Shown here: one piece after another, positions 1 through 64,000 of the stretch
Numbering within the stretch: the first letter of the stretch is position 1
Layout: every line of letters begins with the position of its first letter
NCBI RefSeq assembly: GCF_006345805.1
Contig: NC_043020.1
Coordinates: 11,966,001 to 12,030,000 of the forward strand
Source of the DNA: Octopus sinensis
Lineage: Eukaryota
Direction: 5' to 3'
Length of the DNA stretch: 64,000 nt
Notes under the pieces: generated by a model
Databases searched by the model: none
What the model saw: the letters and a program-made list of their open reading frames with translations, nothing else
Told to the model about the DNA's origin: nothing
Translations under genes and position numbers: made by a program

Positions 1-10
1 TGCATGTATG

Positions 11-45
<35 letters not shown>

Positions 46-124
46 GTGTGTGTATGTATGTGTGTATGTATGCATATATGTATGTTGTATGTATGTATGC
101 ATATATATATGTATGTCTGTATGC

Positions 125-157
<33 letters not shown>

Positions 158-325
158 TGTATGTATGTATGTATGTATGTGTGTGTATGTGTGTATGTAT
201 GTATGTATGTGTTTGTGTGTGTATGTGTGTATGTATGTATGTATGTATATATGTATGTATTTATGTATGTATGTATGTATGTATGTATGTATGTATGTAT
301 GTATGTATGTGTGTATGTGTGTATC
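1..325. repeat. Compound (TATG)n/(TG)n microsatellite
   Basis: Direct tandem TATG/TG units; the same block recurs at ~44435-44890. Confidence 0.95.
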
Positions 326-684
326 CCTACATCCATCCCCTTTGTCCGCTTTTCCCGGGTGAGTTGTCCAGCACCTCCTCCATAGGGACCTACAAGAAGC
401 AACTGCCATTATACTTTCCTGCTCGATTCAGAAGTGTAACCAACCATGGATATCATCCAACCAGTTCGTTCTTGGTCTACCCTTTGGTCTTCTGTCCGTT
501 CGCTCGGTTTGAAGAGAATCTGTCTTGCGATTCCTTCCTGCGGCATTCTAATCTCATATATGTAGTGCAGAAACTATGATCTCTCAACGATGAGAACATT
601 GTGGCGTGTGTGACCTGGGGACACTCCACTGTACTCCGAACTACGCATCCTGTCGAACAACGTTGCTCCAGAGATCCTTATAGG

Positions 685-685
685 A

Positions 686-728
<43 letters not shown>

Positions 729-871
729 TAGACAGACGGGGGGACGGACGGGCAGACGGACAGACGGACGGGCAGACGGGCGGACGGGTAGACGGACAGA
801 CAGAAGGACGGACGGAGCGATAGATGGGTTTGGATAGACAGACAGACAGACAGATAGATAGATAGATAGAC

Positions 872-934
<63 letters not shown>

Positions 935-939
935 CAGAC

Positions 940-981
<42 letters not shown>

Positions 982-1032
982 ACAGACAGACAGACAGACA
1001 GACAGACGGACGGACGGACGGACGGACGGTCG

Positions 1033-1115
<83 letters not shown>

Positions 1116-1185
1116 GGACGGACGGACGGACGGACGGACGGACAGACAGACAGACAGACAGACACACAGACAGACACACAGACAG

Positions 1186-1225
<40 letters not shown>

Positions 1226-1260
1226 TGATAGATAGATAGATAGATATAGATAGATAGATA
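685..1260. repeat. Compound (GACA)n/(GACG)n/(GATA)n microsatellite
   Basis: Direct tandem tetranucleotides; duplicated at ~45250-45825. Confidence 0.95.
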
Positions 1261-1560
1261 TGAATATATATACAGTGACACATACTTACAATCATACATG
1301 CCTACACATACACATACGTATACACACGCACTACTGAATGACGTAGCAAGGAAGCCTCACTGTGTTAGCTCGACTTGCTAGAAATAGCAGATCAAATACT
1401 CCCCAAATCACACTTCAATGATTTACGGAAAAGGACACGTGACGTAACAAAGTCCGAGATATACCAAACAAAAAAGAAGAAAAAAACCAGGATAATCATT
1501 TCCGGGACGCCTTTGAATATTGGTCTGCTCAATGAAGACCAACAACAACAATAGCGAGTG

Positions 1561-1870
1561 GAGACGCAGTGGCCCAGTGGTTAGGGCAGCGGACTCGCGG
1601 TCGTAAGAACGCGGTTTCGATTCCCAGACCGGGCATTGGGAGTGTTTATTGAGCAAAAACACCTAAGGTCTACGAGGTTCCGACAGGTGGCGGTGTGAAC
1701 CCCGCTGTACTCTTTCACCACAACTTTCTCTCACTCTTTCTTCCTACATCTACCACAAAGCAGAGGAACCATGGTGTAACCCACTATGGCGTGGTAAAAC
1801 TTTCAGACCCTAGTCTAGATTGCGAATCCCCTGTACCCCAGGATGGTTCTGCTCTCCACCTGTTAAAAAA
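1561..1870 (+). mobile_element. tRNA-derived SINE, family 1 (tail variant a); copies at ~10357-10665 and ~46128-46440
   Basis: A-box TGGCCCAGTGG and B-box GGTTTCGATTCC head followed by the shared core GTGTTTATTGAGCxAAAACACCTAA. Confidence 0.8.
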
Positions 1871-2021
1871 GCCACCGTTTACGGAATGAGGATAACAACG
1901 TAGCTTTCGCGCCCGTGTAACTGCCATCCATCGCGTGTGGTGGGTGGATCTTCAAGTTGCCGCACGCATTCTTAGTAGCTTCGAGTAGGTTCGAATTAGA
2001 GATTATTATCTGTGGCTAATG

Positions 2022-2162
2022 GAAGAAGAAGAAGAAGAAGAAGAAGAAGAAGAAGAAGAAGAAGAAGAAGAAGAAGAAGAAGAAGAAGAAGAAGAAGAAG
2101 AAGAAGAAGAAGAAGAAGAAGAAGAAGAAGAAGAAGAAGAAGAAGAAGAAGAAAAGAAGAAG
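2022..2162. repeat. (GAA)n trinucleotide tract
   Basis: Direct tandem GAA; a similar tract is at 46587-46732 and (TTC)n at 33145-33222. Confidence 0.95.
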
Positions 2163-2290
2163 AAAGACAACAGCGGCGAGGACGACGACATATTCTTAAC
2201 TGAATATGGTAAGTCAGGAACATAAAACAATCTCACTCCTTTAACCTGAATCTTTTCAACTCAGTAAATCATATTATTAATCTCGTAATA

Positions 2291-2510
2291 GGGGTGGCAA
2301 GCTGTCAGAATTGATAGTACGCCGGACAAAAAGATTAGTGGCATTTCGTCCGTCTTTACGTTCTAAGTTTAAGATTTCGCCGACGTCGAATTTGCTTTTC
2401 ATCCTTTCGGGATCGATAAAATAACTACCAGTTGAACTCCGGTTTCGATGTAATCAATTTGCCCACTCGCCTGAAATTACCGGTCCTGTGCCAATATGGG
2501 AAACCATTGT
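2291..2510 (+). mobile_element. tRNA-derived SINE, family 3 (central domain resembling the MetaSINE type); copies at ~10668-10885 and ~46859-47075
   Basis: GGTGGCAAGCTGxCAGAA head and central TTTCATCCTTTCGGGATCGATAAAATAACTACCAG. The family assignment is from recall and was not searched. Confidence 0.65.
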
Positions 2511-2515
2511 TAATA

Positions 2516-2523
2516 TTACGTCA
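2516..2523 (+). promoter_or_regulatory. CRE-like element TTACGTCA upstream of PDE A1 (also 10891-10898 and 47084-47091)
   Basis: One mismatch to TGACGTCA; a comparable motif lies upstream of the B and C paralogs. Confidence 0.4.
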
Positions 2524-2772
2524 TAGTTAGGTTGATATCATAAGTGAGTGGAGTGTTTTAGTTGTAAAAGTGCTGTCTAATCTTTAAAAGAAATGTGTAA
2601 GAGAAAGAATGGGAGAGAGGAAGGAAGAGATTTAGTCAGAGAAGAGGGAGAGGGAGAGAGAGAAAGAGAGAAATGAAAATAAGGAAAATTAGGCCAAAAT
2701 GGAGAGATTGATAGATACATTGATAGATAGGCATGTATATGTACATATACATACATATACGTATGCATATAC

Positions 2773-2843
<71 letters not shown>

Positions 2844-2858
2844 TGTGAGTGTATGAAC

Positions 2859-2947
<89 letters not shown>

Positions 2948-3030
2948 AAGGAATACGCAAGTAAAAGAGACTTCGTTTCTTCGTGTCGATAGAATATAGT
3001 CAGCTGCTTCAATAATAGACTAAAGAAATA

Positions 3031-6000
3031 ATGTCTACAGGTCTGACAGAAGAAGACATAAGAGATTTCCTTCATGACAACCCAGAATTCGTTGATAAAT
3101 GGCTTTCAGAACACGGCATGGAAGAAATAGCACCCGATTTTTCGAAACATAAGATTTTATCAAAAGCTGCCCTAAAATTTTGGGGTAAACTGTCTCCCAA
3201 ACAAGATCCAACTCAATATCTTGAGAATTCGGTTGAGGAACCAGAGTTACCTGTTAGTAAGATGAATTTGTTCAGAGATACACTCAAAGTGGTTCAGTCA
3301 GACATTAATTCAACGAGAGTTACTAAAAGAATTCTTCAAAACGCCTGCATTTTGCTTCGTTGTCATGCAACGAGCCTTCTTTTGGTCCAAGGAGTTGGTA
3401 AAAATCGATTTCTTATTTCGGAAACCAGTAATATTTCAACTAGATCTCAACTTGGCGAAATAGATAATACAGAAGAAGACACGGTTCATCTACCATTTGG
3501 CAAAGGAATTGTTGGTTTCGTAGCGGAAAACGAATGTTTAGTAAATATAAAAGAAGCGTGGCGTGATTCACGCCTTACAGAAAATATGAGAGAGACTAAC
3601 TGTCAAATTAAATCGATTCTTTCGCTACCAATTTTCGATAAAAACGATCGTGTGATAGGAGTAGCTAAAGCATTGAATAAATTGGATGGAGATAATTTCG
3701 ATTCTAGTGATGAAAACTTATTCGAATGTTTTTCGAAAATTTGTGCTCTGAATCTCAACAATGATCAGTTCTTTAAGGCTGCCCAAGGAGAAAAAATACG
3801 GCATCAAATGTTATTGAAACTCGGTCGGTGTTTTTTGAAAACTGGGGAGGATTTCCAGAGACTTGTATCTGAAATTCTTCAATACGCCATCAAAATGCTG
3901 GACTGTGATAATATTAGCATCTATTTAAGTGATGATATAGACGATGCACGTCAACTGACCGAGTCAGCGAACGTTTTACAACTTTTGAAGGGAGACACTA
4001 AAGTAAAAAATGCACCTATAGACCCGATGTTCATATCATTTATTGAACGAAATATGAATAGTGCTAGCATGGTGAATGTAGTTAGCGTGACTAATTTACA
4101 TGATAGAACCAAATGGAAAACAAAAATCACAGTGGATGGCGATATACTAAATTGGATAATTTGCGTGACAATACACGGTGATCGCGATAGTGTAATTGGT
4201 TATATGATGTTTCTCAGGAAGACGATTAATACCTTTAGTGAAAATGACATTAATATGTTGGAGACATTTGCCATTTTCTGCGGACTGGCGATTTATAACG
4301 ACCATTTGTACAAAAGTTGCAATAAAATAACATCCAGCCAAGATTTCGCATACGAATTGCTTCAGTTTCACACGACTTGCGAAGAAGAAGAAGCTTATGA
4401 CATGCAACATCAAGACATTCGCACAACAAGTCACTATAAACTTTACTCTTACAATTTTATTAGTTATTTATACTCAGAAGACGAACAGGTTATATTGACT
4501 GCTCTTATCTTTATAGAAATGAACGCTCTAAATTCATTGAAAATATCCAAGTTTACTTTGTATAGATGGATACTAACTGTGAAAAAAAACTATCGTCCTC
4601 TTACCTACCATAATTGGCAGCATGCTGTCAATGTTACTCAAGCAATGTTTTGTATGTTGACCACCGGTAGATTACAAGTATATTTCAAAGAATTTGAACT
4701 AATATGTCTGCTAATAGCTTGCTTGTTTCATGACATTGATCACAGAGGAACCAATAATGCATTCCAAGTGAATACAGCATCGCCTCTTGCTACTCTCTAC
4801 AATACGTCTGTGTTGGAAAACCATCATATAAATCGAAGTATCATGATATTGCAAAATGAAGATACAAATATTTTAAAAAACGTTTCAGCTGAAAAATATA
4901 AGAAGGCTCTCAAATTTATCGAGAAAGCAATCCTCGCTACAGACCTTGTAGATTATTTTTTGAAAAGAAACACTTTTAGAAAACACATCGAAGACGGTAA
5001 CAAAACTTTTGAGTCTCGAGAAAGCGTTGAATTATTAACTAGTATGATAATGACTGCAGCTGATCTTACAGCTATTACCAAGCCATGGGATTTTCAAAAA
5101 TTCTCAGTCATGTTAATGGCTGAGGAATTCTTTACACAAGGAGACATGGAAAGAGATTATGATATTCCTCTGTTGCCGTTAATGGATCGCAATTGTATAC
5201 GCGAAATACCACAAATGCAAGTTGGTTTTATTGATTTTGTGAGTACACTGCTTTATAAAACTTTGTCAGAACTGCATGAAGAATTGGAGCCTTTATATCA
5301 TGGGATGCTCGACAACAGAGCTCACTGGGCTGGTATTGCAAATGGTGATGAAATATTTGATATTAAGAAAGAGTATGAATTAGCTTTAAAGACGTTTTAC
5401 TCAGGAGTACCGATATCGAGTACGACTACTCCGATGTTACAAGTAAATGTAGCCACACAGACAGTTCTGACATATTTAAATGTGGTGCTAGAGCAACAAA
5501 CCATCCAAACCATACTTTCTTATCCTATTGAAGAATTAGTCACTGTGGATGATCTAACAATACCTGTTTCACCGGAAACTGAGATGATTACTAGAGTAAC
5601 AAAGAATTGTCAAACCGATGAACGATCCCCAACTGTAAGCGAAGTATCTGTTCAGACTTATGTACCTGCTACACGTACTGGTGAAGCCTCACCCGATGAA
5701 CCACAACCACACGTGTTCAGACGACAACCGTCCACTTTAACAAAATCTGGGAACTACTCGGGATCAGAAACTATAGTTTCATCACGTTCCAAGTCGTCAT
5801 TATACAGGTCGCCTTATACAGCTAGACGATCAAGTTGTTTCGATGAGCTTCTTTACGAAAGACGCCGGGAATTAGAGCAGGAAAAAGGAAAATCATTTAG
5901 AAATGCACTCTGTTTAGAAAAACCTTTGTCTATAAAAAGATCATCGCGTGTTATTTTACCACCGAACCCAATACGACGGGAAAGCACACAAACACGTTCC

Positions 6001-6450
6001 AGTGATTATATATTCAACAGAAGTTCGTCTACCATACGGTTTTCGATTGGGGAAATTTCTCAAAGAGATGAAGTTTTGTTTGAAAACATTCCGAAGAAGT
6101 CTTCTTTGAAATCTGAAATATCGGTGAAATCTCCCATTAAGGAGAACGTTCTTGAGCCAGTCAAAAACGATAATGTTCGTAAGAAGAGTAAAGAGGTACA
6201 GATAACTACGCCAAAAAAGAACAGACTGTCTTGGACGGATGCATACGAGGGTAGTGATAGTACAAAAAGTAGAATACCTGTGGCTCGAAAGTCACTTTCT
6301 ATACCGAGAGATCGAAAGGACAGTGTGGTTAAAAGATCGAGTTCAATAATGAAAAAAGATACGACACAGAATATGGAGTTTCGAAAACGAAAATGTGTGA
6401 AAGCTGTTCCAAAGAATTCTCAAAGGCGTAAAAGATTGCTATTTGTGTGA
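3031..6450 (+). CDS. Intronless GAF-GAF-PDEase cyclic nucleotide phosphodiesterase, PDE5/6/11 family, type A copy 1 (1139 aa as assembled)
   Basis: GAF-A NKxxxxxFxxxDE motif (LNKLDGDNFDSSDE); catalytic YHNWQH, HDIDHRG, LENHH, ILATD, ADLTAITKPW and PQMQVGFIDF. One G is missing at ~6438 relative to A2/A3, turning AICVIC* (stop would be 6456-6458) into LFV*. AATAAA at ~6505. Confidence 0.95.
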   Translation: MSTGLTEEDIRDFLHDNPEFVDKWLSEHGMEEIAPDFSKHKILSKAALKFWGKLSPKQDPTQYLENSVEEPELPVSKMNLFRDTLKVVQSDINSTRVTKRILQNACILLRCHATSLLLVQGVGKNRFLISETSNISTRSQLGEIDNTEEDTVHLPFGKGIVGFVAENECLVNIKEAWRDSRLTENMRETNCQIKSILSLPIFDKNDRVIGVAKALNKLDGDNFDSSDENLFECFSKICALNLNNDQFFKAAQGEKIRHQMLLKLGRCFLKTGEDFQRLVSEILQYAIKMLDCDNISIYLSDDIDDARQLTESANVLQLLKGDTKVKNAPIDPMFISFIERNMNSASMVNVVSVTNLHDRTKWKTKITVDGDILNWIICVTIHGDRDSVIGYMMFLRKTINTFSENDINMLETFAIFCGLAIYNDHLYKSCNKITSSQDFAYELLQFHTTCEEEEAYDMQHQDIRTTSHYKLYSYNFISYLYSEDEQVILTALIFIEMNALNSLKISKFTLYRWILTVKKNYRPLTYHNWQHAVNVTQAMFCMLTTGRLQVYFKEFELICLLIACLFHDIDHRGTNNAFQVNTASPLATLYNTSVLENHHINRSIMILQNEDTNILKNVSAEKYKKALKFIEKAILATDLVDYFLKRNTFRKHIEDGNKTFESRESVELLTSMIMTAADLTAITKPWDFQKFSVMLMAEEFFTQGDMERDYDIPLLPLMDRNCIREIPQMQVGFIDFVSTLLYKTLSELHEELEPLYHGMLDNRAHWAGIANGDEIFDIKKEYELALKTFYSGVPISSTTTPMLQVNVATQTVLTYLNVVLEQQTIQTILSYPIEELVTVDDLTIPVSPETEMITRVTKNCQTDERSPTVSEVSVQTYVPATRTGEASPDEPQPHVFRRQPSTLTKSGNYSGSETIVSSRSKSSLYRSPYTARRSSCFDELLYERRRELEQEKGKSFRNALCLEKPLSIKRSSRVILPPNPIRRESTQTRSSDYIFNRSSSTIRFSIGEISQRDEVLFENIPKKSSLKSEISVKSPIKENVLEPVKNDNVRKKSKEVQITTPKKNRLSWTDAYEGSDSTKSRIPVARKSLSIPRDRKDSVVKRSSSIMKKDTTQNMEFRKRKCVKAVPKNSQRRKRLLFV

Positions 6451-7106
6451 TTTGTTAGACTACCATTATATGGGCCGGAGGAACAACTGGTGTTCTAGTA
6501 ACGAAAATAAATGAAATAACAAAGGCATTAAAATGTTTTCTCTTTATGCACAAAGCCGACATTTTTGAGGAGAGGATGCGGGATTAGTCGAAATCATTGA
6601 ATCCATTCCTTGACTCGTACTCCGAAGAAATGAAACGTAAAGTTAACCTCGGCGGGATTTGACTTCAGAAGGTATAGACGAGGGACAAATATGGTGAAGC
6701 ATGTATTCCGATACTAACGATTGTGCCACCTCATCGCCCTCACAACAGATATTAAAATATGCCGTTGAGAGAGTAATTAAATTAAATAAATTGATTAGCA
6801 AATATTTAAGTTTCTGGTTTCAAACTTTGGCATTTAAACCAGCAAATCAAACTCAAATATTCTGCTTTGTTTCATGTTTAAATCTAAACCGGCCAGATCT
6901 GGCCTCTCACACCTACCCGACAATGTCATTCAAAAAATATAATCACCCTCTCGAAATCTCGAAGCTACGAGCTGGTAACAATGTATTTTACTGCCGACAG
7001 ACAGAAACACCGACCACACACACAATCTAACATTCACTCTCACCCTGTATACATGCATACATACATACATACATACATACATACATACATACATACATAC
7101 ATACAT

Positions 7107-7145
<39 letters not shown>

Positions 7146-7239
7146 ATTAAACTTACTTGGAAATGAATGCGTGGCGTTCAATCATATAATAATATAATAA
7201 AAATATATACATGTATATATACATACCAACTTTCTCATC

Positions 7240-7290
<51 letters not shown>

Positions 7291-8104
7291 GATATGGATA
7301 TATGGGTAATGGACATCACAAATTGTAAACAACGTGAAATACGAAGACAAACTCGGGTACGCAAACAACGAGAGAAGCAAATGGAAAACAAGACAAGTAA
7401 CATAAAGAACGACCCGTCATCAGTTGTTGGCTGTCCATCTGCTCCTCATTTCGAGCAATATGTATAACAAACGATGGATAGGTGTCATTTCGCTACAGCT
7501 GTTTCTAACAGTTGTCAAATGATTAATGAGTACATTATGTTATTATAAAAAGTTGCATGATTAATTCAAAGTAATCAAAGCAAATAAGCATTACATTTGA
7601 CAGAGAACACTGAATGTTGAAGATATAACTGCTGGGGCAGTGGCGTAACTGAATGGTTTCAGGTTGGCCGAAACAAATTGCGATTTACCTTTCATCTTGG
7701 GAGAATGAAAGATAAATCCCAAGCAGTTAAATGAAAAGGTACCAGTCAAATACTAGGGTCGATTTAATCGATGGTTGGCATGTGCCAACATGCGATTGGA
7801 CGGCACGAACTGTAGAGCCCAAATCTCCACCCAGTGGTGGGGCTCCAACGTCAAGTTAAGCGAGACGCTGTTTGGAGGTGGTAACGATGTATTTTATGTC
7901 AATAGACAGAAACACACCACACACACACACACACACACACATACACACACATATACACACAACGTAAGATTCACTCACATACGAAGACTCTCTCCCTATA
8001 TACCGTTAGTTAAAAGGACCAATGAAACAAAACAATTTGCAAATGTGTGTATTAAACTAATTGTATATGTTTGCTTATAACCTTATATTCGTTCCATTCT
8101 AAAC

Positions 8105-8150
8105 AAAACTGTCCGACGAACGAGGAGGTGAAACTCTGAGTAACAGTTTT
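8105..8150 (+). ncRNA. Minimal type I hammerhead-like motif (U4C core variant); copies at 16175-16220 and 52651-52696
   Basis: Perfect 8-bp stem I AAAACTGT/ACAGTTTT, core CCGACGA, GAAAC, stem III ACTC-T-GAGT and a GUA triplet. Stem II is weak. Confidence 0.5.
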
Positions 8151-8248
8151 TTGTGATATTTTTGCTGCCTTTTGAAAAAGCATATTACTCTACTTCTGGT
8201 ATTCGAATACTATTTCTCCACCTTGTTTCGCATTTATGTGCTTACTCT

Positions 8249-8343
<95 letters not shown>

Positions 8344-9000
8344 ATATATATATTATATATATATATATAAATTTTTGCGTAATGAGATAAAAAAAACCAA
8401 GGCTGTATCGATATTAGAGCATTTATAGATAGGTCTTACAGCTGTTTCTAGGATATTTATTAATAATAATATCCCTTCATCGGAGACAGTGTGAGAGGAA
8501 AAGTTAAGTCATAGTTAGTTTCGATGTAATATAAATAGAGAGTGAGGTGGAGGAAAGAAAATAGATGTAAGATATGTATGGTTATTGAGTTAAAAAATCC
8601 GTTTTATAGGCATAATGGTATATATGTGTATTATTTCAATATCCTTTGAGTAAAATCCAAAAGTCCAACAGAGTTTAATATGAGTCCAACATATATTTAT
8701 ATAACAAATGATGGATAGGTGTCAATTTATTACAGCTGTTTCTAACGAATTTTTTTTGAATTTGTTTAATGTGTACATTATATCATTATAAAAAAACGCT
8801 TTCTTCAGATGAATATACAAATTTTGCAATTAAGAACACTTGGAAGAAATTTAAATCCGCGGCATGTGTATATTTTGTGACTCCACGATCAATACAGGTC
8901 ACAGAATGAGTTTGCCAAATCAAAATAGAACAAATTCAAGTGGTTTTGTACGACATATGTGGGAAGAGTGTATTTAACTCGTCTATATTGTCTATATAGT

Positions 9001-9305
9001 GGAGGTGCAATGGCCCAGTGGCTAGGGCAGTTGACTCGCAGTCGTAGGATCGCGGTTTCGATTCCAAGACCGGGCGTTGTGAGTGTTTATTGAGCGAAAA
9101 CACCTAAAAGCTCCACGAGGCTCCGGCAGGGGGTGGTGATCCCTGCTGTACTCTTTCACCACACTTTCTCCCACTCTTTCTTCTGTTGGCCTGCTTGCTT
9201 AGCCAGCGAGGTGGCGTCATTCGAAGGCTAAAAACAATGCGAATGCATTGTGACCAGCGATGTGTAACAGCATCTGTTGGTCTGGTCGGTCACGTGATCA
9301 CGTGA
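9001..9305 (+). mobile_element. tRNA-derived SINE, family 1 (tail variant b); copies at 17012-17317, 53547-53851 and 61701-61998
   Basis: A/B-box head, shared core and a tail ending GTCACGTGA. ATATTGTCTATAT occurs on both flanks as a probable target-site duplication. Confidence 0.85.
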
Positions 9306-9523
9306 TATTGTCTATATGTGGGAGGAGTGTATTTAAGATTTATGGTCTTGAAGAAGGTTAGTCGGCTTTGTAGCTAGGTGAAGCGGATGAAAAATGAACA
9401 GCCGAAGTCTCCTTTCCACAATTAAGAAAGAGGTTGTGCCATCAAGGCGGTGTCTCAGCATAGCATGACCACAGTCTAATGACTGAGGTGGTCATATTTA
9501 ACGCTCGAGAAGATTGGTAATGT

Positions 9524-9559
9524 CTTTGACGTTTCGAGCCTACGTTCTTCTACAGAAAG
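9524..9559 (-). ncRNA. Minimal type I hammerhead-like motif (A6U core variant); copies at 17536-17571 and 54070-54105
   Basis: The minus strand reads CTTT CTGTAGA A GAAC-GTAG-GCTC GAAA CG TC AAAG: 4-bp stem I, stem II with one mismatch, palindromic ACGT stem III and a GUC triplet. Confidence 0.45.
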
Positions 9560-9653
9560 GGACTCAGAAAAAAGAAGGAGAGAAACAAGGAGAGAAAAAA
9601 AAGAGAGAAAAAAATGTGTGTAGTGGCTAACGATCTGTCATGGCGATATATAT

Positions 9654-9665
<12 letters not shown>

Positions 9666-9685
<20 letters not shown>

Positions 9686-9768
9686 CTAGCAGTATCGCCC
9701 GGCGTTGCTCGGGTTTGTAAGGGAAATAACTATATAAGCATTTTTAGAGAGTTACTTCCCTTATATAA
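9666..9768 (+). mobile_element. Helitron/Helentron-like non-autonomous element end, cut by the assembly gap; second copy from ~17699
   Basis: TACTAGCAGTATCGCCCGGCGTTGCTCGGG subterminal hairpin start inside a TA tract. The classification is by resemblance only. Confidence 0.45.
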
Positions 9769-9868
9769 NNNNNNNNNNNNNNNNNNNNNNNNNNNNNNNN
9801 NNNNNNNNNNNNNNNNNNNNNNNNNNNNNNNNNNNNNNNNNNNNNNNNNNNNNNNNNNNNNNNNNNNN
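9769..9868. other. Assembly gap (100 N)
   Basis: Run of N bases. Confidence 1.
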
Positions 9869-9952
9869 TTGCCTCTTCTAGCTTCTTAACTAGCTCACCC
9901 TCTACTCTATTTCTATCTATGGCTAGTGCAGATAGATAGATAGGTAGATAGG

Positions 9953-10053
<101 letters not shown>

Positions 10054-11135
10054 GGATAGATATGAATATATATACATTGACACATACTTACAATCATACA
10101 TGCCTACACATACACATACGTATTCACACGCACTACTGAATGACGTAGCAAGGAAGCCTCACTGTGTTAGCTCGACCTGCGAGAAATAGCAGATCAAATA
10201 CTCCCCAAATCACACTTCAATGATTTACGGAAAAGGACACGTGACGTAACAAAGTCCGAGATATACAAAAAAGAAGAAAAAAACCAGGATAATCATTTCC
10301 GGGACGCCTTTGAATATTGGTCTGCTCAATCAAGACCAACAACAACAATAGCGAGTGGGGGCGCAGTGGCCCAGTGGTTAGGGCAGCGGACTCACGGTCG
10401 TAAGAACGCGGTTTCGATTCCCAGACATCGGGCATTGGGAGTGTTTATTGAGCAAAAGCACCTAAGCTCTACGAGGCTCCGGCGGGTGGCGGGGTGAACC
10501 CCGCTGTACTCTTTCACCACAACTTTCTCTCACTCTTTCTTCCTACATCTGCCACAAAGCAGAGGAACCATGGAACTATGGTGTGGTAAAACTTTCAGAC
10601 CCTAGTCTAGATTGCGAATCCCCTGTACCCCAGGATGGTTCAGCTCTCCACCCATTAAAAAAGCCACCGTGGCAAGCTGGCAGAATTGATAGTACGCCGG
10701 ACAAAAAGATTAGTGGCATTTCGTCCGTCTTTACGTTCTAAGTTTAAAATTTCGCCGACGTCGAATTTGCTTTTCATCCTTTCGGGATCGATAAAATAAC
10801 TACCAGTTGAACTCCGGTTTCGATGTAATCAATTTGCCCACTCGCCTGAAATTACCGGTCCTGTGCCAATATGGGAAACCATTGTTAATATTACGTCATA
10901 GTTAGGTTGATATCATAAGTGAGTGGAGTGTTTTAGTTGTAAAAGTGCTGTCTAATCTTTAAAAGAAATGTGTAAGAGAAAGAATGGGAGAGAGGAAGGA
11001 GGAGATTTAGTCAGAGGAGAGGGAGAGAGAGAAAGGGAGAAATGAAAATAAGGAAAATTAGGCCAAAATGGAGAGATTGATAGATACATTGATAGATAGG
11101 CATGTATATGTACATATACATACATAAACGTATGC

Positions 11136-11187
<52 letters not shown>

Positions 11188-11202
11188 CGTGAGTGTATGA
11201 AC

Positions 11203-11299
<97 letters not shown>

Positions 11300-11382
11300 A
11301 AGGAATACGCAAGTAAAAGAGACTTCGTTTCTTCGTGTCGATAGAATATAGTCAGCTGCTTCAATAATAGACTAAAGAAATA

Positions 11383-14300
11383 ATGTCTACAGGTCTGACA
11401 GAAGAAGACATAAGAGATTTCCTTCATGACAACCCAGAATTCGTTGATAAATGGCTTTCAGAACACGGCATGGAAGAAATAGCACCCGATTTTTCGAAAC
11501 ATAAGATTTTATCAAAAGCTGCCCTAAAATTTTGGGGTAAACTGTCTCCCAAACAAGATCCAACTGAATATCTTGAGAATTTGGTTGAGGAACCAGAGTT
11601 ACCTGTTAGTAAGATGAATTTGTTCAGAGATACACTCAAAGTGGTTCAGTCAGACATTAATTCAACGAGAGTTACTAAAAAAATTCTTCAAAACGCCTGC
11701 ATTTTGCTTCGTTGTCATGCAACGAGCCTTCTTTTGGTCCAAGGAGTTGGTAAAAATCGATTTCTTATTTCGGAAACCAACAATATTTCAACTAGATCTC
11801 AACCTGGCGAAATAGATAATACAGAAGAAGACACGGTTCATCTACCATTTGGCGAAGGAATTGTTGGTTTCGTAGCGGAAAACGAATGTTTAGTAAATAT
11901 TAAAGAAGCGTGGCGTGATTCACGCCTTACGGAAAATATGAGAGAGACTAACTGTCAAATTAGATCGATTCTTTCGCTACCAATTTTCGATAAAAACGAT
12001 CGTGTGATAGGAGTAGCTAAAGCATTGAATAAATTGGATGGAGATAATTTCGATTCTAGTGATGAAAACTTATTCGAATGTTTTTCGAAAATTTGTGCTC
12101 TGAATCTCAACAATGATCAGTTCTTTAAAGCTGCCCAAGGAGAAACAATACGGCATCAAATGTTATTGAAACTCGGTCGGTGTTTTTTGAAAACGGGGGA
12201 GGATTTCCAGAGACTTGTATCTGAAATTCTTCAATACGCCATCAAAATGCTGGACTGTGATAATATCAGCATCTATTTAAGTGATGATATAGACGATGCA
12301 CGTCAACTGACCGAGTCAGCGAACGTTTTACAACTTTTGAAGGGAGACACTAAAGTAAAAAATGCTCCTATAGACCCAATGTTCATATCATTTATTGAAC
12401 GAAATATGAATAGTGCTAGCATGGTGAATGTAGTTAGCGTGACTAATTTACATGATAGAACAAAATGGAAAACCAAAATCACATTGGATGGCGATATACT
12501 AAATTGGATAATTTGCGTGACAATACACGGTGATCGCGATAGTGTAATTGGTTATATGATGTTTCTCAGGAAGACGATTAATACCTTTAGTGAAAATGAC
12601 ATTAATATGTTGGAGACATTTGCCATTTTCTGCGGACTGGCGATTTATAACGACCATTTGTACAAAAGTTGCAATAAAATAACATCCAGCCAAGATTTCG
12701 CATACGAATTGCTTCAGTTTCACACGACTTGCGAAGAAGAAGAAGCTTATGACATGCAACATCAAGACATTCGCACAACAAGTCACTATAAACTTTACTC
12801 TTACAATTTTATTAGTTATTTATACTCAGAAGACGAACAGGTTATATTGACTGCTCTTATCTTTATAGAAATGAACGCTCTAAATTCATTGAAAATATCC
12901 AAGTTTACTTTGTATAGATGGATACTAACTGTGAAAAAAAACTATCGTCCTCTTACCTACCATAATTGGCAGCATGCTGTCAATGTTACTCAAGCAATGT
13001 TTTGTATGTTGACCACCGGTAGATTACAAGTATATTTCAAAGAATTTGAACTAATATGTCTGCTAATAGCTTGCTTGTTTCATGACATTGATCACAGAGG
13101 AACCAATAATGCATTCCAAGTGAATACAGCATCGCCTCTTGCTACTCTCTACAATACGTCTGTGTTGGAAAACCATCATATAAATCGAAGTATCATGATA
13201 TTGCAAAATGAAGATACAAATATTTTAAAAAACGTTTCAGCTGAAAAATATAAGAAGGCTCTCAAATTTATCGAGAAAGCAATCCTCGCTACAGACCTTG
13301 TAGATTATTTTTTGAAAAGAAACACTTTTAGAAAACACATCGAAGACGGTAACAAAACTTTTGAGTCTCGAGAAAGCGTTGAATTATTAACTAGTATGAT
13401 AATGACTGCAGCTGATCTTACAGCTATTACCAAGCCATGGGATTTTCAAAAATTCTCAGTCATGTTAATGGCTGAGGAATTCTTTACACAAGGAGACATG
13501 GAAAGAGCTTATGATATTCCTCTGTTGCCGTTAATGGATCGCAATTGTATACGCGAAATACCACAAATGCAAGTTGGTTTTATTGATTTTGTGAGTACAC
13601 TGCTTTATAAAACTTTGTCAGAACTGCATGAAGAATTGGAGCCTTTATATCATGGGATGCTCGACAACAGAGCTCACTGGGCTGGTATTGCAAATGGTGA
13701 TGAAATATTTGATATTAAGAAAGAGTATGAATTAGCTTTAAAGACGTTTTACTCAGGAGTACCGATATCGAGTACGACTACTCCGATGTTACAAGTAAAT
13801 GTAGCCACACAGACAGTTCTGACATATTTAAATGTGGTGCTAGAGCAACAAACCATCCAAACCATACTTTCTTATCCTATTGAAGAATTAGTCACTGTGG
13901 ATGATCTAACAATACCTGTTTCACCGGAAACTGAGATGATTACTAGAGTAACAAAGAATTGTCAAACCGATGAACGATCCCCAACTGTAAGCGAAGTATC
14001 TGTTCAGACTTATGTACCTGCTACACGTACTGGTGAAGCCTCACCCGATGAACCACAACCACACGTGTTCAGACGACAACCGTCCACTTTAACAAAATCT
14101 GGGAACTACTCGGGATCAGAAACTATAGTTTCATCACGTTCCAAGTCGTCATTATACAGGTCGCCTTATACAGCTAGACGATCAAGTTGTTTCGATGAGC
14201 TTCTTTACGAAAGACGCCGGGAATTAGAGCAGGAAAAAGGAAAATCATTTAGAAATGCACTCTGTTTAGAAAAACCTTTGTCTATAAAAAGATCATCGCG

Positions 14301-14811
14301 TGTTATTTTACCACCGAACCCAGTACGACGGGAAAGCACACAAACACGTTCCAGTGATTATATATTCAACAGAAGTTCGTCTACCATACGGTTTTCGATT
14401 GGGGAAATTTCTCAAAGAGATGAAGTTTTGTTTGAAAACATTCCGAAGAAGTCTTCTTTGAAATCTGAAATATCGGTGAAATCTCCCATTAAGGAGAACG
14501 TTCTTGAGCCAGTCAAAAACGATAATGTTCGTAAGAAGAGTAAAGAGGTACAGATAACTACGCCAAAAAAGAACAGACTGTCTTGGACGGATGCATACGA
14601 GGGTAGTGATAGTACAAAAAGTAGAATACCTGTGGCTCGAAAGTCACTTTCTATACCGAGAGATCGAAAGGACAGTGTGTTTAAAAGATCGAGTTCAATA
14701 ATGAAAAAAGATACGACACAGAATATGGAGTTTCGAAAACGAAAATGTGTGAAAGCTGTTCCAAAGAATTCTCAAAGGCGTAAAAGATTGGTTATTTGTG
14801 TGGTTTGTTAG
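11383..14811 (+). CDS. Intronless PDE5/6/11-family phosphodiesterase, type A copy 2 (1142 aa, ends CVVC*)
   Basis: Uninterrupted ORF with the same GAF and catalytic motifs as A1. About a dozen amino-acid differences from A1/A3, mostly in the first 370 aa. Confidence 0.96.
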   Translation: MSTGLTEEDIRDFLHDNPEFVDKWLSEHGMEEIAPDFSKHKILSKAALKFWGKLSPKQDPTEYLENLVEEPELPVSKMNLFRDTLKVVQSDINSTRVTKKILQNACILLRCHATSLLLVQGVGKNRFLISETNNISTRSQPGEIDNTEEDTVHLPFGEGIVGFVAENECLVNIKEAWRDSRLTENMRETNCQIRSILSLPIFDKNDRVIGVAKALNKLDGDNFDSSDENLFECFSKICALNLNNDQFFKAAQGETIRHQMLLKLGRCFLKTGEDFQRLVSEILQYAIKMLDCDNISIYLSDDIDDARQLTESANVLQLLKGDTKVKNAPIDPMFISFIERNMNSASMVNVVSVTNLHDRTKWKTKITLDGDILNWIICVTIHGDRDSVIGYMMFLRKTINTFSENDINMLETFAIFCGLAIYNDHLYKSCNKITSSQDFAYELLQFHTTCEEEEAYDMQHQDIRTTSHYKLYSYNFISYLYSEDEQVILTALIFIEMNALNSLKISKFTLYRWILTVKKNYRPLTYHNWQHAVNVTQAMFCMLTTGRLQVYFKEFELICLLIACLFHDIDHRGTNNAFQVNTASPLATLYNTSVLENHHINRSIMILQNEDTNILKNVSAEKYKKALKFIEKAILATDLVDYFLKRNTFRKHIEDGNKTFESRESVELLTSMIMTAADLTAITKPWDFQKFSVMLMAEEFFTQGDMERAYDIPLLPLMDRNCIREIPQMQVGFIDFVSTLLYKTLSELHEELEPLYHGMLDNRAHWAGIANGDEIFDIKKEYELALKTFYSGVPISSTTTPMLQVNVATQTVLTYLNVVLEQQTIQTILSYPIEELVTVDDLTIPVSPETEMITRVTKNCQTDERSPTVSEVSVQTYVPATRTGEASPDEPQPHVFRRQPSTLTKSGNYSGSETIVSSRSKSSLYRSPYTARRSSCFDELLYERRRELEQEKGKSFRNALCLEKPLSIKRSSRVILPPNPVRRESTQTRSSDYIFNRSSSTIRFSIGEISQRDEVLFENIPKKSSLKSEISVKSPIKENVLEPVKNDNVRKKSKEVQITTPKKNRLSWTDAYEGSDSTKSRIPVARKSLSIPRDRKDSVFKRSSSIMKKDTTQNMEFRKRKCVKAVPKNSQRRKRLVICVVC

Positions 14812-15483
14812 ACTACCATTATATGGGCCGGAGGAACAACTGGTGTTCTAGTAACGAAAATAAAAATGAAATAACAAAGGCATTAAAATGTTTTCTTCTT
14901 TATGCACAAAGCCGACATTTTTGAGGAGAGGATGCGGGATTAGTCGAAATCATTGAATCCATTCCTTGACTCGTACTCCGAAGAAATGTAACGTAAAGTT
15001 AACCTCGGCGGGATTTGACTTCAGAAGGTATAGACGAGGGACAAATATGGTGAGGCATATATTCCGATACTAACGATTGTGCCACCTCATCGCCCTCACA
15101 AAAGATATTAAAATATGCCGTTGAGAGAGTAATTAAATTAAATAAATTGATTAGCAAATATTTAAGTTTCTGGTTTCAAACTTTGGCATTTAAACCAGCA
15201 AATCAAACTCAAATATTCTGCTGTGTTTCATGTTTAAATCTAAACCGACCATATCTGGCCTCTCACACCTACCCGACAATGTCATTCAAAAAACATAATC
15301 ACACTCTCGAAATCTCGAAGCTACGAGCTGGTAACAATGTATTTTACTGCCGACAGACAGAAACACAGACCACACACACAACCTAACATTCACTCTCACC
15401 CTGTATACATACATACATACATACATACATACATAAAAATATACATACATACATACATACATACATACATACATACATAATAC

Positions 15484-15579
<96 letters not shown>

Positions 15580-15680
15580 TCGGCTATATAATTGATAATT
15601 ATTCCAAATTAATTAATTTCACCCTTGGTGTAATTGATAATTATTCCAAATTAATTAATTTCACCCTTCATTGTTACTGA

Positions 15681-15720
<40 letters not shown>

Positions 15721-16328
15721 ATTAAACTTACTTGGAAATGGATGCGTGGCGTTCAATCATATAACAATATAAATAAAATATATACGTGTATATATACATA
15801 CATATATGTACATACATACATACATACATATATATATATATATTTAATCGATGGTTGGCATGTGCCAACATGCGATTGGACGGCACGAACTGTAGAGCCC
15901 AAATCTTCACCCAGTGGTGGGGTTCCAATGTCAGGTTAAGCGAGACGCTGTTTGGAGGTGGTAACGATGTATTTTATGTTAACAGACAGAAACACACCAC
16001 ACACACACATACACACACATATACACACAACGTAAGATTCACTCACATACGAAGACTCTCTCCCTATATACCGTTAGTTAAAAGGACCAATGAAACAAAA
16101 CCATTTGCAAATGTGTATGTATTAAACTAATTGTATATGTTTGCTTATAACCTTATTTTCGTTCCATTCTAAACAAAACTGTCCGACGAACGAGAAGGCG
16201 AAACTCTGAGTAACAGTTTTTTGTGATATTTTTGCTGCTTTTTGATAAAGCATATTACTCTACTTCTGGTATTTGAGTACTATTTCTCCACCTTGTTTTG
16301 CAATTATGTGGTTACTCTGGTATATATA

Positions 16329-16377
<49 letters not shown>

Positions 16378-17657
16378 TTTTTGCGTAATGAGATAAAAAA
16401 AAACCCCAAGGCTGTATCGATATTAGAGCATTTATAGATAGAAGGTCTTACAGCTGTTTCTAGGATATTTATTAATAATAATATCCCTTCATCGGAGACA
16501 GTGTGAGAGGAAAAGTTAAGTCATAGTTAGTTTCGATGTGATATAAATAGAGAGTGAGGTGGAGGAAAGAAAATAGATGTAAGATATGTATGGTTATTGA
16601 GTTCAAAAATCCGTTTTATAGGCATAATGGTATATATGTGTATTATTTCAATATCCTTTGAGTAAAATCCAAAAGTCCAACAGAGTTTAATATGAGTCCA
16701 ACATATATTTATATAACAAATGATGGATAGGTGTCAATTTATTACAGCTGTTTCTAACGAATTTTTTTTGAATTTGTTTAATGTGTACATTATATCATTA
16801 TAAAAAAACGCTTTCTTCACATGAATATACAAATTTTGCAATTAAGAACACTTGGAAGAAATTTAAATCCACGGCATGTGTATATTTTGTGACTCCACGA
16901 TCAATACCCTTCACAGAATTAGTTTGCCAAATGAAAATAGAACGAATTCAAGTGGTTTTGTACGACATATGTGGGAAGAGTGTATTTAACTCGTCTATAT
17001 TGTCTATATAGTGGAGGTGCAATGGCCCAGTGGCTAGGGCAGCGGACTCGCAGTCGTCGGATCGCGGTTTCGATTCCAAGACCGGGCGTTGTGAGTGTTT
17101 ATTGAGCGAAAACACCTAAAAGCTCCACGAGGCTCCGGCAGGGGGTGGTGATCCCTGCTGTACTCTTTCACCACACTTTCTCCCACTCTTTCTTCTGTTG
17201 GCCTGCTTGCTTAGCCAGCGAGGTGGCGTCATTCGAAGGCTAAAAACAATGCGAATGCATTGTGACCAGCGATGTGTAACAGCATCTGTTGGTCTGGTCG
17301 GTCACGTGATCACGTGATATTGTCTATATGTGGGAGGAGTGTATTTAAGATTTATGGTCTTGAAGAAGGTTAGTCGGCTTTGTAGCTAGGTGAAGCGGAT
17401 GAAAAATGAACAGCCGAAGTCTCCTTTCCACAATTAAGAAAGAGGTTGTGCCATCAAGGCGGTGTCTCAGCATAGCATGACCACAGTCTAATGACTGAGG
17501 TGGTCATATTTAACGCTCGAGAAGATTGGTAATGTCTTTGACGTTTCGAGCCTACGTTCTTCTACAGAAAGGGACTCAGAAAAAAGAAGGAGAGAAACAA
17601 GGAGAGAAAAAAAAGAGAGAAAAAAATGTGTGTAGTGGCTAACGATCTGTCATGGCG

Positions 17658-17691
<34 letters not shown>

Positions 17692-18265
17692 TATATATAC
17701 TAGCAGTATCGCCCGGCGTTGCTCGGTTTGTAAGGGAAATAACTATATAAGCATTTTTAGAGAGTTACTTCCCTTATATAATAGCAAAAAAATGCATTAA
17801 AAATGGGAAAAACAAAAACAAAAAATACAAAATACAAATTACATGAACATATAAAATTACAAATTACATGAACATATATAAACAGAAGATACAAATATTA
17901 CAGGCATCCCCCACATACACACACTAAATAAACATTAACGCACATAGATATATAAGCATGCGCAAATCAAGACATACAATAGAAATACAAAATGGCTGAC
18001 GGTTAGTAAGGGGAGACACAAATAAGTGAGAAGAAAACAAAGGACCACTGATGCGGTCACAGGAGTGTGACGAAAGAATTCTGGCCGAAATAAGATTAAG
18101 ATTAATGTAAAAAATAAATAACACTGAAGCAAAGTAACACCAAATATATAGTGCGTGTGTTTTTATTGGCTAAACTGGCAAAATGACCATTCCGAAATAT
18201 AACAATATCTGTTTCAACACTCGACTTCACATAAAAAATCTTGCACAACAAATATTTAAACGTAT

Positions 18266-18310
<45 letters not shown>

Positions 18311-18980
18311 CGAACGTCACAGAGTAGGAGTAGGACGAAGTAGGAGAAAGTGGTGGGGGCAGAGAAAATAGTAATTCAGTGAAGGAGAAGTAGCGAGGGA
18401 AAGTAATAGCAATGGAGAAAGGAAAGGGTGAATGATGAATATCGAGAGAAGGGGTGAAAAAAATCAACTCTGAGTATATGTGTGTATGTGTGTGCATGTA
18501 TAAAGGAAGTATGTGAGTGTTTGTTTCTGTGACTATTAGGTACCCTATTTTCTACCTTATTTATATATAAAATGCTACAATTAGCCGTCATTTTTGACGG
18601 CTCAGGGTCAGCTAGTGTTAATATATCGAAAGAACAGCTTAGTAACACGGCTAGTCCGAGGTAATGCTGAACTAACAGCCGTATTTGCCGGCGTATAAAA
18701 CGAATTTATTTTATTCTAAAATGCATCACAATTATTCTAAATTTCATTCTAAAATGTATCTAATTCGATATTGTATTTATATGATTTATATGTACAGAAT
18801 CATATATTTTCCTTCCAAAACTACTTTAAAATAACTTTATGTATGTATACGATGAAAGGTACTACATTTGTTTTTGCTATAAACTATGCTTGTAAAATAG
18901 GGGTATGCCTAATGCAAAAGTGTGCCTTATACGTTGGAAAATACAGTGCTCCTTTAATAGTTTTAATATATATTAATAGT

Positions 18981-19430
18981 AGGCGTAAATGTAGGAGTGG
19001 CTGTGTGGTAAGTAGCTTGCTTACGAACTACATGGTTCCGGGTTCAGTCCCACTGCGTGGCACCTTGGGCAAGTGTCTTCTACTATAGCCTCGGGCCGAC
19101 CAAAGACTTGGGAGTAGATTTGGTAGATGGAAACTGAAAGAAGCCCGTCATATGTATGTATATGTGTGTGTGTATGTGTGTGTGTGTATGTGTGTGTATG
19201 TATGAGTATGTATATGTTTGTGTGTCTGTGTTTGTTCCCCCAACATCGCTTGACAAACGATGCTGGTGTGTTTACGTCCCCGTAGTCCCCGTAACTTAGC
19301 GGTTCGGCAAAAGAGACCGATAGAATAAGTACTAGGCTTCCAAAGAATAAGTCCTGGGGTCGATTTGTTCGACAAAGAGGCGGTGCTCCAGCATGGCCGA
19401 AGTCAAATGACTGAAACAAGTAAAAGAGTA
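18981..19430 (+). mobile_element. tRNA-derived SINE, family 2, with internal (TG)n; copies at 54884-55325 (+), 37195-37570 (-) and 60962-61413 (-)
   Basis: Head GGAGTGGCTGTGTGGTAAG...GGTTCAGTCCCACTGCGTGGCACCTTGGGCAAGTGTC and a common 3' part ending GACTGAAACAAGTAAAAGAG. Confidence 0.85.
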
Positions 19431-19484
19431 TTTTCTGTTTGTATCTTCATGCCAATGGAATGGAGAAGCTTTGACAATATTTGG

Positions 19485-19980
19485 TGGAATTCTGACTTAA
19501 ACACGTCATATAACCCTTCATAACTTTTTTATTTTTTGGAATGTTCAGAATATTTGTTGCATATTTGTGTTCTACACACGGGAATTCATACATACATTTT
19601 TAAAATTAATTTTTCGATTTTTTTTTTTATTATAATTTCGAAATATTTCGTTTTACATCACAGTTTAAAATATGGACAGTCCGAATTTTGGGGTTAAATT
19701 CCATCAATAGACCCTTATGTTTATGGGAAGGAAGATTTTGAAAAACATCAATACGTCAGAGTGGTGAACGAACGAGGATGATAAGAAGTGGTTGTGAGAT
19801 GTACTAAAAATAACAGCAAAATATCCCTTAAGTCACACACACACACACACAAAATTTTGTTAGGAGATCATAACCGTATGAATTCCCGTGCGTAGAACAC
19901 AAATTCAGAAAAATTTTCTGAAGATTCCAAAAAGTAAAAAAAGTTATGAGGAGTTATATAGCTTGCTTGAAGAAGAATTC
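19485..19980. mobile_element. MITE-like element with ~110-bp imperfect terminal inverted repeats; copy at ~55378-55875
   Basis: The left arm ...TGTGTTCTACACACGGGAATTCATAC is the reverse complement of the right arm GTATGAATTCCCGTGCGTAGAACACA... Confidence 0.7.
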
Positions 19981-20949
19981 CGCCCAATCTTAAAATAATT
20001 CTGCTTGTCGCTCCGTTAATTAGCCCACCCGTAACACTTCCACGTGGTTAGTTGAAGGGGGAGGAGAAGAAAGGGAAAAAGAGAGATGGGGAAGGCACAT
20101 AACCTTTGTACTCAGGGGACACAACAAGGACAGACGAAACAAGACATTGGGGTACATATAAAACACATATCGAATGGACTATGACTATGATAAAAAAAAC
20201 TGAGGATGAAATGGCTTATTCGCCCCCCAAAACAAGCAGTTTCATTTTATTGTTCTTTTTAATTACAGTTCACTTTACAGTCATGTATCTTTTTGTTTCT
20301 TAAACATACAATTACAACAAATATTGCATAAGATCGTCGAAAATTACAACAGGCGGCAACTCGTCGTATCTAAACTGAAGTGGTGATATTACAACTCTTT
20401 TTTTTTCCCCTAACAGTTCTACTAATCTCTCCCCTCTTTCTCTCTCCAGTAGCACGCCCTTCTTACCTTCTCAGTTTACCAATTTCACTCTGATAACATT
20501 TTTCATCTTTGTTACTCTCTTTTCGATTTCAACACTTTTTTCGTATTCTACGAAGTTTCGTAAATTTCTCTTTCTAGGTACCTTTCTCTGATATCTTTCA
20601 CCATTCTCTTCGTCCAACACAATTTTCTCTGTCTCAAATTCGCTGCTTCTTTCGTTTTCATTCTTCTGTCATGCTCCTTCTTCCTTACTGGTTGAAGGCA
20701 ACGGTTCCTGAGTTCGCTTTTCACTTGATTTGCCACCTTCCTTCAGTACAATGTCACTGCAAGAAGTGGACCAAAACCATTTCTAAAGAGAGATTTAGAG
20801 ATTTCTTTTTTCACGGCTTAAGTACTTCTAATTAGGTATTTAATGCCACTACAATTTAATACTTAATGATTATTTTTCATGTAGATGCAGTTTCCTTTTA
20901 ATTAACCTAAATGATTTAAACTAATAGTGTGATGTCATACATTAGAGAT

Positions 20950-20957
20950 TGACGTCA
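20950..20957. promoter_or_regulatory. Perfect palindromic CRE TGACGTCA upstream of PDE B1 (also 56843-56850 upstream of B2)
   Basis: Exact consensus 219 nt before the ATG, with TGATGTCA about 20 nt further upstream. Confidence 0.5.
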
Positions 20958-21168
20958 TGTTTAGAAAAATTGCCGTTCTTTTGATGGAAAAGCATTTGGT
21001 AGAGCATTGTAAAGAATGCAGTTTTATGTAGATTAAACGGCTAGATACAAAGATATGAACATCATTGCCATACAAATGATTCTGGTAAGAAAAATATGGT
21101 CAATATCCTCATCATTATCAGCATCAACAAAACTATAATTGGTTTCGATTTTGATACTACACCAGTAA

Positions 21169-24100
21169 ATGATGGATGATTTACAGCAAGATGAGGTTGA
21201 AAATTTCTTACAGAATAATCCAGATTTCGTTCGCAAATGGCAATCTCGGCATTTTACAGTGGACGTCAAAAGGCAAAGCCTTAAATGCACGTTGAAAGTA
21301 CCGGGAGAGACCGGTTATAGTGCAACTACAAGTGATACAGTATTACAGGAGGTGAAATCAAAATCAAGAGGGTATAGTTCAGTAGTGACAGAGAATGAAA
21401 TATACAGAGAGTTTGTAAAAGACACTGTTTTCGAAGTCAATGTCGACAAACAGTGTCATAAAATTCTTCAAAATGCTTGTATCATCCTCGATTGTGAGAG
21501 AGCGAGCCTATTTCTGTTACATGGAACTGCTAAAAAGCTACACTTAGTTTCCAAGCTCTTTGACGTTACAGCCACCTCGGTTATGGAGGATACAATTCAC
21601 AACGAAGAAAATGCCATTCGCATTCCTTTCGGAAAGGAATTGTCGGATATGTAGCTGAATACAGTTGTCTATTGAACATTAAAGATGCCTACGAAGACGA
21701 ACGTTTTTTACATGAGATTGATAAATCAACGGGGTTCTGTACGAAAAGTATTCTATCTGTACCAATTAAGGATAGAGATGACGTCGTAATAGGTGTAGCT
21801 CAAGCATTGAATAAGAAACATGATCGTTATTTCGATTCGAATGATGAAATTATATTTCAGAACTTTTTGTCGTTTTGCGGAATCAGTATAATCAACGAAC
21901 GGTTGTTAGAAATATCACAAGTGGAATTTAAACGCCACAAGTTATTGCTAAAACTTGTCAAATTTGTTCTGAAAGAGCAAATCAATTTTCGAAAGCTTAT
22001 ATCAGAAATTCTTCGACATGCCATGGATATGTTAGACTGTAGCAAGATTTCTGTTTGTTTGACAGAAAACAGAATGGATGCGGCCTCTCCGACGATATCG
22101 TCTAACGTTTTCCAGTTATTAAAAGATGAAGAAGAAGTGGAGGAAGTTCCGTTAGATCCGAAATATATAATACCAATTGGCCGAAATTTAAAAAGTATCA
22201 ATATAATCGATATAATTCGATTACAAGGTGAATCAAAAGAGAGGTTAATCACTGTTGAAGGTGATGTCGGCCGTTGGCTACTGTGTATGACAATAACAAA
22301 TGCTACAAGTGAGGTCGTCGGTTGCATAATATTTGAAAGACATTCCAAAGATGTTTTCGACCAAAGTGACATCAACCTAATGGAGACGTTTGCATTGATT
22401 TGTGGAATCAGTATTCATAATTGTCGCATATATGAACGTTCTGTTAGGATGTTGGCACAGGGAGAAGTAATGAACGATGTGCTGGCATTTCATACCACAT
22501 GCGACCGGAAACTTATCGAACCTTTCTTAAAAGTCGAGCCACGATCCGCTGAAGAGTATCAATTATATTCCTATGCCTTTATTGAATCTGTATTTACAGA
22601 TGATGAAATTGTTTCGTTGTGTGCTCGTGTGTTTCTTGATAAAAATGCTTTGACCATATTAAATTTACCGATTGATATTTTATACAGGTTTATTTTAACA
22701 GCAAAGAAGAATTATCGCCCAAATATTTTCCATAACTGGCGCCACGGTGTACTGGTATTTCAAATGATGTTTTATTTTTTGACCTGTTCACGAATACAAT
22801 ATTATTTCACAGAATTTGAACAGATTTGTTCCCTTATTGCTTCTTTATTGCATGATCTTGACCACAGAGGGACAAATAATAAATTTCAAGTGAAGATATC
22901 ATCTCCGCTCACTACATTATACGATACGTCCGTCTTGGAACACCATCATATAGATAGAGCTATCAGGATGTTAAACACCGCCGAAACCAATATATTCCAG
23001 AATCTCTCGGCTGAAAATTATCAGCACGGTCTTAAATTTATCGAGAAAGCGATTCTTGCCACAGATGTAAAAGATCTTAATGAAGTAATTAAAAGTTTTA
23101 GAGAGGAAATCAAAAAGGGCGACAAAGGTTTTCAGTGTCAAAAAAGCATTGATTTATTAATAACCGTTATAATGGCAGCCTGTGATCTTTCAGCTACTAC
23201 AAAGCCATGGTCGTTTGAAAGAAATGCTGCAGTTAAGATTGCAGCTGAATTTTTCGAGCAGGGGGATCAAGAAAAAACTTTACAGAAAGATGTCGAAGAT
23301 CTCATGGATCGTGAAAATAGATACAAATTTCCTGAAATGGAAGTGAAGTATTTTGATACTCAATGTGTTCCGATTTTTCAAGTTTTATCTGAAATGGATG
23401 CTAATCTGACTCATCTGTATGAAGGGGCATTGGAGAATCGAAATCACTGGGCCCATATAGCTGAAGGCATCGAGTTTTTTGACATTGATTCCGAAATTGA
23501 GACTCTTTATAATGAAGAAATGAGTTTGAAAGGAGCAAAATATCACAAAATTGTAACACCTAAAATATCACGGATTCACTCTGAAAATGTTGCGTTAGGA
23601 ATGGCAACATCGTCTACTCAGACTACTTTTGTTCTCGCTGAAGAAAGTCAACGACTACGTCAAAAGACATCTCAAACGGATGATGATTTGTCTACAATGT
23701 CTTACTCCGAATCTCGTGCTTTAACGAACGCCATAAAAAGTTTTTATGCGGAAAAACTTCTCGCAGTAACGGTAAGGCCAATCGGTAAAAGAATCCGAAA
23801 AATTAATATAGGGACGCAAGTGAAATTTTCAAATGGTGATAGTGAGTTCTGTAGCCAACCTGGATTTCTTAGTAGAGCCATGTCCCTTGAACCACCCAAA
23901 ACATTTTCAGACTCATGGTTAAAAACAAATAAATTCCCTACAAGTATGAATCTCGATGGAGCAGAACAAGAAGCGATGGGTTGTTCGTCAGACATAGGTA
24001 GCTGGACAGCTGCTTGTGTAACATTTGAAACGCCTGAACAAAAGATGAGAGCTTTGAGACCTGTGATCTCTAAACAGACGCTAGACATGGAAAGATTTAC

Positions 24101-24272
24101 AATGAGTGCAGAAGAAAGAGAAAAAATTTCTAATGTTGCAGTGAAAGACCTCAATCAAGGTCGAAGAAGAAAATGTTTAAAGAAAATTCCACGGAGTAAA
24201 CCAGTTCTTACAAGCAAGAGAACCAAAAGGCAGGACGATTTTATGGAAAAGTATGTGTGTAAGATTTCATAA
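21169..24272 (+). CDS. Intronless PDE5/6/11-family phosphodiesterase, type B1 (1034 aa after repairing a 1-nt deletion at 21631-21632; ends CKIS*)
   Basis: ORFs 21169-21654 and 21672-24272 join if GG is read as GGG, as in B2 (TTCGGGAAAGGA). Motifs LNKKHDRYFDSNDE, FHNWRH, HDLDHRG and CDLSATTKPW are present; the Gln-switch position is Glu. It could be a real pseudogene rather than a sequencing error. Confidence 0.85.
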
Positions 24273-24537
24273 GTAATTATTGAGCAACAAACATTTTGTA
24301 TTAGCTGAAACAGCTGCAAACGAAAAAGCAAACGTAAATAAATAATATGTACGTGAATATATGTATACTTCTTTGTGATTATATGTATATATGTATGTAT
24401 ATATGTATGTATATAATCAGTTAGTTGTCCATAAGTCACACTCAATATTACCAAGTGCAATAGCCAGCGCGAAACCAACGGTGACATTCTGACCTGTTAT
24501 ATACCATAAAAAGTAATATAGTATTCGACTACATATG

Positions 24538-24655
<118 letters not shown>

Positions 24656-24681
24656 CCTGCCTGTCTGTCTATCTGTATATG

Positions 24682-24741
<60 letters not shown>

Positions 24742-24761
24742 TGCGCGCGTGTGTGTGTGTG

Positions 24762-24990
24762 TATGAGGGCTTGGGTGTTGCTGAAAAGTTCTTGGCTTTA
24801 AGTGTATCGCGAAAGGCCTGGTTGAAGGCCCACCCTTCCGAACTCTTTAACCGGGATTAGAAAAACTGAAGGACCCCTGCAATAAGGGTGTGAATCTGAG
24901 AGGGAAATATGTTCAATAAAATCATAACTAACTGATCCTCCTGTATTTCCTTTTACCTAAAGCCAGGAACGTTTCAGCACCCTATTCATA
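24762..24990. mobile_element. Mariner-type MITE
   Basis: Inverted ends GGGTGTTGCTGAAAAGTTCTTGGCTTT / AAAGCCAGGAACGTTTCAGCACCC around a non-coding core. Confidence 0.65.
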
Positions 24991-24995
24991 TGTCA

Positions 24996-27460
<2,465 letters not shown>

Positions 27461-27699
27461 TACTGTGGAGAATTGAACCAAATTCCAGCAACAATGTATT
27501 CACGTTCTTCGTAGTGTGTTTGGTTCGATCCAGCATCAACTGTACTTTCGATTTGATTATTATCAACTACACAGAACATAATATGATTCATAGTGAGGAT
27601 CGTTTTGTCTTAGACTAATAAAGCCAAGGGCAAATTATGCAGGTGTGTCATCTACAACTCGATCGTTTGACGATTTTGAATATTTTGTCATAATTTTGC

Positions 27700-27727
27700 T
27701 TACGTCACAACAGATTATTCGGCGTCA
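27700..27727 (+). promoter_or_regulatory. CRE-like TTACGTCA plus CGTCA half-site upstream of PDE C
   Basis: TTACGTCA at 27700-27707 and CGTCA at 27723-27727, ~170-195 nt before the ATG. Confidence 0.4.
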
Positions 27728-27895
27728 TTTCGAAGACAAACCACGAAAGCATGTCTGCTGCCTGCTTCTAATTTCAAGTAGCGAAGACTACTGATTTAAA
27801 ATAAAATCAAGAAATACAGAAATTTTCATGAAACGTTTTCTAGAATACTTAGAAGCATCATTGAACCTTGTTTGGAAATTAAACTTAAAAGAAAC

Positions 27896-30800
27896 ATGGC
27901 AACAAAATTTACTGAGAAAGCAGGACTTACTGAAGAAGATGTGGATGATTTCTTGTCGAAGAATCCAGTATTCGTTAGATCATGGCTCTCTAGGCGAGGA
28001 CTGGGTGACTTGGGGGAAGAATTATACAATCAAAAATTAAAGGAAGAAGCAGTAGATTCCTTTATAGACTTCTTACAAAACATAGTGTTTCATAAGAAAC
28101 TTTCCCGAAGAAACCAAGCCGAATCTCTTACTACAAATGAAAAGTACAAAGAAATATTGAAAGTTCTTAATTCCGAGATTCATATACACTTTGTCTGTCA
28201 TAAAGTTCTTCAGAATTTATGTATCTTACTTCACAGTGAAAGAGCAAATCTTTTTATGGTTCGAGGAGTTGGAAAAGTTCAATATCTAATGTCGACCCTG
28301 TTTGATATTACATCTGACTCTACTCTTGAACAATCACTTCATACTGAAGAAAACGCACTACGCATTCCCTTCGGAAAAGGTATTGCAGGATTTGTAGCTG
28401 ATAATAAGTATCTCTTAAATATTAAGGATGTGTATCAGGATCCTCGTTTCTTAAGTGAAGTCGACGAAAAAATTGGACATCGTACCAAAAGCATTCTATG
28501 CATGCCAATTCTAGACACTGATGATAGTTTGTTAGCTGTCGCTCAAATAATAAATAAAAGAGATAATCTCTATTTTGATGCTGAAGACCAAATGATCTGC
28601 GAGAGTTTTTTGTCCTTTTGTGCCATTAGTATAAGAAGCAATAATTTCTTGCGAAGATCATTTGAGGAATTCACACAACACAAGTTATTACTAAGACTGA
28701 ATCGATGTATACTAAAATATCAAAATTCTCTGCCGAAACTAATGTCCGAAATTACCAAACTCGCCATGGAAATGTTACAGTGTGAGAGTATCAGCATTTA
28801 TTTGATTGATCCGAAAAAGGATAACCTTTGCCCAACTGATTCTTCCAAAGTTTTTCACTTATTGAAAGGAGCTTCAGATATCTCAGAACAAATTATAACA
28901 CCTAAAGTAAAGAAAGCAATTGAACAAAATATTAACAGCGGAAATACTTTCGATTTGTTTCTTTCGGGGGACCTTACTGAGCCTGACAACGTAAAGGTCG
29001 ATTATAAGATTGACAGTCAGTTGCTTTGTTTAGCTATTAGAGATGCCGGTAAGAATTTTGTTGGTTGGATCGTATACATCAAAGATTCAAAGGATATTTT
29101 TAGTCAAAATGATATCAGCATGATGGAAATATTTGCAATGTTCTGCGGTTTAGCCATCTATAATTGCCGTCTTTATGAAACTGCATCAAATATGCTGGAA
29201 CAGCTAGAATTTACAAACGAAGTACTTAGCTACTTTATTACTTGTGATCCAGAAATTGTAGATAATTTTTTAAGTATGGAGGTACTATCTTCAGGTTTTT
29301 ACCAAATTTATCGATTCGATTTCAATGACTTCATATATTCAGAGGATGACACTGTTTTGTTGGTCGTTCGCATATTTTTAGATGCCAAAACATTGCCCGT
29401 TCTCAACATATCTAAAGAATTATTATATAGGTGGATACTAACTGTTAAAAAGAACTATCGACCTGTCATCTATCATAATTGGCGTCATGCTATCAATGTT
29501 ACTCAAATGATGTTTTGTATGTTGACTACTGGCAAATTGCAAAATTATTTCACAGAATTTGAGCAGATTTGCCTATTGGTGGCTGCTTTGTGTCATGATC
29601 TTGATCATAGAGGATATAATAATGCATTTCAAGTGAAGACGGCATCTCCTCTTGCTACTCTTTACAGTACCTCTGTGTTGGAAAATCATCATATAGATCG
29701 AAGTATCAGGATATTAAAAACTGAAGATACAAATATTTTTAAAAACGTTCCAGCTGAAAAATATCAGAAGGGTCTCAAATTAATCGAGAAAGCAATCATT
29801 GCTACGGATCTCGTAGTATATTTTGAGAAAAAAAATATTTTCAAACGCAAAATAGAAGTCGAAGACCAAACGTTGTCATCTCAAGAAACCATTGATTTAC
29901 TTATTAGCATGATGATGACTGCGTGTGACCTTTCAGCTATTACTAAGCCATGGGAGGTTCAAAGAAAGACTGCTATTATGGTCGCAGCCGAATTCTTCGA
30001 ACAAGGTGACATAGAAACCAAATGTAAATATTTTGTGTTGCCTATGATGGATCGCAGTAAAAGATACGAATTGCCCAAAATGCAAGTTGGTTTTATTGAT
30101 TTTGTGTGTACATTACTTTACAAACTTCTTCATCAGGTGCATGAGGAATTAAAACCTCTTTACGATGGGATGCTCGAAAACAGAGCTCATTGGTCTCATA
30201 TTGCAAATGGTGAGGAAGAATTTGATGTTGATAGAGAGTTCGAATTAGTTTTACATAACATTTCGCTGGATAGTGCTATGACAGTCGGAGATATAGGAGA
30301 CACGGGTGTTTCGACCCAAACTCTTTTCACATTTAATCAAGAGCAAAAGGTTACTCAGACTGATATTTCAATCCCAATAGATATATGTCAACAAAAAACT
30401 ACCAAACCATCTTTGAACAATGTTGAGACAAAAACAGCGGATAGTCAAACTGAACCTCGACTTCTGAAAGTGTCTTCGGCAATAACTCAAACAGAAAGGC
30501 CTTCTTTGAGAGAATCAGAGCACTTACCGATTACAATGCCACACGAACAACCAGTGATATCTTTAGAAACACTAGAAGAATCTAACATTGGACAAGATAA
30601 GTTATCTTTACGGAGAAAAGCTTACAGTAATCATGCACAACCAACTCAGCCTTTGCCTCCAATCAACCGGCAAAGACGAACTAGTTGGATCGATGAGTTG
30701 CTGAGAACAAACGTAGCGAATTATCACAAAGCCGACGAGGAAGTCAGGCTCTGAATGCCTTACCTGATGAACCACCCAACCATTCAAAAGAATAAGTCGT

Positions 30801-31303
30801 GTTTTTCAACCACCAGTACGGCAAAAACTATCATCTTCAGAACCCGAATATAACAAAAGCATCAAAAGCATGACATCAGACGAAACCATCTCGGAAATTA
30901 GTTCTCAATATACTGTAAGGGGAAGTTTTTCAAAAGCATCGTCTGACAGAAAAACACAGGGAAACACAGAATCTGACAGAAAAACACAGGAAAACACAGA
31001 ATCTGACAGAAAAACACAGAAAAACACAGAATCTGACAGAAAAACACAGGGAAACACAGAATCTTACAGAAAAACACAGGGAAACACAGAATCTTACAGA
31101 ATCCCAGAGAATCTCTCAGAAAAACCTAAGAGCACGGAAGGAAATGAAAACACTGAAGGTTTTAAACCGCAAGCAGACTTGAAGTTAAAAAATCCAAATT
31201 TGAACAACGATAATCGACAACGGAAATGCGCGAAAATCACTGCGAAACCAAACCTCCTCAAAGACTAACCGTTTTAAAAAGCAAAATGTGCATGATATTC
31301 TAG
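27896..31303 (+). CDS. Intronless PDE5/6/11-family phosphodiesterase, type C (952 aa as assembled to 30754; ~1136 aa ending CMIF* if three 1-nt deletions in the tail are repaired)
   Basis: First ATG at 27896. Motifs INKRDNLYFDAEDQ, YHNWRH, HDLDHRG, AIIATDL, MMMTACDLSAITKPWEVQ and LPKMQVGFIDFVCT are present. Downstream frames give KRSELSQ..LNAL, FKRISRVFQPP, RQRKCAK and KMCMIF*, which match the type A and B tails. Confidence 0.9.
30942..31100 (+). repeat. Coding 30-bp minisatellite (SDRKTQ[GEK]NTE, about five units) in the PDE C tail
   Basis: TCTGACAGAAAAACACAGGGAAACACAGAA tandem units in ORF 30870-31268. Confidence 0.9.
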
Positions 31304-31857
31304 TTTCCCAGCAAAAGAGAGAACAATTACTTTACTTACTCAAAGAAAGATAAAGAATACAAATCAAAGGATTATGTAAGCCTTTCACGAAATTATTCAG
31401 TTATTTAGTATTTCAAGAACACGAGAGAAAAATAGATTGACTATTTATTTGCTTGTAACGATGTCAGCTTCAAACGTAAGAACCTATATAAACAAAAACG
31501 ATGCGAACATATGTATTTCATATACTATATTATAATAAAATATAATATATATAAGTGTGTATGTCTCCCTTCATTGTGAATATATGTGTGAGTGTATATG
31601 TTTATACAGAATTATATGTACATGCATACACACATCTATATATGAGTGTGTGTATGTATGTATGTATGTATGTATACATAAATAAATAAATATATATATA
31701 TATATATATATATAGGTAAACAGTAAAAATAATTACAGACATGGACAAGAACATGAAACACCACAGAGACGACACAAGAACCACAGGACGGGACATTCGA
31801 AGCCCTCAGTCATCAGTCAAGAACCAGATCATCTTAGCAATTTCGGCTGATTAATCT

Positions 31858-31900
<43 letters not shown>

Positions 31901-32144
31901 TATATATATATATATTATATATATATATATATACATGTGTGTATATACATATACATGTATATATATATATTATATATAATAGTTATCGCCATACTAATAT
32001 GGCATTCTTAAAAATAAGAATAAAGCTGTCGCTGATTAGCTCCATGAAGCCATCGCCTCAAGCTAGCTACTTGACACACAAACTGCGTCCATTATTAAAC
32101 CTTCGAACAGGGGAGGTCAGCCGCTTCAACCTGCTAGTCCGACA

Positions 32145-32187
32145 GCTACAGACATGTTTCAGGGTTGTTGCCCCTTCTCAATGCAGC
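32145..32187 (-). ncRNA. Minimal type I hammerhead-like motif with U3-A8 compensatory core
   Basis: The minus strand reads GCTGCA TTGAGAA GGGG-CAACAA-CCCT GAAA CATG TC TGTAGC: 6-bp stem I, 4-bp stem II, palindromic ACATGT stem III and a GUC triplet. Confidence 0.6.
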
Positions 32188-32469
32188 GTAGTCAGACCTG
32201 CAGGTGTCGCTACTGACCGTCTCCGTTCGAAGATTCTATTTACCTAGTTACGGTGGAATACATCCACTTGTTTTCAATAATAGAAATATTAAAATTACAC
32301 ACTCACACACAGACATGCACACACTCTCACACACGTACACATACATACACACACTCTCACATACACACACTCACACACACACTCTCACACACACATACAC
32401 ACACTCTCACACACACCCTCCAACGATTTAATGTTGCTCTTTAATGTCGATGTGGAAGGGTCGATCTGG

Positions 32470-32501
32470 TGTATGTTGTTGTTGTTGGTGGTGGTGGTGG
32501 T

Positions 32502-32541
<40 letters not shown>

Positions 32542-32632
32542 GTGGTGGTGGTGGTGGTGGTGGTTGTGGTGGTGGTGGTGGTGGTGGTGGTGGTGGTGGT
32601 GGTGGTGGCGGTAGTGGTGGTGGTGGTGGTGG
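32470..32632. repeat. (GGT)n/(GGC)n G-rich trinucleotide tract
   Basis: Direct tandem repeat. Confidence 0.9.
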
Positions 32633-32789
32633 TCAGGTTTGTTTTTCGTTTGTAATTGTGGCCGTGTCTGCGATTTTCGTTTGAGTTGTTGTTGAGGTAC
32701 TGATGATGGTAGAGTTGGTGGTAAAAGTGTTATGTTATGGTTGCTGTTGTTGCTGCTTGATTGTTGAGCGAAGCGGTCTTCGTCCCAGA

Positions 32790-33110
32790 GTGGGAGAAGT
32801 CTGAAACGTGGTCCTTTGCTATTCGTAAGACGCGCAGAGGAGAACGCAGGTCAACCCCTGACACCGAGAGTCTCGACGGATGGATGAATGCGCATCCAGG
32901 CTCAGCGGTTGCTTAGGAAGTCGGGGACAAGAAACAGGAAGAAAGAATGAGAGAAAGTTGGAGCAAAAGAGTACAACAGGGGTTGCCACCACCCGCTGCC
33001 GGAGCCACGTGGAGCTTTAGATATTTTCGCTCAATAAACACACACAACGCCCGGTCTTGGAATCGAAACCGCGAGTCCGCTGCCCTAACCACTGGGCCAT
33101 TGCGCCTCCA
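32790..33110 (-). mobile_element. tRNA-derived SINE, family 1 (tail variant c)
   Basis: Reverse complement of the family 1 head and core with a third, unrelated 3' tail. Confidence 0.75.
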
Positions 33111-33319
33111 CTGTTGTTGCTACTGCTGTTGCTGTTGTTGCTGTCTTCTTCTTCTTCTTCTTCTTCTTCTTCTTCTTCTTCTTCTTCTTCTTCTTCTTCT
33201 TCTTCTTCTTCTTCTTCTTCTTTTCTAATTAGGACTCACGCCATTAACCACTAAGAATAATCTCTAATTCGAACCACAGTGTGTATATAATTTCTCCCTC
33301 TCCACTGCTTCGTTATATT

Positions 33320-33530
33320 ATATATCCAATGCTAGGATATAAAAGTTTTACATTCCTATATTTAAGAGATGGGGAATTAAGTTCATTATTTACATTATTT
33401 ACATTTAACGGATATTTGTCCTCATCTTGTTTGTTGTTAACACAGCGTTTCGGCTGATATACCCTCCAGGCTTCTTCAGGTGTCTTGGGGAAATTTCGAA
33501 CCTGGATTCTCATTCCTAAGGTATTTTACG
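33320..33530 (-). mobile_element. Penelope-type terminal-repeat remnant carrying a decayed canonical hammerhead (33439-33484)
   Basis: The minus strand reads GACAC CTGAAGA A GCCTG...CAGCC GAAA CG CT GTGTT. The core is canonical but stem II has a mismatch and U16.1 is C. Confidence 0.5.
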
Positions 33531-33560
33531 ATGTTATTATTATTATTATTATTATTATTA

Positions 33561-33637
<77 letters not shown>

Positions 33638-33717
33638 GTTGTTGTTGTTGTTATTGTTATTGTTATCATTATAATAATAATAAAAATAATAACAATAACA
33701 ATAACAATAACAATAAC

Positions 33718-33767
<50 letters not shown>

Positions 33768-34019
33768 ATCCACGTGCGGACACGCCTATACATAAAGAGA
33801 ACAAATGGAGGAAGAGGACTGATAAGTGTGGAAGACTGCGTGCGTATCGAACTCGAGAACTTAATGGGATACCTATCCCAAAGTAAGGAAACCTTGCAAG
33901 TGACAGTTAGGAACAAGGGAGTATTGAATGCAGAGAAAAAGACGAAAAATTCTGTAAATGAACAATCTGGTGTGATTATTTTAATGGCCTACCAATGTAT
34001 ACAGTGAGCTTCTTTGGCC

Positions 34020-34090
<71 letters not shown>

Positions 34091-34299
34091 ATATGTATGA
34101 TATATATATAGGCTAATATATATATATATATATGTGTGTGTGTATAATATATTATATATATATATATATATATAATTGTGTGTGTGTGTGTGTGTGTGCA
34201 TATATATATATATATACATATGTATAATATATATATATATATGTGTGTGTGGTGTGTGTGTGTGTGTTGTGTAATATATATATGTATAATATATTTATG

Positions 34300-34335
<36 letters not shown>

Positions 34336-34412
34336 TATATATTATATATTATATATAATATATTATATATATATATGTGTGTGTGTGTGTGTATGTGTGT
34401 GGTGAGTAAAGC

Positions 34413-34489
<77 letters not shown>

Positions 34490-34530
34490 TATATATATAT
34501 AATATATATATTATATATATCATATATATA

Positions 34531-35100
34531 TTACGTTATATTTAAGTTCAGTAAAATAATTACTTTACCACCCGAACTTTTAAAATAGCAGCCAAAAATT
34601 TTGGCCATTTCATCTACTATAAGAAAAGTCTCCCAGACAATGTATACTCAAAACTACTTCCCGCAGGTATAGAGGGGAAAATAACGAAAGATCACACGTA
34701 CATCGATTAGTTGATAACGCCGCTTCTGGATTATTTGGATATATTTTGAATTCGTTAGTACTGGCAGTCGAAGATGGTTTGTCTGGTATTACTCATATCA
34801 GACGGGTATGTTCGATTTTTAGTGCTCTCTAATTCAAACCAAAAGAAATCTTGGGCTGATGACGAAAATGTTGATCTCTATATCCAACTAATCCAGAAAC
34901 GGCGTTCTCAACTAATCGATGTACGTGTGATCTTTCGTTATTTTTCCCTCTATACTTGCGGGAATTATTTTTGAGTATACATTGTCTGGGAAACTTTTCT
35001 TATAGTAGATGAAATGGCTAAAATCTTTTGGCTGCTATTTCTAAAAGTCCGGTGTGTGGTAAAGTAAATTATTTTACTGAACCCTAATTATATAACGTAA
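34531..35100. mobile_element. Fold-back MITE, ~570 bp with ~210-bp inverted arms
   Basis: TTACGTTATA...GTTCAGTAAAATAATTACTTTACC is mirrored by GGTAAAGTAAATTATTTTACTGAAC...TATAACGTAA; the arms match along their length. Confidence 0.85.
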
Positions 35101-35351
35101 TGTTTTAATATACCGTAAATGGGTCTTTTTACATACTGAACACTACTTGGTAATATTATTAATTAATAATTAATTTTACCCTTTTATTATTGACTATATA
35201 TATATATATTACGGATATGTACTCGCATAGCAAGTAATTTGATCTGAGATCGTGTGCTGAAACGAAAACAATTGCAGCGTGGAAGGTGTTTATAAGCCAT
35301 TTAAGAAACAGAACAAAAGCCGTTCGATTCACTTCAACATTTAAGTTTAAT

Positions 35352-35399
35352 TTGTCAAAATATTTTCGTCGCTAAAATCCGCGACCTGTTCACTGACAA
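35352..35399 (-). ncRNA. Minimal type I hammerhead-like motif with G3-C8 compensatory core
   Basis: The minus strand reads TTGTCA GTGAACA G GTCGC-GGATTTTA-GCGAC GAAA ATAT TT TGACAA: perfect 6-bp stem I, perfect 5-bp stem II, palindromic AATATT stem III and a UUU triplet. Confidence 0.55.
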
Positions 35400-35407
35400 A
35401 GTCCGTG

Positions 35408-35477
<70 letters not shown>

Positions 35478-35517
35478 ATATATATATATGACTATATATA
35501 TATATATATAGATATAT

Positions 35518-35613
<96 letters not shown>

Positions 35614-35639
35614 AATATATATATATTTATATCGATATA

Positions 35640-35708
<69 letters not shown>

Positions 35709-36454
35709 CTGAAAAAGGAGAAAACTTTTGATCAACAAACAACAAAAGAAATTCCGAAAATATTTTTCGTGAATATTATTTTCGGAATTTTATTTGTAAG
35801 CACCGATCGACATCGGCAGCCGAAACGGCCGTAAGAAATATTATGTTATGTTATGTTGTGTATTAAAAAATAATCAGCCGATGTTGGTCAATTTGTTTAT
35901 TTGTTGATCAAAAGTTTTCTTCTTTTTCATTTCTGCTAATTTAAATTTGATTCCTGATAACGTTTTCCAACCGTTAACTCTGTTTACCTTTACGATCAGG
36001 CAAATCCTTAGGTATAAAAAGGGGTCAACTTCTGAACGCAACAGTAAAATTGTAAAATCAGTGAATTACGTAACATTCAAGGATGAAATTATGTAACGAA
36101 AATGTGTTTTATATAAGTCAATTAAAAGATATATTTGATAATTCAGCGATCCATTTGCAAATAAATTAATATCCAAAGAATTTAATGTCCAGTATTTGAT
36201 TGTTCAAAGATATATTGTAAAGAGTTCGATCCGTATGCAGCTCTTTTCATCTCTCTTTCTTTACTATCAACGCCAATCCGTTAAAAGAGAACAGTTGTCT
36301 AGGCAACGTCATTTCAACTCTCATCACAAAACGCTTATCTCCCCTCAAACAGAGTTCTCTCCCTTCATTATACTTTCTCATTTGCACTGATTGTAGATAT
36401 ACGTAAATTTCTCCCGCTTAAAGGAAGAAAGTTGAACGCAGGGAAAACTTTCTT

Positions 36455-36892
36455 GGATCTTTTCAGTTTGAACGGCAGTTTTTTTTTAATTATTTCCACG
36501 TAACTAAACACTTTTAAACTTTGTATACTGGTAGAATGTGTTTATAAAACATCTTTTTCTTTTGACTTTCTTGAGAAAATTCTATAGTTTCTAAGATATT
36601 TGTTGTTGTTTTTCTTCAATTTCTGCAATTTCAACCAATCAATGATGTCCATTTCGGGTGAAAACATTTTGTGTCGTATGAATATGTCCTTCGTTTAAGA
36701 AACAGATTTGAAGAACAAAAGATACCCTTCCCCCCACCACTAACCCTAACTAACCCTAACCCTAAAACAGATTGAAATGCAATAGATCGATACTAGGGTC
36801 ATAATTATGGGTGACAATTTCATATGACACCGCTAGAAAAAACTGCCGTTCAAACCGAAAGGATCCACATTCGTATTTGCAATGACAAAATT
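36455..36892. mobile_element. MITE-like element with ~30-bp inverted ends and internal CCCTAA-like units
   Basis: GGATCTTTTCAGTTTGAACGGCAGTTTTT / AAAAACTGCCGTTCAAACCGAAAGGATCC. Confidence 0.7.
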
Positions 36893-36934
36893 TGAGAACT
36901 GCATAAGGAATGCAAATACATTTAACATACCGAC

Positions 36935-37150
36935 ACAATCAGCGGACTCGAAATATTGCATCTGCAATGACATTGTCTTTACCTTTAATATGTTGAATAT
37001 TGAGATTAAATTCTTGCAAAGATAAACTCCATCTCATTAATCTCTGATTTTTGTTCTTCATCTTGTGCAGATAAGTCAGCGGATTGTGGCCAGTGAACAC
37101 TTCAATGGGATACTTGGTGGTTCCCAAATATACGTCAAAATCTTGCAATG
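36935..37150 (-). mobile_element. Ty3/gypsy pol relic (RNase H C-terminal region)
   Basis: GHNPLTYLHKMKNKNQRLMRWSLSLQEFNLNIQHIKGKDNVIADA matches the DHxPL...RLxRWxLxLQEF...GKxNxxADxLSR motif. Confidence 0.85.
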
Positions 37151-37865
37151 ACAACAACAAAACAAGGGTTTCTTCCTCAATGGTAGAATAATTTCGCTGG
37201 TGTTTACTCTTTTACTTGTTTCAGTCATTTTGACTGTGGCCATGCTGGAGCACCGCAAATCGACCCCAGAACTTATTCATTGAAAGCCTAGTACTTATTG
37301 TATGGGGCTCCTTTTACCGAACCGCTAAGATACGGGGACGTAAACACATCAGCATCGGTTGTCAAGCGATGTTGGGGGTACAAACACAGACACACACACA
37401 TACATACGACGGGCTTCTTTCAGTTTCCGTCTACCAAATCCACTGACAAGGCTTTGGTCGGCCCGAGGCTATAGTAGAAGGCACTTGCCCATGGTGCCAT
37501 GCAGTGGGACTGAACCCGGAACCGTGTGACTCGTAAGCAAGCAACTTACCACACAGCCACTCCGACGCCTATAATTTATTTATTTATATTTATCATTTTG
37601 TCTTCGTTTCGTTTTTTGCTTTCTCTTTTTCTTTCTTTCTTTCTTTTCCGAATAAAAGGTCGTTTTCCACTTTGTTTTATACAAGACTTCGTGGTCCCCT
37701 GGCCGTGCTGTCTGAAATTTATAACAGGAAAAACTGGGAATAAAAAAGTTAAAAAATAAAAGAAAATAGTCTAATAATGGGGTATATAAGCCCCTGACAT
37801 ATATGTGTATGCGTATGTATGTATGTATGTATGTATGTATGTATGTATGTATGTATGTATGTATG

Positions 37866-44434
<6,569 letters not shown>

Positions 44435-44565
44435 GCATGTATGTATGTATGGATGGATGGATGGATGGACGGATTGTATGTATGTATGATGTATGTATGT
44501 ATGTATGTATGTATGTATGTGTGTGTATGTATGTATGTGTGTATGTATGTATGTATGCATGTATG

Positions 44566-44600
<35 letters not shown>

Positions 44601-44680
44601 GTGTGTGTATGTATGTGTGTATGTATGCATATATGTATGTATGTATGTATGTATGCATATATATATGTATGTCTGTATGC

Positions 44681-44713
<33 letters not shown>

Positions 44714-45249
44714 TGTATGTATGTATGTATGTATGTATGTGTGTGTATGTGTGTATGTATGTATGTATGTGTTTGTGTGTGTATGTGTGTATGTATGTAT
44801 GTATGTATATATGTATGTATTTATGTATGTATGTATGTATGTATGTATGTATGTATGTATGTATGTATGTATGTGTGTATGTGTGTATCCCTACATCCAT
44901 CCCCTTTGTCCGCTTTTCCCGGGTGAGTTGTCCAGCACCTCCTCCATAGGGACCTACAAGAAGCAACTGCCATTATACTTTCCTGCTCGATTCAGAAGTG
45001 TAACCAACCATGGATATCATCCAACCAGTTCGTTCTTGGTCTACCCTTTGGTCTTCTGTCCGTTCGCTCGGTTTGAAGAGAATCTGTCTTGCGATTCCTT
45101 CCTGCGGCATTCTAATCTCATATATGTAGTGCAGAAACTATGATCTCTCAACGATGAGAACATTGTGGCGTGTGTGACCTGGGGACACTCCACTGTACTC
45201 CGAACTACGCATCCTGTCGAACAACGTTGCTCCAGAGATCCTTATAGGA

Positions 45250-45292
<43 letters not shown>

Positions 45293-45435
45293 TAGACAGA
45301 CGGGGGGACGGACGGGCAGACGGACAGACGGACGGGCAGACGGGCGGACGGGTAGACGGACAGACAGAAGGACGGACGGAGCGATAGATGGGTTTGGATA
45401 GACAGACAGACAGACAGATAGATAGATAGATAGAC

Positions 45436-45498
<63 letters not shown>

Positions 45499-45503
45499 CA
45501 GAC

Positions 45504-45545
<42 letters not shown>

Positions 45546-45596
45546 ACAGACAGACAGACAGACAGACAGACGGACGGACGGACGGACGGACGGTCG

Positions 45597-45679
<83 letters not shown>

Positions 45680-45749
45680 GGACGGACGGACGGACGGACG
45701 GACGGACAGACAGACAGACAGACAGACACACAGACAGACACACAGACAG

Positions 45750-45789
<40 letters not shown>

Positions 45790-45790
45790 T

Positions 45791-45826
<36 letters not shown>

Positions 45827-47339
45827 TGAATATATATACAGTGACACATACTTACAATCATACATGCCTACACATACACATACGTATACACACGCACTAC
45901 TGAATGACGTAGCAAGGAAGCCTCACTGTGTTAGCTCGACTTGCTAGAAATAGCAGATCAAATACTCCCCAAATCACACTTCAATGATTTACGGAAAAGG
46001 ACACGTGACGTAACAAAGTCCGAGATATACCAAACAAAAAAGAAGAAAAAAACCAGGATAATCATTTCCGGGACGCCTTTGAATATTGGTCTGCTCAATG
46101 AAGACCAACAACAACAATAGCGAGTGGAGACGCAGTGGCCCAGTGGTTAGGGCAGCGGACTCGCGGTCGTAAGAACGCGGTTTCGATTCCCAGACCGGGC
46201 ATTGGGAGTGTTTATTGAGCAAAAACACCTAAGGTCTACGAGGTTCCGACAGGTGGCGGTGTGAACCCCGCTGTACTCTTTCACCACAACTTTCTCTCAC
46301 TCTTTCTTCCTACATCTACCACAAAGCAGAGGAACCATGGTGTAACCCACTATGGCGTGGTAAAACTTTCAGACCCTAGTCTAGATTGCGAATCCCCTGT
46401 ACCCCAGGATGGTTCTGCTCTCCACCTGTTAAAAAAGCCACCGTTTACGGAATGAGGATAACAACGTAGCTTTCGCGCCCGTGTAACTGCCATCCATCGC
46501 GTGTGGTGGGTGGATCTTCAAGTTGCCGCACGCATTCTTAGTAGCTTCGAGTAGGTTCGAATTAGAGATTATTATCTGTGGCTAATGGAAGAAGAAGAAG
46601 AAGAAAGAAGAAGAAGAAGAAGAAGAAAAGAAGAAGAAGAAGAAGAAGAAGAAGAAGAAGAAGAAGAAGAAGAAGAAGAAGAAGAAGAAGAAGAAGAAGA
46701 AGAAGAAGAAGAAGAAGAAGAAAAGAAGAAGAAGACAACAGCGGCGAGGACGACGACATATTCTTAACTGAATATGGTAAGTCAGGAACATAAAACAATC
46801 TCACTCCTTTAACCTGAATCTTTTCAACTCAGTAAATCTTATTATTAATCTCGTAATAGGGGTGACATGCTGGCAGAATTGATAGTACGCCGGACAAAAA
46901 GATTAGTGGCATTTCGTCCGTCTTTACGTTCTAAGATTAAAATTTCGCCGAGGTCGAATTTGCTTTTCATCCTTTCGGGATCGATAAAATAACTACCAGT
47001 TGAACTCCGGTTTCGATGTAATCAATTTGCCCACTCGCCTGAAATTACCGGTCCTGTGCCAATATGTGAAACCATTGTTAATATTACGTCATAGTTAGGT
47101 TGATATCATAAGTGAGTGGAGTGTTTTAGTTGTAAAAGTGCTGTCTAATCTTTAAAAGAAATGTGTAAGAGAAAGAATGGGAGAGAGGAAGGAAGAGATT
47201 TAGTCAGAGAAGAGGGAGAGGGAGAGAGAGAAAGAGAGAAATGAAAATAAGGAAATTAGGCCAAAATGGAGAGATTGATAGATACATTGATAGATAGGCA
47301 TGTATATGTACATATACATACATATACGTATGCATATAC

Positions 47340-47410
<71 letters not shown>

Positions 47411-47425
47411 TGTGAGTGTATGAAC

Positions 47426-47514
<89 letters not shown>

Positions 47515-47597
47515 AAGGAATACGCAAGTAAAAGAGACTTCGTTTCTTCGTGTCGATAGAATATAGTCAGCTGCTTCAATAATAGACTAAAGAAATA

Positions 47598-50500
47598 ATG
47601 TCTACAGGTCTGACAGAAGAAGACATAAGAGATTTCCTTCATGACAACCCAGAATTCGTTGATAAATGGCTTTCAGAACACGGCATGGAAGAAATAGCAC
47701 CCGATTTTTCGAAACATAAGATTTTATCAAAAGCTGCCCTAAAATTTTGGGGTAAACTGTCTCCCAAACAAGATCCAACTCAATATCTTGAGAATTCGGT
47801 TGAGGAACCAGAGTTACCTGTTAGTAAGATGAATTTGTTCAGAGATACACTCAAAGTGGTTCAGTCAGACATTAATTCAACGAGAGTTACTAAAAGAATT
47901 CTTCAAAACGCCTGCATTTTGCTTCGTTGTCATGCAACGAGCCTTCTTTTGGTCCAAGGAGTTGGTAAAAATCGATTTCTTATTTCGGAAACCAGTAATA
48001 TTTCAACTAGATCTCAACTTGGCGAAATAGATAATACAGAAGAAGACACGGTTCATCTACCATTTGGCAAAGGAATTGTTGGTTTCGTAGCGGAAAACGA
48101 ATGTTTAGTAAATATAAAAGAAGCGTGGCGTGATTCACGCCTTACAGAAAATATGAGAGAGACTAACTGTCAAATTAAATCGATTCTTTCGCTACCAATT
48201 TTCGATAAAAACGATCGTGTGATAGGAGTAGCTAAAGCATTGAATAAATTGGATGGAGATAATTTCGATTCTAGTGATGAAAACTTATTCGAATGTTTTT
48301 CGAAAATTTGTGCTCTGAATCTCAACAATGATCAGTTCTTTAAGGCTGCCCAAGGAGAAAAAATACGGCATCAAATGTTATTGAAACTCGGTCGGTGTTT
48401 TTTGAAAACTGGGGAGGATTTCCAGAGACTTGTATCTGAAATTCTTCAATACGCCATCAAAATGCTGGACTGTGATAATATTAGCATCTATTTAAGTGAT
48501 GATATAGACGATGCACGTCAACTGACCGAGTCAGCGAACGTTTTACAACTTTTGAAGGGAGACACTAAAGTAAAAAATGCACCTATAGACCCGATGTTCA
48601 TATCATTTATTGAACGAAATATGAATAGTGCTAGCATGGTGAATGTAGTTAGCGTGACTAATTTACATGATAGAACCAAATGGAAAACAAAAATCACAGT
48701 GGATGGCGATATACTAAATTGGATAATTTGCGTGACAATACACGGTGATCGCGATAGTGTAATTGGTTATATGATGTTTCTCAGGAAGACGATTAATACC
48801 TTTAGTGAAAATGACATTAATATGTTGGAGACATTTGCCATTTTCTGCGGACTGGCGATTTATAACGACCATTTGTACAAAAGTTGCAATAAAATAACAT
48901 CCAGCCAAGATTTCGCATACGAATTGCTTCAGTTTCACACGACTTGCGAAGAAGAAGAAGCTTATGACATGCAACATCAAGACATTCGCACAACAAGTCA
49001 CTATAAACTTTACTCTTACAATTTTATTAGTTATTTATACTCAGAAGACGAACAGGTTATATTGACTGCTCTTATCTTTATAGAAATGAACGCTCTAAAT
49101 TCATTGAAAATATCCAAGTTTACTTTGTATAGATGGATACTAACTGTGAAAAAAAACTATCGTCCTCTTACCTACCATAATTGGCAGCATGCTGTCAATG
49201 TTACTCAAGCAATGTTTTGTATGTTGACCACCGGTAGATTACAAGTATATTTCAAAGAATTTGAACTAATATGTCTGCTAATAGCTTGCTTGTTTCATGA
49301 CATTGATCACAGAGGAACCAATAATGCATTCCAAGTGAATACAGCATCGCCTCTTGCTACTCTCTACAATACGTCTGTGTTGGAAAACCATCATATAAAT
49401 CGAAGTATCATGATATTGCAAAATGAAGATACAAATATTTTAAAAAACGTTTCAGCTGAAAAATATAAGAAGGCTCTCAAATTTATCGAGAAAGCAATCC
49501 TCGCTACAGACCTTGTAGATTATTTTTTGAAAAGAAACACTTTTAGAAAACACATCGAAGACGGTAACAAAACTTTTGAGTCTCGAGAAAGCGTTGAATT
49601 ATTAACTAGTATGATAATGACTGCAGCTGATCTTACAGCTATTACCAAGCCATGGGATTTTCAAAAATTCTCAGTCATGTTAATGGCTGAGGAATTCTTT
49701 ACACAAGGAGACATGGAAAGAGATTATGATATTCCTCTGTTGCCGTTAATGGATCGCAATTGTATACGCGAAATACCACAAATGCAAGTTGGTTTTATTG
49801 ATTTTGTGAGTACACTGCTTTATAAAACTTTGTCAGAACTGCATGAAGAATTGGAGCCTTTATATCATGGGATGCTCGACAACAGAGCTCACTGGGCTGG
49901 TATTGCAAATGGTGATGAAATATTTGATATTAAGAAAGAGTATGAATTAGCTTTAAAGACGTTTTACTCAGGAGTACCGATATCGAGTACGACTACTCCG
50001 ATGTTACAAGTAAATGTAGCCACACAGACAGTTCTGACATATTTAAATGTGGTGCTAGAGCAACAAACCATCCAAACCATACTTTCTTATCCTATTGAAG
50101 AATTAGTCACTGTGGATGATCTAACAATACCTGTTTCACCGGAAACTGAGATGATTACTAGAGTAACAAAGAATTGTCAAACCGATGAACGATCCCCAAC
50201 TGTAAGCGAAGTATCTGTTCAGACTTATGTACCTGCTACACGTACTGGTGAAGCCTCACCCGATGAACCACAACCACACGTGTTCAGACGACAACCGTCC
50301 ACTTTAACAAAATCTGGGAACTACTCGGGATCAGAAACTATAGTTTCATCACGTTCCAAGTCGTCATTATACAGGTCGCCTTATACAGCTAGACGATCAA
50401 GTTGTTTCGATGAGCTTCTTTACGAAAGACGCCGGGAATTAGAGCAGGAAAAAGGAAAATCATTTAGAAATGCACTCTGTTTAGAAAAACCTTTGTCTAT

Positions 50501-51005
50501 AAAAAGATCATCGCGTGTTATTTTACCACCGAACCCAATACGACGGGAAAGCACACAAACACGTTCCAGTGATTATATATTCAACAGAAGTTCGTCTACC
50601 ATACGGTTTTCGATTGGGGAAATTTCTCAAAGAGATGAAGTTTTGTTTGAAAACATTCCGAAGAAGTCTTCTTTGAAATCCGAAATATCGGTGAAATCTC
50701 CCATTAAGGAGAACGAAAATGTTCGTAAGAAGAGTAAAGAGGTACAGATAACTACGCCAAAAAAGAACAGACTGTCTTGGACGGATGCATACGAGGGTAG
50801 TGATAGTACAAAAAGTAGAATACCTGTGGCTCGAAAGTCACTTTCTATACCGAGAGATCGAAAGGACAGTGTGGTTAAAAGATCGAGTTCAATAATGAAA
50901 AAAGATACGACACAGAATATGGAGTTTCGAAAACGAAAATGTGTGAAAGCTGTTCCAAAGAATTCTCAAAGGCGTAAAAGATTGGCTATTTGTGTGATTT
51001 GTTAG
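47598..51005 (+). CDS. Intronless PDE5/6/11-family phosphodiesterase, type A copy 3 (1135 aa, ends CVIC*)
   Basis: Uninterrupted ORF, essentially identical to A1 apart from a 21-nt in-frame deletion in the tail (ENVLEPVKNDNV to ENENV) and the intact C-terminus. Confidence 0.96.
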   Translation: MSTGLTEEDIRDFLHDNPEFVDKWLSEHGMEEIAPDFSKHKILSKAALKFWGKLSPKQDPTQYLENSVEEPELPVSKMNLFRDTLKVVQSDINSTRVTKRILQNACILLRCHATSLLLVQGVGKNRFLISETSNISTRSQLGEIDNTEEDTVHLPFGKGIVGFVAENECLVNIKEAWRDSRLTENMRETNCQIKSILSLPIFDKNDRVIGVAKALNKLDGDNFDSSDENLFECFSKICALNLNNDQFFKAAQGEKIRHQMLLKLGRCFLKTGEDFQRLVSEILQYAIKMLDCDNISIYLSDDIDDARQLTESANVLQLLKGDTKVKNAPIDPMFISFIERNMNSASMVNVVSVTNLHDRTKWKTKITVDGDILNWIICVTIHGDRDSVIGYMMFLRKTINTFSENDINMLETFAIFCGLAIYNDHLYKSCNKITSSQDFAYELLQFHTTCEEEEAYDMQHQDIRTTSHYKLYSYNFISYLYSEDEQVILTALIFIEMNALNSLKISKFTLYRWILTVKKNYRPLTYHNWQHAVNVTQAMFCMLTTGRLQVYFKEFELICLLIACLFHDIDHRGTNNAFQVNTASPLATLYNTSVLENHHINRSIMILQNEDTNILKNVSAEKYKKALKFIEKAILATDLVDYFLKRNTFRKHIEDGNKTFESRESVELLTSMIMTAADLTAITKPWDFQKFSVMLMAEEFFTQGDMERDYDIPLLPLMDRNCIREIPQMQVGFIDFVSTLLYKTLSELHEELEPLYHGMLDNRAHWAGIANGDEIFDIKKEYELALKTFYSGVPISSTTTPMLQVNVATQTVLTYLNVVLEQQTIQTILSYPIEELVTVDDLTIPVSPETEMITRVTKNCQTDERSPTVSEVSVQTYVPATRTGEASPDEPQPHVFRRQPSTLTKSGNYSGSETIVSSRSKSSLYRSPYTARRSSCFDELLYERRRELEQEKGKSFRNALCLEKPLSIKRSSRVILPPNPIRRESTQTRSSDYIFNRSSSTIRFSIGEISQRDEVLFENIPKKSSLKSEISVKSPIKENENVRKKSKEVQITTPKKNRLSWTDAYEGSDSTKSRIPVARKSLSIPRDRKDSVVKRSSSIMKKDTTQNMEFRKRKCVKAVPKNSQRRKRLAICVIC

Positions 51006-51652
51006 ACTACCATTATATGGGCCGGAGGAACAACTGGTGTTCTAGTAACGAAAATAAATGAAATAACAAAGGCATTAAAATGTTTTCTCTTTATGCACAA
51101 AGCCGACATTTTTGAGGAGAGGATGCGGGATTAGTCGAAATCATTGAATCCATTCCTTGACTCGTACTCCGAAGAAATGAAACGTAAAGTTAACCTCGGC
51201 GGGATTTGACTTCAGAAGGTATAGACGAGGGACAAATATGGTGAAGCATGTATTCCGATACTAACGATTGTGCCACCTCATCGCCCTCACAACAGATATT
51301 AAAATATGCCGTTGAGAGAGTAATTAAATTAAATAAATTGATTAGCAAATATTTAAGTTTCTGGTTTCAAACTTTGGCATTTAAACCAGCAAATCAAACT
51401 CAAATATTCTGCTTGTTTCATGTTTAAATCTAAACCGGCCAGATCTGGCCTCTCACACCTACCCGACAATGTCATTCAAAAAATATAATCACCCTCTCGA
51501 AATCTCGAAGCTACGAGCTGGTAACAATGTATTTTACTGCCGACAGACAGAAACACCGACCACACACACAATCTAACATTCACTCTCACCCTGTATACAT
51601 GCATACATACATACATACATACATACATACATACATACATACATACATACAT

Positions 51653-51691
<39 letters not shown>

Positions 51692-51785
51692 ATTAAACTT
51701 ACTTGGAAATGAATGCGTGGCGTTCAATCATATAATAATATAATAAAAATATATACATGTATATATACATACCAACTTTCTCATC

Positions 51786-51836
<51 letters not shown>

Positions 51837-52794
51837 GATATGGATATATGGGTAATGGACATCACAAATTGTAAACAACGTGAAATACGAAGACAAACTC
51901 GGGTACGCAAACAACGAGAGAAGCAAATGGAAAACAAGACAAGTAACATAAAGAACGACCCGTCATCAGTTGTTGGCTGTCCATCTGCTCCTCATTTCGA
52001 GCAATATGTATAACAAACGATGGATAGGTGTCATTTCGCTACAGCTGTTTCTAACAGTTGTCAAATGATTAATGAGTACATTATGTTATTATAAAAAGTT
52101 GCATGATTAATTCAAAGTAATCAAAGCAAATAAGCATTACATTTGACAGAGAACACTGAATGTTGAAGATATAACTGCTGGGGCAGTGGCGTAACTGAAT
52201 GGTTTCAGGTTGGCCGAAACAAATTGCGATTTACCTTTCATCTTGGGAGAATGAAAGATAAATCCCAAGCAGTTAAATGAAAAGGTACCAGTCAAATACT
52301 AGGGTCGATTTAATCGATGGTTGGCATGTGCCAACATGCGATTGGACGGCACGAACTGTAGAGCCCAAATCTCCACCCAGTGGTGGGGCTCCAACGTCAA
52401 GTTAAGCGAGACGCTGTTTGGAGGTGGTAACGATGTATTTTATGTCAATAGACAGAAACACACCACACACACACACACACACACACATACACACACATAT
52501 ACACACAACGTAAGATTCACTCACATACGAAGACTCTCTCCCTATATACCGTTAGTTAAAAGGACCAATGAAACAAAACAATTTGCAAATGTGTGTATTA
52601 AACTAATTGTATATGTTTGCTTATAACCTTATATTCGTTCCATTCTAAACAAAACTGTCCGACGAACGAGGAGGTGAAACTCTGAGTAACAGTTTTTTGT
52701 GATATTTTTGCTGCCTTTTGAAAAAGCATATTACTCTACTTCTGGTATTCGAATACTATTTCTCCACCTTGTTTCGCATTTATGTGCTTACTCT

Positions 52795-52889
<95 letters not shown>

Positions 52890-54204
52890 ATATATATATT
52901 ATATATATATATATAAATTTTTGCGTAATGAGATAAAAAAAACCAAGGCTGTATCGATATTAGAGCATTTATAGATAGGTCTTACAGCTGTTTCTAGGAT
53001 ATTTATTAATAATAATATCCCTTCATCGGAGACAGTGTGAGAGGAAAAGTTAAGTCATAGTTAGTTTCGATGTAATATAAATAGAGAGTGAGGTGGAGGA
53101 AAGAAAATAGATGTAAGATATGTATGGTTATTGAGTTAAAAAATCCGTTTTATAGGCATAATGGTATATATGTGTATTATTTCAATATCCTTTGAGTAAA
53201 ATCCAAAAGTCCAACAGAGTTTAATATGAGTCCAACATATATTTATATAACAAATGATGGATAGGTGTCAATTTATTACAGCTGTTTCTAACGAATTTTT
53301 TTTGAATTTGTTTAATGTGTACATTATATCATTATAAAAAAACGCTTTCTTCAGATGAATATACAAATTTTGCAATTAAGAACACTTGGAAGAAATTTAA
53401 ATCCGCGGCATGTGTATATTTTGTGACTCCACGATCAATACAGGTCACAGAATGAGTTTGCCAAATCAAAATAGAACAAATTCAAGTGGTTTTGTACGAC
53501 ATATGTGGGAAGAGTGTATTTAACTCGTCTATATTGTCTATATAGTGGAGGTGCAATGGCCCAGTGGCTAGGGCAGTTGACTCGCAGTCGTAGGATCGCG
53601 GTTTCGATTCCAAGACCGGGCGTTGTGAGTGTTTATTGAGCGAAAACACCTAAAAGCTCCACGAGGCTCCGGCAGGGGGTGGTGATCCCTGCTGTACTCT
53701 TTCACCGCACTTTCTCCCACTCTTTCTTCTGTTGGCCTGCTTGCTTAGCCAGCGAGGTGGCGTCATTCGAAGGCTAAAAACAATGCGAACGCATTGTGAC
53801 CAGTGATGTGTAACAACATCTGATGGTCTGGTCGGTCATGTGATCACGTGATATTGTCTATATGTGGGAAGAGTGTATTTAAGATTTATGGTCTTGAAGA
53901 AAGTTAGTCGGCTTTGTAGCTGGATGAAGCGGGTGAAAAATGAACAGCCGAAGTCTCCTTTCCACAATTAAGAAAGAGGTTGTTCCATCAAGGCGGTGTC
54001 TCAGCATAGCATGACCACAGTCTAATGACTGAGGTGGTCATATTTAACGCTCGAGAAGATTGGTAATGTCTTTGACGTTTCGAGCCTACGTTCTTCTACA
54101 GAAAGGGACACAGAAAAAAGGAGAGAAACAAGGGGAGAAAAAAAGGAGAGAAAAAATGTGTGTAGTGGCTAATGATCTATGATGGCGATATATATATATA
54201 TATA

Positions 54205-55060
54205 TTCGTCGTACGTCACAGAGTAGGAGTAGGACGAAGTAGGAGAAAGAGTAGTATAAGTGAGGGGGGGGCAGAGAAAATAGTAATTCAGTGAAGGAGA
54301 AGTAGCGAGAGAAAGTAATAGCAATGGAGAAAGGAAAGGGTGAATGATGAATATCGAGAGAAGGGGTGAAAAAAATCAACTCTGAGTATATGTGTGTATG
54401 TGTGTGCATGTATAAAGGGAAGTATGCGGTGTTTGTTTTTTTCTGTGACTATTAGGTACCCTATTTTCTACCTTAATTTATATATAAAATGCTACATTAG
54501 CCGTCATTTTTGACGGCACAGGGTCAGCTATGTGTAATATATCGAAAGAACAGCTTCGTAACACGGCTAGTCCGAGGTAATGCTGAACTAACAGCCGTAT
54601 TTGCCGGCGTAAAAAACGAATTTATTTTATTCTAAAATGCATCACAATTATTCTAAATTTCATTCTAAAATGTATCTAATTCGATATTGTATTTATATGA
54701 TTTATATGTACAGAATCATATATTTTCCTTACAAAACCACTTTAAAATATATACGATGAAAGGTACTACATTTGTTTTTGCTATAAACTATGCTTGTAAA
54801 ATAGGGGTATGCCTAATGCAAAACTGTGCCTTATACGTTGGAAAATACAGTGCTCCTTTAATAGTTTTAATATATGTTAATAGTAGGCGTAAATGTAGGA
54901 GTGGCTGTGTGGTAAGTAGCTTGCTAACCAACCACATGGTTCCGGGTTCAGTCCCACTGTGTGGCACTTTGGGCAAGTGTCTTCTACTATAGCCTCAGGC
55001 CGACCAAATACTTGGGAGTAGATTTGGTAGACGGAAACTGAAAGAAGCCCGTCATATGTA

Positions 55061-55113
<53 letters not shown>

Positions 55114-58100
55114 TTGTGTGCCTGTGTTTGTTCCCCCAACATCGCTTGACAAACGATGCTGGTGTGTTTACGTCCCCGTAACTTAGCGGTTCGGCAAAAG
55201 AGACCGATAGAATAAGTACTAGGCTTCCAAAGAATAATTCCTGGGGTAGATTTGTTCGACTAAGAGCCGGTGCTCCGGCATGGCCGCAGTCAAATGACTG
55301 AAACAGTAAAAGAGTAAAGGAGTATTTTCTGTTTGTATCTTCATGCCAATGGAATGGAGAAGCTTTGACAATATTTGGTGGAATTCTGACTTAAACACGT
55401 CATATAACCCTTCATAACTTTTTTATTTTTTGGAATGTTCAGAATATTTATTGCATATTTGTGTTCTACACACGGGAATTCATACATACATTTTTAAAAT
55501 TAATTTTTCGATTTTTTTTTTTTATAATTTCGAAATATTTCGTTTTACATCACAGTTTAAAATATGGACAGTCCGAATTTTGGGGTTAAATTCCATCAAT
55601 AAACCATTATGTTTATGGGAAAGAAGATTTTGAAAAGCATCAATACGTCAGAGTGGCGAACAAACGAGGATAATAAGAAGTGGTCGTGAGATGTACTAAA
55701 AATAACAGCTAAATAGCCCTTAAGTCACACACACACACACACACACACAATTTTGTTAGGGGATCATAACCGTATGAATTCCCGTGCGTAGAACACAAAT
55801 TCAGAAAAATTTTCTGAAGATTCCAAAAGTAAAAAAAGTTATGAGGAGTTATATAGCTTGCTTGAAGAAGAATTCCGCCCATCTTAAAATAAATCTGCTT
55901 GTCGCTCCGTTTATTAGCCCACCCGTAACACTTCCACGTGGTTAGTTGAAGGGGAGGAGAAGAAAGGGGAAAAGAGAGATGGGGAAGGCACATAACCTTT
56001 GAACACAGGGGACACAACAAGGACAGACGAAACAAGACATTGGGGTACATATAAAACACATATCGAATGGACTATGACTATGATAAAAAAAAATGAGGAT
56101 GAAATGGCTTATTCGCCCCCCAAAGCAAGCAGTTTCATTTTATTGTTCTTTTTAATTACAGTTCACTTTACAGTCATGTATCTTTTTGTTTCTTAAACAT
56201 ACAATTACAACAAATATTGCATAAGATCGTCGAAAATGACAACAGGCGGCAACTCGTCGTATCTAAACTGAAGTGGTGATATTACAACTCTTTTTTTTTC
56301 CCCTAACAGTTCTACTAATCTCTCCCCTCTTTCTCTCTCCAGTAGCACGCCCTTCTTACCTCCTCAGTTTACCAATTTCACTCTGATAACATTTTTCATC
56401 TTTGTTACTCTCTTTTCGATTTCAACACTTTTTTCCTATTCTACGAGGTTTCGTAAATTTCTCTCTTTAGGTACCTTTCTCTGATATCTTTCACCATTCT
56501 CTTCGTCCAACACAATTTTCTCTGTCTCAAATTCGCTGCTTCTTTCGTTTTCATTCTTCTGTCATGCTCCTTCTTCCTTACTGGTTGAAGGCAACGGTTC
56601 CTGAGTTCGCTTTTCACTTGATTTGCCACATCTCTTCAGTACAATGTCACTGCAAGAAGTGGACCAAAACCATTTCTAAAGAGAGATTTAGAGATTTCTT
56701 TTTTCACGGCTTAAGTACTTCTAATAAGGTATTTAATGCCACTATAATTTAATACTTAATGATTATTTTTAATGTAGATGCAGTTTCCTTTTAATTAACC
56801 TAAATGATTTAAACTAATAGTGTGATGTCATACATTAGAGATTGACGTCATGTTTAGAAAAATTGCCGTTCTTTTGATAGAGCATTTTAAAGAATGCAGT
56901 TTTATGTAGATTAAACGGCTACATACAAATATATGAACATCATTGCCATACAAATGATTGTGGTAAAAAAAATATGGTCAATATCCTCATCATTATCAGC
57001 ATCAACAAAAATATAATTGGTTTCGATTTCGATACTACACCAGTAAATGATGGATGATTTACAGCAAGATGAGGTTGAAAATTTCTTACAGAATAATCCA
57101 GATTTCGTTCGCAAATGGCAATCTCGGCATTTTACAGTGGACGTCAAAAGGCAAAGCCTTAAATGCACGTTGAAAGTACCGGGAGAGACCGGTTATAGTG
57201 CAACTACAAGTGATACAGTATTACAGGAGGTGAAATCAAAATCAAGAGGGTATACTTCAGTAGTGACAGAGAATGAAATATACAGAGAGTTTGTAAAAGA
57301 CACTGTTTTCGAAGTCAATGTCGACAAACAGTGTCATAAAATTCTTCAAAATGCTTGTATCGTCCTCGATTGTGAGAGAGCGAGCCTATTTCTGTTACAT
57401 GGAACTGCTAAAAAGCTACACTTAGTTTCCAAGCTCTTTGACGTTACAGCCACCTCGGTTATGGAGGATACAATTCACAACGAAGAAAATGCCATTCGCA
57501 TTCCTTTCGGGAAAGGAATTGTCGGATATGTAGCTGAATACAGTTGTCTATTGAACATTAAAGATGCCTACGAAGACGAACGTTTTTTACATGAGATTGA
57601 TAAATCAACGGGGTTCTGTACGAAAAGTATTCTATCTGTACCAATAAGGATAGAGATGGCGTCGTAATAGGTGTAGCTCAAGCATTGAATAAGAAACATG
57701 ATCGTTATTTCGATTCGAATGATGAAATTATATTTCAGAACTTTTTGTCGTTTTGCGGAATCAGTATAATCAACGAACGGTTGTTAGAAATATCACAAGT
57801 GGAATTTAAACGCCACAAGTTATTGCTAAAACTTGCCAAATTTGTTCTGAAAGAGCAAATCAATTTTCGAAAGCTTATATCAGAAATTCTTCGACATGCC
57901 ATGGATATGTTAGACTGTAGCAAGATTTCTGTTTATTTAACAGAAAACAGAATGGATGCGGCCTCTCCGACGACATCGTCTAAAGTTTACCAGTTATTAA
58001 AAGATGAAGAAGAAGTGGAGGAAGTTCCGTTAGATCCGAAATATATAATACCAGTTGACCAAAATTTAAAAAGTATCAATATAATCGATATAATTCGATT

Positions 58101-58340
58101 ACAAAGTGAATCTAGAGAAACTTTAATCACTGTTGAAGGTGAGGTTGGCAGTTGGCTACTGTGTATGACAATAACAAATGCTACAAGTGAGGTCGTCGGT
58201 TGCATAATATTTGTGAGACATTCCAAAGATGTTTTCGACCAAAGTGACATCAACCTAATGGAGACGTTTGCATTGATTTGTGGAATCAGTATTCATAATT
58301 GTCGCATATATGAACGTTCTGTTAGGATGTTGGCACAGCG
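54205..58340 (+). repeat. Duplicated block (B upstream region + B GAF half), homologous to ~18305-22460
   Basis: Same SINE, MITE, CRE and 5' coding sequence in the same order; high identity ends at ...TTGGCACAG. Confidence 0.9.
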
Positions 58341-60375
58341 AGAAACATTGAACCAGTTACTTGCCTATCATACTACATGCGACCGAAGCCTTATTGAACC
58401 TTTCTTACAAGAAGAGCCAGGATCCTCTGAAGAGTACCATATATATTCCTATAACTTTGATGAATCTTGCTTTACAGATGATGAAACTATTCATTTGTGT
58501 TTTCGGATGTTACTTGAAAAAAATGCGTTGATCCTATTGAATTTGCCTATTGATATTTTATACAGGTTTATTTTAACAGCAAAGAAGAATTATCGTCTAA
58601 ACATTTACCATAACTGGAGACATGCTGTTAATGTTATGCAGGCGATGTTTTGTATATTGACTACTGGTCAAATGCAATTATATTTCACAGAATTTGAGCA
58701 GATTTGCTTATTAATAGCAGCTCTAGTTCATGATCTTGACCATAGAGGTAAAAATAATGCATTTCATGTGAAGACCTCATCTCCTTTTGCTACACTGTAC
58801 AGTTCATCTGTCTTGGAATACCATCACATAGAGAGAACTTTCATGATATTAAACACTACCGAAACCAACCTATTTCAGAATCTCTCAGATACAAATTACA
58901 AGTACGGTCTTAAAGTTATCGAGAAAGTCATTCTGGCCACAGACTTGCAAACTTATTTTAGAGAACGTGAAGTTTTTAAGGAAAAAATCGAAAGCGGAGA
59001 CAAAATGTTTGACACCCGAGAAAGCATCGAATTATTAATGAGGATTTTAATGACAGCAGCTGATCTTTCAGCTATTACAAAGCCGTGGGAAATTCAAAAG
59101 GCAGTTGCAGTTAAAGTTGCAGCTGAATTCTACGAGCAGGGAGACGAAGAAAAGGGTTTAAATCAAGAAGTTGTTGCTCTCATGGATCGAGAAAAACGAT
59201 ACAAACTTCCTGGAATGCAAGTCGCATTTATCAATGATATTTGTATCCCACTTTATCAACTTTTATGTGAATTACAAGACGGTTTGATGCCGCTATATGA
59301 AGGGGTGCTACAAAATAGGATTCATTGGTCCAATATAAACGACAACTTAGAAGATTTTGACATTGATTTTGAAATGCAAAAAGTTTACAGTGATTTCGCA
59401 CTCTCTTTAGTTTTTGAAGCGGATACGATCTCCACTCCCCCTTCTGAACATGATAAGATCATCAACACGTCTATTTGTACCCAAACAAACTTAATTTTCC
59501 CAAAGATCAAAGAAATAAAAGAATACAGGGAAGAATCCAGTCAAACTGCTGACTTTGAAGAAAGTTTTCAGAGATCTACCAGTATAATCGGATTATTAGG
59601 ATCTATTATTGTTTTAGAGAAAGTAAAAGAAACTCCTTCACCAAAACTTTTATCTGTAGAAATAGACAAATATAAGGATAGAAAGTCAAAAGGTATCCAG
59701 ACAATAGTGCTTCGACGTTCTCAGACCGCTAGGTATGAAAGGAGGTATGGATATGTCTCTAGTAATTTAGTTCCTACAAATTCTACGGCTTGGGGCGTGG
59801 CCAGTTTGGAACTGAGCGATTTCATTCTGCCAACCAAACCTTCACCTGTAAAATCGAAGTCAGTTGGACCCGAATTGGAGAGTTGTATAAGAAAATCTCG
59901 TCAAACATTTTCTATCTATGAAAGTCAAGGGCAAGTTAAAACAGAAGAAGCGTGGTCTCTGAAATTCAGAAACGATTCAATAATGCCGAAGATGACAATA
60001 CAACATCCGTCAAAGAGAGAAAGTATGTTCTCTGAAGGAACAGAAGGAAGATCAAGCATGAGCGAACCATTCAACACATTGTTTCCGGCATTTTCTTCAA
60101 CAAACGTCTCGTATAGCGAAAGAGGGTCTCGTGGCCCCGAAGAAGAAAAAGGCAAGAGTGAACAGCAATCATCTGAGATTTTTAAAAAAAGGGACAGTTA
60201 TGGAATGAGCGCCGAAGAAAAGGAAAGGATTGCTAGTACTGCTAGGAGAGAACTGAACCAAGAACGAAGGAGAAAATGTGTGAGGAAAATTCCACGAAGC
60301 AGGCCAAGTTCTATAGCTTCGAAAAGACAGGATACGATACATCACTTTAGAAAGTGGATGTGTACGATTTCATAA
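57047..60375 (+). CDS. Intronless PDE5/6/11-family phosphodiesterase, type B2 (1109 aa after repairing a 1-nt deletion at ~57645; ends CTIS*)
   Basis: ORFs 57047-57667 and 57685-60375 join if CCAATAAG is read as CCAATTAAG, as in B1. Motifs YHNWRH, HDLDHRG, ADLSAITKPW and LPGMQVAF are present; AATAAA follows the stop. Confidence 0.88.
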
Positions 60376-60811
60376 GCAATAAATAAAGAGAGCAAAGGCG
60401 AAAATAGGAGAGATGAGAAGAAACAAAATTTGCATAAAACTGTTAATCAACAAGTAACAGTAAATAAAAGAACAATAAAATCTGTGTCCATGTACGTGTT
60501 TTTTAGTGTGCGTGTGTGTGAGTGAGTGTGTGTGTGTATGCGTGTGAGTGTGTGTGTGTGTCTGTTTGTGTGAGTGAGTGAGCGTGTGGGGGGTGTGGGG
60601 GGGTGAGTGAGTGAGTGAGTGTGTGTGTATATGTGTGAGTGAGTGTGTGTGTGTGTGTGTGTGTCTGTGTGTGTGTCTATGTCTGTGTGTGTGTAAGTGA
60701 GTGTGTGTGTGTGTGAGTGTGTGTGTGTGTGTGTGTGAATGAGTGAGTGTGTGTGTGTGTGTCTGTCTGTGTGTCTGTGTGTGAGTGTGTGTCTGTATGT
60801 GTGTGTGTGTA

Positions 60812-61172
60812 TTCGGTCATCGGAGAACGACCAGCCACACAAAGCGAAGATGGCATTCCAAAGGCTGGAGCAGTTTGAATGGGAGACGATCCCCCACACA
60901 GCAAATCCGCAGGAGATTGCCCCCCCCCCTGATTAACACTTACAGTCTTCAAAATCATTTACTCTTTACACTTTACTCTCTCTTTTACTTGTTTCAGTCA
61001 TTTGACTGCGGCCATGCTGGAGCACCGCCTTTAATCGGGCAAATCGACCCCGGGACTTATTCTTTGTAAGCCCAGTACTTATTATGTTGGTCACTTTTGC
61101 CGAACCGCTAAGTGACGGGGACGTAAACACACCAGCATCGGTTGTCAAGCAATGCTAGGGGGACAAACACAG

Positions 61173-61236
<64 letters not shown>

Positions 61237-61640
61237 TATACATATATACGACAAGCTTCTTTCAGTTTCCGTCTACCAAAACCACTCACAAGGCATTTGT
61301 CGGCCCGGGGCTATACCAGAAGACACTTGACCAAGATGCCACGCAGTGGGATTGAACCCGGAACCATGTGGTTGGTTAGCAAGCTACTTACCACCCAGCC
61401 ACTCCTGCGCCTAGTATTTTGAAGAAATAATATGAATTATGTAGACGAGGTCAGAACAGATCTGGAAGAGTATTTTTCGTCACAGACAAGGGAATTTTGG
61501 AAGAGGGGTCTAGCAAGTCTACCAGATAGATGGAAGAGCATTGTAGAAAATGAAGGAGAGTATATTTTAGATATTTAAATAGAACTTTATCTTAATTTTA
61601 AAAGGTATAAAAAAACCGCATTATTTTCGGGATGACTCTG
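60812..61640 (+). mobile_element. Mariner transposase relic split by a SINE insertion (60962-61413)
   Basis: ENDQPHKAK...WETIPHTANPQEIAPPD resembles DNARPH...WEVLPHPPYSPDLAPSD. After the SINE comes EEYFSSQTREFWKRGLASLPDRWKSIVENEGEYI*, followed by a TIR-like end. Confidence 0.8.
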
Positions 61641-61998
61641 TATATATATATATGTGTGTGTGTGTGGGGGGGTGTTCGTGTGTGTGTGTGTGTGTGTGTG
61701 AGGCGCAATGGCCCAGTTGTTAGGGCAGCGGACTCGCGGGCGTAGGATCGCGGTTTCGATTCCCAGACCAGGCGTTGTGAGTGTTTATTGAACGAAAACA
61801 CCTTAAGCTCCTCGAGGTACCGGCAGGGGGTGGTTGCAATCCCCGCTGTACTCTTTCGCCACAACTTTCTCTCACTCTATCTTCTGTTGGCCTGTCCGCT
61901 TAGCCAGCGGGGTGGCGTCATTTGAAGGCTGAAACAATGCGAAGCGCCTTGTGACCAGCGATGTGTAGCAACATCTGTAAGCCTGGTGGGTCACAGTG

Positions 61999-62033
<35 letters not shown>

Positions 62034-62065
62034 TGTATGTATGGGAATGCATATGTATATTTTTT

Positions 62066-62100
<35 letters not shown>

Positions 62101-62117
62101 GAATGCATATATGTTTT

Positions 62118-62166
<49 letters not shown>

Positions 62167-62259
62167 CATACATATATGTATACGGATGTATGTATGTATA
62201 TATATATGTATGTATGTACTTATATATGTATGTATATGAATGCATATGTATATTTTTGT

Positions 62260-62300
<41 letters not shown>

Positions 62301-62480
62301 ATAAATAATAAAGGGTGAAATTATTAATTTAGAAATAATCATTAATATCACCAAATAGAGTTCGACATGTTAAAGACCCCTTCAAGGAAGGTTTAAATAA
62401 TACTAAGTACTTAAGGGTTCAGCAACGATTTGCCTCACTACATGTATGGATGTATTTATGTATGTCCTGCCAGTACCGCC

Positions 62481-62910
62481 AAAATTAATATAGGGACGCA
62501 AGTGAAATTTTAGTAGAGCCATGTCCATTGAACCATCCAAAACATTTTCAGACTCATGGTTAAAAACAAATAAACCCCCTACAAGTATGAATTTTGATGG
62601 AGCAGAACAAGAAGCGATGAGTTGTTCGTCAGACATAGGTAGCTGGACAGCTGCTAGTGTAACATTTGAAACGCCTGAACAAAAGATGAGAGCTTTGAGA
62701 CCTGTGATCTCTAAACAGACGCTAGACATGGAAAGATTTACAATGAGTGCAGAAGAAGAGAGAAAAATTTCTAATGTTGCAGTGAAAGACCTCAATCAGG
62801 TCGAAGAAGAAGATGTTTAAGAAAATTCCACGGAGTAAACCAGTTCTTACAAGCAAGAGAACCAAAAGGCAGGACGATTTTATGGAAAGTATGTGTGTAA
62901 GATTTCATAA
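62481..62910 (+). pseudogene. Orphan 3' fragment of a B1-type PDE gene (tail only); flank homology continues to ~63170
   Basis: Matches B1 ~23802-24272 with a 41-bp deletion and several 1-nt deletions. No matching catalytic or GAF sequence lies upstream. Confidence 0.9.
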
Positions 62911-63168
62911 TTAATTATTGAGCAACAAACATTTGTATTAGCTGAAACACTGCAAACGAAAAAGCAAACGTAAATAAATAATATGTACGTGAATATATGT
63001 ATACTTGTTTGTGATTGTATGTATATATGTATGTATATATGTATGTATATAATCAGTTAGTTGTCCATAAGTCACACTCAATATTACTAAGTGCAATAGC
63101 CAGCGCGAAACCAACGGTGACATTCTGTCCTGTTATATACCATAAAAAGTAATATAGTACTCGACAAC

Positions 63169-63199
<31 letters not shown>

Positions 63200-63306
63200 T
63201 GTATGTATGTATGTATGTATGTATGTATGTATGTATGTATGTATGTATGTATGTATGTATCTATCTATCTATCTATCTATCTGTCTTTCTCTCTGTCTGT
63301 CTGTCG

Positions 63307-63340
<34 letters not shown>

Positions 63341-63344
63341 GTAT

Positions 63345-64000
63345 CCCATGCCGTGGTTGATGATGCGCACACACGCGCTGAGACTGCGACATCTCAGTCT
63401 CTTCGTAGACGACGGTGAACAGGTGTGGTCGCCGTTTGTGAGGCACGCTTTCCCGCAGCTCGTCTCCATTACCGACCTGCAGTCGTGGATCAAAAAGAGG
63501 CCGAGGAAGGGTGAATGGCACCGCGAGTGTCGCGTTGCTCTCAAGCAACTCTGCCGTCCTGTGTCGACCTTGAGTGACCTCATCACAACCAAAGCATTCT
63601 ATAGGGGATTAGTGGAGGGGAGGTACGACGACCAGCTCGGGGCGAACCTGGACGTCGACGAGGAGTACCTGACCCGCTTGTTCGGGACGACTTTCGGGCC
63701 AAGGCCCATGGACAACTTCCAGAGATCCCTGACCTGGCAGTGCTACCAAGAAGCGCTACCCGTTCGGGATAAGCTCTACAGACACGGCTCGAGAAACACG
63801 GGGCCGACCTGCCCGAGATGCAGTCAGAGCGACGAAACCGTTCTGCACGCACTCGTGCAGTGTCCAACAATTTCCGACCTGTGGGCTTATGTCGAGCAAC
63901 TGCTGTCACGTGTGGGACGAGTCGGTTTATCAGCTGAGTCTATCGTCAATATTGTCATGCCTCCTTCCTTCAAACGGGAAGAAAGAGCTATTTTCATCAT
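63345..64000 (+). mobile_element. 5'-truncated Tx1-clade LINE fragment (same family as 25171-27460), running off the window
   Basis: MPWLMMRTHALRLRHL...DGEQVWSPFVRHAFPQLVS and CPRCSQSDETVLHALVQC. Confidence 0.9.

What the first reader, a model, noticed from the sequence alone, without database searches (positions are those of the whole stretch)
5440..6000. Multivalent TQT (LC8/DYNLL-type) motifs in the tails of all paralog types
Seen: A has VATQTV, QTIQT, KNCQTD, VSVQTY and ESTQTR. C has VSTQTL, KVTQTD, ADSQTE and AITQTE (30300-30500). B1 has SSTQTT, KTSQTD and IGTQV (23600-23825). B2 has ICTQTN, ESSQTA, KGIQTI and RSQTA (59470-59730). The surrounding tails are otherwise barely alignable. Established: TQT and GIQ-type motifs in disordered regions bind the LC8 hub, and tandem copies form multivalent scaffolds. 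I know of no such tail in vertebrate PDE5/6/11. Inference: LC8-mediated dimer stiffening or dynein/axoneme tethering.
Basis: partly seen in the sequence, partly recalled or inferred. Interest (0 to 1): 0.7.

Follow-up and report, generated by a model that had tools for sequence, protein, structure and literature searches.

The report
Octopus phosphodiesterase tails with LC8-type motifs
A tandem family of intronless octopus cGMP-phosphodiesterase genes carries two to five conserved "QT" motifs in a fast-evolving, disordered tail; these match the kind that binds the dimeric hub protein LC8, which would probably zip the enzyme dimer's two tails into a stalk above its lipid anchor, but binding itself is untested.

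Summary
The window is octopus DNA (98% identical to an O. vulgaris protein). It holds six intronless GAF-GAF-PDE genes of the PDE5/6 type (A1, A2, A3, B1, B2, C).

- **Enrichment.** QT is the most over-represented of all 400 dipeptides in the tails: 18 seen against 4.6 expected, Bonferroni P 7e-4. It is almost absent from the folded parts.
- **Conservation.** The QT cores sit at homologous positions (M1-M4, plus a B-specific GIQT/GTQV). They are kept in O. bimaculoides and Argonauta where tail identity falls to 16-38%.
- **Sequence detail.** Synonymous codons vary, and position -1 is only T, I, S, C or V. Flanks lean towards LC8 preferences (K at -3, D/E at +2).
- **Disorder.** AlphaFold2 pLDDT is below 50 over the motifs.
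- **Clade limit.** All 21 non-octopod relatives with long tails have none.

Best reading (confidence about 0.55): LC8 dimers bridge the two parallel tails of the PDE dimer and stiffen the spacer between the catalytic head and the polybasic-CaaX membrane anchor.

Weak points: single motifs score mid-range or low on a binder matrix, CQT anchors have no precedent, and three listed motifs (RSQTA, KQT, RQT) look like chance. Binding was not tested.

The parts
3031..6450 (+). Gene A1: intronless GAF-GAF-PDEase gene, 1139 aa; tail begins near aa 778. A 1-bp deletion near 6437 replaces the CaaX end with RLLFV*.
   Evidence: ORF; Pfam GAF and PDEase_I; 3' ends of the A copies compared
5443..5466 (+). 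A1 motif M1, VNVATQTV (position shared by all paralog types)
5491..5514 (+). A1 motif M2, EQQTIQTI (QT kept in all 7 tails aligned; weak LC8 flanks in the A lineage)
5596..5619 (+). A1 motif M3, VTKNCQTD (A and C lineages; best flanks; unusual C at -1)
5638..5661 (+). A1 motif M4, SEVSVQTY (A and C lineages)
5974..5997 (+). A1 motif M5, RRESTQTR (kept in O. bimaculoides A only; poor flanks)
11383..14811 (+). Gene A2 (1142 aa, ends CVVC). Motifs M1-M5 at 13795-13818, 13843-13866, 13948-13971, 13990-14013, 14326-14349.
47598..51005 (+). Gene A3 (1135 aa, ends CVIC). Motifs M1-M5 at 50010-50033, 50058-50081, 50163-50186, 50205-50228, 50541-50564.
21169..24272 (+). Gene B1 (ends CKIS). A 1-bp deletion near 21640 splits the ORF in this window; the gene is intact in the O. 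vulgaris reference.
23604..23627 (+). B1 motif M1, ATSSTQTT
23658..23681 (+). B1 motif M2, RQKTSQTD
23802..23825 (+). B1 B-specific motif, INIGTQVK (homologous to B2 KSKGIQTI)
57047..60375 (+). Gene B2 (ends CTIS). A 1-bp deletion near 57645 splits the ORF in this window.
59467..59490 (+). B2 motif M1, TSICTQTN
59527..59550 (+). B2 motif M2, REESSQTA (REESCQTD in O. bimaculoides)
59683..59706 (+). B2 B-specific motif, KSKGIQTI (classic GIQ type; kept in O. bimaculoides)
59707..59730 (+).
27872..31303 (+). Gene C. The ORF stops at 30754 in this window. Three frame changes (about 30697, 30771, 31253) are needed to follow the 1136-aa O. vulgaris protein that ends CMIF.
30302..30325 (+). C motif M1, TGVSTQTL
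30341..30364 (+). C motif M2, EQKVTQTD
30431..30454 (+). C motif M3, KTADSQTE
30473..30496 (+). C motif M4, SSAITQTE (highest matrix score, 14.1)
50928..51005 (+). A3 polybasic stretch plus CaaX box (RKRKCVKAVPKNSQRRKRLAICVIC*), the presumed prenyl membrane anchor at the far end of the tail. Equivalents: A2 14734-14811, B1 24162-24272, B2 60265-60375.
   Evidence: many relatives also end in CaaX

Best explanation
The tails of these octopod PDE5/6-type enzymes are multivalent clients of the LC8 (DYNLL) hub.

**Proposed architecture.** Each chain carries two closely spaced pairs of QT-anchored octamers. M1-M2 and M3-M4 are separated by linkers of 5-12 residues, and the two pairs lie 21-27 residues apart. 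The B lineage has M1-M2 plus a GIQT/GTQV site instead. All sites sit in a disordered segment that starts about 30 residues after the catalytic domain.

**Proposed mechanism.** GAF-PDEs are parallel homodimers, so the two tails leave the catalytic heads side by side. Each LC8 dimer would take one motif from each tail as a beta-strand. Several LC8 dimers would then form an in-register ladder. The ladder would reinforce the dimer and turn the proximal tail into a stiff stalk between the catalytic head and the polybasic, prenylated C-terminus at the membrane.

**Status of each step.**
- Shown here: the motifs, their enrichment, conservation, flank bias, disorder and clade restriction.
- Inferred: LC8 binding, ladder formation, the dimer geometry of this particular enzyme, and prenylation.
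For: 1. QT is the top over-represented dipeptide of 400 in the tails (18 vs 4.59, Bonferroni 7e-4). Shuffle tests agree.
2. There are four homologous QT columns across A, B1, B2 and C. They are kept in O. bimaculoides A, B1, B2, C and D and in two Argonauta genes. Retention in register: A vs Argonauta A 4/6 at 24% tail identity (P 1.4e-4); A vs C 4/6 at 16% (P 8e-6); C vs Argonauta C 3/4 at 38% (P 0.01).
3. Q and T codons differ between copies (CAA/CAG; ACA/ACC/ACT/ACG), so the constraint acts on the protein.
4. In 33 conserved instances, position -1 is only T, I, S, C or V, position 0 is always Q, and +1 is T (32) or V (1). K is commonest at -3, S/T at -4, S/G at -2, and D/E at +2 (15 of 33). 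This matches the published preferences (PMC6607443).
5. Flank scores on a matrix built from published binders beat 3053 random octamers of the same tails (0.53 vs -2.83, P 3e-10). The non-conserved QTs score at background.
6. The motifs lie where AlphaFold2 pLDDT is 24-32, next to a catalytic domain at 80-97. The tails have no Pfam or PDB match.
7. The closest solved relatives are PDE5 and PDE6 (E 2e-111 and 1e-99), which are parallel dimers by established knowledge.
8. Linkers of 5-12 residues fall around the 6-9 residue range reported to give homogeneous LC8 duplexes (PMC10046861).
9. Individually weak motifs can bind cooperatively and turn a disordered linker into a rod (KANK1, PMC12803091).
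10. All 21 non-octopod relatives with tails of 60 aa or more have no such motif, so the feature is a gained one and not family background.
Against: - No binding data exist.
- On my matrix only five motifs reach the lower-middle range of known binders (11.4-14.1, against a binder leave-one-out median of 13.8). Most score 7-10, inside the range of TQT-containing non-binders (median 10.1).
- The matrix separates binders from non-binders poorly. It is not LC8Pred itself.
- C at -1 (M3 of the A lineage, 6 instances) occurs in none of the 70 binders used.
- M2 of the A lineage has Q at -4 and -3 and a hydrophobic +2 residue (flank score -6.0).
- M1 is followed in every paralog by a hydrophobic run (VLTYL, LFTF, TFVL, NLIF) that LC8 motifs do not need. 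This hints at another or an additional role.
- The statistical tests on motif instances are not phylogenetically independent.
- Expression, dimer state and prenylation of these proteins are unknown.
- Several copies in this window carry frameshifts.
Confidence: 0.55

Rival explanations
1. The QT cores are a real, selected short linear motif, but for a partner or modification other than LC8. Examples would be another beta-strand-capturing domain, or a kinase or other enzyme acting on the threonine.
For: Conservation and enrichment show constraint but do not name the partner. Many motifs score like TQT-containing non-binders. CQT anchors have no precedent among binders. The hydrophobic run after M1 is not an LC8 feature.
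Against: Q-T with T/I/V/S at -1, K at -3 and D/E at +2, repeated in disordered sequence, is the LC8 signature, including two GIQT and one GTQV instance. The SQ/TQ kinase-cluster reading fails: TQ and [ST]Q are not enriched, and position -1 is often I, V or C. I know of no other reader of this motif.
Confidence: 0.2
2. LC8 does bind, but its role is to attach the enzyme to dynein or to axonemal complexes. An example would be tethering in the sperm flagellum.
For: LC8 is a component of dynein and of radial spokes, where it binds RSP3 multivalently (PMC3392930). [quoted passage not shown] Intronless, tandemly amplified genes are often testis-expressed (general knowledge).
Against: LC8 binds symmetrically and does not bridge different clients (PMC12057147). 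Sites occupied by the PDE tails are therefore not free for dynein. The CaaX end points to a membrane location, not an axonemal one.
Confidence: 0.1
3. The proximal motifs, above all M1 and M2 of A with their hydrophobic flanks, are parts of a small folded or self-associating element. It would pack on the catalytic domain or pair the two tails directly, without a partner protein.
For: VATQTVLTYLNVVLEQQTIQTILSYPIEELVTVDDLTIPV is unusually hydrophobic for a disordered tail and is well kept in Argonauta. AlphaFold2 draws a helix over aa 807-821.
Against: That helix has pLDDT 27-29 and makes no confident contact. The hydrophobic context is absent around M2-M4 of C and around the B motifs, where only QT and its LC8-like flanks persist.
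Confidence: 0.08
4. The QT excess is an accident of composition and shared descent and has no function.
For: The paralogs share ancestry, so motif counts are not independent. Three QTs (B1 KQT, B2 RSQT, B2 RQT) are indeed not conserved.
Against: QT ranks first among 400 dipeptides after correction. It is retained at 16-24% tail identity, with varying codons and a varying -1 residue. Flanks are biased in the LC8 direction only at the conserved sites.
Confidence: 0.05

Closest known systems
Multivalent LC8 clients that form duplex ladders or rods: ASCIZ/ATMIN, Nup159, RSP3, Chica/FAM83D, KANK1 L2
   Same: Several QT-anchored octamers in a disordered region, a mix of stronger and weaker sites, and linkers of a few to about 30 residues (PMC6607443, PMC10046861, PMC12803091). 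The client is expected to be a parallel dimer.
   Different: The client here is an enzyme whose dimer is already made by GAF domains. It has only 3-5 sites and includes CQT anchors not seen in the binder set. The ladder would lie between a catalytic head and a lipid anchor. No binding data exist.
Vertebrate PDE5 and PDE6, and prenylated invertebrate PDE5/6-like enzymes
   Same: GAF-A, GAF-B and PDEase_I architecture. Best PDB matches are PDE5 (E 2e-111) and PDE6 (E 1e-99). The CaaX end resembles PDE6 and many invertebrate relatives.
   Different: A 260-360 residue disordered tail sits between the catalytic domain and the CaaX box. QT motifs are absent from all 21 non-octopod relatives examined. 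The genes are intronless and tandemly amplified.
Long-tailed relatives without QT motifs (P0008, P0014, P0024; organisms not named by the sources)
   Same: Same domains. Long tail with the RR[ST]S..DE helix island, V[IV].PP island and polybasic region; CaaX ends in P0008 (CAIA) and P0024 (CSII), but not P0014, which ends YITK.
   Different: They have no [TSVIC]QT sites. P0014 and P0024 carry E/K-rich inserts instead. This suggests the QT sites were gained inside an older tail in the octopod lineage.

Membership tests
LC8 (DYNLL) binding motif / LC8 client | Anchor triplet: Q at position 0, with a mid-sized polar or hydrophobic residue (T, V, I, S) at -1 and T or V at +1 | tested here: met
   33 conserved instances: Q 33/33; +1 is T 32 and V 1; -1 is T 10, I 7, S 6, C 6, V 4. 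C at -1 is not among the 70 binders used.
LC8 (DYNLL) binding motif / LC8 client | Flank preferences: large or basic residue at -3, polar (D/S/T) at -4, no bulky aromatic at -2, D/E/P at +2 | tested here: inconclusive
   K is commonest at -3, S/T at -4, S/G at -2, D/E at +2 in 15 of 33. Flank scores beat random tail octamers (P 3e-10). However, the mean (0.53) is near published non-binders (-0.16) and far below binders (4.48, self-scored). Whole-motif scores run from 3.2 to 14.1 against a binder median of 13.8.
LC8 (DYNLL) binding motif / LC8 client | Motif lies in an intrinsically disordered, accessible region | tested here: met
   AlphaFold2 pLDDT is 24-32 over the motif regions of A and C, against 80-97 in the catalytic domain. 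No domain matches were found. pLDDT is only a proxy for disorder.
LC8 (DYNLL) binding motif / LC8 client | Motif conserved more than its surroundings | tested here: met
   QT is kept in register at 16-38% tail identity, with varying codons.
LC8 (DYNLL) binding motif / LC8 client | Published predictor thresholds (LC8Pred amino-acid score at least 12.9 and volume/polarity score at least 0.1) | not tested
   LC8Pred matrices are not available here. My matrix, built from Table S4 with viral entries left out, is only an approximation.
LC8 (DYNLL) binding motif / LC8 client | Direct binding to the LC8 groove, lost on mutating the anchor | not testable with these tools
   This needs ITC, pull-down or NMR.
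Multivalent LC8 duplex scaffold | Three or more sites per chain, with linkers that allow stacked LC8 dimers, on chains that run in parallel | tested here: inconclusive
   There are 3-5 sites per chain. Linkers are 5-12 residues within pairs and 21-27 between pairs, which is compatible with PMC10046861. A parallel dimer is inferred only from homology to PDE5/PDE6/PDE2.
PDE5/6/11-type GAF phosphodiesterase | Two GAF domains followed by a class I PDE catalytic domain with the metal-binding H..H, HD..DH residues | tested here: met
   Pfam GAF and PDEase_I hits, E 1e-68 to 1e-83. HNW.H and HD.DHRG are invariant in the alignment. Best PDB hits are PDE5 and PDE6.
Prenylated (PDE6-like) phosphodiesterase | C-terminal CaaX box | tested here: met
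   A2 ends CVVC, A3 CVIC, B1 CKIS, B2 CTIS, each preceded by a polybasic stretch. The box is lost in A1 by a 1-bp deletion and out of frame in C in this window. Prenylation itself was not tested.

The most novel reading that the evidence does not exclude
Within an older disordered, prenyl-anchored tail, octopods evolved a set of weak LC8 sites from scratch. LC8 occupancy would then act as a switch that changes a membrane-anchored cGMP phosphodiesterase from a floppy tether into a stiff stalk of fixed length. This would set how far the catalytic head sits from the membrane and so shape cGMP nanodomains, perhaps in sperm. It would be the first case of LC8 acting as a ruler for a cyclic-nucleotide enzyme.
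Probability: 0.2. Interest if true: 0.7.

Novelty: new member of a known kind. Interest (0 to 1): 0.5.

Why it matters
Where a phosphodiesterase sits decides which pool of cGMP it controls. Known targeting devices for this family are N-terminal regions, prenyl groups and, for PDE6, its gamma and delta partners.

A multivalent LC8 ladder on a PDE tail would be a new device of this kind. My literature search found no link between PDEs and LC8.

The case also offers a clean example of short-motif gain. Four sites arose in one clade, inside an older tail, and were then held while everything around them changed.

It is cheap to test: a 100-residue tail fragment, LC8, and QT-to-AA mutants.

Tried and rejected
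**Searches and look-ups that gave nothing useful**
- A tail-only homology search returned nothing, not even the protein itself.
- A search with the Argonauta protein added no new octopod sequence.
- An exact look-up of the window's A3 protein found no record. The organisms behind P0008, P0009, P0014 and P0024 could not be named.
- A literature search for expression data gave only one unmapped testis-biased 'Pde' gene.

- No LC8-peptide complex could be modelled, because the tool takes single chains from the window or from search hits. I did not try to get round this.

**Readings considered and dropped**
- An SQ/TQ kinase-target cluster: TQ and [ST]Q are not enriched, and position -1 is often I, V or C.
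- Nucleotide-level constraint such as RNA-editing structure: the codons vary.
- A look-elsewhere artefact: QT ranks first among 400 dipeptides.
- A hidden domain in the tail: no Pfam or PDB match.

**Limits of the matrix**
- My binder matrix separates binders from TQT-containing non-binders only weakly, so single-motif calls are not reliable.
- Viral entries of the published table were left out of the matrix.
Full report
**What the window is.** The window holds six large single-exon ORFs on the + strand: A1 3031-6450, A2 11383-14811, A3 47598-51005, B1 about 21169-24272, C 27872-30754 and B2 about 57047-60375. All have GAF domains followed by a class I phosphodiesterase domain. The nearest database protein is an Octopus vulgaris 'cGMP-specific' PDE at 98% identity. 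Orthologs occur in O. bimaculoides, and a relative in Argonauta hians. The best solved relatives are PDE5 (E 2e-111) and PDE6, and homology stops at about residue 776. What follows is a tail of 260-360 residues with no Pfam or PDB match. The tail ends in a polybasic stretch and a CaaX box: CVVC, CVIC, CKIS, CTIS.

**The observation.** In A, all six QT dipeptides lie in the tail and none in the first 800 residues. Against 20,000 shuffles of each tail, QT counts are 6 vs 1.35 (A), 5 vs 0.91 (B2), 4 vs 1.43 (C) and 3 vs 0.93 (B1). [TSVIC]QT is 8-13 fold over expectation, while TQ-not-followed-by-T is at expectation. To guard against a pattern chosen after looking, I scanned all 400 dipeptides. 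QT ranks first (18 vs 4.59, P 1.7e-6, Bonferroni 7e-4), and no other dipeptide survives correction in the four window tails.

**Homologous positions.** A local alignment of the proximal tails puts the QTs in four shared columns.
- M1 is in A, B1, B2 and C.
- M2 is in every sequence aligned.
- M3 and M4 are in the A and C lineages.
- B1 INIGTQVK and B2 KSKGIQTI share a fifth, B-specific position.

Spacing is kept. Linkers between octamers are 5-12 residues for M1-M2, 5-6 for M3-M4, and 21-27 between the pairs.

**Conservation in other species.**
- O. bimaculoides keeps the sites in A, B1, B2 and C, and has a fifth paralog D with KEKSCQTD.
- The O. vulgaris reference keeps D's CQTD but not its IQT.
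- Argonauta A has KNKGIQTE, EQQTSQTI and VTKECQTS.
- An uncalled second Argonauta gene 5.5 kb upstream is C-type, with GDENVQTN, NTVSCQTE and QSIGIQTY.

QT is retained in register far more often than overall tail identity predicts: A vs Argonauta A 4/6 at 24% identity (P 1.4e-4), A vs C 4/6 at 16% (P 8e-6), and C vs Argonauta C 3/4 at 38% (P 0.01). Codons for Q and T differ among copies, so the constraint acts on the protein and not the DNA or RNA. Three QTs are not conserved: B1 KQT, B2 RSQT and B2 RQT. They have K, S or R at -1 and background-level flanks. They serve as internal negative controls.

**Clade restriction.** A full HMMER search of 1.84 billion representatives found 4986 relatives at E below 1e-30. 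Among the best 150 plus earlier hits, 29 had a tail of at least 60 residues by my rule. All 8 octopod members have 2-5 [TSVIC]QT sites, and all 21 others have none. Long-tailed relatives without QT sites (P0008, P0014, P0024) share other tail islands: RR[ST]S..DE followed by a helix, V[IV].PP and a polybasic region, with CaaX ends in P0008 and P0024. The tail is therefore older than the QT sites, which look like an octopod gain.

**Are they LC8 motifs?** Published rules ask for five things: Q at 0, a mid-sized polar or hydrophobic residue at -1 and +1, a large or basic residue at -3, a polar residue at -4, and D/E/P at +2. The motif must also lie in disordered sequence (PMC6607443; PMC3078936).

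I built a log-odds matrix from that paper's Table S4, using 70 binders and 30 non-binders with viral entries left out. Whole-motif scores are mixed:
- SSAITQTE 14.1, TSICTQTN 13.3, ATSSTQTT 12.7, KSKGIQTI 12.3 and VNVATQTV 11.4 fall in the lower-middle range of binders (median 13.8, lower quartile 11.2).
- The rest score 3-10, within the range of TQT-containing non-binders (median 10.1).

The matrix is a weak discriminator and is not LC8Pred.

A more telling test uses only the flanks, which played no part in choosing the sites. The 33 conserved instances score 0.53 on average against -2.83 for 3053 random octamers of the same tails (P 3e-10, instances not independent). Six of seven motif groups lie above the 70th percentile of the null, and the non-conserved QTs sit at background. 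Residue tallies point the same way: K leads at -3, S/T at -4, S/G at -2, D/E at +2 (15 of 33), and position -1 is only T, I, S, C or V.

**Disorder.** AlphaFold2 models of catalytic domain plus tail give pLDDT 80-97 for the catalytic domain. From about residue 795 (A) and 799 (C) onward the value is 24-35. The one exception is a weak helix over RRSSCFDELLYERRRELEQE.

**Mechanism.** By established knowledge, GAF-PDEs (PDE2, PDE5, PDE6; all hits) are parallel dimers, so the two tails leave side by side. That is the geometry LC8 needs. Each LC8 dimer takes the same motif from two chains, in register, and does not bridge different clients (PMC12057147). Linkers of 6-9 residues favour homogeneous stacks (PMC10046861). 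Arrays of individually weak sites can bind cooperatively and turn a disordered linker into a rod (KANK1, PMC12803091).

I therefore favour an LC8 ladder that reinforces the dimer and stiffens the spacer between the catalytic head and the prenyl anchor. Tethering to dynein or the axoneme is less likely for the reason above, although LC8-RSP3 in radial spokes shows that an axonemal setting is possible (PMC3392930). One paper lists a like-named PDE gene as testis-biased in O. sinensis (PMC11202624), but I could not map that gene to this locus.

**Reasons for caution.**
- Binding is untested.
- CQT anchors have no precedent in the binder set.
- M2 of the A lineage has poor flanks.
- M1 is always followed by a hydrophobic run that LC8 does not require.
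- The significance tests reuse related sequences.
- Expression, dimer state and prenylation are unknown.

No paper in the library links a PDE to LC8. If true, this is a new client of a known hub and not a new kind of system.

Noticed in passing
window about 6437 (A1), 21640 (B1), 57645 (B2), and 30697, 30771, 31253 (C): Single-base indels break the reading frames relative to sister copies or to the O. vulgaris reference proteins. A1 loses its CaaX box, B1 and B2 are split in GAF-A, and the distal tail of C needs three frame changes. The four inspected at base level (A1, B1, B2) lie in short homopolymer runs. B1 is intact in the reference assembly. Assembly error or real decay is not settled.
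   Followed up: partly
window 1-9663 vs 44556-54205; also 2294-7143 vs 10669-15503: A recent segmental duplication: a 9.7-kb block containing A1 is 99.3% identical to the block containing A3. The A2 block is about 98% identical to both.
   Followed up: partly
window 18289-23344 vs 54188-59222, and 23869-24676 vs 62510-63316: B1 and B2 are 92% identical from upstream through most of the catalytic domain, then differ completely through the proximal tail. A B1-like distal tail and 3' end reappears about 2 kb downstream of the B2 stop codon. B2 thus looks like a mosaic made by replacement or gene conversion. dS is 0.34 in the core and 1.5 in the tail.
   Followed up: partly
window 30942-31101: A 30-bp tandem repeat of 5.3 copies at 96% match lies in the distal C tail. 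In the frame of the reference protein it encodes DRKTQ(E/G/K)NTES decapeptides. TQ is followed by E, G or K, so these are not LC8-type anchors.
   Followed up: partly
window 5824-5889 (A1), 14176 onward (A2), 50391 onward (A3); also C near 30680: A conserved tail island, RR[ST]S[CW].DE, is followed by a short predicted helix. It is shared with non-octopod long-tailed relatives (P0008, P0014). It looks like a basophilic kinase (PKA/PKG-type) site next to an amphipathic helix. A second shared island is R[VI].xPP.
   Followed up: no
window 25979-27172 (-), 38618-39583 (+), 40199-41677 (+): Non-LTR retrotransposon remains lie between the PDE genes: one reverse-transcriptase ORF on the minus strand, and an endonuclease ORF followed by a reverse-transcriptase ORF on the plus strand.
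   Followed up: partly
window 4-579, 574-1299, 43838-45865: The overlapping ORFs of 190-250 aa listed here are artefacts of long tetranucleotide microsatellites (ATGT, AGAC, GATA, TATG). They have no Pfam match.
   Followed up: yes
window 34020-35706: Very AT-rich stretch (GC 0.235), made largely of (TA)n arrays of 260 and 150 copies.
   Followed up: no
window 42133-43833: Several arrays of a 33/39-bp tandem repeat (consensus GAGGCAAGTGTGTGACACTTGTGAAGACCTGTTGAGGCA) lie downstream of the retrotransposon ORFs. Their nature is unknown.
   Followed up: no
L005 1320-4523 and 10001-13018 (Argonauta hians); L007 3617-6778 (-), 10001-13408, 20066-23167 (O. vulgaris reference): The family is intronless and tandemly arranged in Argonauta as well (a C-type and an A-type gene 5.5 kb apart). 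In the O. vulgaris reference the order is D(-), A(+), B1(+). The single-exon founder therefore predates the Octopus-Argonauta split.
   Followed up: partly
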